A stretch of DNA of 64,000 nucleotides, taken from positions 29,450,001 through 29,514,000 of the forward strand of contig OX597837.1 of assembly GCA_951406725.2 (NCBI GenBank), given 5' to 3'. Source of the DNA: Octopus vulgaris (lineage: Eukaryota). How positions within the stretch are numbered: the stretch's first letter is position 1; every line of letters starts with the position of its first letter. Under the pieces are notes generated by a model, which saw only the letters and a list, made by a program, of their open reading frames with translations, searched no databases and was not told the origin of the DNA. Positions 1 to 64,000 of this stretch are shown here, piece by piece. A program made the translations under genes and the position numbers.

Positions 1-29
1 CCTTCATTTATATCATTTCATTTCCAGGG

Positions 30-130
30 TCCTCTCTGTTTAGCTTTGCTAAATGAAGAAGTTGGCCATCGCCAACCTGGTCTGTATTTCTTGCTCCGAT
101 GTCCGTCCATCTGGTGTCTTGGATAAAAAT
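30..130 (-). mobile_element. LINE relic
   Basis: DGRTSEQEIQTRLAMA..LAKL, resembling the post-RT motif of RTE/L2-type LINEs. Confidence 0.4.
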
Positions 131-249
131 TCGTCTCCATGGTTTTCAATATACCCACATCTATACATTGTAGATCTGAGGTTTTTGGCAAAGTACAGAA
201 AACTGTGAGCCCCTAAATCCTAACACATTACAGAACATATAGAGACTGT

Positions 250-250
250 G

Positions 251-289
<39 letters not shown>

Positions 290-613
290 TAATATATATA
301 TATACGTATATATATATGGATGTATATGTATATATGGATATATATATGTATATCTGGATATATATATATATATATATGGATATATATATGTATATATGGA
401 TATATATGTATATATATGTATATATACACACACACACATATATATGTATATATATGTATATATACACACACACACACATATATATATGTATATATATGTA
501 TATATATATGTATATATACACACACATATATATATATATGTATATATATGTATATATATATGTATATATACACACACACACACATATGTATATATGGATA
601 TATATGTATATAT

Positions 614-654
<41 letters not shown>

Positions 655-870
655 AGACAAACACATGCATACATACATACTCATACATATATTTGTATGT
701 ATATTTATTCATATATGCACATATGTAAACAAATACACGTGTGTGCATGCATGCATATATGTATATAAATACAATATATGCGTATGTATATGTGTGTGTA
801 TGTACATACATATGTACATATATATATATATACACACACATGCACGCATGTGTGTGTGTGTGTGTGTGTT
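250..870. repeat. Compound (TA)/(CA)/(TG) microsatellite
   Basis: Similar tracts at 15299-15612, 19130-19458, 34180-34384, 35612-35900 (GATA), 53414-53467, 57060-57385, 58060-58260. Confidence 0.95.
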
Positions 871-1244
871 TGTTTGGGTGATACATTCATACTGCGTTGT
901 ATGACCGCACTACCATATCTAGCACCAAATTAAACCAATTAAAACCAATTAAAACCAGTTTTCCTTAGCTTCTACATCAACCATATAGAAACAACATCAA
1001 CATCAATATTTTCATTGGAAACAACAACAACAACAAAAATATTTGAAAGAAAATATGGTAATGTATTCAGTGATCTGCGTACCAGCTTTTTCCTGCAAAA
1101 CTGATGATCTTAAAACTCACCATTTTGAAATGTCTCCGATTGTGCCTCTCACCTTGGAGAAAGAAAACCTTGTAAAAGATAAAATAAAACGAAGCCACAA
1201 CGGGGAGGGAGCATCACTGTGAAAGAGATAAAGAAAGATTAATA

Positions 1245-1507
1245 GTGAGAGAGAGAGAGAGGGTGGTTAAGAGAAAGAGAGAGAGAGAAAGTGGTTAAGA
1301 GAAAGAGAGAGAGGGTGGTTAAGAGAAAGAGAGAGAAAGAGGTTGAGAGAAAGAGAGAGAGGGGAGAGAGAGAGAAAGTGGTTAAGAGAAAGAGAGAGAG
1401 AGAAAGTGGTTAAGAGAAAGAGAGGGTGGTTAAGACAAAGAGAGAGATAGAGAGAGGGTGATTAAGAGAAAGAGAGAAGGAGATAAAGAGAAAAAGTGAG
1501 GGTGGTT

Positions 1508-1538
<31 letters not shown>

Positions 1539-1667
1539 GGTGGTTAAGAGAAAGAGAGAAGGAGATAAAGAGAAAAAGTGAGGGTGGTTAAGAGAAAGAG
1601 AGAGAGAGAGAGGGTGGTTAAGAGAAAAAGAGACAGAGAAGATAGAGAGAAAAAGAGAGGGTGGTTA

Positions 1668-1700
<33 letters not shown>

Positions 1701-1830
1701 AAAGAAAACAAAGATTTTAAGTAAGAAAGAGTGTGAAAGAGGTTAATAGAAAGAGAGAGAAAAAAAAAGAGAGAGTTAAAGAGATTAATAGAAAGAAGAG
1801 AGTGGAAGAGGTAGAAAGAGAGAGAGAGAT
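1245..1830. repeat. GA-rich minisatellite (GGGTGGTTAAGAGAAAGAGAGA)
   Basis: Direct inspection. Confidence 0.9.
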
Positions 1831-2121
1831 TAATAAAGACAAGTTAATGCAATGACAAACGGATTTGTCATCGCATCGGAACAGAACATTGCAATGAGAT
1901 TGATATTCTTTTCTGAGTTTAATTAGAATTTAGTTTGAAGGAAAAGAAAGATAATCTTCAGAAGAGATGACCATCCCATTGATGGATTCAAATAAGGAAA
2001 AGACCAATGCATTGACTATCTCATTTTTTTTTTTTTTTTTATTTTGATGAAGGCACATAGATTTTGATCAAAGTTAATATTGATGTTGAGAAGCAATTAA
2101 CAAGTGTGGTAATTATGGAAT

Positions 2122-2498
2122 GTGGAGGCGCAATGGCCCAGTGGTTAGGGCAGCGGACTCGCGGTTTCGATTCCCAGACCGGGCGTTGTGAATGTTTGAG
2201 CGAAAACACCTAAAATAGCTCCACGAGGCTCCGGCAGGGGATGGTGGTGATCCCTGCTGTACTCTTTCACCACAAACTTTCTCTCACTCTTACTTCCTGT
2301 TTCTGTTGTACCTGTATTTCAAGGGGCCGGCCTTGTCACTCTCTGTGTCACGCTGAATATCCCCGAGAACTACGTTAAGGGTGCACGTGTCTGTGGAGTG
2401 CTCAGCCACTTACACGTTAATTTCACGAGCAGGCTGTTCCGTTGATTCGGATCAACCGGAACCCTCATCGTCGTAACCGACGGAGTGCTTCCCCATCC
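2122..2498 (+). mobile_element. SINE family 2 (GTGGAGGCGCAATGGCCCAGTGG head)
   Basis: A/B-box-like head; 11-bp TSD AATTATGGAAT; other copies 9099-9272, 13455-13640, 44889-45248, 52902-53167, 63595-63979. Confidence 0.9.
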
Positions 2499-2832
2499 AA
2501 TTATGGAATATTGGGAGGTAATTAAAGACTAGTTGAAATGGTCGGTATCAGGATAGTGACAGAACCATTGACTTGTATATCAGAAAAATGGAGAGAATCG
2601 TCGGCCGGTTCTAAAGAGCAGTCAAAATAATTTGCCGATATTGTTGAGAATGGACAGAATATTTCATTTGGCTAGTATCATAAAGAACAGACAAAAAACT
2701 TTGGTTGATATATTAACAAATAAAAAGAACCATTCACTGGCAAATGGTATAGTAGCAAATAGACAAGAACCACTGGCTGATATATTAGAGAATAAACAGA
2801 TCTACTGGATGAGATATTAGCAAATGGACACG

Positions 2833-3238
2833 GGATCTTTTTGGTTTGAACGGCAGTTTTTAACATAATTTCTAGGTAACTAAAAAATGTTAAACTTCGT
2901 ATACTGGTAGAATGTGTTTATAAAACATCTTTTTCTCTTGGCTTTATTGAGAAAATTCTATAGTTTGTAAGATATTTGTTGTTTTTTTCCTTCAATTTCT
3001 GCAATTTCAACCAATCAGTGATATCCATTGAGGTAAAAAAACATTCTGTGCCGTATGAATATGTCCCTCGTTTAAGAAACAGATTGGGTTTATTTACATT
3101 TGTGAAGAAAAAAAGATACCCTTCCCCCTAACCCTAACGGAGATTGAAATGCAATAGATCAATACTAGGGTCATAATTACGGGTGACAATTTCATATGAC
3201 ACCGCTAGAAAAAACTGCCGTTCAAACCGAAAAGATCC
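2833..3238. mobile_element. Merlin-like non-autonomous DNA transposon (MITE)
   Basis: TIR GGATCTTTT(T/C)GGTTTGAACGGCAGTTTTT; 8-bp TSD TGGACACG/TGGACACA. GG termini with 8-bp TSD fit Merlin. Confidence 0.75.
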
Positions 3239-3676
3239 TGGACACAACCAATCAATTGGATATTAAAGAACAAATAGAACCATGAAGTGATATACTGAAG
3301 AACAGATAAAACAATTGGCTGATATATTAAATAACAGACACAGCCATTGGTTGATATTTAAAACAAACCCAACCAATGTCAGATATATTAATCAAGAAAC
3401 AGAATCATCAACTGGTATATTAAACAACAGACAGAATCATTAATTAATATAGGGAATATTAATTAATATAGCTGGAATATCAAAGAAAACACAGAACCAT
3501 CAGTAGACCTTATTTCTCTTATTAGCAGTTCCACTAAGGTAAATGAGTTTTTGGTTGCAATGACTTAATTTCTCTTGAGATTTTTAACATTTATTTGTTT
3601 CTAGCCATTGGTTTGAGGCCATGCTGCAGCACTACCTTAAAGTGTTTTGCGAAACAAATTAACCCCCAGTACTTAT

Positions 3677-3968
3677 TAAGAAACACACAAAATCTGTTTG
3701 ATTCACTTCAACATTTAAATTTAATTTGTCGAAATATTTTCGTCACTTTGAGACCGCGACCCGTTCATTGACAGAATTCCGTGCTAACGGGTCGCAGTCT
3801 CAAAGCGCCGAAAATATTTTGACAAATTAAATTTAAATGTTGAAGTAAATCAAACAGATTTTGTGTGTTTCTTAAATGGCTTATAAACACCTTCCACGCT
3901 GAAATTGTTTTCGTTCCAGCACACGATCTCAGATCAGGTCACTTGCTATGCAAGTACATCTCGGTAAT
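3677..3968. mobile_element. Fold-back Penelope-like (pLTR-type) insert with 12-bp TSD
   Basis: Inverted arms 3677-3765 and 3786-3874 plus about 95-nt tail; TSD CCCAGTACTTAT (3665-3676) / CCCAGCACTTAT (3969-3980); degenerate hammerhead-like fold on minus strand about 3726-3773. Confidence 0.6.
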
Positions 3969-5221
3969 CCCAGCACTTATGTTTTTTTCTTTTTAAATAT
4001 GGTACTTGTTCTATTAGTCTCTTTTTGCTGAACCGCTAATTTATGGGGATGTAAACAAACTAACAAGCAGTGGTGAGTGGGGAACATATACATACACATG
4101 TATATGTATGTATTTATCATTGCATCGGAACAGAACATTGCAATGAGATTGATATTCTTTTCTGGGGTTTAATTAGAATTTAGTTTGAAGGAAAAGAAAG
4201 ATAATCTTCAGAAGAGATGACCATCCCATTGATGGATTCAAATAAGGAAAAGACCAATGCATACATATACATACACACACATACGCATGGCTGCAGCCTT
4301 CGGGCTAAAACATTTTTAAGGATTTAAGGATACACATACACAAAGCTTCCCCACAGTTTCTATCTACCAAATTCGCCCACAAAGAATTGGTTCATCTGGG
4401 ACTATTGTAGAAGACCTTTCCCAAAGCTACTGCACAACGGGATTGAACCCCAAACTACGTGGTCACAAAGCGAGCTTCTTAACCACACAGCCATGCCTGT
4501 GCCTATATGCAGAGCAAACAACAAAAAGAAGAGAAAATAAAAGGAAAAAAAAAAATTGTAATTTTCAAGAAATTAGAATATTACAAATGAGAGCTATCCA
4601 CCAATTAATTTGTATTAATTAAATGATGGGGGCGGGGTTACTTTGTCACTGTCAAACATTAGCTCGAAGAGTTTGGAAGAATATAAATTTAATGAATTTA
4701 TACTAACGAGAAGATGGTGTAAATTTTGAAATTCAAGTGTCATGTGTTTACAAAAATGGCATGTCAAAATTCTGTATGGAATATTAGTTTGGAATAAAGA
4801 TATATCAAAAGTGTTGCAATGTTCAAAGATATCAATAATTTATGGTGCTTTCCATTAATTAACATGTTAGAAAAATTAAATACTCAAAAAATTTTTTTCA
4901 AACACACATGCATACGAATATACAAACACTTGGACAAGTAATACATATGTGTGCTTCTATGTGTGTAGAGAAGTGAGTGAGAAATGTAGATAGAATATTC
5001 TTAGGTAGGAAAACATACACACACACATACACATACAGAAAGAGAGAGAGAGAATATATATATACATATACTGTGAAGCAAAATCATAACCAAATTGGGT
5101 TCAGTATTATCTCACGCTCAACTCCAATATCAAGTATTCTATGATGTGGAGCATCAAACCTTGGGATAGGCTAGTGTGTAGAATATAACCTACATAATAA
5201 TAAATAATAATAATAATAATA

Positions 5222-5545
5222 AAGACCCCCTTCGGTCATGAGTGACCATGGGATTGCACCTAGAAAGTTACCCTCCTAGACACAAGTCTGGGCAAGGTTG
5301 TTTATGGAAGACCAGCAGTCGCCCACGCATACCAGCCTCCCCTCTCCACGCCACCAGTGTTATCCAAAGGAAAGACAAAGGTCGATATAGCTTGGCACCT
5401 GTGACATCGCAACTCATTTCTACAGCTGAGTGAACTGGAGCAATGTGAAATAAAGTGCCTTGCTCAAGAACACAACACGCAGCCCGGTCCGGGATTCGAG
5501 CTCACAATCTCACGATCGTAAGCTCGACGCTCTAACCACTGAGCC
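5222..5545 (-). mobile_element. SINE family 4 (tRNA head + CTTGAGCAAGGCACTTTATTTCAC domain)
   Basis: Related heads at 16069-16385 (+), 51245-51490 (-), 37130-37400 (-, old). Confidence 0.7.
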
Positions 5546-5639
5546 TAATAGGGCTAATAAAATACAGAAAACGGGTACAGTAAATTGTCTGTGGCTGTTA
5601 CTGTAAACCTTGACAAACAACCAGTTACAGGATATATAA

Positions 5640-6449
5640 CCCTTTCGTTACCAACCTGGCTGAAATCGGCTCTGGCTCTTTAGTATAAATGTCTTGTTTT
5701 CATAAGTTTTGAATTCAAATCTTAGTTAAAATTTATGTTCCTAACACTAGCTTAATGATAACGAAGTTAATTTACTAAATTCTTTGTTATATTGTAAATC
5801 AAAAATCAAACCAAATCAAAATAGATGAACATCAATGGAATTTGTATCTTTGTGGCACATAAGAAAACCATCCGAACGTGGCCGTAGCCAGTACCGCATC
5901 AACTGGCCTCCGTGCTGTGGGCACGTAACAAACACCATCCGATCATGGCCGTTCGCCAGCCTCGTCTGGCACCTGTGTCGGTGGCACATAAAAAACACCA
6001 TCCAAGCGTGGCCGTTCGCCAGCCTCTTCTGGCACCTGTGTCGGTGGCACATAAAAAACACCATCCAAGCGTGGCCGTCCGCCAGCCTCGTCTGGCACCT
6101 GTGTCGGTGGCACATAAAAAACACCATCCGAGCATGGCCGTTCGCCAGCCTCGTCCGGCACCTGTGTCGGTGGCACATAAAATCACCCACTACACTCTCG
6201 GAGTGGTTGGCGTTAGTAAGGTTGGCGTTAGTAAGGTTGGCGTTAGTAAGGTTGGCGTTAGTAAGGGCATCCAGCTGTAGAAACACTGCCAGATCTGACT
6301 GGCCTGGTGCAGCCTTCTGGCTTCCCAGACCCCAGTTGAACCGTCCAACCCATGCTAGCATGGAAAGCGGACGTTAAACGATAATGATGATGATGATTTA
6401 AAATAATTGAAAGAAACACAGAGCATCTCAAAATACAGTAATGAAAGGG
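5640..6449. mobile_element. piggyBac-like MITE carrying a nested retroposon
   Basis: CCCTTTCGTTAC...GTAATGAAAGGG with ATAA/TTAA flanks. Confidence 0.55.
5800..6396 (+). mobile_element. Retroposon with internal 61-bp x5 and 14-bp x4 tandem repeats and (GAT)n tail
   Basis: Ends CCCATGCTAGCATGGAAAGCGGACGTTAAACGATAATGATGATG; same tail at about 15165-15230 and inverted at about 23730-23790. Confidence 0.7.
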
Positions 6450-6819
6450 TTAATCAAGAGTTATAAGCCAGAACTGTAGTTAAGATCCCTGCTGTTGATA
6501 TTGTCATTGCTTTTGTTCCTTTTAAAATATTTTTCTCGGATGTCCCAGCTTGGATAAGGGAAGCCACAAAGTCTTTGGTTTGCTTTTTCTTTTGTTTTCG
6601 GTTTTTTTTTTGTCTTTTATTGCATTGTGTCACTAAGGATGTTGTTGATAATTTGAATAATGGGAAAATTATATTGAGCATTTTAACACCAATCATTGTA
6701 CCAATATATTATATTGAGCTGAACACTGAACGCTGAACACTGAAGAGGTGGTTTTATGATTATATAATGCTTCAATAGTAATTGTGTAATCCTGACAATA
6801 ATTTATTGAAACATGTGTA

Positions 6820-8142
6820 GGATCTTTTCACTTTCATTGACAGATCGAGAAATTAATTTTTGTAACTAAACACCTTCAAACTTTGGACACTGGTAGAATG
6901 TGTCATATAAAACATCTTTTACTCTTAGCATTGTTAACAAACATTTCTATTTACGAAGTTATTTTGTGTTAAAGTTGTCGTATTTCGGTAATTTCAACCA
7001 ATCAATGACGTGTATTCAGCTGAATAAAATTACTGCTGTTGTTTGTCAACAACAACTTCCAGTGGTGTATATTTCGTTTGTCACTGTTATTTATGACATA
7101 CTAGCAGTATCGCCCGGCGTTGCTCGGGTTTGTAAGGGAAATAACTATATAAGCATTTTTAGAGATGTAAAGTATAATAGCCATCTCAATATGGCTAACC
7201 ACAAAGGGGGGTGTTACTGTAGCTTTTTACGTTCTAAGATTTAATGATACATTTTTAGAGAGTTACTTCCCTTATATAATAGCAAACAAAATGCATTAAA
7301 AATGGGAAAAAATGATGGTAAATTTTTTTTTAAATCGTAAACTCATCGTAGACGCACGCTAATACCCAGAAGGGCTCGATATGAATCACGACTATAAGAT
7401 ACTCGCTTTTGATTACACTGCACCGCAAAATGTGGGAGTAGTTAGGAATCTAAATCGTAGGAGACAGACAGCACACAACCTTACTTTTATATATAAAGAT
7501 TTCAATTCAATTACGTTCATATAAATAACCAAGTATCTGAAGCACGTTTACTTCATGGACACCACCATAATCGTTCATGCATTTCTGTCTTTTAGGTTTC
7601 TTTTTTTCATGTTTTTCAGTTACTATTTTTGGAAAGACTCCCCCCCACCCCCATTATTTTGTCAAAATTTATTGTTTTTTAAAAAATTTTTTTTTTGCCA
7701 AAATCCCAGCTTTTCGGATACAGAGATTCTGGAAAATTGCCAAAAATCGGAATTTTGAAATTTTTTGGCCCCTTTACCCCTCCCCTTCCAATTTCTTCAT
7801 TTTTCACTTTTTTCCATAACCCTAACTCTAAAACCCCAATCCTAACCCTAAAGCTAAAACCAGTACAAACACACGAATGATGTCATAAATAAGAGTGACA
7901 ACCGAAATAGACAGCACCGATAGTTGTTGGCAAACAACGGCAGTAATTTTATTCAGCTGAATACACGTCATTGATTGGTTGAAATTACCGAAATACGACA
8001 ACTTTAACACGAAATAACTTCATAAATAGAAACTTTTTTCAACAACGCTAAGAGTAAAAGATGTTTTATATGACACATTCTACCAGTGTCCGAAGTTACA
8101 AAAAATTAATTTCTTGATCTGCCGATGAAAGTGAAAAGATCC
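6820..8142. mobile_element. Long-TIR MITE of the GGATC-terminated group, interrupted by a Helitron
   Basis: Arms about 6820-7098 and 7880-8142 are reverse complements; TSD not clean. Confidence 0.7.
7101..7499 (-). mobile_element. Non-autonomous Helitron-like element
   Basis: On minus strand: A|TC start, subterminal hairpin CCCGAGCAACGCCGGG, CTAG|T end. Confidence 0.7.
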
Positions 8143-8555
8143 CAAGCATGTGTTTTGAAAAGCATTAAGTACCATACCTGTTTTCCGTAATTTATCCATA
8201 ATTATATAGAAAGAGGGGGGTAGAGAGAGACAGAGACAAACAGATAAATAGATAGATAGATAGATAGCTATGCCTCCAAAGTAATACTTGCTAGGTGATT
8301 GCTATACAGCTGATGTGATTGTTTGATACCAACTGTAAAACTGCAATGTACCAACAGGGAGAAAGAAAAGAAAAAAAGAAAGACTGAACGAAGGAAGAAG
8401 AGGAGGCAAGAAAGAAAGAAGGAAGGAAAGAATAGAAGAACAAAAAAATTGCTGGAACAGCATTTACATATAAATCAAGGTAGGCATGGACTGTCCAGAT
8501 TAAAGCTATAAATATTATAAAATATGAGAAGTAAATGATTGCCTGCTGGGCAGAC

Positions 8556-8615
8556 TCAGTGAAGGAATGCTTGCATACCATGTAGGCAGCCCAGGTTCAA
8601 TTCCTGGTCGATGCA
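8556..8615 (+). pseudogene. Decayed, 5'-truncated tRNA-Gly(GCC)-like copy
   Basis: TCAGTG..GAATGCTTGCATACCATGTAGGCAGCCCAGGTTCAATTCCTGGTCGATGCA aligns by eye to invertebrate tRNA-Gly, mostly via CpG-type changes; followed by a long T-run. Confidence 0.6.
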
Positions 8616-9269
8616 GTGTATGTATTTTTTTTTTTTTTTTTTTTTTTTTATGTCGTGCACCTGAGCATGGTTTGCAATAAACTCATTTTTTATTAATCAG
8701 TCCCACTGCGTGGCATCTTGGGCAAGTGTCTTCTGCTATAGCCCTGGGCCGACCAATGCCTTGTGAGTGGATTTGGTAGACGGAAACTGAAAGAAGCCCG
8801 TCGTATATATGTATATATATGTGTGTGTCTGTGTTTGTATGTATATGGTGGTGTGTTTACGTCCCTGTCACTTAGCGGTTCGGCAAAAGAGACCGATAGA
8901 ATAAGTACTGGGCTTACAAAGAATAAGTCCCAGGGTCGATTTGCTCGACTAAAGGCAGTGCCCCAGCATGGCCGCGGTCAAATGACTGAAACAAGTAAAA
9001 GAGTAAAAGAGTAAAGAGTAAGGTAGTGAGATGGCAGAACCATTAGCATGCCAGACAAAATGCTTAGTGTCGTTCCATCCATCTCTGTGTTCTGAGTTGT
9101 GGAGGCACATGGCCTAGTGGTTAGAGCAGCGGACTCACGGTCGAGGGATTGCGGGTTCGAATCTCAGACCGGACGATGTGTGTGTTTATGAGCGAAACAC
9201 CTAAGCTCCACGCGGCTCCGGCAGAAGGTAATGGCGAAACTTCTGTTGACTCTTTCGCCACAACTTTCT

Positions 9270-9832
9270 CTCTCTGTGTTCTGAGTTCAAATTCCACCAA
9301 GCTTGACTTTGCCTTTCGTCCTTTCGGGGTTGATAAAATAAGTACCAGTTGAGTAACGAGGGTCGAAGTAATCGACTGGCCCTTCCCCACAAAATTTCAG
9401 GCCTCGAGAAAGGATTATTATTATTATTATTATTATTATTTTTATCATTATATTTTACTTCTCAGAGCTCTCAAATTCCACCAAGCTTGACTTTGCCTTT
9501 CGTCCTTTCGGAGTTGATAAAATAAGTACCAGTTGAGTAATGAGGGTCGAAGTAATCGACTGGTCCCTTCCCCAAAAATTTCAGGCCTCAAGAAAGGATT
9601 ATTATTATTATTATTATTATTTTTATCATTATATTTTACTTCTCAGAGCTCTCAAATTCCACCAAGCTTGACTTTGCCTTTCGTCCTTTCGGCGTTGATA
9701 AAATAAGTACCAGTTGAGTAACGAGGGTCGAAGTAATCGACTGGTCCCTTCCCCCAAAAATTTCAGCCCTCGAGAAAGGATTATTATTATTATTATTATT
9801 ATTTTTATCATTATATTTTACTTCTCAGAGCT
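9270..9832 (+). repeat. Three tandem ~180-bp copies of a SINE family 3 fragment + (ATT)n
   Basis: CAAATTCCACCAAGCTTGACTTTGCC... repeated three times. Confidence 0.9.
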
Positions 9833-11049
9833 CTCCATTTTATTGGCTCTGGTTGATTCTGCGAGAGCAGACAGCAACCTGTTGTCAAATATCTCACAGG
9901 GTTGCTTTCCACGAATTACACGTATAAGACTTGGTATTTATCTCTTAAGCATCATGGAAGATACCCAACACCCGAGTACCAATCTCAAAATCCTAGCTAT
10001 TTCTGGGGTTTTTTTCCATCATTTCCTTATATATAAATTCCCACACTTTATGACTGTCTTTGTATTGTTCCCCTCATCCCTCGCTCTTGTGGCAAATAAA
10101 TGAAATCATCGTCATCATTATTATTATTATTATTATTTTTTTTTAAATGTTCATTTAATTCATGGAATTTTGGGTATACTTAAGTAAATATCTGTTATTT
10201 TGGTGCTTGGCAGTTGTGCCAAAAATTCAGCTGCTGAGATAAATTAAATCTAGTGTCAGGAAGACAGATATTGTTTTACTTCTGTAAGAGTTACATCAGT
10301 GTGTGTGTGTGTGTGAGAGAGAGGTTGTGTGTGTATGTTGTATGTGTGTGTGTGAGAGAGAGAGAGAGAAAATGTGAGGAAGAAAGAGAAAGACAATGTG
10401 AGAGAAAAAGAGACAAAAAAAATGTGAAATATAAAAATGTAGGGGGGGGAGAGAGAGAGACAAGAAGCATACATAGTGTGTGTGTGTGTGTAAGGGTGGG
10501 AGAGAGAAAGAGAGGAATGGAGAGGAGCAGAAATATATATATATATAGAGAGAGAGAGAGGGGTGAGGGAGGGAGAGAGAGAGGGGAGCAAAAGAGTAGG
10601 AGAAGGCAAGGGTAGAGAGGGGCAGAGAAGAAGAAGAAAAAAACGAAAAGTATGGACAGACAGACAGACAAGAAAAAGTTAACTTTTTTTTTTCCTTTAG
10701 GAAATTATAACAACAACAACAATAACCAGTAGTTGTAGTAGTAGTAGTAGTAATAGTAGTAGTAGTAGTAGTAGCAGCAGAAACAGTGGAAGAGGGATGG
10801 GAGGAGGAGGAGGAAGGTTTAGCCAGGAGTCATGACGGTGAGGAAGGCAAAACTGAGAATTAGAGAAAGAATTTAAAAAAACAGCAACAATCAATTTGTT
10901 TTAATTGTACATATTCACAGGCACACACCCTCACAAACTTACAGTTCGTGTGTTTTTTTTTTTTTTTTTTTTATTTACCATATTTACTCGAGTACAATGT
11001 GAATATAAAGCACCCCACCCACCCACCACTACCAATTTTCGTGCCTAAA

Positions 11050-11080
<31 letters not shown>

Positions 11081-11598
11081 TCGATATTACTATCCGCATT
11101 TATCACCAGTATTCGGTTCAAAATAGGTTTCGTTCTGAGACCCCCAAGTTGTTGGTTGCTAGAGCACATATTTAGCAGACCATGGAGAAACTGGAAAAAC
11201 TGACTGAGTATTGACTCATGGTTGCTCAAAATCAATTTGTAATAAATGTGACATGGTTTACAATAATACAATAATGTATTGTACTGGGTCAGTGATGAAA
11301 TGAATCAATGATAAACTTTTCTTTTTCTTGTCATTTTTTTCTTTTTTTTTTATTCACACTCAAGTATAACGGTAATTGGTAGTTTTGGAGACCAATGTTT
11401 TGGTTGTTACATTTCTCTCACATTATACCCAAATAAATATGGAAAATATTTCATGTTTATCATTGTGTGTGTGTGACATGTTCTGTAAGCAAATGGAATT
11501 ATTTTATTTTACCATATTATAAACATAATCTTTTTCTCTTTTGTCTTTGTCAGAATACCAAAGTTGATAAACCAATATGTACGTACATAATATATATA

Positions 11599-11651
<53 letters not shown>

Positions 11652-12927
11652 GTGTGTATATATACGTACATGTACATAGAATTTTTTTTTTATTTCAAAT
11701 ATTAAAACAAAATCTAAAAAATTCTTTTAAAAAAATTCTGATTGACACAAACTTGATGGAAGAGGTTTTTTTTTTGTATGGAATCACTTTCATTGTCTTC
11801 AGTTCTTCAAACACACAACTTACCAATTTATACAACATGTATATGTTGGAAAAGCTGAAGATTCTGGAAAAGTCTCTTCCATCAGTTCCATTGTTAATCA
11901 TATTTTTATGCAAAGTTTATTTTTTTAGAAAATTTTAAATTTAAAATAAAATTGTTTTTGTATATATTGTGACTGTATCAAGAATTTTATCCTAAAAATT
12001 TATACATACATATATATATATATATTATATATAAATATATGTGTGTGTGTGTGTGTGTATGAATGAATGCCAGCTCATTGTAGTGGTAGCTTCCATAGTC
12101 ATTTTTACTGCATATGAATGTAACTTTTGTTTACAAATCCTATCTATACTGTGTCAGTGTCCTAGCCGATGTTTGTTTATATATACGTATATATATATGT
12201 GCATTTATTAACTAAAGTACTAAGACAGTTTTTAAATAAAGATAGTTCTAATGGGGCAGCAGATGTTAACTAAAGCAGCTACCATTACAAAAAGCTGAAA
12301 ATATACTTATTAAACACAGGTTTATAATTTTGTTTGGAAATTTAGTTATACATACATGTGTGTGTGTATGTGCAAAAAAGAGAATATAATAAACAACATA
12401 TGTTTGTAAACACTAATTAGAGATTGAGAACTTAACGAATCACGAGCAGGTATTAAACACCATATCACATGCTAAGATTTCATCATTTGCTTTCTCGAGT
12501 TCCCAGAACTGATCAAATATTGAACCTGTTAGCAAGTGATATGCAATCCAATACCTATTAATTGATTATTCTTTTTTCTTTTTCTTTCTTTCTTTCATCT
12601 CAAATAAGTGCTTACAAATAAATACACGCATACATAGCCATAGATACATACACACGCACATACATAAATATATATATATATTAATGCTTTGTTTCGCTTT
12701 ATTGTGTTGAGTGATAATGAAAATTACTCAACATTAAGTTGAAGGATTTATTCAATATGTTTTTTCGTAGAGTAAATATCTTTAATACATTTACAAGAAG
12801 TATGTGTGTGTGTGTGTGTGTTGGAGTGGGGGTAGCAATATTTTTGTCAGACAAAAGCTAGCAGGCACAAACTTCAAAGTTACTGTCACCCCTGTTCCTC
12901 AAAAAGTATTTCTTATATATATATATA

Positions 12928-13438
12928 CTAGCAGTATCGCCCGGCGTTGCTCGGGTTTGTAAGGGAAATAACTATATAAGCATTTTTAGAGAGTTACTTC
13001 CCTTATAGATGCCAATTCGGGCTTTCTTAGCCATTTCTGTTTTGGTGTCTTCAAGCCATGAAGTCGTTGTTCTAAAAGAACGCTGGTCTCCTTGACAACG
13101 CTTTACGACGTTGATTTCCTTACACTCCCTTCCCCATAGCTTCACGAGGGAAGAAGGGGGAGAAGCAAACAGGTGCAGGTGTGACCATGGACGCCAACTC
13201 CGCTGCCATCGTCACACGAAAAATTATGCATTAAAATGGAATAAAAAATGATGTTAAATTATTTTTAAAATCATAGACTCATCATAGACGCGCGCTAATA
13301 GCCAGACGGGCTCGATATGAATCACGACTATAAGATACCCGAATTTGGTTAAACTGCACCGCAAAATGTGGGAGGAGTTAGGAATCTAAATCGAAGGGGA
13401 CAGACACTCACACAACTACAGTTTTATATATATATAGA
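12928..13438 (-). mobile_element. Non-autonomous Helitron-like element, same family as 7101
   Basis: Same termini and shared blocks, different internal segment. Confidence 0.7.
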
Positions 13439-13653
13439 TATATATACATATATGTGGCAGGGGGTGGTGATCCCTGCTGTACTCTTTCACCACAACTTTC
13501 ACCACAACTTTCTCTCATTCTTTCTTCTGTTGGCCTGCTCGCTTAGCCAGCGGGGTGGCGTCATTCGAAGGCTAAAACAATGCGAAGCGCATTGTGACCA
13601 GCGATGTGTAGCAACATCTGATGGTCTGGTCGGTCACGTGATATATATATATA

Positions 13654-13960
13654 TATAAAAAATAGAAAAGAGTGAAAAAACTACAGAAGGCTTGTTTTAT
13701 AAGGTTAAACAATATATTTAAATCGTTATGTTAGAAAAATGTTATAAAATTTTGTGTATAGTAACATAGTTTTTGGAGAAATAACCGGTTTTGTGTAAAC
13801 TTTGCAAATTTCTTCATTACACAAAATTTTATAACATTTTTCTAACATAACTACTTAAATATATTGTTTAACCTTATAAAACAAGCCTTCTGTAGTTTTT
13901 TCACTCTTTTCTATTTTTTATACATCCAACCACGTGCTTTCACACACCAACTTTCTCACC
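13654..13960. mobile_element. Fold-back insert in (TA)n
   Basis: Arms 13654-13758 and 13818-13922, tail to 13960, (TA)n on both sides; spacer reads UGAAGA...AAAACCGGUU on minus strand (decayed hammerhead-like). Confidence 0.6.
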
Positions 13961-14159
13961 TATATATATATATATAACTAATTAGTACATAGGTAATCGT
14001 TTTTTATTTCGTATATTTTCATTTGTCTTGCTTATTTTTACACTTTGGTCTTTTTGCTGCATTTTTTCTTGAGAACACACACTTCGTGGAAAATGGCGAT
14101 TTTGACGTCTATATCTAGCATACAGGCTGTCCATTTTTAGTGGTCAGTCCTCTAAATTT

Positions 14160-14193
<34 letters not shown>

Positions 14194-14441
14194 CATACAT
14201 GCATACACATATATATAGTTTATTGTTCCATTAAGGTAGGATTAACAAAAAAAGTGCTCCATCCAGTGAGAGATTTTTCCCATTTAATGCATACAGTATT
14301 TAAAACAAGTGTTACCAATGGTTTCTTGTCACAGAGACACTGTGATTAGACAGAGCTATATAACATAACTCTTATTTCAAGTAGCTGTTAGCAACTATCA
14401 GTATATCATTGGCAAGAAACTATAAGCAGCTCTTATCTTAA

Positions 14442-15067
14442 CCTTTTAGCATTTAAACTGACAATATCTGGCCAAAATTTTATACCTGCTTTACATTCAA
14501 ACTGGCCAAATTTGGCCCCTCACACCTACCTTACAAAGCCATTCTAAGGCGCAGGAGTGGCTGCGTGGTAAGTAGCTTGCTAACCAACCACATGGTTCCG
14601 GGTTCAGTCCCACTGCGTGGCATCTTGGGCAAGTGTCTTCTGCTATAGCCCCGGGCCGACCAATGCCTTGTGAGTGGATTTGGTAGACGGAAACTGAAAG
14701 AAGCCTCTCGTATATATGTGTATATATGTATATGTATGTGTTTGTGCGTCTGTGTTTGTCCCCCAAGCATTGCTTGACAACCGATGCTGGTGTATTTACG
14801 TCCCCGTCACTTAGCGGTTCGGCAAAAGAGACCGATAGAATGAGTACTGGGCTTACAAAGAATAAGTCCCGGGGTCGATTTGCTCGACTAAAGGCGGTGC
14901 TCCAGCATGGCCGCAGTCAAATGACTGAAACAAGTAAAAGAGTACCACGTCGTCAAACACTTGAAGCTACAAGATAATACAAGATTAATTCAAAATAATA
15001 TGGATAAGCTTTACAAAACGAGGTGAATAAATAAGCATTTGACAGAGTAATCTGAATGCTTAATGGT
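14442..15067. mobile_element. Decayed piggyBac-like MITE interrupted by a SINE
   Basis: TTAA-CCTTTTAGCATTTAAA...TCTGAATGCTTAATGG-TTCA. Confidence 0.4.
14548..14944 (+). mobile_element. SINE family 1 (tRNA head, CORE-like CCTTGGGCAAGT, internal TA/TG microsatellite, AGTAAAAG tail)
   Basis: Further copies: + 8698-9015, 20736-21161, 22730-23605, 25052-25270, 28816-29220, 31130-31378, 38732-39134, 45698-46100, 48153-48585, 49490-49755, 55148-55326, 55333-55733; - 3592-4503, 21675-22300, 24465-24674, 37715-38126, 42158-42580, 53488-53926, 59734-59833, 60074-60524. Confidence 0.9.
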
Positions 15068-15295
15068 TCAAGACTGTGTACTTGGCATTAGAAAGAGCAT
15101 CAAGCCATTGAAACCAGGCCAGATAAGACTACAGCTTGGTACAGCTCATCAGCTTGCTAGCCCTGGTCAAACCATCCAACCCATGCCAGCATGGAAAAAC
15201 AGACGTTAAAGGATGATGATGATGATGATAAAATGATATTTATCTCTCACTTGATGAAGTACTTTGTTTGTAGATCCTGCCTTAACAGAACAGTG

Positions 15296-15341
<46 letters not shown>

Positions 15342-15614
15342 ATATATGTATGTGAGTGAGTGTGTGTATGTATGTATATATGTATATATATGTATGTATA
15401 TATGTATGTATATGCATATATCTATGTATGTATATGCATATATATGTATGTATATATACATACATACATATACATCCATACATATACATACATATACATA
15501 CATACATACATACATACACATACATATACATACATACACATACATATACATACATATACATACATACATACATATACATACATATACATACATATATATA
15601 CACATATATGTAAA

Positions 15615-15781
15615 TATGTACCGAGAGTAATACAAAATCAAGCATCCAGTCAACATCAGGGTGTTTGGAGTGATCACTAGTGATGGCAATGCTATGTCTC
15701 ATTCATCTTCCCACACGGCCTCAGACTCAACACGGAGGCCTACATCAAGTGCCTGGAAGAGGTAATGCTGCCCTGGGTCAA
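15615..15781 (+). mobile_element. Tc1/mariner transposase fragment
   Basis: [43 protein letters not shown] (with frameshift), typical of the region between the first and second catalytic Asp. Confidence 0.65.
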
Positions 15782-17181
15782 TATTACCGGTTTCAATGTA
15801 TCGCATCTTACCAAACAGCATTAAACATTTTTTTAAATTTGAAGTAAAAATAGCTTGATAAATTGTTTTTACTTCAAATTTAAAAAAAATTTTTTACTGA
15901 TGCTTGATATGATGAGATACATCGAAACCGGTAATATTTTCTTTATATAATTTTTTATTAAATTTCCTCTTAAATTGAAATGTCTTACACTTACTACTGT
16001 ACTATTTCTATCTCCATCTTTTACACACACACATACACACATACTTACATACATACATATATATATAGTGAGGGCGCATGGCTTAGTGGTTAGCACATTC
16101 AGCTCATGATCATAAGGTTGTGAGTTCGATTCCTGGTGACACATTGTGTCCTTGAGCAAGACACTTTATTTCACGTTGCTCCAGTCCACTCACCTGGCAA
16201 AAATGAGTAGTACCTGTATTTCAAAGGGCCGGCCTTGTCACACTCTGTGTCATGCGGAATCTCCTTGTGAACTACATTAAGGGTACACGTGTCTGTGGAA
16301 TGCTCAGCACATTAATTTCATGAGCAAGCTGTTCCGTTGATTGTACCAGCTGGGACCCTCGTCATCATAACTGACAGAATGCTCTTATATATATATATAT
16401 ATAATCGCATACATATGTGTACTGAAAAGGTTGTTTACCTAGGCATATATATACTAATCTTTTACAAGAACAGGAGTGACAGTAGCTTTGAGGTCTTTCT
16501 TGTCAGAGTGCTTTGTGCATTTATGTGTGTTTGTAGTGTATACATGTATGTGTGTATAATGTATATATTTGTTGTAGTCAAGCTGCAACTAAGAACATAT
16601 TTCTGTTGTTACTGTTCAAAGAATTTGGTTATAAATTTTATAGGAAAGAAGAATGTGGAGTAGAGAGAAAGGTAATTAACAAATGTATTATATGCAAATG
16701 AAGCAATTACAAATTAGATGATGCAGTACTTTAAGATAATTGATGATAAGATGTAATAATGACAATAACAATATGATTGATATTTTAAAATTTAAAACAG
16801 GAAAGAAAAGAAAGAAAAAACATAAGATTTATAGACTTATGTAACAACTGTGAGTGAGAAAAGTAAAATATATTTTCAGATTTATGTATACATATATAAG
16901 TATGTAAGTATGTATGTACAGAATATAAATACAAATGTATTGATGTGCACACACACACACATACATACACTTATACACATAAATCAATCAAAAGTTTATA
17001 TTGTATGGCATTCCACACAGCTGTAGATGTCTGTTTCTTTTCATAAGCATACTACTAGCTTCTCTGAATTATTTCCTTTAGCTCATTTATGTTTAATTTA
17101 TGCAAATTACATTGGCCACAATCGTGTTCAACTTTTTTTGTATAAGTCTTAGACCCTTTACTGATAGAGAGTGGTTAGGAC

Positions 17182-17231
17182 AACTGTTATACTGATGATG
17201 TCTTTTGAAGCAGAAACCTGTGTCCATGGTT
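17182..17231 (+). ncRNA. Degenerate hammerhead-like motif
   Basis: CUGAUGA-UG(U)CUU-UUG-AAGCA-GAA-AC-CUGU-GU-C; imperfect stem I; AATAAA downstream. Confidence 0.3.
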
Positions 17232-17297
17232 GACTTCTTATCTCCAGACAATAAACCTGTTCTTTTTTTTTTACCTTGATGGTATATTAACTTTGCA

Positions 17298-17530
17298 AAG
17301 GCGGCAAGCTGGCAGAAAAGTTAGCACGCCGGGCGAAATGCTTTGCAGTATTTCGTCTGCCACTACGTTCTGAGTTCAAATTCCGCCGAGGTCGACTTTG
17401 CCTTTCATCCTTTCAGAGTCGATTAAATAAGTACCAGTTACGCACTGGAGTCGATGTAATCGACTTAATCCGTTTGTCTGTCCTTGTTTGTCCTCTCTGT
17501 GTTTAGCCCCTTGTGGGTAGTAAAAAAATA
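17298..17530 (+). mobile_element. SINE family 3 (Meta-domain-like GCCTTTCATCCTTTCGGGGTCGATAAA)
   Basis: 17-bp TSD GGTATATT(A/T)ACTTTGCA; other copies 23800-23985, 39310-39511, 39876-40272, 40940-41508, 55945-56510 (-), 62515-62742; older variants 31380-32440, 37410-37610, 55750-55930, 56535-56665. Confidence 0.85.
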
Positions 17531-18298
17531 GGTATATTTACTTTGCAGAATCCTCGATTCTTGAGATTACCTCCCCTTCTCATATGGCACTGGTTTCAAA
17601 AACAATGTCAATTGTGACACATTCTCTAGAGGCTGAGATAATTTTGATAAACCAAGAATTTATGTTGCACCATATTTGATATACCAGGATCTGTCTGAGT
17701 GTACGTGCATCTCTGTGTATGTGTAGAACATAATTCACCTAGGTGATGACGACACTATACTGAATGAATATGAAGCATTCCTAATTAATTCAAATTCACT
17801 TTTTAACAGGAGACAAGAAACCAACAGCAGTAGCTGCAGCCAAAGAAAGGGAGAGATAACTTGAATAAATTAAAGTTTAATTGCCTGATAAATTCACTGA
17901 ATTAGTAAATCTTAATACATTTTATTTATTATTTAATAATTTGATAAGTCAGTAAATTAAATACATTTAACAACTAATTAATTTAGAAGGAAAAAATCTG
18001 ATGTGCGTTTGCAGGCAAGGAAACAGCAACCGTGCAATGGGCATGTTTCAGCCTTCTTAGATCTCATCTGCAAAGTATAGTCTTCTGAAGCTTGCTTTAA
18101 TGAGTGGGAAAAGAATTTGAAAAGTAGGAAAAAAAGAGTCCCAAAGACTTTTGGCCAATATAATTTGCATAATTGCCAAAAATGAAAAAAGAAAAGAGCT
18201 AAGGGAAATAACACAAAGATATCATGGGTTAGTTGACCATCTTAATGAACTGAGAGAAGTCAACAAAAATCCTAGGGAAATTGTAATAAATTCTCACA

Positions 18299-18337
<39 letters not shown>

Positions 18338-18765
18338 TGCATGCATTTGAGTATAATATGATAAAAGATGGGACAAGCAGTTAATGGTATCAAAACATTC
18401 ATAAGTTAGTTATATGGAAATGAGTATAAATATAATTAAGGAAAATAAGGAATGCAAGAGTTCTTATAGTTCTTCACAGATAAATAGATATCTGGCAAGT
18501 TCATACTCTAACACACAATGCATAATATTGAACTTATTGATCAACACACACCAGAAACAGCTGTAAAGGATGTTCTGTAGTCTCCTTGCTCTTATCTGGG
18601 TGGTTAGAATATGAATCCTCTAGATAACTATCTATCCATGAAGGACTACTACAAAAGACTACATGGATTCTCCTCTCTTTTATCTGTGATATTAGAGTAT
18701 GAACTTTCAGGATATTTACCCACCAACGAAGAACTAATATGAATTCTCACTCTCCTGAGTATTTC

Positions 18766-18961
18766 TATTTTTATCTTTCTGTTTAATTATATTTATACTC
18801 ACTTCAGTATAACTATTTTATAAATGCTTTGACACCATTATCAACTGTTTGTCCCCTTCTTTTATTTTTATCTTTCTGTTTAATTATATTTATACTCACT
18901 TCAGTATAACTATTTTATAAATGCTTTGACACCATTATCAACTGTTTGTCCCCTTCTTTTA
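18766..18961. repeat. About 97-bp tandem duplication
   Basis: Two near-identical adjacent copies; a comparable 61-bp duplication lies at 22564-22687. Confidence 0.9.
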
Positions 18962-19503
18962 TTCTTTTGTACTTTCATTTGCTCGACTGGTACATTACCT
19001 ATAGCTGATGTTTACCTGCCTGGGTCCCATCTCATATCACTTGATGTTGGATTATAGATAATTTGTCCAGTCTGAGCACTAATTGTCTGTGTCTATTACA
19101 CATCTTTCTTTTGACACACTCTTACACATCATATATATATATTATATATATATATTATACATTATATATATATATTATACATTATATATATTATATTATA
19201 TATATATATATATATATATTATATTATATATATATATATATTATATATATATATTATATTATATATATATTATATATATATATTATATTATATATATATT
19301 ATATATATATATTATATTATATATATATTATATATATATATTATATTATATATATATTATATATATATATTATATTATATATATATATTATATTATATAT
19401 ATATATTATATTATATTATATATATATTATATATATAATATATATATACACACACACAAACTCACACTCTGAAACATTGTTGAACAAGTTTTCCTTGACT
19501 TAC

Positions 19504-19801
19504 CACTTCCAAAGGCAAATCCCCAGGGTACGGATACAACCATCGAGGCAATGGAGCGGGTGAGATGGAATTCGTCGAGCAGTTCGATGTAGAAGAGCCC
19601 CATGCAGCCAAGAAACCCCATCATCATGAAAAGGTTCAGTGACATCATGACCAGCAACATCCCTTCAAACAAGCTGAAGCCCTTCTTTATGTTCTGCTGC
19701 TTCTCCTTATCGATCTCACACACATCGTCGAGTGATGCCAAGAAGGATATCTTCGATGTCGTCAGCGAATGATTTGGGATCAGTTTCTGACTGACTTGGC
19801 T
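19504..19801 (-). CDS. Internal coding exon of a monocarboxylate transporter (SLC16/MFS) family gene, TM1-TM2
   Basis: Acceptor TTTTGTGAACAG| at 19802, donor |GTAAGT at 19503; 298 nt open: SQVSQKLIPNHS...MGFLGCMGLFYIELLDEFHLTRSIASMVVSVPWGFAFGSG. Resembles the SLC16 TM1/TM2 pattern (GxFyxeLLxxFxxsRsxxSxIxS) with a phase-1 intron at the Gly after TM2. No further exon recognised in 1-19503. Confidence 0.8.
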
Positions 19802-20078
19802 CTGTTCACAAAATAAATAAATAAATAAATGGATAGATAAAAAAAATAGAATAAAATAAAAGCAAATTAAGAAAAGAACAGGGAAGAATGAGAGAAAAGA
19901 ATGAGGGAGAGAGGAATATGTAGTGAGGGATGATGTGAAGATGCCAGGGAAAGGGTGAAGAGAGAAAGAATGAGCTGAAGAGGAAAGAAAGGAAATCCAA
20001 TTCTCTCCATTTTCTTTCCTTCAAAAAAAAAAATATATATATACGCATTTTTTTCTGTCCCTGTTTCTTTTCTGCGTA

Positions 20079-20116
20079 TCTTTCTGTCGAAGAGCGTAGG
20101 CTCGAAACGTAAAAGA
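20079..20116 (+). ncRNA. Minimal hammerhead-like motif (variant core)
   Basis: UCUUU-CUGUCGA-A-GAGC-GUAG-GCUC-GAA-ACGU-A|AAAGA: perfect 5-bp stem I and 4-bp stem II, loopless palindromic stem III; core has U at position 6. Confidence 0.5.
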
Positions 20117-20902
20117 CTTGTTCTATTTCTATTCCTGAGCGCCATACTAATACAATTGTTTGTTTGTACTCCACCTACCTTCGTCTTTTGTTTATTTTCA
20201 TAAACCTTCCTGATACAAGAACATGGACTAAAATCTTCAAGAAAATACAAAATAACAAAATAATTTCAATGTCATGATTATCAAAAATGAAACCGGTGGA
20301 CAGCCACAATACTCTTTCATTTAAAATATGTTAAACCTTGATTGATACGAAGATCATTGCCCTTATGCTACTAAATAGTTTAGAAGCATAGGAAAGATGG
20401 AATTAAAAAGTTAGTATAAAGTGGTGGAAGGAGAAAAGTGGGAATAAGATAGAGAAGTGGTGGTGGTGGTGGTGGGATATAGATTATGAATGCTGTTTGA
20501 GAATGGGGGAATTACATAGCTACCCCTGAATACTTAAATATGATGATGGTACTAGGTTCAGGTAGGCCCCAGACTTCCAGCAGCTTGGCCTGGGTTCACA
20601 AAACTTAATTTTAATGTAACCTCCATTCTGTATTTATGAATGAAGGGGAAAATAATGAGTGTACCTTCTCCTTGACTTACGACTGAGTTCTGGTCGTATG
20701 TTGGATTTATATTTTTCGACATTGTTTTCATTGTAGGCGCAGGAGTGGCTGTGTGGTAAGTAGCTTGTTTACCAACCACATGGTTCCGGGTTCAGTCCCA
20801 CTGCGTGGCACCTTGGGCAAGTATCTTCTACTATAGCCTCGGGCCGACCAAAGCCTTGTGAGTGGATTTGGTAGACGAAAACTGAAAGAAGCCTGTCGCA
20901 TA

Positions 20903-20935
<33 letters not shown>

Positions 20936-21166
20936 GCGTGTGTGTGTTTGTGTGTCTGTGTTTGTCCCCCCTAGCATTGCTTGACAACCGATGCTGGTGT
21001 GTTTATGTCCCCGTTATTTGGCAGTTCGGCAAAAGAGACCGATAGAATAAGCACTGGGCTTACAAAAGAATAAGTCCTGGGGTCAAGTTACTCGACTAAA
21101 GGCGGTGCTCCAGCATGGCCGCAGTCAAATGACTGAAACAAGTAAAAGAGTAAAAAGAGTAATTCA

Positions 21167-21478
21167 AACAGGTATTAAATCCTCCATCCACATGAATAAC
21201 AATTTCTCCGTTTCATGAATGGGGCCCTGTCGTTGTTTGGTTAAAATTGTAGGCTTCATAGATGCAGAACCTTTCACAGCTTCATGAATTCTTTCTTTGT
21301 ATTTAAGTATCATCGCCACAGTGGAACACAATAGCTTCAAGTCACATGCTATTGTATTCAAATTCTTTCCACCTTCACACTGCCAGATAATCTTCATTTT
21401 ACAGTCTAAATCAATAACCTTCCTTGACTTCTAAGCTGGCGCATCTGTAGATGAAAGTATTTTCTTTTTACCAGTCAT
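21167..21478 (-). mobile_element. Tigger/pogo transposase N-terminal (CENP-B HTH) fragment
   Basis: KSRKVIDLDCKMKII...STVAMILKYKERIHEAVKGSASMK...EKLLFMWMED; in-frame stop upstream. Confidence 0.75.
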
Positions 21479-22036
21479 TTTAGAGGTATTTCAGATATAA
21501 TTGTAACAAATCCACATAAAACTGATATTTGAAAGCGACTGAGGGAGGGACAGAGCCAGGTAGTTGATGCCTGGGTCCAAGGGAGGCCTGCATTGCCAGA
21601 TACTGCTACAGTTATCATACATGCAGCTACCCAACGTCCAAAAATTGATGTTTTATTTATTTTATCTTTTTTTATCTTTCACTTGTTTCAGTCATTTGAC
21701 TGCGGCCATGCTGCAGCACCGCCTTTAATCGAGCAACTCGACCCCGGGACTTATTCTTTTGTAAGCCCAGTACTTATTCTATCGGTCTCTTTTGCTGAAC
21801 CGCTAAGTGACGGGGACATAAACACACCAGCATCGGTTGTCAAGCAATGCTAGGGGGACAAACACAGACACACAAGCATATATATACATATATACGACGG
21901 GCTTTTTCCAGTTTCCGTCTACCAAATCCACTCACAAGGCTTTGGTCGGCCCGAGGCTATAGCAGAAGACACTTGCCCAAGGTGCCATGCAGTGGGACTG
22001 ACCCGGAACCATGTGGTTGGTAAGCATGCTACTTAC

Positions 22037-22275
22037 TGTTGTTGTTATATATATATAATGTATTGAGTATTAAAGGAAGTAGTGAGTACTTAGTATGAAA
22101 GATTAAGAAAATGAGAGAGACTGAAAAAAACGTGTTAACGATACGAGATACTTTATTAGACTGCCGTTGTTGTACAAGGTATTTTTTGTGGCGGGAAACT
22201 TACTGAATGTCCTTGTATCAAGGGAGACAATGGGTAACGTTGGTTGTTCATGTTTGTTGTGATGATTACATAACA
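22037..22275 (-). mobile_element. Solo LTR inserted in a SINE
   Basis: TGTT...AACA ends, perfect 5-bp TSD CTTAC, AATAAA on minus strand. Confidence 0.75.
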
Positions 22276-22869
22276 CTTACCACACAGCCACTCCTGCGCC
22301 TATTAATTCATTTATCTTTTAATCTCTTTGTGGTTGTAAGTGCAGATGGTTGTAAGATGCATAGATCATAAGTCAAGGAGAAGGTGTACTATCATTGTTT
22401 TGTTAGCTACAGTGAAACAGTTTACATGGTCGAGAGAGCAGTTTGTTTGTTAGTTTCAATGCACACATGTATGTTTAACCCAAGTATTTATGCATAAGTG
22501 AAAACATACACACGAACACAATTGCGTATGTGCATACATAGATGTGTGTGTCGTTTCCTATTCATCACAGTCCGCCAAACCTTAACAGAGCAGTTTAAGA
22601 CCAGTTGCCTGTGAGAACTGCCTTATCACAGTCCGCCAAACCTTAACAGAGCAGTTTAAGACCAGTTGCCTGTGAGAACTGCCTTATGCTGATGGCTGTC
22701 TTCTTATAGCTGATTGGCTTATGAAACACATAGTTTCGGGTTCAGTCCACTGCGTGGCACCTTGGGCAAGTGTCTTCTACTATAGCCTCGGGCCGACCAA
22801 AGCCTTGTGAGTAGATTTGGTAGATGGAAACTGAAAGAAGACTGTCGTATATATGCACATTTATTTATG

Positions 22870-22889
22870 TGTGTGTATGTGTGTGTATA

Positions 22890-22924
<35 letters not shown>

Positions 22925-23037
22925 ATATGTTTGTATATGTTTGTGTGTGTGTGTGTGTATATGTTTGTGTGTGTGTGTGTGTATATGTTTGTGTGTATGT
23001 GTGTGTATATGTTTGTGTGTATGTGTGTGTATATGTT

Positions 23038-23068
<31 letters not shown>

Positions 23069-23405
23069 GTGTGTGTATATGTTTGTGTGTGTGTGTATAT
23101 GTTTGTGTGTATGTGTGTGTATATGTTTGTGTGTATGTGTGTGTATATGCTTGTGTGTGTGTGTGTGTATATGTTTGTGTGTATGTGTGTGTATATGTTT
23201 GTGTGTATGTGTGTGTATATGTTTGTGTGTATGTGTGTGTATATGTTTGTGTGTATGTGTGTGTATATGTTTGTGTGTATGTGTGTGTATATGTTTGTGT
23301 GTATGTGTGTGTATATGTTTGTGTGTATGTGTGTGTGTATGTGTGTGTATATGCTTGTGTGTATGTGTGTGTATATGTTTGTGTGTATGTGTGTGTATAT
23401 GTTTG
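22870..23405. repeat. 24-bp TG/TA minisatellite expanded inside a family 1 SINE
   Basis: GTGTGTATATGTTTGTGTGTATGT units. Confidence 0.9.
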
Positions 23406-24131
23406 TCATCCCCAACATCGTTTAAAAACTGATGCTGGTGTGTTTACGCCCCTGTAACTTAGTGGTTCGACAAAAGAAACCGAAAGAATAAGTGCTAGGT
23501 TTACAAAGAATAAGTCCTGGAGTCAATTTGCTCAACTAAAGGCAGTGCCCCAACATGGCCACAGTCACATGACTGAAACAAGTAAAAGAGTAAAAGAGTA
23601 AAGAGTGGAAGCAAAACCTGGAACCGGAGGACCTCAGAATTAATTTAGCAAAGATCAAAGTTTTAGTAAGTAGGAAAACAAACAAAACTCTGCTGCCATC
23701 AGGGAAATGGCCTCACACATCATCAGCATTATCATCATCATGTAACAGCTGTCTTCCATGCTGGCATGAGTTGGACGGTTTGACAGGAACTAAGGAATTA
23801 AGGCGGCGGGCTGGTAGAAATGTTAGCACGCCGGGCGAAATGTGTGGCCGTATTTCGTCTGCCATTACGTTCTGAGTTCAAATTCCGCCAAGGTCGACTT
23901 TGCCTTTCATCCTTTCGGGGTCGATAAATTAAGTACCAGTTACGCACTGGGGTCGATGTAATCGATTTAATCCGTTTGTCTTCCATGCTGGCATGAGTTA
24001 GACGGTTTGACAGGAGCTGTCCAGCCAGAGAGCTGTTCAGGCTCTAATCACCTGTTTTGGTATAGTTTTTATACCTACCACTTTACAGAATGGACTGGGT
24101 GCTTTTTACATGGCACAAGAACTGGTGAGGA

Positions 24132-24459
24132 CTATTTGGCATAGTTTTATGGTTAGAGGTACTTTCAAATGCTGACCATTCTACAGTGTGGACTGGATGC
24201 TTTTTTTTATGTGGCACCAGTTCTGGTGAGGTTACCATGTAGCCTACAAGACAAAAATCCTTTGAGCAGGGTGGTAGCATTAGAGGAGGTGGGTTTGTGC
24301 CAGATGATGGGAGATTAGATTATGACAGAGGAGCAAAAAAAGGTGTCTTGCTGCAGAGGAGATGCATGGTTGCCCCAGTCAGAGGGAGAGAGTGAGAGTG
24401 AGTGAGAACGAGAGTGGAAGAGTATAATACGCAGGGGATTATATAAAGGATGTTACATG

Positions 24460-24507
<48 letters not shown>

Positions 24508-25218
24508 CATACAACGGGCTTCTTTCAGTTTCTGTTTACCAAATCCACTCACAAGGCTTTGGTCGGCCCGAGGCTATAGTAGAAGACAGTCGCCCAAGGT
24601 GCCACGCAGTGGGACTGAGCCCGGAACCATGTGGTTGGTAAACAAGCGACTTATCACACAGCCACTCCTGCGCCTATGCTCAGAATTTCTAATTAACTAG
24701 GAGATAACACAGAAACACATGTAGGTTTTAAAATTCTTTTTGAGCTTTTACAACTTATAAACAATTTATTTGTATTGTAATATTTTTAAAAGAAATTTTT
24801 CAACATTTTTTAACACACATAAATTTTTCATACATCCAATTCTCTCCATTTTCTTTCCTTCAAGACATATATATATATATAGACATATATATATATATAT
24901 ATGCAAGAACATATCTTCTCAAAGATATATATATGTATAAAAACATTACAATACAAATAAATTGTTTATAAGTTGTAAAAGCTCAAAAAGAATTTTAAAA
25001 CCTACATGTGTTTCTGTGTTATCTCCTAGTTAATTAGAAATTCTGAGCATAGGCGCAGGAGTGGTTGTGTGATAAGTCGCTTGTTTACCAACCACATGGT
25101 TCCGGGCTCAGTCCCATTGCGTGGCACCTTGGGCAAGTGTCTTCTACTATAGCCTCGGGCCAACCAAAGCCTTGTGAGTGGATTTGGTAAACAGAAACTG
25201 AAAGAAGCCCGTTGTATG

Positions 25219-25268
<50 letters not shown>

Positions 25269-25590
25269 CATGTAACATCCTTTATATAATCCCCTGCGTA
25301 TTATACTCTTCCACTCTCGTTCTCACTCACTCTCACCCTCTGACTGGGGCAACCATGCATCTCCTCTGCAGCAAGACACCTTTTTTGCTCCTCTGTCATA
25401 ATCTAATCTCCCATCATCTGGCACAAACCCACCTTCTCTAATGCTACCACCCTGCTCAAAGGATTTTTGTATTGTAGGCTACATGGTAACCTCACCAGAA
25501 CTGGTGCCACATAAAAAAAAAACATTCAGTCCACACTGTAGAATGGTCAGCATTTGAAAGTACCTCTAACCATAAAACTATGCCAAATAG
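24132..25590. repeat. About 655-bp inverted duplication
   Basis: 24132-24787 is the near-identical reverse complement of 24938-25590; 150-nt TA-rich spacer. Confidence 0.9.
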
Positions 25591-27077
25591 AGAGACAAAT
25601 AGAGAGACAAATAGAGAGACAGACAGAGAGACAGACAGAGAGACAGACAGAGAGACAGACAGAGAGATAGACAGAGAGATAGACAGAGAGATAGACAGAG
25701 AGATAGACAGATAGATAGACAGATAGATAGACAGATAGATAGACAGATAGAGAGACAAATAGAGAGACAAATAGAGAGACAAATAGAGAGACAAATAGAG
25801 AGACAAATAGAGAGACAAATAGAGAGACAGACAGATAGAGAGACAAATAGAGAGACAAATAGAGAGACAAATAGAGAGACAAATAGAGAGATAAATAGAG
25901 AGATAAATAGATAGACAGATAGATAGACAGATAGAGAGACAAATAGAGAGATAGACAGATAGATAGACAAATAGAGAGACAAATAGAGAGACAGACAGAT
26001 AGAGAGACAAATAGAGAGATAAATAGAGAGATAAATAGAGAGATATATAGATAGATAGACAGATAGATAGACAGATAGAGAGACAAATAGAGAGATAGAC
26101 AAATAGAGAGACAAATAGAGAGACAAATAGAGAGACAAATAGAGAGATAAATAGAGAGATAGACAAATAGAGAGATAGACAGATAGACAGACAGATAGAC
26201 AGACAAATAGAGAGACAAATAGAGAGACAAATAGAGAGACAAATAGAGAGACAAATAGAGAGACAAATAGAGAGACAAATAGAGAGATAAATAGAGAGAT
26301 AAATAGAGAGATAGACAGATAGATAGACAGATAGATAGACAGATAGAGAGACAGATAGAGAGACAGATAGAGAGACAAATAGAGAGACAAATAGAGAGAC
26401 AAATAGAGAGACAAATAGAGAGATAGACAGATAGAGAGACAAATAGAGAGATAGACAGATAGAGAGACAAATAGAGAGACAGATAGATAGACAGATAGAT
26501 AGACAGATAGATAGACAGATAGATAGACAGATAGATAGACAGATAGATAGACAGATAGAGAGACAAATAGAGAGATAGACAGATAGATAGACAAAAAGAG
26601 AGATAGACAGATAGATAGACAAAAAGAGAGATAAATAGAGAGATAAATAGAGAGATAAATAGAGAGAAAGACAAAGAGAGATAAATAGAGAGATAAATAG
26701 AGAGAAAGACAAATAGAGAGATAAATAGAGAGAAAGACAAATAGAGAGATAAATAGAGAGAAAGACAAATAGAGAGATAAATAGAGAGAAAGACAAATAG
26801 AGAGATAGACAGATAGATGGACAAATAGAGAGATAGACAGAGATAGACAACTAGAGAGATAAATAGATAGACAGATAGATAGACAACTAGAGAGATAAAT
26901 AGAGAGATAGACAGATAGATAGACAGATAGATAGACAGATAGATGGACAGATAGATGGACAGATAGATGGACAGATAGATGGACAGATAGATGGACAAAT
27001 AGAGAGATAGACAGACAGAACGATAGACAGACAGACAGCTAGATAGACAGCTAGATAGACAGCTAGATAGATAGATA
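25584..27077. repeat. 12-bp-unit satellite (AGAGACAAATAG / AGATAGACAGAT)
   Basis: Direct inspection. Confidence 0.95.
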
Positions 27078-28036
27078 TTTTCATAGGTCCCGGTCCGAAA
27101 GTTCTCCTGAACCGGCGGGTCAGGTGTTCCTCGTCGACGCCCAGATTCTGCCCGAGAACGTCGTCGCACTTCCCCTCCACTAATCCTCTATAGAACGCCT
27201 TTGTGGGGTTGAAGTCACACAAGTTTGGTCCCGGACGGCAGAGTTGCTTGAGAGCAAGGCAGCACTCACGGTGCCATTCGCCTAGCCTCGGTCTCTGTTT
27301 GATCCACGACTGCAGTTCGGCCAAAGAGACGACTGCGGGAAAGCGCGCCGCACAAACGGCTACCACACCTGTTCACCGTTGTCTATAAAGCGCCGGAGAT
27401 GTCGCAGTCTCTGCGCATGTCTGCGCATCATCAACCACGGCGTGCTTAGCCCTCCATTTAGCGGGTGCTGACAGCAAATGGATCGCCTAACCATAGGAAC
27501 GTTTCCCTTCCACAAAAGGCGGAAGTGTATGTGTTCCAGTTTGGTGATGGTAGGGTCGGGACAAGGCACAACGTTCAGACGGTAACGATGACGGATGCGA
27601 TGTACGCGTTCGCCACCTTCAACCCGACCTTTTAGGAATAGCTTCCTCTGGGGCCATTGCTGGGTGAGTGTCCACCACGGTCGTTATCTTGCCCCAGTTC
27701 TTCATTTGGAGGTCCGGACCGAACCAGACTCCAAGCAACTTAACCGGTCCGTCGGAACAGCGTCCCACGATGGAGACGCTGTCGGAAGGCATGGGCTTGC
27801 TTCTCCAGGTGCCGAGCCGCAAGCTCACCGACTTTTCCCCGGTTAATTTTTGCTCCCGTTACTGTTTCGTATTCTTTTAGTGTTTCGCTGACCAGGTCGA
27901 TATGTCTGTGGCTCAACACTATGACGATGACGTCGTCCGCGTATGCAGACACGCTCGTCCCGCATCCCAGCTCTGGCGGGATGCCCGTTTGCGTCGCCAG
28001 CGTCCGCAGTAGTGGCTCAAGAGTCAATACGTACAG
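27078..28036 (-). mobile_element. Tx1/L1-clade LINE reverse transcriptase fragment
   Basis: LYVLTLEPLLR...SAYADDV...YETVTGAKINRGK, PVKLLGVWFGP, FRLLWKG...LNGGL; frameshifted; embedded between GATA-type arrays. Confidence 0.85.
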
Positions 28037-28620
28037 AAATGACAGATAGACAGGTAGCTAGACGGATAGATAGACGTATAGGTAGACGGATAGATAGACG
28101 GATAGATAGACGGATAGATAGACGGATAGATAGACGGATAGGTAGACGGATAGGTAGACGGATAGGTAGACGGATAGGTAGACGGATAGGTAGACAGATA
28201 GATAGACGGATAGGTAGACAGATAGATAGACGGATAGGTAGACAGATAGATAGACGGATAGGTAGACAGATAGATAGACGGATAGGTAGACAGATAGATA
28301 GACGAATAGGTAGACAGATAGATAGACGAATAGGTAGACAGATAGATAGACGAATAGGTAGACAGATAGGTAGGTAGGTAGATATGTAGACAGATAGGTA
28401 GGTAGATAGGTAGACAGATAGGTAGACAGACAGACAGAAAGACGGATAGGTATGTAGGTAGACAGACAGACAGATAGACGGATAGGTAGACAGACAGACA
28501 GATAGATAGACGGATAGGTAGACAGACAGATAGATAGACGGATAGGTAGACAGACAGATAGATAGACGGATAGGTAGACAGACAGACAGATAGATATATA
28601 GACGGATGGATAGATGAATG
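28037..28620. repeat. GATA-derived 12/24-bp satellite (AGACGGATAGGT)
   Basis: Direct inspection. Confidence 0.9.
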
Positions 28621-29572
28621 GATATACATGAGTTTATGTTTGTTCTCCACCACCACTTGACAACCAATGTTTGTTCGTGTTCGTTCACGTAACTGAACGG
28701 TTAGGCAAAGAACTGGGGCCGATTTAACCGACTAAACACATCAAGGAAGTGCTTCAGCATGGCCACACTCTAATTAGTGAAAGAAGTAAAAAAAATAAAG
28801 AAAAAATACACATATGCGCAGGAGTGGCTGTGTGGTAAGTAGCTTGCTAACCAACCACATGGTTCCGGGTTCAGTCCCACTGCGTGGCACCTTGGGCAAG
28901 TGTCTTCTGCTATAGCCCCGGGCTGACCAATGCCTTGTGAGTGGATTTGGTAGACGGAAACTGAAAGAAGCCCGTCGTATATATGTATATATATATATGT
29001 ATATGTTTGTATGTGTTTGTGTGTCTGTGTTTGTCCTCCTAGCTTTGCTTGACAACCGGTGTGTTTACGTCCCCGTCACTTAGCGGTTCGGCAAAAGAGA
29101 CCGATAGAATAAGTACTGGGCTTACAAAGAATAAGTCCCGGGGTCAAGTTGCTCGACTAAAAGGCGGTGCTCCAGCATGGCCGCAGTCAAATGACTGAAA
29201 CAAGTAAAAGAGTAAAAGAGAAAGAGAGAGAGAGAAAGTATGCCCCTTGCATCTGTTATAAACCTGTATGATATGATAGGCCATAACGAAAATCAACTGG
29301 TTTTAACTCGAATGTATACAATGAGATTTTTTTTCTTTCTCTCTCATTGACTGGTTGACAACGTTATACAAAAATTGATCATGGTTCATGACATATAAAC
29401 AGATGAATATAATTTATTTAAGCTTCCTGAAGGTGGTAGATAATCAGTCAAGCATAAATATAGGTAATTGCTGAAATGGAAGTAGTAATAGTATTAAGTG
29501 ACAACAGTTAGTGATGCCAAATACAAGCAGATGACGACGCTGACGAAGGCAACTGCGAGGCCTAATAAAATA

Positions 29573-30866
29573 GGTTAATATCTAGTTTAACAGTCGGCCA
29601 CCAAAACAAACACAAAGAGAGGTGTAATAGGTGTGAAAATTTTTTTTTAAATGTGTAGAAAACGAGTCGGAAAACCGAAATTTGCGCAAGTGAACTGGGG
29701 GTTGTGGACAGGACTTTCGGAAAATTCCCACGATCCGATTTTTTTTCCCCCTCATAAACTTTCAGGAAAATTTTATATCTTTTAATGAAATTTTATATAA
29801 AGAAAACTTTTCAAATAGCATAGATAACGATTATGAAGAAATTTGTGAGGGAAAATGTTTTTTTTCCAGGGTGGGGGTGTGTGAGGAGATTCGGATCAGG
29901 AAAACCACATAAGTTCGTTTTTTACCCCTCCTCCCACCTTCCATCCCCCCTCCGGACCGATTTTGGCCAATTTCTTGCACTTAGAAACAAAGGGAGGAGC
30001 CTTTTCGGTGAAAAGGAAAAAAAAAAAAAAAAAAGTTGTAAATGATTTCAGAGCAAAAAGTGTGATTTAAGGGAGAATTTGACTGTAGTTTCTAGCACAT
30101 CCCATGACAACCCTCCTCGTTTCTTTCTCGCGCTCGCAAAGAAATTTGAAAATTTATGATATTTTTTCCAACCCCACTCCCCGTCCTTGATTGTTTTTGT
30201 TTATAATTTAAAATACTGGAGAGCCTGAGGTCATTTCTGGCATTTATCCACAGTGATTTTTTAAAAATAGGTATGTAAAGATAATTAATTTTAATAGCAT
30301 ACATTTCTGTTAGAAAATGTATTTTCTTACACACACACGGCCTCGCTTCATTAAGGTTGGTATAAACATTTAAATTAACATTTTTTTTTGTTGATGCTTA
30401 TATCCCACCAATGGAGCATGCGGGAGAGTAAAAAAAATAACCATAAATTTTCCAAACCTTTTTTTCATAAAAAGCTACTCTCCATCATTTCGAAAACTGT
30501 GGTGAAAAAACAATTTGAAAAATCCCTGTCAAAACGGCGAAATCCCAACTTATGTGGTCCTCATGATCCGAAACTCCTCTCCCCAGCTCCTTAGAAAAAA
30601 TTTTCCCCCGCCACAAATTTCTTTATAATTGTAATCTATGCCGTGGGAAAAGTTTTTGTATAAACTTTCATTAAAAGATACCCATTCTTCTGAAAGTTAT
30701 GAGGGAAAAAATCGGATCGTATGAATTTTCCGAAAGTCCTTTTTCCAACCCCCGGTTCGTTTGCGCAAATTTTAGTTTTCTGGTTCGTTTATTACGCATT
30801 TTGTTGCCTATTACACTTGTTTTTGTTTTTTGTTTTGGTGGTCGGGTGTTAAACTAGATATCAACC
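29573..30866. mobile_element. Old long-TIR DNA element (GG termini)
   Basis: GGTTAATATCTAGTTTAACA...TGTTAAACTAGATATCAACC; diverged arms over 300 bp; flanks ATAAAATA/GTAAAGTA (6/8). Confidence 0.65.
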
Positions 30867-32284
30867 GTAAAGTATATATGCTAAAAATTATTATTTTTTT
30901 ACATGAGCAAAAACGATTTAATTGGCATCAGTATTTATATTTTGGTCGACTCTGAAAAGGCTGAAAGGTAAAGTTGTCTACGGTAGGATTCGAACACAAA
31001 GGGCGAAGGTAAAGAAAACGCGCACTCGATGTTTAGGGTTAGGGTTTAACGGTTAGGCCGAAAATTGGTGGTGTGCGTATTCTTTACCTCCGCCAAAAAA
31101 GTTTAAAAAAATAAATAATAATATTTGCTTCTACTTTAGACAGAAACTGAAAGAAGCCTGTCGTGTATATATAAGTGTGTGTGTGTGTGTCCCCCACTAA
31201 CCAGAGCTGGTGTATTTATGTCCCCGTAACATTAGCGGTTCAGCAAAAAGAATCGATAGAATAAGTACCAGGTTTTAAAATATAATATGTGCTAGGATCG
31301 ATTTGTTTGACTAATATTTTACAATGCGGTACTCCAATATGGCCACAGTGTAACTAATGACCGAAATAAGTAAAAGATATTGATTTCAAATTTTGGGACA
31401 GGGCCCATGAAGTCCGCGGGAGCAAGTATGTTGATTACATCAACTCCAGGGCTCAACTAGTATTTATTTTATCGACCACGAAAGGATGAAAGGGAAAGTC
31501 GACCTCGGCAGAATTTGAACTCAGAACATACAGACGGACGAAATGCCGCTAAGCATTTTGTCCGGCGCGCTAACGAACTGCCAGCTCGCTGCCTTAAGTA
31601 AAAAGATAATATTGGTCACGAATTTTGGCATGGCATGAACAATATGGAATGGAATGGGTTAGTCGATAGCATCGACCCCTACCCCAGTTCTTCATACGTA
31701 CTTTAGTCTATCGACCCCCAAAAGGACGAAGGACAAAAGTGAACTCGGTAAAATCGAACATTAATGAGTTGCCGCTAAGCAACTTTTTACGACGTTCTTA
31801 ACGTCGTGGCCCGCATAAGGCCACAAGTTATGAGGGGTGAGGATCAGTCAGCACCAACAACTACAATAATAGTAATAATAATCCCTAATTTTGACACAAG
31901 GTCAGTAATTTTGAGGGGAGGGGAAACTCGGTAACTTCGGGCTCAGTATATGACTGGTACTTTATTTTATCGATCTCGAAAGGATGAACGGCAAAGGCGA
32001 CCGCGATATGATTTGAACTTGAGCTGAATAATAATAATAATAATTTCTTTCATTGGCCACAAGGTCCCAAGACATAGAGGACAATATGAAAACATGTAGG
32101 GTTTATATCTATCAAGAGAACTCTTTCTAATAGTAGGCACAAGGCCTCAAATTTTGGGGAGGGGGGCTAATCAATTACATCGACCCCAGTGCTGGACTGG
32201 TACTTACTTAATTTATCGACCCCGGCGAAATTTGAACTGAGATTGTATAAACGGACGAAATGCTAACAGTTCTGTCAACTTGCC

Positions 32285-32319
<35 letters not shown>

Positions 32320-32483
32320 CCTTTCTACTTAGGCAAAAGCCCTGAAACCGACTCAGTATTCCACTGGTACTTATTTTATTGATTCTGAAGAAAAGATGAA
32401 AAGCGAGGTCGACCTCGACGGGATTTGAACCCAGAACATAAAGAGCCGAATAAAAATTTTTTTAAAAAATAAGTTTTTCCTAC

Positions 32484-32627
32484 CGGTCGTTGATATGGGT
32501 CTTCGTAAGGCGACCACGACGAGGTATGATTCTCATTGGCATCATCTTCACCTCCTTCATCACTGAATTGTTCTGCATCTGCTGGGTTGTCAGACCAGGA
32601 ATTTTCTGGAAATTTTTCATTTACCAT
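32484..32627 (-). CDS. Probable first coding exon of an SLC16/MCT-like transporter (48 aa acidic N-terminus MVNEKFPENSW...EDPYQRP)
   Basis: ATG in AAAAATGG context at 32627; 144 nt = 48 codons ending at donor CCG|GTAGGA (phase 0), matching the phase-0 acceptor of the 19504-19801 exon. Linkage to that exon is inference. Confidence 0.6.
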
Positions 32628-34234
32628 TTTTTCGACGTTTTTATCCGCTTCTTTCTACTTGGACTTCTGTAGTTATTTCTTGTATAATTTCGTTATTTTG
32701 TTCAAATGCTTAAATTACAGATTTTAGTCGATAATTTAAGTTGATAATTATAGTGAGTGATTTATGAATTATATATTGAAGATACAAAACATTTGTACAT
32801 ATTGAAGATATAAAACATCGCATAAATACTATATATGTATGTGCGTGTATGAAGTATATATGCGCGTATATAATCCACGTTTAGTCGCCAACACACACAT
32901 ATATAAATGATGTTAGTGTGCAATGTCGTTCTATATATATAGACATATAGTGTATTAATTGTCGATATTTTTTGCATCCGCACAATAACTTTACCTTCGA
33001 ATTTGACGTAGTTCCTGCTTCTTTTCGTTTATTTAATATATTTATACCTATTTTCGCTTTCTTCTTGTTGTTAATAACTCTTTACTTGAAGCCTCCTTTC
33101 GACAAATATCTCATATAAAATTACATAAAACCACACCACAGCAACTAACAAAGCACACTTCTTACATTAACCTAAGAGGCGAACATAAAAACGTAAAAAT
33201 ATATATATTTTTCCGCTAAGTATTTAGCGCGGACCTTCCTCCAGTTGATTTTCTTTTTTATTATTTTAATTTTCACTTGTTATTTTTTACAAATACTTTT
33301 CGTTTCTCTTTGTTTTACGTCCGCAGTTTTACCTTTTCCCTCCCTCTCTCTCTCTCACGCCTTATTTCTCTCTACCTTTCTCTTTTTCTCACGCTTTTTC
33401 CTCTCTCTTTCTCTCTCTCACGCTTTTTATCTCTCTTGCTTTCTCACTTACACTCTCACTAACTCTGCCGCGTTCTCACTCTTCCGTCCTCACTCCTTCC
33501 CTCTCACTCACACTCATTCTTACTCTCTCTCTCTCTCACTTTAACACGTTCTTTCATACTCTTACCGATACTCTTACTTTCTCTGCCGCATTCTCACTCT
33601 CTCATTCTTTCACACTTTCTCTCTCACACTCTCGCTTTTTTCACACTATCACTCTCTCACTTTGTCTCACATTCTCACTCCCTCTCTCTCTTTCTTTATC
33701 CAATCTCCCCCTCTCTCTGTCTCTCCCATTGTGTTTTCTAGAAATTAAAATAATTCTTAACTCACCAACAACTTGTGATGTTGTGATGTTTATTCTGATT
33801 TGTACATCACTGCATAATTATTTACCACTTGTTGTCCACTACTTATACAGTCAATAGTTTTCTAAACAAATATTAATTAATTAATTAATCGCTTAAATGT
33901 ATTACTATCATTAAATTTCGTAATTACGTACACACGTCAAATATATTATTTCTGAAGTATAATTACATTTTATTCACATTTGTAATAACATTTTCCTCCA
34001 TAAAAAAAGTAAAATGCAACTATTTCAAATTTCCAAGACTAAAGCCGTAAAATAGTACAAATAACAATGTTTTCTTTACTAAATATTGATAGTAATACTA
34101 ATGCTTTCATTGTTAGAAATATTATTAAGAATTCACAAACATAAAAAGCAAGACATCAGCTTTCTTCCTTTCTTTCTCTCTCTCTCTCTCTCTATATATA
34201 TACGTGTGTGTGTGTGTATACACACATATACATT

Positions 34235-34273
<39 letters not shown>

Positions 34274-34289
34274 ATACACACATATACAT

Positions 34290-34324
<35 letters not shown>

Positions 34325-34338
34325 ATACACACATATAC

Positions 34339-34384
<46 letters not shown>

Positions 34385-34387
<3 letters not shown>

Positions 34388-34884
34388 AATGAAATGGATA
34401 AATGAATTATCTTGTTACGGATTATTCAAATTATAACCGATACCTGGGTAGCAAAAATCACAACAGAAAAATCACGGTTGAGGTTACGACCATGGGGTAT
34501 CGCAACCGTGCCTTAGTGCGGATAATTGAAGTTTTATATTTAGTGAGGGAAGAAATGGAGCTGAACGAAGATTTTACAAAATTCCTTTTTATTATTTTCT
34601 ACACATGTTTCAAAGGCTGCAAATTCCCTAATTCGGATTGAATAAGGAGACCATTTTGCAGCATTCTCTTCAGGAAAATCCAGGAACTTAAATCTCCAAA
34701 CAAATGCGCAGCAAGCTTTTCGAACAAACGCTCCCTAGGATTTTCCTGAAGAGAATGCTGCAAAATGGTCTCCTTATTCAATCCGAATTAGGGAATTTGC
34801 AGCCTTTGAAACATGTGTAGAAAATAATAAAAGGAATTTTGTAAAATCTTCGTTCAGCTCCATTTCTTCCCTCACTAAATATAT
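34385..34884. mobile_element. Fold-back hammerhead-bearing insert in (TA)n
   Basis: Near-perfect arms 34535-34681 and 34739-34884, about 150-nt tail on left, flanked by (TA)n. Confidence 0.7.
34740..34825 (+). ncRNA. Type I hammerhead ribozyme motif (mirror copy on minus strand at 34594-34679)
   Basis: AUUUUC-CUGAAGA-[long stem II GCUGCAAA/UUUGCAGC]-GAA-ACA-UG-UGU-A|GAAAAU: 6-bp stem I, intact core, GUA triplet. Confidence 0.7.
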
Positions 34885-34901
34885 ATATATATATATATAT
34901 A

Positions 34902-35107
34902 CTTTATTTAAAGCAGCAGAAAATTCAACAAAATCTGTTACTCTGAGTTTCTCGTTGCCGTTCATCAGAGAAACTGTCTGATGAACGGCAACGAGAAACT
35001 CAGAGTAACAGATTTTGTTGAATTTTCTGCTGCTTTAAATAAAGCATATTACTCTACCACTGGTATTTGAGTACTCTTTTTTCCACCTTGTTTCACATTT
35101 ATGTGTT

Positions 35108-35110
<3 letters not shown>
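34902..35110. mobile_element. Fold-back hammerhead-bearing insert in (TA)n
   Basis: Arms 34902-34969 and 34977-35044, tail to 35110, (TA)n on both sides. Confidence 0.7.
34974..35011 (+). ncRNA. Minimal type I hammerhead ribozyme motif
   Basis: CUGU-CUGAUGA-ACG-GCAA-CGA-GAA-ACUC-A-GAGU-A|ACAG; one mismatch at the base of stem II. Confidence 0.7.
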
Positions 35111-35146
<36 letters not shown>

Positions 35147-35315
35147 CACATATATATATACAGGTATTGTGATGCAAACAGCAAAAATAGAACTCAAAAT
35201 ATGAATATATCTATATCTTTATAATAGTAGAAGCAACGGAGTAACTCAATGGCCGAGAGTTTGGTAAGTGCCAACGCATGGAACTCCCGGATTTTGAGTC
35301 ATTCTGCTAACTTTG

Positions 35316-35375
<60 letters not shown>

Positions 35376-35611
35376 GTGTATACGCATAAATAAGTTAACA
35401 TAATATAATGTCTAAAAGTTGATGAACCACCTATTGATCGCCTCCATTTTCTTATTGCTCTATAAATTAATGGTCAAATATCTCTTTACCTTCACCCATT
35501 TAGTACACTATGTAATGTAATTGCAATGCAATAAAAAACACTTGTGTATTAATAATTGGGTATTCAACCAGCAGTATATTGGATAGATATTATCCCTTAG
35601 TTGGTTGGTTG

Positions 35612-35657
<46 letters not shown>

Positions 35658-35750
35658 CAGATAGATAGACAGATAGATAGATAGACAGATAGATAGATAG
35701 ACAGATAGATAGACAGATAGATAGACAGATAGATAGATAGATAGATAGAC

Positions 35751-35809
<59 letters not shown>

Positions 35810-35820
35810 CAGATAGATAG

Positions 35821-35899
<79 letters not shown>

Positions 35900-35913
35900 T
35901 GTGTGTGTGTGCG

Positions 35914-36690
35914 TATAAATTGGCTGATAGGGAAGACAGAGTGTACTGCAAGCTTTATGTAGCACTTTGATCATTTCGGCTCACATCTACACCTTGTTGG
36001 TGGGGAACGCTATAATGGAATCGAATGCATCCCACAGTGCAGACGACACCTCATCAAGTTACATCATCCTGCTACACACAATAGCGAAATGTAATATTAT
36101 AACACTGTAGGGTATTATGCAACCAGATCAGGTTTCTTCTGCACTGCGGAGTGCGTTCGATTCCATTATATCGGTCCCACTCACTAGGGGGCAGTGCAGA
36201 TCGTGGATCTTTTCGGTTTGAACGGCAGTTTTTAACATAATTTCTAGGGAACTAAAAAATTTTAAACTTCGTATACTGGTAGAATGTGTTTATAAAACAT
36301 CTTTTTCTCTTGGCTTTATTGAGAAAATTCTATAGTTTGTAAGATATTTGTTGTTGTTTTTCCTTCAATTTCTGCAATTTCAACCAATCACTGACGTCTA
36401 TTGAGGTAAAAAACATTCTGTGCCTAATGAATATGTCCCTCGTTTAAGAAACAGATTGGGTTTATTTACATTTCTGAAGAAAAAAAGATACCCTTCGCCC
36501 CATCCCTAACCAACCCTAACCCTAAAATAGATTGAACTGCAATAGATCGATACTAGGGTCATAATTACGGGTGACAATTTCATATGACACCGCTAGAAAA
36601 AACTGCCGTTCAAACCGAAAAGATCCCAGACCGTCATGCTAAATAAAGCTTGGAGTACATTCTGTCTTCCCTAGTCAGTCATTTAATATA
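35914..36690. mobile_element. Palindromic MITE hosting the 36205 insertion
   Basis: TAGGGAAGACAGAGTGTACTGCAAGCTTTA / TAAAGCTTGGAGTACATTCTGTCTTCCCTA plus inner inverted pair ATAATGGAATCGAA / TTCGATTCCATTAT. Confidence 0.55.
36205..36626. mobile_element. Merlin-like MITE, same family as 2833
   Basis: Same TIRs and body; TSD CAGATCGT/CAGACCGT; nested in another palindromic element. Confidence 0.8.
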
Positions 36691-36874
36691 CAGTAAACGT
36701 GCACCGAGAAATTCCTTGCGTTGATCCTACGAAGAAAGTGCAGAACCGCGGATGACGCCGAGTAGTCGTAAGTGGTAAATGAGCCCTCAAAGTACACTAC
36801 TAGGGACATATCCAAAACAAGGCTTGGATTCTACATTTTAAAGTCTCCTATCTAAACTTTAATTTTACACACAC

Positions 36875-36914
36875 AACTGTCCGACGAACGGGAACGTGAA
36901 ACTGAGTAACAGTT
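36875..36914 (+). ncRNA. Minimal hammerhead motif, same family as 34974 (core U4->C)
   Basis: AACUGU-CCGACGA-ACG-GGAA-CGU-GAA-AC-UGA-GU-A|ACAGUU, followed by the same tail as the 34974 element (AAGCATATTACTCTACC...GAGTACT...TTCCACCTTGTTT). Confidence 0.55.
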
Positions 36915-38184
36915 CTGTGATAATTTGGCAGCTTTAATAATAAGCATATTACTCTACCTTTGGTATTCGAGTACTATTTTTTTCCACCTTGTTTTGCACT
37001 TATGTGCTCCCCTGTCTGCATGCATGCATCTATCTAGTTAGCTATCTGTCTGTTTGTCTATCTATCTATCTATCTATCTAGTTAGCTAGCTAGCTATCTA
37101 TCTGTGTCTGCGTGTGTGTGTCCCAGTATCGACCAGACTATCATCAGACGTCATACATCGCTGGTCACAATGCGCTTCGCATTGTTGTAGCTTTCGAATG
37201 GTACCATCACCTGTATAGCCAGGCAGAGTGGCCAACACTCCTGAACGGGACACTTATCTGTGATAGGGTTACTAATTTATCGGTGAGTGGACTGGTACAA
37301 CATAAAATCAAATACACATCGCACTACCAGTCTGGGAATCGAAACCGCGATCTCGTGATCGTTTGCTCAACAATCTAACAACAAGACCACACGCCTTCAC
37401 ACACACAATATTGGTTTCAAATTTTGGCACAAGGCCAGAAATTTTGGGCTTTAGTCGATTACTTCGACCCCCAGCGCTGAACTGGTACTTATTTTATCAA
37501 CCCCGAAAGGCAAAGTCCACCTTGGCAGCATTTGAACTCAGAACGTAGACAGACAAAATGCCCTTAATCATTTTGCCCGGCGTGCTAACGGTTTCCAGCT
37601 CACCACCTTGCACACAACACACACACACACACACGCACAATATTAAACGGGTATTTTTCCACTTGGGTCACTTAAACACAACAATTAACAAAATAATTAA
37701 CAGCTAAACTTTGTTTTACTCTTTTACTTGTTTCAGTCATTTGACTGCGGCCATGCTGGAGCACCGCCTTTAGTCGAGCAAATCGACCCCGGGACTTACT
37801 TATTCTTTGTAAGCCTAGTACTTATTCTATCGGTCTCTTTTGCCGAACCGCTAAGTTACGGATTCGTAAACACACCAGAATCGGTTGTCAAGCGATGTTG
37901 GGGGGGGGGGGGCGGTGACAAACACAGACACACAAACACATATGTATATATATATATATACATATATACGACGGGCTTCTTTTCAGTTTCCGTCTACCAA
38001 ATCCACTCACAAGGCTTTGGTCGGCCCGAGGCTATAGTAGAAGACACTTGCCAAGGTGCCATGCAGTGGAACTGAACTCGGAACCATGCAGTTCGTTAGC
38101 AAGCTACTTGCCACACAGCCACTCCTAATGTTTTACAATTATAAGCGATTTTAATCAATTTTTTTCCCTTGGCAATTTTTCCCA

Positions 38185-38581
38185 GTTTTTTAAAATAATT
38201 TCCACGTAACTAAAAAATTTTAAACTTCGTATACTGGTAGAATATGTTTATAAAACATCTTTTTCTCTAGGCTTTATTGAGAAAATTCTATAGTTTGTAA
38301 GATATTTGTTGCTTTTTTCTTCAATTTCTGCAATTTCAATCAATCACTGACGTCTATTGAGGTAAAAAACATTCTGTGTCGTATGAATATGTCCCTCGTT
38401 TAAGAAACAGATTGGGCTTATTTACACTTCTGAAGAAAAAAAGATACCCTTCCCCCCACCCCTAACTAACCCTAACCCTAAAATAGATTGAAAGCAATAG
38501 ATCGATACTAGGGTCATAATTATGGGTGACAATTTCATATGACACCGCTAGAAAAAACTGCCGGTCAAACCGAAAAGATCC
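38185..38581. mobile_element. Truncated copy of the 2833 MITE family
   Basis: Same body and right TIR; left TIR missing. Confidence 0.75.
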
Positions 38582-39735
38582 AAATTTTATCACGAATTAA
38601 CTTCTTAACACACATTTTAAAAAATTTTCATGCAAAATTATTATTTTTTCAAAATATATTTTGGCTCTGTATATAAGGAAGAATATAAACGGAAATTATT
38701 TTGGATCAGTTATGATTTACTATGAAGTTACGTGGCTGTGTGGTAAGTAGCTTGTTTACCAACCACATGGTTCCGGGTTCAGCCCCACTGCGTGGCACCT
38801 TGCGCAAGTGTCTTCTACTATAGCCTCGGGCCAACCAAAGCCTTGTGAGTGGATTTGGTAGACGGAAACTGAAAGAAGCCCATCATATATATGTATATAT
38901 ACGTATGTGCGTGTATGTTTGTGTTTCTGTGTTTGTACCCCTAGCATTGCTTGACAACCGATGCTGGTGTGTTTACGTCCCCGTCACTTAGCGGTTCGGC
39001 AAAAGAGACCGATAGAATAAGTACTGGGCTTACAAAGAATAAGTAAGTCCTGAGGTCGATTTGCTCGACTACAGGCGGTGCTCCAGCATGGCCACAGTCA
39101 AATGACTGAAACAAGTAAAAGAGAGTAAAGAGTAGCATGAAATTACAGTATCGTTCATGCTCAGACGGAGCTAATTTACGGTATAAATTACCTTACTTTT
39201 TCTTCGTCTGACTATGTTTTGTAATCTTCCTTAAAAATCTCCACGTACCTTCTGTAGTACGCTTCAAAAGTTATACCCCCCTCTGGGTTATAACTGAATT
39301 CTGTTCAAGGAGCGGCGAAATGCGTAGCCGTATTTCGTCTGTCTTTATGTTCCGTGTTAAAATTCCGCCGAGGTCAACTTTGCCTTTCATCCTTTCGGGG
39401 TCGATAAATTAAGGACCAGTTACGCACTGGGGTCCATCTAATCGACTTAATTCGTTTGTTTGTCCTTGTTTGTCCCCTCTGTGTTTAGCCCCTTGTGGGT
39501 GATAAAGAAACAAATATTCCAAACGAACTAGCCAACGGACACCTTCCGACTTCACTATGAACTCAACTCAAACTAATACACAAACGTTCTCCGACTGTTA
39601 CTATTCATAATCGCTCGGTCCAGTCTATTTCTCGCAAGGGGGAATCGTGACACTCATCACAAAATCTCCTCTTTTGAGATTTCGACTGTGAAGTGAAATT
39701 TATTTGATATTTTATTTGATTTTGATTTTTCCAGC

Positions 39736-39837
<102 letters not shown>

Positions 39838-40274
39838 TATAGAAAATTTAATATCTTTTTTCAATAATAAATCTCTGAACGTTAGCACGCCGGGCGAAAT
39901 GCGTAGCCGTATTTCGTCTACCATTACGTTCCGGGTTCAAATTCCGCCGAGGTTAACTTTGCCTTTCATCCTTTCTGGGTCGATGAATTAAGTACCAGTT
40001 ACGCCCTGGGGTCGATGTAATCGACTTAATACATATGTCTGTTCTTGTTTGTCCCCTCTGTGTTTAGCCCCTTGTGGGTAATAAAGAAATACGTATTTCG
40101 TCTGCCGTTACATTCTGAGTTCAAAATCCGCCAAGGTCGACTTTGCCTTTCGTCCTTTCGGGGTCGATAAATTAAGTACCAGTTACGCACTGGGGTCGAT
40201 ACAATCGACATAATCCGTTTGTCTGTCCTTGTTTGTCCCCTCTGTGTGTAGCCCCTTGTGGGTAGTAAAGAAAT

Positions 40275-40469
40275 ATATATTTGCCATCTCAACATGGCTA
40301 ACTACTAAGGGTGGGTGTTACTGTAGCTTGTAGCCTTAGGAGAACACCGTTTCCTGCAGGCTTTAGGCTTAGGCGTGCCTAAAGCCAGCTGGAGGAGATG
40401 TTCTCCTGGGGCTACAAGCTACAGTAACACCCACCCTTAGTGGTTCGCCACGTTGAGATGGCAAATATA
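40275..40469. mobile_element. About 195-bp hairpin MITE
   Basis: TATTTGCCATCTCAAC...GTTGAGATGGCAAATA; almost fully self-complementary; TA flanks. Confidence 0.7.
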
Positions 40470-41924
40470 CCTCACAATATCTTTTTCGTTTTGGCATTAT
40501 TTCTAAGCGTACAGTCTGTTTCCTTTCTCTGCTGCTGCCTCTTCGAGGCTCAACAATTAATTTTTTTTTTTTACAGGAGATCCCATAAGTCAAAATAACT
40601 CCAACCAGTCGGTGCCAAACAGATTGGTTGCGTTCTTTATGACGAAAACTTTCACCATGCAAGTTTTTCTTTGAACTATGACATCGTTCGACAGTTTGCC
40701 TACGAAGTATAATTTGTCACCTGTCACGCAATGTGCAGTTTTCGCACACTTTGTTGACTGTTCCTGCATACGTAATAAAGTCACGTTCCTCATTTTTAGT
40801 TAAATTCCAACACTCCATTCGAGTGTTAAATAGAGACGTTTTATTACCGATCATGTTAGACAGCAATTTGATTGTTTCCTGAAAACAAACTTCACTAGAC
40901 TTTATGGGCAATATGAAATTACAGTATCGTTCATGCTCGGGCGGCGAAATGCGTAGCCATATTTCGTCTGTCTTTATGTTCTGAGTTCAAATTCTGCCGA
41001 GGTCGACTTTGCCTTTCATCTTTTCGGGGTCGATAAATAAAGTAACAGTTACGCACTGGGGTCGATATAATCGACTTAGTCCGTTAGTCTGTCCTTGTTT
41101 GTCCCCTCTGTGTTTAGCCCCTTGCGGGTAGTAAAGAAATAGGCATTTCGTCTGCCGTTACGTTCTGAGTTCAAATTCCGCCGAGGTCGACTTTGCCTTT
41201 CATCCTTTCGGGGTCGATAAATAAAGTACCATATTCGCACTGGAGTCGATGTAATCGACTTAATCCCTTTGTCTGTCCTTGTTTGTCCCCTCTGTGTTTA
41301 GCCCCTTGCCGGTAGTAAAGAAATAGGCATTTCGTCTGTCGTTACGTTCTGAGTTCAAATTCCGCCGAGGTCGACTTTGCCTTTCATCCTTTCGGGGTCG
41401 ATAAATAAAGTACCAGTTTCGCACTGGAGTCGATGTAATCGACTTAATCCCTTTGTCTGTCCTTGTTTGTCCCCTCTATGTTTAGCCCCTTGTGGGCAGT
41501 AAAGAAATATATAACTGAATTCTGTTATGGAGATCGATACGCTATCTGACGTAAACGAACTTACAGCATTTTCGGACTTATCTGCGTATAGCTCCAATAA
41601 TTGTTGTTGTGGTTGTTGCTATACTAGTTCCTTCTGCAACTCCTGTTGCTGTTCTTGTTGTTGCAACTGTACCACAGAAATAAATAGGTCTTCCATCATT
41701 TAACAAGTTGTATCACGAACAAATTGTTAAATAAACTACGTGAGCTTCGAAACCTTCGTCGCCAGATGTTGTATCCTCCGTCTCCAATGTCGTGGTACCT
41801 CCACCATATTATGACGGATGGTTTTGATACACTGTACCAGTTTAGTAAGAGTAAACAAGATAACGATGCAGCCGTGATAACAACGAAACGATCCAGCATT
41901 CTCTTCACGAACCAACAATCAATA

Positions 41925-42109
41925 TAGTAATCCCTCAACTTGCCCGGGTGTTACGTTTCAACTCCACTCCCGCGATAAGTGAAAATCCGCGAAAGTAGAA
42001 ACAATAATGTACTGTATATATATTTTTAAAATTATTTTTTAATTTGAATATATTTGTTTTATTACTTTTAGATATTTGAGTTTTTATAAACTTTCCCCAC
42101 GTTCTTAGG

Positions 42110-42161
<52 letters not shown>

Positions 42162-42343
42162 TCTTTTACTTGTTTCAGTCATTTGACTGCGGCCATGCTG
42201 GAGCACCGCCTTTAATTGAGCAACTCGACCCCGGGACTTATTCTATCAGTCTCTTTTGCCGAACCGCTAACGTTACGGGAACGTAAACACACCAGCATCG
42301 GTTGTCAAGCAATGCTAGGGGGACAAACACAGATACACACACA

Positions 42344-42415
<72 letters not shown>

Positions 42416-44047
42416 TACGACAGGCTTCTTTCAGTTTCCGTCTACCAAATCCACTCACAAGGCTTTGGTCGGCCCGAGGCTATAGTAGAAGACACTTGCC
42501 CAAGATGTCACGCAGTGGGACTGAATCCGGAACCATGTGGCTTGTAAGCAAGCTACTTACCACACAGCCACTCCTGCGCCGGTATATATATTTTTAAAAT
42601 TATTTTTATAATTTGTATATATTTGTTTTATTAGTTTTAGATATTTATTGTTTTTATAAACTTTCCCCACGTTCTTAGGAGTACCCGCGACTTCTTTCTT
42701 TTTCTTTTTTTTTTTTTTGTAGGTGAGGACCATAGTGATGGGCGGTTACTGGCGCTACCTTTTCTGTGTAAGGAGTTTGTTTTATAAACTTCCAAGGCTC
42801 CGTCGATTGCATTTCTGAACTGCAACGCACGAATCATCTGGGGGTCCCTATCTACCACCATTCTCTGAAGTTTTTTTCGCGGCCTACATTCGCATACCTT
42901 CTCCTTTCCTTAAGCATGTCGAGGAGTCTCACCTTCTCTGCTGTTGTAAGCATCTTCCTCTGGTGCTTGGGTTCACTGCCAGAAGCCTTAGAAGGCGTAG
43001 GACTTTCAGGCGACATCATAGGGCTTGAAATAAGTTCACAATTTTATACACAAATGCTAAAAAACACTACACACTCGCCTCCCGAGTTACATTTCCATGC
43101 AGTATGCGCGATTCTGGGACGAGTCGGTTTATCAGCCGAGTCTATCGTTAATATCGTCGCGCCTCCTTCCTTCAAACGGGAAGGAAGAGCTATTTTCATC
43201 ATACTTGTGGCTATGGCGAAAGAATGTATCTGGTGGACGCGTCTCAAAGGATTGGAGACAAACACTTTCCTCTCTGGTCAATCTCTCATCAACTTCTTCA
43301 AGTATCACTTGAAAAGGAAAGTGAGAGTAGAGAGGCAAGTTTTGTCTAGCGAATGTTTCAAAACAGATGGGTGAATGTAGCAAGGATGGCACGTATGAAT
43401 GATGGAGCCACCTTGGGCATAATCCTATGAACCCAGAAAAATTTAAAACAGAGTTACTTACTTGCAAATAAATGTGTTAACATGTGACATTATTGACCGA
43501 GGTTACTGTCGTCTTTTCCGTAGACTTTTCTTTCCACTGATAAACCTTATCTGCTTCCCCCCTTTACACTTTACATCATGACATTTCTGTGATACACGAT
43601 CCCTATTGATCGTTTTGTTTTTACGATCCCTTTTGATCGAAAACCTACCCCACTTTTATTTTTTGTTTTGTCTCCCTCAAAAGAAAAGCCCTACTTTGTC
43701 ATTTGTCCCCACTGTGTTCAGCCCTGTGTGGCTAATAAAGAAACACATATTTACTCATCTACTGTACACGACGTATTTTCTTCTAATATATTTTAATTAA
43801 TGTATTATGCAGTGTAATACTGTACTGTACTGTATTTTAATCTATTACTTTATTAATTTTTAGGCGTGGAAATCATTGTTTTACCACAGAAATAATTAAA
43901 ATCTATAAAATGTATAAATATCTGTCGGCTGCAGAAACCCGCAATATACTGAGAGGTCCGCGATATAAATTTACATATATTAGCCAGAAAAATCCTCGAT
44001 GTACTGAGGGCGCGATAAATGAACCACAGTATGGTGAGTGATTACTG
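41925..44047 (-). mobile_element. Internally deleted Tigger-like transposon with nested SINE and LINE
   Basis: TA|TAGTAATCCCTC...GAGTGATTACTG|TA ends; minus strand MSPESPTPSKASGSEPKHQRKMLTTAEKVRLLDMLKE joined to C-terminal-like DPQMIRALQFRNAI (about 42780-43018). Confidence 0.7.
43085..43743 (+). mobile_element. 3' end of a Tx1-like LINE
   Basis: VAMAKECIWWTRLKG...FFKYHLKRKVRVER C-terminus, then 3'UTR ending AATAAAGAAA. Confidence 0.7.
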
Positions 44048-44076
44048 TATTCCAAGCGAACTAAAGAACTCAATTC

Positions 44077-44822
44077 GGATCTTTTCTTTTTGAACGGCAC
44101 TTTTCAACACAATTTCTAGTTAACTAAACACTTTTAAACTTCGTATACTGGTAGAATGTTTCAAAATAAAACATTTTTTCTCTTGGCTTTCTTGAGAAAA
44201 TTGTAATTTGTAAATTTAACGTAGTTTAATTTTTCGAATTTTAACCAATCCTATGGCCTCTATTGAGCTAAAATCATTTGCTGCGTCTAAAACTGAGACA
44301 ACATCCTGTCACTAACCCTCACCCTAACCCTAACCCTAAATTTTAGCCTTTCGTTTTTGTTTTCTTAATTGTTAAATTAATTTAATTGTTACGCGTGTGT
44401 CTAAAATTATTCGTTTTGTTTTTGTTTTGAGTTTTTGCTTTCGTTTTAGCCTTTCGTTTTTTTTTTCTTAATTGTTATCCTTAAATTAATTTAACAATTA
44501 AGAAAACAAAAACGAAAGGCTAAAATTTAGGGTTAGGGTTAGGGTGAGGGTGAGGGTTAGGGTTAGGGTTAGAGTTAGGGTTAGTGACAGGATGTTGTCT
44601 CAGTTTTAGACGCAGCAAATTATTTTAGCTCAATAGAAGCCATAGGATTGGTTAAAATTCGAAAAATTAAACTACGTTAAACAAACAAATTACAATTTTA
44701 TCAAGAAAGCCAAGAGAAAAAAATGTTTTATTTTGACACATTCTACCATTACACGAAGTTTAAAAGTGTTTTTAGTTAACTAGAAATTGTGTTGAAAAGT
44801 GCCGTTCAAAAGGAAATGATCC
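44077..44822. mobile_element. Merlin-like palindromic MITE with internal (CCCTAA)n/(TTAGGG)n
   Basis: About 300-bp TIRs starting GGATC; TSD CTCAATTC/CTCAACTC. Confidence 0.75.
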
Positions 44823-45859
44823 CTCAACTCGAACTAACATACAAACTTCACTCCAGTCGCTACTAGTTATAATCGCTTTAGTCCAGTCTGTGGAGGCGCA
44901 ATGGCCCAGTGGTTAGGGCAGCGGACTCGCGGTCATAGGATCGCGGTTTCCCAGACCGGGCGTTGTGAGTGTTTATTGAGCGAAAACACCTAAAGCTCCA
45001 CGAGGCTCTGGCAGGGGATGGTGGTGATCCCTGTTGTACTCTTTCACCACAACTTTCTCTCACTCTTACTTCCTCTTTCTGTTGTACCTGTATTTCAAAG
45101 GGCCGGCCTTGTCACTCTCTGTGTGTCACGCTGAATATCCACCCCGAGAAGTACGTTAAGGGTACACGTGTCTGTGGAGTGCTCAGCCACTTACACGTTA
45201 ATTTCACGAGCAGGCTGTTCCGTTGATTCGGATCAACCGAAACCCTCGTTCAGTCTATTTCTCTCAAGAGCGCATCGTGACTCTTATCACAACAAAACTC
45301 TTCAAGGAGATTTCCTAGCATGGTCACGGTCTAATGGTTGATACAAATAAAAGAACCAAAGCGTAAAAGAAAGTTATATACACACGCTTACAAACCAACG
45401 CACACATGCACATACTTGAACACACACACAGACCGTTATATCTATCTATTTATCATTTGACCATGTAATTAGCGTTTATCTATTTATCAATTAAGACCGT
45501 AATTAGTGTTTATCGTTTTAAATTTAAACTTTGATCTTACCCAAAAGGTTGAGATATTCAAAGAATCAATCAAGGTCAAATTTCTATAATTTTCTATTAA
45601 GAAATATGTTTGTATAAAAATGATAGATAATTTGAAAACAAATGGAAAATGTATTTTATTTAAAAAAATATTCGTTACATTTTAGAATAGATATTAAGGC
45701 GCAGGAGTGGCTGTGTGGTAAGTAGGTTGTTTACCAACCACATGGTTCCGGGTTTAGTCCCACTGCGTGGCACCTTTGGCAAGTGTCTTCTACTGTAGCC
45801 TCGGGCCGACCAAAGCCTTGCGAGTGGATTTGGTAGACAGAAACTGAAAGAAGCCCGTC

Positions 45860-45916
<57 letters not shown>

Positions 45917-46633
45917 TGTGTGTGTTTGTGTGTCTGTGTTTGTCCCCGTTACTTAGCGGTTCGGCAAAAGAGACCGATTGAATAAGTACTGGGCTTACAA
46001 AAGAATAAGTCCCGGGGTCGAGTTGCTCGATTAAAATGGCGGTGCTCTGGCATGGCCGCAGTCAAATGACTGAAACAAGTAAAAAGAGTAAAAAGAGAGT
46101 AACTGTCTTTTAAAAAATTAGTCATTTTAAGTTTGGATGTATTTCTGTTTTTTCTACGAATATGACTTTCGATTAATTTGATGTCGAGAAATATGCTTTC
46201 GCTAAATTTGTAGCAGAGGTGTGTAATGCTTTTATTGTGTTTGGTTGTTTAAGCTTAAATACTGCAAAATAGGCTCAACAGACCTTTTATTTCCATTGTG
46301 TCACACGATCCATTGGCTTGCCACACTAGTTGCATATTTTGGTCGGTTTCTAACTGTTCAATCGCGTGTTTGCAACAGTTTGTTTTCAACGCGGGAAAGA
46401 ACATTTTGTCTCTGGAGCCTACTCAAGGTTATAAAAACCCTTGTATTCTGCCTCGCTTGCTCTTTAGCAGCAGCCATTGACCACACACAACACATTTATT
46501 TGGACCAGCGTCGATGAACCAGACACCAGCCTGCCACACAGCTTTCTTCAACCAGCCTTCTCCACTTTTCATCGTTACCACAACAGACAGCAGACAACAG
46601 CCACATCACCAGACCCAGCAGAACCGATGTCAT

Positions 46634-46912
46634 TTAAATATTTGTTCTTGACTGTAATATACAATATTTTTTTGCAATAATTCCACCCCTTTTTGCTAAG
46701 CGGCAAATACTGTCATCTGATTCACCCATCTGTCGAATCTTCCCGCAAATCGCATATGTTTTGTTTGAACCTGTCATTCTGCTTGTAGTAACATCAACTT
46801 CAGCGATGTTTATTTGTACAGAAGCATGATCTTTGGTAGCAATAATGCTGTTACTGGCTGAACATTTCCTTGGGATATACATATCCAAGAATTCACCTGC
46901 TTCGTTCTGCAT
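46634..46912 (-). pseudogene. RPS21: Intronless retrocopy of 40S ribosomal protein S21 (eS21)
   Basis: [40 protein letters not shown]...[22 protein letters not shown] is clearly eS21. No introns; substitutions at normally conserved sites (SASNR->SASNS, TGR->TSR); about 9 aa C-terminal extension; candidate TSD TGTCAT at 46628-46633 and 46967-46972. Confidence 0.85.
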
Positions 46913-47227
46913 AATCCTTTCTTTATTCTAAGAAAATCTTAGTCAAAATGGACGACCGTGTAGTATTGTCATCATTCTATTTTTGGCAATCTTATTTTTA
47001 TAACGAGAGGAATAAATTGTCGCTTATTCAACTTACTCAAATCTTATTGTTTGCTATCTCTTTCTCCGTTATAAATTTATCTTCCGATTAATATGCTGTC
47101 AACGCGTAAGTTTTCGTCGAATACACCCAACATTCTTTGTACATGTATGTATGTATGTATGTATGTATGTATGTATGTATGTATGTATGTATGTATGTAT
47201 GTATGTATGTATGCAATGGAAAATACT

Positions 47228-47950
47228 AATGAGTTCTTGAGAGCAAACCCAACACCAGATTCTCAACACTGACCCTTAGGTAGGCCTCTCCAAAAGATAG
47301 TATATCCATAAGTAGGTTTATTTATTTGACCTTCACCAGAGAGACGAGTTTCAGAGCGTGCAACTATATCAAGGGAATATTTCTTAAGTTCACATGCACT
47401 AAATTCAGTACGCTTTTCTGGCTTCTTGTTGAAATTATCATAGAGAAGTGTGCGCACATTCCAACAGCTAAAATTCAGAGGATGTTTATTTTTACTTTTT
47501 CTTGAAGATTGTTTGACTACAGTGGCAGGATGACGACTGGGTCTAGCCTGTGATACACTGGGACACCTGCCGATCCAGACTTGTTTCCCTGACGTTCCCC
47601 AGTCTTTTTTGTCATTTACAAAATATGTTTGAGATATTTTTAGAGTAAGTTACAAGTGCATTTTTAGGTATCTGCCAACCAACTACTTCAATGATTTTAC
47701 TAAGATTTGGTGTACAGGAAGTACCTGTGCAGATGAATAATTTTCAGTGGGTGTAGTTTGCACTGCACTACCCCCACCTAGTGGCCAAGAAGACTTTCGC
47801 CGGTATGACATGAAAACTGACAAAACCAGGAACTTCCAAGGCCTCGGGTTTTATTTCGGAGATTTCCTTCTCCTAGGTAGATTACCAACCAAGGTTAAAG
47901 AGCTTCTACCTGCCCATGAAGTAAGCTATCCTATTCCAGACAACAAACCG
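47228..47950 (-). mobile_element. RTE-clade LINE 5' end (APE endonuclease fragment + 5'UTR)
   Basis: CWNVRTL...RTEFSACELKKYSLDIVARSETRLSGEGQ...GYTIFWRG...GVGFA; upstream boundary approximate. Confidence 0.8.
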
Positions 47951-48311
47951 ACACTCAAACACTCTATATAGTAATCAAATATCCCTCCGCTGACCGACGC
48001 GGAGTAGCTCATCCATACATAAAAAAATACTACATTGCTAATATAAATAAGAATTAAATATAAATAATATATATAAATATAAAAAGTAAAAGATATGCAA
48101 TTTAAAATTATAAATAAAGTAAGATTTAAATATAGATAATATATGTATAAAAGTGTGGCTGTGTGGTAAAGTAGCTTGTTTACCAACCACATGGTTCCGG
48201 GTTCAGTCCCACTGCATGGCACCTTGGGCAAGTGTCTTCTACTATAGCCTCGGGCCGACCAAAGCCTTGTGAGTGGATTTGGTAGACGGAAACTGATAGA
48301 AGCCCGTCGTA

Positions 48312-48376
<65 letters not shown>

Positions 48377-48695
48377 CTGTGTTTGTCCCCCTAGCATTGC
48401 TTGACAACCGATGCTGGTGTGTTTATGTCCCCGTTACTTAGCGGTTCGGCAAAAGAGACCGATAGAATAAGTACTGGGCTTACAAAGAATAAGTCCCGGA
48501 GTCGAGTTGCTCGATTAAAGGCGGTGCACCAGCATGGCCGCAGTCAAAATGACTGAAACAAGAAAAAAGAGAATGAGTAAAAGAGATATGAGAATAAAAA
48601 AGATATATGCATATTTACAAATATTTTGCTGGATGGCCGTTGATTGCTCATGAGTTCCTCCGCTCTTTGACGGGTCTTATTTTTCATCCCGCAGG

Positions 48696-49334
48696 GTGTC
48701 CAACAATCGCCCTCCTCACCAAGCAAGCCTGGTGGGGTTGCCAGTTTAGTCGCCGACGACCCGACCATGCGGCAGGCTGTACAGGATTACATGTTACCAG
48801 TAGCACTCAAGAGCGAACCAGTCAGGATGTCCAACAATCAACCTCCTCACCAAGCAAGCCTGGTGGGGTTGCCAGTTTAGTCGCCGACGACCCGACCATG
48901 CAATATGTTCTACTGGATTACATGTTACCAGTAGCACTCAAGAGCGAAACAGTCACTGGATGTCCAACAATCAACCTCCTCACCAAGCAAGCCTGGTGGG
49001 GTTGCCAGTTTAGTCGCCGACGACCCGACCATGCGGCAGGCTGTACAGGATTACATGTTACCAGTAGCACTCAAGAGCGAACCAGTCAGGATGTCCAACA
49101 ATCAACCTCCTCACCAAGCAAGCCTGGTGGGGTTGCCAGTTTAGTCGCCGACGACCCGACCATGCAATATGTTCTACTGGATTACATGTTACCAGTAGCA
49201 CTCAAGAGCGAACCAGTCAGGATGTCCAACAATCAACCTCCTCACCAAGCAAGCCTGGTGGGGTTGCCAGTTTAGTCGCCGACGACCCGACCATGCAATA
49301 TGTTCTACTGGATTACATGTTACCAGTAGCACTC
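48696..49334. repeat. About 131-bp tandem repeat x5, two variants (A-B-A-B-B)
   Basis: Unit starts at about 48696, 48826, 48959, 49090, 49221; variants differ at GGCAGGCTGTACAG vs AATATGTTCTACTG. Confidence 0.9.
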
Positions 49335-49354
49335 ACACACACAAACACACACAA

Positions 49355-49414
<60 letters not shown>

Positions 49415-49580
49415 GTGTATAGGTTTGTGTGCCTGTGTTTGTCCCCCAACATCGCTTAACAACTGTCGACTTTTTGGCATTATCGAAGAATTGTGAGTGG
49501 ATTTGGTAGACGGAAACTGAAAGAAGCCCGTCGTATATATGTACACACACACATACACACACACACACAAACACACACAA

Positions 49581-49634
<54 letters not shown>

Positions 49635-50253
49635 GTATGTGTATAGGTTTGTGTGCCTGTGTTTGTCCCCCAACATCGCTTAACAACCGATGGTGGTGTG
49701 TTTACGTCCCCGTAACTTAGCAGTTCGGTCTAAGAGACTGAAACAAGTAAAAGAGTAATAATATGATAGGATAGGATATTTAAGAGAGAGAGAGAGAGAG
49801 AGAATGATTGAAGGAGAGAAAGGAGGTAAAGTGAGAGGAAGGGACTGATAGGATATTAAAGGATAGGTGAGAGGAGGGAGAGAGAGAGAGAGATACACTG
49901 AGACAGATAGACAGACAGAGATAGACTGAGAGAGGGGGAAATGGGTCGATGGAAGGGGAGAAGAGGGAAAGGGAGAGGGAAGGGTGAGAGGAAGGGACAG
50001 ACAGATCACAATAGATAGAGAGTGACAGAAAGACAGTAAGAGGGGTAGAAGGGAGAGGAAAGAGAGAGAGAACCACATTTATGACAGGTTGATTGAGAAA
50101 TAGAGAAAGGGATAATGAATGAAAGTAAAACGACGCACACACATACAGATATATACACACAGATACACGTGCACATATGCACACATATACGCACATGTTA
50201 ACATACTGTTATGCACACGCATACATGCATACATACATACATACATATATACA

Positions 50254-50285
<32 letters not shown>

Positions 50286-50364
50286 CATACATACATACAT
50301 ACATACATACCAATAAATGTAGACAAATACATTCACGTATGCACACACTTAAGCATTCACACAT

Positions 50365-50412
<48 letters not shown>

Positions 50413-50860
50413 CGCACATATGCGTGCACTCATCCATGCACACATTTACACATACAAACGCACACACACACACACACACAACGCACATATACGTACACTC
50501 ATCCATGCACACATTTACACATACAAACGCACACACACACACACACACACACAACGCACATATGCGTACACTCATCCATGCACACATTTACACATACAAA
50601 CGCACACACACACACACACACACAAAACGCACATATGCGTACACGCATCCATGCATACATTTACACATACAAACGCACGCGCACACACACACACACAATA
50701 CGCACATATGCGTACACGCATCCATGCATACATTTACACATAGAAACGCACACACACACACACACACAACGCACATATGCGTACACTCATCCATGCATAC
50801 ATTTACACATACAAACGCACGCACACACACACATACACATACACACACGCACACATACAC
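50365..50860. repeat. CA-rich ~65-bp minisatellite, about 7 copies
   Basis: ACGCACATATGCGTACACTCATCCATGCACACATTTACACATACAAACGC + (CA)n. Confidence 0.85.
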
Positions 50861-51701
50861 AAACGTGTGGCAAAGATATTAAGGGAAAAGTAAGAGAGAA
50901 AGAGACAATCTAGAAGAATTACCGTCTTAGAAAAAAGAAAAAAGAAAACGAAAGGGAGGAGGAGAGTTGTAAGGAATAGAGAGCAAAATAAAATAAAAAA
51001 AGAACGAAAAAGAAAAAGAAAATACAGACAGAAACCACGCCATCAAACTGCTGACACATCAAGAATTTCAAGGACATTCTCTGTATATATACCAGAATTC
51101 AGTGAACGGGAATGTAAGATAAGGTGGTAAGTATGCTACAAAGAAATTAGATATCTGATATAATTTACAGTCAGAACTCTACGAGGAAAGACTACCATCC
51201 GAAACGTTTTTAACACACACATACACACAGCTATTTTTTTTTACGCCCTTTTAAAGCCTGGCTAGGCTCATGGGCTCGGTTTCTCGGTTTCTATGGCGTA
51301 TGTGTTCCCCGGCTGGACGGGATGCCAGTCCATCGCAGCGTTACTCATTTTTGCCCGCTGAGTGGACTGGAGCAAGGTGAAATGAAGTGTTTTGCTCAAG
51401 AACACAACGCGTCGCCCGGTCCAGGAATCGAAACCACAATCTTACGATCATGATGCTGACATCCTAACCACTAAGCCAAGTGCCTCCACACACACAGATA
51501 TATTCGTAGTGAAATATACGGATTCATAGAATCATATGGTTATCACAGAAAGCCCTGCTAGTGGACCCAGCTAGCATACCACATCCAGTACTAATGCAGA
51601 GTTCTATGCAGGTGAAATCCAGAAGATCCAGCCAATGAAATTATTTCATGAGGGGTTTATAAGCCATAAAATGTCAGGAGGTATGGGTCGTGAATATGTT
51701 C

Positions 51702-51839
51702 ATTTAACCACTTGTTATCCTTAGGATTACGGTTGTTTCGCAGCCTTCATCATGTAATAATAATTTCAGTCTATAATAAATTATTTTTACATGATGAAGG
51801 TTGCGAAACAGCCATAATCCTTATGATAAGTGGTTAAAT
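51702..51839. mobile_element. Older fold-back insert with hammerhead-like remnant
   Basis: Arms 51702-51757 and 51787-51839; motif UGAUGA-A-GGCUG-CGAAA-CAGCC (consensus of the two arms). Confidence 0.45.
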
Positions 51840-52100
51840 CACAATGCGCGTTTCTGGATTAGCCCATGGGCAAGTAATATACTCTGTAGGGTGCAATTAA
51901 TTAGTGATATACTCTGAATATCTTTCTGTCTGTACTTCGGTACTAATATTTGTATTCGTCTATAGTTGTGTATGCATTTTGATTTTGACTCAACCCGGTG
52001 CCTTACTATTTATGTGCCAGATTCAACAGAATACTAAGATATATAACAACAACAACAATAATAATAATAATAATAAGAAGAAGAAGAAGAAGAAGAAGAA

Positions 52101-52419
52101 ATGGAGAAACTCTCAAAATACAAAGACCTGGAAATAGAGGTAACCAGAATGTGGAATCTAAAAACAGAAACAATTCCTATCATAGTAGGTGCATTAGGCA
52201 TGATAAAAAATATTCAGACAAATACATAACAAAAACACCAGGACTTACAAACACATATAACATACAGAAAATTGCACTACTAGGCACCGCACACATCCTA
52301 CGCAGAACACTTTCCATACAATAACCATCAGAGCATGACAACAAATCACAGCACATACCCAAGGCACACAGAGCTGCGCTCGGTAGTGAAGTGAAAGCAC
52401 GCTATAAAAAATAAAACTA

Positions 52420-52422
<3 letters not shown>
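52101..52422 (+). mobile_element. 5'-truncated R4/Dong-like non-LTR element in (TAA)n
   Basis: EKLSKYKDLEIEVTRMWNLKTETIPIIVGALG...IQKIALLGTAHILRRTLSIQ* (restriction-like endonuclease C-terminus, one frameshift); (AAT)n on both sides. Confidence 0.8.
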
Positions 52423-52468
<46 letters not shown>

Positions 52469-52840
52469 TTAGGGAGTATAGCTCCAAATTTACAGGGAAA
52501 AATTCGGTTTAGTATTAAATCAAATTTCACAGTATAAATATATAAAATATGAATTAGAGATAAAAACCACTATTATGCAACTCAAACAGTGATAGACATA
52601 AACTAATACATAAATAACAAATAATATAAATATAATTAATATAATATATAATATATATAAGTTTTTTTTTCAAAAAGTATAAAAAGAATTATAAATATAA
52701 TATAATAAGTAAAAACACTACGTACGTTTCATGGCAATAATTAAATTCGAATTACAATTACAATTAAGTTTAAATTCAATTGAAATAAATTCGAACTAAA
52801 ATTATAGTCAATCTTCAGGTTAATTATAATAGTGAATAAA
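52469..52840 (-). mobile_element. Hammerhead-bearing insert between (TAA)n and (TA)n
   Basis: Left end AGGGAGTATAGCTCCAAATTTACAGGGAAAAATTC recurs, diverged, at about 57710-57780, again next to (TA)n. Confidence 0.5.
52717..52820 (-). ncRNA. Hammerhead motif with long stem II and palindromic stem III
   Basis: CUGAAGA-[about 80-nt hairpin incl. AUAAUU/AAUUAU and UUCGAAUU/AAUUCGAA]-GAA-ACGUACGU-A|GU; stem I only about 2 bp. Confidence 0.5.
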
Positions 52841-52902
<62 letters not shown>

Positions 52903-53408
52903 TGGAGGCGCAATGGCCCGGTGGTTAGGGCAGCGGACTCGCGGTTTCTACTCCCAGACCGGACGTTGTGGGTGTTTATTGAGCGAAAACACCTAAAGCT
53001 CCTCGAGGCTCCGGCAGGGGGTGGCGATTCCTGCTGTACTCTTTCGCCACAACTTTCTCTCACTCTTTCTTCTGTTGGCCTGGCTGTTTAGCCAGCGGGG
53101 TGGCGTCATTTGAAGGCTAAAACAATGCGAATCGCATTGTGACCAGCGATGTGTAGCAACATCTGATATATATATAATTAAAATTAAGGGCATCTAAAAG
53201 ACACCACCTTGCTAGACATAGTAGTCTTTAATGCAAGAAAGTATACTAGTCCCTTAATATTTGATATTCAATATTTCATCTATTCAATAAGACAATCAAT
53301 ACTTCATTTCATTTTACTATATATACTATTTATACTATATATTCTATATTAATATTATAAAGAATATAAATAAAACAATAAAAAACAGACAGAGTTTGAA
53401 TTCCTTTG

Positions 53409-53468
<60 letters not shown>

Positions 53469-53688
53469 TCTTTTTTTACTCTTTATTTTCTTGTTTCAGT
53501 CATTTGACTGTGGCCATGCTGGAGCACCGCCTTTAGTCGAGCAAATCGACCCCGGGACTTATTCTTTGTAAGCCCAGTACTTATTATATCGGTCTCTTTT
53601 GCCGAACCGCTAAGTGACGGGGACGTAAACATACCAGCATCGTTTGTCAAGCAATGCTAGGGGGACAAACACAGATACACAAACATAT

Positions 53689-53756
<68 letters not shown>

Positions 53757-54048
53757 ATATATACGACAGGCTTCTTTCAGTTTCCGTCTACCAAATCCAC
53801 TCAAAAGGCATTGGTCGGCCCGAAGCTATAGTAGAAGACACTTGCCCAAGATGCCACGCAGTGGGACTGAACCCGGAACCATGTGGTTGGTAAGCAAGCT
53901 ACTTACCACACAGTCACTCCTGCGCCTATATATATATATTTTTATATATGTGTGTGTGTGTGTGTATGTGTGTATGTATGTATACGTGTATATATATAAA
54001 CATCTACATACATACATACATACATACATACATACATACGTACGTACG

Positions 54049-54080
<32 letters not shown>

Positions 54081-54680
54081 TGTATGTATGTATGTATGTA
54101 TGTATGTATGTACGTATGTATGAAATACTAACACGCCCACATATACACAGGAAAATGTCTGATAAACGTGTATTGTGTTTCGTCGTGAAAAGATAACGCG
54201 TGCAAGAGCCGCAGGAGGAGCGTTTGCTGCGAAGACAGGAGAAGAATGTTAATCGAATTCCGTGTCTTTTAATATGCATCGGGTGATCTCGAAGACTACC
54301 TTCCAAGAGACAACAGACAAACTTATAAAGAATTTTGTCTTGGTGTCTTAAAACAGGAAAACAAGCTATTTATTATTAACATAAATGTATTTATATAACT
54401 AGTACAAGGTTGGCAGCCGCAGTATAAATCTATGTACCAAGACGGCGCTGTTAGAAATATGCTTGTAACGAACGGTAGGGTTGTTTTTTGGTGGGGTTGC
54501 TTTTTGTGGGGGAGCGTGTGTGCGTGTGTTTGCATGTGTGTGTGTATGTTTACGTTTTCCACAAGATCTATTCCACTTAATTCTGCCAGTGGAAATAGGC
54601 GGTTTATTCTTGCGTCTATAAGCACGTGATGGATGGATTCCACCTGTAACTGAAATGGTAAAGCCTCATCAAACACTTAC

Positions 54681-54770
54681 AATAATGCTGCGAGCATAGT
54701 CACTGTGTCACTCGATATCTGCCGACGAAATACGTTCTGGGTGCACGTGTCTGAGAGCTGCTCAGAGCTA
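54681..54770 (-). other. Candidate spliced (possibly 5'UTR) exon
   Basis: Long T-tract + TTCAG acceptor at 54771, GTAAGT donor at 54680; upstream 149-nt candidate intron 54771-54919 starts GTGAGC. No homology recognised. Confidence 0.3.
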
Positions 54771-57255
54771 CTGAAGCACGAGAACAAAAAAAAAAAAACC
54801 CCAAAAAAAAAAACAATAACAACAACAGCAAAAAAAAAAACAAAACAAAACAAAAACAGCGTTATGTGAAGTTTATGCAACAACCAGAATCTCAATTTCT
54901 CCTCATCCCCATCGCTCACCTTTTTGCTTCAGTTTCTTTCTAATATTTCAAAGTACTGCAGACATCCACAAAAATTCCTCGGGGACACCAAAGCCGTTTC
55001 GTTTTCCAGCTTGTAGTTGCTAATAACTTGAGACCTGATTTGCTGAAACTCCACCCCAAATAGTAACGATTCTGAAAGAACTTACGCAATTTTCTTCGTC
55101 AGCTACCAGTGCTACATCTTTCCACTAGAAATAGGTAATGGTAAAAAAGATTTATTTAGATAGACTAGGCGCAGGAGTGGCTGTGTGGTAGGTAGCTTGT
55201 TTACCAACCACATGGTTCCGGGTTCAGTCCCACTGCGTGGCACCTTGGGCAAGTGTCTTCTACTATAGCCTCGGGCCGACCAAAGCCTTGTGAGTGGATT
55301 TGGTAGACGGAAGCTGAAAGAAGCCCAGACTAGGCGCAGGAGTGGCTGTGTGGTAAGTAGCTTGTTTACCAACCACATGGTTCCGGGTTCAGTCCCACTG
55401 CGTGGCACCTTGGGCAAGTGTCTTCTACCATAGCCTCGGGCCGACCAAAGCCTTGTGAGTGGATTTGGTAGACGGAAACTGAAAGAAGCCCGTCGTATAT
55501 AAGTATATGCGTGTGTATGCTTGTGTGTCTGTGTTTGTCCCCCTAGCATTGCTTGACAACCGATGCTGGTGTGTTTATGTCCCCGTTACTTAGCGGTTCG
55601 GCAAAAGAGACCGATAGAATAAGTACTGGGTTTACAAAAGAATAAGTCCCGGGGTCGATTTGCTCGATTAAAGGCGGTGCTCCAGCATGGCCGCAGTCAA
55701 ATGACTGAAACAAGTAAATGAGTAAATGAGTAATGTAAAGTATAATACTGGTTTCAAATTTTGGCACAAGGCCAGTAATTTCTGTGCAGGGGTGGTGACT
55801 AAGTCGATTACATCGACTCCAATGCTCAACCGGTACTTTATTTATCGACCCCGAGGGATGAAAAGTATTTGAAATCAGAGCTTAAGGCCAGAGGAAATTC
55901 CATTAAACATTTTACCCGACGTTCTAACGATTCTTATTCCTTTATTGCCTGCAAGGGACTAAACATAGAGGGGACAAACACAGACAGACAAACGGCACCA
56001 GTGCGTAACTGGTCCTTAATTTATCGACCCCGAAAGGATAAAAGGCAAAGTCGACCTCAGCGGAATTTGAACTCAGAACGTAACGGCAGACGAAATACCT
56101 ATTTCTTTACTACCCACAAGAGGCTAAACACAGAGAGGACAAACAAGGACAGACAAACGGATTAAGTCGATTACATCGACCCCAGTGCGTAACTGGTACT
56201 TATTTAATTAACCCCGAAAGGATAAAAGGCAAAGTCGACCTCAGCGGAATTTGAACTCAGAACGTAACGGCAGACGAAATGCCTATTTCTTTACTACCCA
56301 CAAGAGGCTAAACACAGAGGGGACAAACAAGGACAGACAAAAGGATTAAGTCGATTACATCGATCCAGAGTGCGTAACTGGTACTTATTTAATCGACCCC
56401 GAAATGATGAAAGGCAAAGTCGACCTCGGCGAAATTTGAACTCAGATCGTAACGGCAGACGAAATACCGCTAAGCATTTCGCTCGGCGTGCTAACGTTTC
56501 TGCCACCTTGCCACCTTTTCTAAAAAATAAATATTGATTTCAAATTTTGGCTCAAGGCTAGCAATTTCAGAGGAGGGATTAAGTCAATTTTATCGAATCC
56601 AGTGTTTAACCTCGAATGGATGAAAGGCAAAATCGACCTCGGCGGAATTTGAACTCAGAACAGACAGAATGAAGAACTGTATAGCGAGACAGACACATAG
56701 GACGCAACAATAAAAGTGGATGCAACAGGCGTGAGGGGGTTGCCGGAGCACATTTACTGTGGCGGTGGTGGACCTGTCGTACCTGGCTAGATTAAAGAGG
56801 TATGAGGAAGACTTTGAGTGGTGGGGCAAGAAAATAAGCACCAGTACCATGCCAGATCGGTTAAGTTATTTTGAAATTTTAAGGATATATAAAATAGACA
56901 TTTTGCGTAAAAGTGAAAGTTAGCTGGTGCAAATGGTAATATAAATGGTGTTGGTACAGCTCCAATGAAGTTATGATAACTTACATAATGTATGACACAT
57001 GCTCTTGTATTATGTTGCATTAAATAAAGGCACTCAGCGAAACAATTCTCGCACAATTTTAAACCATATATATTTATCTATATTTCTATATAATATATAT
57101 ATATATAAAATTTTTAAAATATATATATATATATATATATTGATAAAACGGTAAGATAACAAAAGAAAGAAAGAGACCTCAATATTATGTAAATAGAGGA
57201 AATTTATCTATACAATATGTTACATTACTCGGTAATTACTACCGAGTAATGTAAC

Positions 57256-57380
<125 letters not shown>

Positions 57381-57384
57381 TATA

Positions 57385-57690
57385 TTGAGGGTACAACTAT
57401 ACATAGATACCACACGTTAAGAGGGACCAATGCGGTCAAAACTACTAAAATAAACAAAATTTTACCGAATGCAAAACTTCAAAGCAAGTCATTTAAAAAA
57501 AAGAATTTAGTTACATATCACCTGTGATTTCGCAATTAATGCAGAATATGCATTCCATGTTCATCAGTGCAACAAACTCAAGACATATAAGAAAAAACAT
57601 AACGTTACAAACCTGATAGCCAACCGTAGAATTCGTCGTAGCATGTACGAACGTTTATCTTTACATATCTATGAAAATGGCGGGCATGTA
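57385..57690 (-). mobile_element. Hammerhead-bearing insert in (TA)n
   Basis: About 300-nt unique insert between TA tracts containing the 57510-57573 hammerhead. Confidence 0.55.
57510..57573 (-). ncRNA. Type I hammerhead ribozyme motif (intact core)
   Basis: GUUGCA-CUGAUGA-[stem II containing AAUGCA/UGCAUU]-GAA-AUCAC-AG-GUGAU-A|UGUAAC: 6-bp stem I, full core, 5-bp stem III, AUA cleavage triplet. Stem II base pair is A.C. Confidence 0.75.
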
Positions 57691-57833
57691 TGTATATATA
57701 TATGATATGAGGGAATATAATTCCAAACTTACAAGGAAAAATTCAATTTAGAAATACTAAATCAAATTTCACAAAATATAATATATATATATAGGTGGTG
57801 TACAAAACAAACAGATGTATTAGTATAACGCTC

Positions 57834-57867
<34 letters not shown>

Positions 57868-58127
57868 TCGAAATGGGGAGTAGATGAAACAGGGACAACT
57901 GAGGAAGGGGAATATTCTTTATGTTGCATGTCTCGTTTCTCTGTTTGTTTTTTTTCGTTGTCCCCCAAAACGTTCGTTTCTATGTTTTTGTTTTTGTTTT
58001 CGTTTCCCATTATATTCAACGTTTTTTTGGGGGGGATGTCCTGTTCCCATATATGCATGAATATATACATATATGTATGTATGTACATATATTTATGCTA
58101 ATATGCATATATTCATATATTATTTAT

Positions 58128-58196
<69 letters not shown>

Positions 58197-58205
58197 GTAA
58201 ATATA

Positions 58206-58260
<55 letters not shown>

Positions 58261-58269
58261 AAATATATA

Positions 58270-58742
58270 AATATTGCAAATAAGAAAATGGAGAAGCACA
58301 ATAGTTGGTTCATCAACTTTAGGACATCAACTTATTTATTCATTAAAATGGTAATTATAACGACATGCATGCATATAGCATATTATTTTATGCATATAAA
58401 ATAAGAATACAAGCAATTATTAAAAAACATGAATATAAATTATTAAAATCAATTTCAGCTGCTTTAAATTCATTTATCCTAAATATTAATTCTTTAATAT
58501 AAGTATCACCCAAGGATAATTTAAATAAATAAGTTATACCTATAACACCTAAGGGTACTTATATCAAAGAATTAATATTTAGGATAAAGGAATTTAAACA
58601 GCTGTAATTGATTTTAATAATTTATATTCAATTTTTTTGATAATTGCTTGTATTCTTATTTTATATGCATAGAATATGCTACATGTATGCATGTTGTTAT
58701 AATTATCATTTTGATAAATAAATAAATTTTAATATCCTAAAG
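58270..58742. mobile_element. Fold-back insert beside TA/TG microsatellite
   Basis: Diverged arms 58317-58505 and 58556-58742 (contains AAACAGCTGTA, a stem-III-like palindrome); left tail is the reverse complement of 35409-35458. Confidence 0.55.
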
Positions 58743-58871
58743 CTCGTCGTCTGTAACTCAGGGGACTTTGTTCGAAGATAAATGTTTTGCGCAAATGCCT
58801 ACATCTTTCGTCAATATACTGCAAATGTGCACATACATACATACATACATACATACATACATACATTATTT

Positions 58872-59380
58872 TGGCTGCCCCCTCGTTATCAAGTATGGCC
58901 ATTGCACGAAGCTTAACTGTTACTGGTGCTGTGATCGAATGTGACTTTTTAGCCCAGCTAAAGATCTACAATGTCTTGTACAGAATTAGCAACTAAGACC
59001 TTTACTGGTAATAGCCGGCTATAGTTGTAACTGGGCTTTGCATGTACCTTTGCATGTCGTTTAAGTCCTCCTGCCGAATTACACTCTCTTCCACATGCCC
59101 AACAAATAGGATTAGTATGGTGTGTTACACCATCACCAGTGGCCAGGTTGTCACTCATCTGTCTCGTTTTATGACTACGGAGATGACTCATGAGTCCAGC
59201 TTTACTGAGGTAGGGCCTTACACAGACATTGCATGTCAGAATCAAAGGAAGACCCTTCAATTCTGGAAGTGTAACAGCGATGCCCTTTCTGACATCCCTC
59301 CTTACTTTCTCATATATACGCACATACTCACACTCATACGCGTGTACTGGGGTATTGGTTTATGTACATATGCCAATACC
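58872..59380 (-). mobile_element. RTE-like LINE 3' fragment with two C2H2 fingers
   Basis: CNVCVRPYLSKAGLMSHLRSH and CWACGRECNSAGGLKRHAKVH. Confidence 0.65.
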
Positions 59381-60295
59381 CTGATTAGCGAAATTAATAC
59401 ACAACTTTTCTCTTCATTATCAAATTCTGTTTCTTGAAGAAGGTAATTCATAGATTTGAAACAGATAAATACTTTTAATTATTGAAAGAAATATATACAT
59501 TCGTTTAAAATACAGTGGGCCAGTCAACAACAGCTCAATATGAGTGTGTGTTTGTGTGAGTGTGTGCGTGTATGTATGTACATATATGTTTGTACATATA
59601 TGTATGTATATATGTACGTGTGTGTATATATGTATATGTATGAGAAAAAGAACATGGAGAAATTTATATACAGGCATTAGTTTATTCAAAGTTATTCAAA
59701 TCAATATAAGACGAAATTCTCATCGAAGAAATATATAGTAGAAGACACTTGCCCAAAGTGTCACGCAGTGGGACTGAACCCAGAATCATGTGGTTGGTAA
59801 GCAAGCTACTTACCACACAGCCACTCCTGCGCCTAAATGTTACTTCACAACTCCAGATTTCGAAAACATCCTTAAGTGGAGTCACATAAGTATTTTTTTT
59901 CCTTTATTATCTCTCAACAACAAAAATACACAATTACTACACATATTAAGGAAACCACCTGTACTCCAGCCTTTCTTATATTAGACAACACTTAGTTGAA
60001 ACTCAAAGCGACTGCAAAGCGATAGTTTCCACGGAGGAAAGCAAGATATGTACTTCATAAGTAAGACACATAACTCTTTACCCTTTTACTTGTTTCAGTC
60101 ATTTGACTGCGGCCATGCTGGAGCACCGCTTTTAATCGAGCAACTCGACCCCAGGACTTATTCTTTGTAAGCCCAGTACTTATTCTATCGGTTCTCTTTT
60201 GCCGAACCGCTAAGTGACGGGGACATAAACACACCAGCATCGGTTGTCAAGCAATGCTAGGGGGACAAACACAGACACACAAACATATACACACA

Positions 60296-60357
<62 letters not shown>

Positions 60358-60730
60358 TACGACGGGCTTCTTTTCAGTTTCCGTCTGCCAAATCCACTCA
60401 CAAGGCTTTGGTCGGCCCGAGGCTATATATAGAAGACACTTGCCCAAGATGCCACACAGTGGGACTGAACCCGGAACCATGTGGTTGGTAAGCAAGCTAC
60501 TTACCACACAGACACTCCTACGCCTAAATGAATGTGTAAAAATAACAAATCAGATTTTAAAAATAAAAATCTTTCATTTTTATGGCAAACAGCTGAATTC
60601 AAATATGTTATATGTGCCCTATTTCAGTTATAGAACTTAGGTTTATAATGGGTTTTTTTTTTTTCTCGTGACATGTATTCTCTCCTGAAGATCACTATGG
60701 CGTGAAGCTAAAGTCACGTGCATAAAAGCG

Positions 60731-60780
<50 letters not shown>

Positions 60781-61202
60781 CAAAAGTTTATGTATATATG
60801 TATATATGTACATATGTACATATGCATGTTTGAGTTATGACAGGACGGCATTGAGATTAAGATCGAGGCCAAGTTGAGAAGCGGTGTTAAATTACCATCG
60901 ACAGCTTCACTCTGGCATGTATGATCTTACTATGCAAGTATGATATTACTATCTTGGCTTTTTGCCGAGTTTCTTACGACCAGTTTATGAACGTAGAATT
61001 TCATGAAACAGAATGGAGGGGAATGGAAAACTACTCAAACACGTTTCTGCCAGTTGTGTTGTAGAATGCTATTGTGAAAAATTCCAGTCGCTTTTTAACA
61101 CCGCTGTTTGAAGAGTTTAAACTACCAAACGTCGCAAGCTCAGGTTGCTAAGAAACTCGTTTGCAAAACTCGTAAGAAAAACCTGTTAATGTTGCAAATA
61201 CC

Positions 61203-62880
61203 TAAAAGAGACGTTCATCACTTGCGATTGTGTACGGGTTTGTGACATGTACCGTGTTTTCATTATTCATGTGGGGGACATGTGGCTCTGGTGTTAGAGT
61301 GTCTGTAAAAACCCGTTTTACCCTGTCAGCTGTTGGAAAGGACGCGGTAAGGTCGAGGGGACATCTCACAGAGTCATTTCGAAGAAATTCGTTAGTCCAC
61401 GAAGCAATATTCTGCGGAACCGAAGATGTAATAATCTGTTGCCAAGAGGTCATCGGCGGAAGATTGAAGAAATACGATCGAAGTCTGTTGATGTAGAGAA
61501 CAGGATCTTGGGAAGATAAGTCCGCTGGGGCCAGCATCTGACCCGATAAGGGTAACGGTACTCTGTAAAGTGAGACCTGGACGCTATACACACGCCAAGA
61601 GCGTCGCCTAAACATCTTTCACCTGCGCTGCCTCCGAAAAATCCTCCGCATCAAATGGCAGAATCATATCCCCAACAAAGATGTCCTCAGGCAAGCAGGA
61701 ATACCAAGCATGTTTGCACTCCTCACACAAAGACGTATGAGATGGCTTGGGCATGTTAGCCGTATGAAAGATGGCAGAATCCCCAAGGACATACTCTACG
61801 GAGAGCTTGCTAGGGGTACTAGGTCTGTGGGTAGACCGATCTTACGTTACAAGGATGTTTGCAAAAGAGACATGAAGGCCTGCAACATCAATATTAGCGG
61901 TTGGGAGGCAGTTGCCGGCAACCGTGGAGAATGGCGACGTACCGTAAAAGAGGGAATACAAAGGAGTGACAGAGAGAGAGAGAGAGGAGAAATGGAAAGA
62001 CAAGAAAAGACGTCAACAAGAGACTATGGCATTACAACCAGCCAGGATCAGTCTTCGCTACATTTGCGGTACCTGCCAGAGGGAGTGTTTGTCCAGGATA
62101 GGACTACACAGCCACAGCAGGAAATGTATCAGGACATGAAATATAAAAGCCGGACTAGACTACTTTATGCGCAACTCCATTGTCTCCCGAGACAGAAAGG
62201 ATGCTAGTACCAATACTCTGTAAAGTAGCTCTGCCGGAGAGTATCCAAGATCCTTCGTGACTGCTGAACGGCAACCCAGAAGAACAATAATACGACCGAA
62301 GTCTGTTGACGTAGAGAACAGGATCTTGGGAAGATAAGTCCGCTGGGGCCAGCATCTGACCCGATAAGGGTAACGGTACTCTGTAAAGCAGCTCTGCCAG
62401 AGAGTATCCAAGATCCTTCTTGACTGCTGAATGGTAGCCCTGAAGAACAATGAGTAGGTACTCGCTCCATCGATGTTGGTCAAGATAAGTATGCATCACA
62501 GCCTTCAGTTGGACGGCGACGAGCAGACAGAAACGTTAGCACGCCGGGCGAAATGCATAGCCGTAATTCGTCTGTCGTTACGTTGTGAGTTCAAATTCCG
62601 CCGAGTTCGACTTTGCCTTTCATCCTTTCGGGGTCGATAAATTAAGTACCAGTTACGCACTGGGGTCGATGTAATCGACTTAATACCTATGTCTATCTTT
62701 GTCCCTTCTATGTTTAGCCCCTTGTGGGTAATAAAGAAATAGGTGGAAGCATTCCACCATACCATTTGAAGCTGGGTGGTAACTAGTTGTCCGAATGCGC
62801 CGCGTACCTAGAATTTTCGAAAGCTCATGGAAGTGCTGGGATTCGAACTGCCTACCATGGTCAGTGGTGATCGTGGTATG
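61203..62880 (-). mobile_element. Gypsy integrase remnant interrupted by RTE and SINE
   Basis: RIRTTSYHPASNGMVECFH (about 62753-62810), KDLGYSPAELLY, FLRNDSVRCPL. Confidence 0.75.
61569..62212 (+). mobile_element. 5'-truncated RTE LINE
   Basis: SETWTLY...FHLRCLRKILRIKWQNHIPN...RRMRWLGHVSRMKDGRIPKDILYGEL..GRP; TACTCTGTAAAGT repeated on both sides. Confidence 0.85.
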
Positions 62881-64000
62881 AACGTCGTAACGCGATATCC
62901 AACTCGAAACCGGGGCTCACGCTACCGATTCCGGTCAATGTGTAAAGCGGTCGATGCACGTATGGAAATACGTAAAGCCTTGATTAACTGGCCACGGTCC
63001 GACTAGATCGATATGGATGTGGCTCAGATGAGTATCCGGGTGTTGAACTTACTGAGAAGTGCACGAATGAGCCTATGCACTTTAGCTTTCTTGCAGAAAA
63101 GATGTGACCAAGCAGTGATGTCTCGTCTCATATTCGGTCAGAAGAATCAAGCCGAAATGGGTTTCACTGTAGCTAAAGCTCCAGGGTGCGAGGGACTATG
63201 CAGAGTGTGGAAAACAATTCGACGATGAGCCTCTAGAGCAAGAGGACGTGGTCCATCCGTCGAGATGTCACAAGCTACTTTATTTCATGAAAGATTCGCC
63301 ATTAAGGCGTTACATAGAGGGGACATACAAATACAGACAAACATAGGGTGTGGTAGCTTAAAACGTTTTAGTATTTACAATATAATGTGTACAATATTTA
63401 CAATATAGAGTTTACAAATTTAATATTACACAGTAGGGCAAGGAACCCAGCCATCTGGGTAAAACCTTTACTTCTTGATCCGGCCACACTTACCTGGTGC
63501 CAAATATACCCAGCTTGCAAGCTACAGACTTCCATCTTTTCACAAACATATCTCGTGACAGACACCTCTTCTCCAGCCCGGTCTTACTACCGAGGTGGAG
63601 GCGCAATGGCCCAGTGGTTAGGGCAGCGGACTCGCGGTCATAGGATCGCGGTTTCGATTCTCAGACCGGGCGTTGTGAGTGTTTATTGAGCGAAAACACC
63701 TAAAAGCTCCACGAGGCTCCGGCAGGGGATGGTGGTGATCCCTGCTGTACTCTTTCACCACAACTTTCTCTCACTCTTACTTCCTGTTTCTGTTGTACCT
63801 GTATTTCAAAGGGCCGGCCTTGTCACTCTCTGTGTCACGCTAAATATCCCCGAGAACTACGTTAAGGGTGCACGTGTCTGTGGAGTGCGCAGCCACTTAC
63901 ACGTTAATTTCACGAGCAGGCTGTTCCGTTGATTCGGATCAACTGGAACCCTCATCGTCGTAACCGACGGAGTGCTTCCACTACCGAGGTGGTAACTAAA

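Follow-up and report, generated by a model that had tools for sequence, protein, structure and literature searches.

Two short inserts, termed A and B, lie side by side in (TA)n microsatellite DNA of the 64-kb window (the whole stretch of DNA that was analysed). Each of them folds back on itself, carries a type I hammerhead ribozyme motif and lacks an open reading frame (ORF), and thus the question arises as to which kind of element leaves such hairpins behind and by which route. A previous sequence-only reading had described two adjacent inserts bounded by (TA)n, each built as inverted arm, spacer, arm and tail with a type I hammerhead. The coordinates, the arm identity and the descriptor searches agree with this description (Table 1).

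Anatomy of A and B and the other loci of the window

Table 1. Positions in the window of A, B, their flanking tracts and the other loci discussed
Feature	Position	Strand	Description
Left microsatellite	34226..34384	.	(TA)n/(TG)n
Element A, whole	34385-34883	sense -	Fold-back, type I hammerhead, one-sided tail
A tail	34385..34534	-	One-sided 3' tail, 150 nt, outside the arm pair
A sense arm	34535..34684	-	Arm pairing
A hammerhead	34594..34679	-	Type I; 6-bp stem I, 55-nt stem II region, self-complementary 8-nt helix III
A spacer	34685..34733	-	49 nt; extra 5' sequence of the sense copy
A inverted arm	34734..34883	+	Without tail; second hammerhead copy at 34740-34825
Tract between A and B	34884..34901	.	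(TA)n
Element B, whole	34902-35110	sense +	Fold-back, type I hammerhead, one-sided tail
B inverted arm	34902..34969	-	Without tail; its hammerhead is without the 5' strand of stem I
B spacer	34970..34976	+	7 nt; holds most of the 5' strand of stem I
B hammerhead	34974..35011	+	Type I, Hydra-clade type
B sense arm	34977..35044	+	Identical to the inverted arm
B tail	35045..35110	+	One-sided, 66 nt; bulged hairpin at ~35050-35073
Right microsatellite	35111..35160	.	(TA)n
Locus 3677	3677..3968	+	Fold-back with 93-nt tail, outside (TA)n; no more of a hammerhead than its 3' half
Locus 13654	13654..13960	+	Fold-back flanked by (TA)n tracts, with ~40-nt tail; hammerhead core absent
Locus 20079	20045..20205	+	Minimal hammerhead (20079-20116) with one core change; non-inverted
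Locus 36875	36872..37010	+	Solo, non-inverted B-family member outside (TA)n; U4C in the core, tail hairpin as in B
Locus 51702	51702..51914	+	Older fold-back, degenerate hammerhead, possible 10-bp target-site duplication
Locus 57385	57386..57690	-	Hammerhead-bearing 3' end (57573-57510), non-inverted, (TA)n on both sides
Locus 58270	58270..58742	-	Older fold-back without hammerhead core

A and B are very young head-to-head fold-backs. The arms of A are identical over 151 columns except for two 1-base gaps, and the hammerhead of its tail-less arm has an identical twin on the minus strand at 34679-34594. The spacer of A is shared by its family and is joined to the left arm in contigs covering 34631-34715, and the tail, whose folding z is -2.3, is contiguous with the arm in other copies (contigs span 34417-34561 and 34476-34559). 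The middle of this tail (34434-34539) recurs in copies whose flanks differ on either side of it, with loose ends at 34434 and 34539, which suggests a conserved core across A subfamilies. In B, an A-A mismatch closes stem II of the hammerhead. The tail-less arms of the two inserts face each other across the short (TA)n tract, and the four ends of the inserts are all at most 1 nt away from such a tract, compared with a background of 1.6% for random non-tract positions at a distance of up to 5 nt; inside (TA)n the target-site duplications of both inserts are unreadable. A further insert between (TA)n tracts (35163-35316) adjoins B, and a piece of the 58270 family (35400-35456) lies just beyond it; no hammerhead was found in either.

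No ORF combining reverse transcriptase (RT) and GIY-YIG endonuclease was found in A, in B or in the rest of the 64-kb window, just as the sequence-only reading had recognised neither a Penelope RT nor a GIY-YIG ORF. A and B are insertion products, not autonomous elements.

The hammerhead motif is enriched in the window over dinucleotide-shuffled sequence. With the strict type I descriptor there were five matches, namely both copies in A, the one in B, 57573-57510 and a questionable match at 38426; local dinucleotide shuffles averaged 0.07, and none of 200 reached five. The relaxed descriptor gave four (A twice, 20079 and 36875) against 0.88, a count reached by none of 60 shuffles, and it misses B because stem II of B closes on a mismatch. 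The match at 38426-38514 was discarded as probable chance: the symmetry of its helix III is poor and it lies within another repeat family. A scan against Rfam returned no Hammerhead family among the 150 matches listed of 341, where microsatellite-driven miRNA matches dominate.

Both A and B show the trait of endonuclease-bearing (EN+) Penelope-like elements (PLEs) of a type I hammerhead near the 3' end with a self-complementary helix III, the dimer energies being -8.0 kcal/mol for A and -9.4 kcal/mol for B. In free folding, the hammerhead was not the minimum-energy form of any monomer tried (z from +0.35 to -1.05), which is expected for dimer-type motifs, yet is no evidence for them. The hammerhead of B also fits a pattern common to the published Hydra-2_Amil hammerhead (one match; none in 100 shuffles). 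Thus, B joins a Hydra-type hammerhead to insertion into (TA)n; A shares the (TA)n insertion, and its hammerhead type is not diagnostic.

The sequence-only reading had extended these observations to a window-wide system of about eight (TA)n-targeting hammerhead fold-back families, which proved to be overstated, since none of the eight other loci cited combines a fold-back, an intact hammerhead and (TA)n. Four of them are fold-backs (3677, 13654, 51702 and 58270), none with an intact hammerhead core; three match a descriptor without folding back (20079, 36875 and 57385); and at 52469 the two core boxes lie ~80 nt apart and fail the strict and the relaxed descriptors. Within these eight loci, partly picked for such flanks, 5 of 16 ends lie at most 5 nt from (TA)n, and at 3677, 36875 and 51702 there is no (TA)n within 600 nt. 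Locus 36875, formerly counted as a separate family, is a second member of the B family (81% over 136 nt). The fold-back at 3677-3968 has a 12-bp target-site duplication with one mismatch, outside any microsatellite, as a retro-insertion should show.

Other repeats of the window were recorded as well, and its interspersed repeats look like those of an octopod. More short pieces lie between (TA)n tracts at 57695-57835 and 57866-58040; 57702-57787 corresponds to the 3' end of 52469 and 57792-57846 to the 20040 family, so that PLE-like ends are stacked in this microsatellite cluster. Further fold-backs are present at 15780-15938, 40276-40469 and 29573-30866, and no target-site duplication was found for the first two. 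The elements at 44077-44822 (a large palindrome), 36205-36626, 2833-3238, 38187-38582 and 6811-8151 form one family, with common terminal inverted repeats and internal (TTAGGG)n-like tracts, that looks like non-autonomous DNA transposons. The segment 24132-25590 is a 1.46-kb inverted duplication over interspersed repeats (92% overall, arms 98-99% complementary), that is, a local inversion or an assembly artefact.

Decayed LINE-like coding sequence was found at 27743-28057 (minus strand; RVT_1, E 1e-4) and 58961-59359 (minus strand; C2H2 fingers). The presumably LINE-like stretches 61569-62204 (plus strand) and 47266-47649 (minus strand) have no Pfam match, and none of the four pieces (27743, 61569, 47266 and 58961) matches the PLE protein of locus L046 described below. 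A hydrophobic open stretch at 19430-19780 (minus strand) presumably resembles a membrane-transporter exon and has no Pfam match; the window may lie within a host gene. An intron-less open frame at 46637-46927 (minus strand) matches ribosomal protein S21e (Pfam PF01249, E 2.5e-36) and is probably a retrocopy.

Further copies, relatives and the clade of B

Both A and B are multicopy. The 726-nt stretch containing them is covered by 13,740 contigs in X1 and 4,160 in X3, public assemblies from two organisms, where summed contig depths are not copy numbers, and by 9 reads in the raw-read run X21. Run X8, which may be RNA, contributed 596 contigs that have no bearing on expression. Copies of B stop at 35049 and are followed by (TA)n in 79 contigs of X1 and 38 of X3, and five of the nine X21 reads contain tail-only copies of B behind (TA)n. 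The 15 inversion joints listed (of 30) for the B family show 12 distinct inversion points, at sense positions 34984-35049; for A, one example of a variable joint was found. A fixed arm end with a one-sided tail was seen for family B, with tails above the published 30-40 bp. These fixed 3' ends, together with the variable inversion centres of the B family, are not the pattern of a DNA transposon or MITE.

Variants of the A and B families cannot be phased. At 34604, an A-family variant with 60% of the X3 depth makes helix III a perfect palindrome; at 34663, A>C (34%) completes stem II and the commoner variant keeps the mismatch. A pattern specific to the tail of B had no match in metagenome and viral contigs. 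Neither the Craig 2021 supplement nor the 2026 octopus repeat supplement contained short motifs of the window; line breaks may hide matches there, and the latter comes without a sequence library.

A hammerhead pattern of B's type retrieved at least 120 metagenome loci with the same build as B, which look like animal-host DNA, and none in viral contigs. One of their families, F2, matches Hydra-2_Amil by eye. Among the loci listed, 3' ends in the two main related families fall at two discrete points, ~30 and ~100 nt beyond the hammerhead. Of the 15 two-armed loci that could be scored, 14 carry the tail on one arm and not on the other (three more are too short). A direct repeat of at least 10 nt is found at both junctions in 10 of the 12 scorable complete fold-backs listed, two of which represent one site, with seven more too short to score. 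The flanks at the arm ends of the listed relatives are 82% AT compared with a background of 63%. A long (TA)n starts in just 7 of 77 flanks, and therefore strict (TA)n targeting is not general.

Sixteen of the at least 120 loci listed match the protein of L046, a locus that comprises a hammerhead, a tail, (TA)n and a 714-aa ORF with RWK, DKT, YRDDG and CxCX5C motifs. The RWK, DKT and CxCX5C motifs define the Hydra clade, and by motif reading against the published Hydra proteins the ORF of L046 appears to be a Hydra-clade PLE ORF. L001, L053 and L046 had no informative match in Pfam or PDB. An apparent PLE ORF, which the sequence-only reading proposed to look for upstream, was found among the relatives, but not in the window. 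In four long copies of family F1 (L014, L024, L069 and L104) the sequence runs unbroken from the stub into the C-terminus of the endonuclease. In L046:250-530, a pseudo-LTR with TATA box, hammerhead and tail lies directly upstream of (TA)n, which is followed by the intact-looking ORF; promoter-bearing tandems may form when (TA)n at the 5' end of an element receives a further insertion.

B and the relatives share 73% over ~100 nt (E 6e-8), a value that includes the fetching motif, the relatives having been picked by the hammerhead motif of B itself. A profile HMM of the part downstream of the hammerhead did not match B, and a covariance model of the tail ranked the hairpin of B 12th of 12 (E 9). 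A tail hairpin pattern, partly drawn from B, gave two matches against 0.25 expected, a number that 4 of 100 shuffles reach. The bulged tail hairpin can be aligned and folds alike in B, in 36875 and in the relatives, with few compensatory changes. As regards the stem covariation named in the sequence-only reading, one double change is present in A1 and two in A2, but 27 and 43 of 500 shuffles, respectively, score as high. Taken through its relatives, B probably belongs to the Hydra clade. No relative of A was found among the at least 120 loci listed or in the supplement searched for A.

Origin of the inserts and competing explanations

We consider it very probable that A and B are two independent and recent insertion products of endonuclease-bearing PLEs, with B belonging to the Hydra clade. 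This rests on the anatomy of the inserts, on their presence in many copies, on 3' ends that stay fixed while the inversion points vary, and on relatives of like build that are linked to a Hydra-type ORF. In this view, an autonomous element located elsewhere would supply the RT/GIY-YIG protein, which would nick both strands of a (TA)n or AT-rich target, and reverse transcription would be primed from each nick at two fixed internal RNA sites downstream of the hammerhead, so that one cDNA would carry a tail and the other would not. The two short cDNAs would then be joined head to head, giving inverted arm, spacer, arm and tail; this joining step and the presence of the autonomous partner in the Octopus genome are what we infer. 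The hammerheads would be passengers, copied uncleaved, in stubs without ORF and promoter. Frangieh et al. (2024) (PMC11167929) report for a Poseidon-clade element that its protein cuts both strands of AT-rich DNA and extends them in vitro, that two internal RT starts delimit the tail, and that uncleaved RNA is used, hammerhead cleavage not being needed. How PLEs make inverted copies and tails is described as still open in PMC8557442 and PMC11167929.

The 5' ends of the relatives were compared in the two main related families listed, using copies whose hammerhead is complete. Once duplicates had been removed there were 96 distinct junctions, 39 of them contig ends. Of the 57 true 5' ends, 51 lie 0-12 nt upstream of stem I (846 nt at risk), one lies at 13-50 nt (1168 at risk) and five at 51-400 nt (1559 at risk), so that the rate of ends is ~70-fold lower beyond position 12. 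In 7 of the 16 copies examined, from four families, a TATA match lies at -34 to -39, which puts the boundary ~30 nt downstream of TATA; several F1 and F2 copies have a one-base variant at this position. Both 5' ends of B itself are within 4 nt of stem I and fit the boundary, and so does the inverted arm of A, the sense copy of A running ~50 nt further. Many junctions of family B lie inside the hammerhead. A splice acceptor was rejected as the cause of the boundary, since there is no AG at this point in F1 or F2 and no shared upstream exon.

The simplest reading of this pile-up would be that the boundary is the transcript start. The sequence-only reading had seen in these inserts severely truncated PLE insertions in (TA)n; the interpretation as PLE 3' ends with an inverted copy is supported and for B can be narrowed, through its relatives, to the Hydra clade, but 'severely truncated' may be the wrong picture because the 5' ends of the relatives pile up at one boundary. 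We tentatively propose, as a possibility that could well turn out either way, that the mini fold-backs are complete run-off ('strong-stop-like') cDNAs from the 5' pseudo-LTR: transcription would start ~8 nt upstream of stem I and ~30 nt below TATA, the protein would bind the tail hairpin and prime twice, and the cDNAs would reach the 5' end of the RNA and be joined head to head. If this is true, the ends of the stubs map the transcription start and both RT starts of any Hydra-clade family from the genome alone, and run-off explains why hammerhead-sized stubs swamp the full copies.

The sharp 5' boundary below a TATA box looks new. In the largely open-access literature searched there was no study of the A and B families and no run-off, strong-stop or twin-priming origin for PLE stubs. 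For Drosophila Penelope, a TATA-less promoter with a start further upstream has been reported (PMC2377424; PMC4209133), and a TATA box in the pseudo-LTR is on record for a rotifer element. The fixed 3' ends, the one-sided tail and the sharp 5' boundary provide a concrete and cheap test of the two-priming run-off model, and further families join the little-sampled Hydra clade.

The sharp boundary suits a short master sequence as well as a transcript start, and thus the stubs might derive from short non-autonomous masters that depend on PLE proteins, such masters being either read-through copies or solo pseudo-LTRs equipped with a TATA box. Since insertion would proceed by unchanged chemistry, this explanation overlaps with the preferred one. 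Short copies far outnumber those linked to an ORF (the 16 matches to the L046 protein mentioned above), and non-autonomous Chlamys derivatives and the action of pLTRs in trans have already been published. However, the F1 long copies run unbroken from stub to endonuclease, and therefore no separate non-autonomous sequence is needed; we regard such masters as rather unlikely.

Less probable still is an origin of the fold-backs by self-priming, with an antisense strand as template, in place of two priming events on the sense RNA. Arkhipova et al. (2013; PMC3846280) proposed self-priming to explain head-to-head repeats in PLEs, and the junctions in the relatives often hold short rearranged pieces. 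Nevertheless, self-priming alone leaves unexplained the two fixed 3' ends and the restriction of the tail to exactly one arm in the scorable relatives, features for which the two-start result obtained in vitro (PMC11167929) accounts.

A third explanation, also contemplated in the sequence-only reading, is that of non-LTR retrozymes, i.e., tandem hammerhead units that self-cleave, circularise and reinsert after rolling-circle replication. It would fit the ORF-less state, the type I hammerheads with self-complementary helix III, the two back-going junctions into 34971 found in X1, and the pLTR origin proposed for retrozymes (bioRxiv 10.64898/2026.07.22.740005). Yet retrozymes are defined by tandem units (PMC7229834; bioRxiv 10.64898/2026.07.22.740005), and because the window holds no tandem array of A or B units, their arrangement being head to head, the proposal found no support. 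In addition, the termini are away from the cleavage site, and the U4C core change makes up 58% of the X1 depth at 34979 in the B family. We therefore hold this origin to be very improbable.

Finally, MITEs or fold-back DNA transposons with chance hammerhead-like sequence would account for long near-perfect inverted repeats and TA flanks, but we give them practically no weight, and for B they are largely ruled out, since one arm end is internal with a tail beyond it instead of fixed inverted repeats at both termini, inversion points differ among the B-family copies, solo and tail-only copies exist, and the relatives are linked to an RT ORF. Thus, ORF-less hairpins of this kind should be annotated as Penelope-like products and not as MITEs.

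Comparison with known systems

The fold-back architecture of PLEs is already described in print, and each single trait, namely the inverted 5'-truncated copy, the tail on one side, the bias towards (TA)n and the hammerhead, has been published for PLEs. PLEs are abundant in octopus, where they have been reported to make up 6.83% of the genome in 190 families (PMC13282606; PMC8967140).

Non-LTR retrozymes (PMC7229834; bioRxiv 10.64898/2026.07.22.740005) resemble A and B in being ORF-less, in their type I hammerhead and in a probable pLTR origin, but they are by definition head-to-tail tandem repeats, whereas A and B are inverted single insertions. A and B also resemble the minimal, dispersed hammerheads known from metazoan PLEs (Cervera and de la Pena, 2014; PMC4209133), which occur singly or as opposite-strand pairs, have a palindromic helix III and form many divergent families per genome. 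These pairs are described as 100-700 bp apart, and the dispersed motifs are ascribed to truncated PLEs (PMC4209133). The anatomy of the ends and the target analysis given here for A and B are not in the parts of that paper compared.

The C-terminal EN+ PLEs of the Hydra clade (Hydra-2_Amil, Hydra-2_Ajap and Hydra-1_Obim; Craig et al., 2021; PMC8557442) share with the inserts the hammerhead near the 3' end and the preference for (TA)n. There is a further likeness in the 4-bp self-complementary helix III, and stem I and core of B match Hydra-2_Amil. The bulged tail hairpin is similar by eye, but homology of the tail was not significant in independent tests. In contrast to these elements, A and B are without ORF, and in A the stem II region measures 55 nt and the tail 150 nt. 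By eye, neither A nor B resembles Hydra-1_Obim or the octopus Naiad 3' ends.

The complex insertions of EN+ PLEs (PMC3846280; PMC8557442, legend of Fig. 2; PMC11167929) share the head-to-head inverted copy with the tail on one arm, as well as a target-site duplication where the target is not a microsatellite (3677-3968 and the relatives). The inserts described here differ from them in their tails of 66-150 nt compared with the 30-40 bp published, in both arms being cut down to the hammerhead-bearing end, and in the sharp 5' boundary of the relatives.
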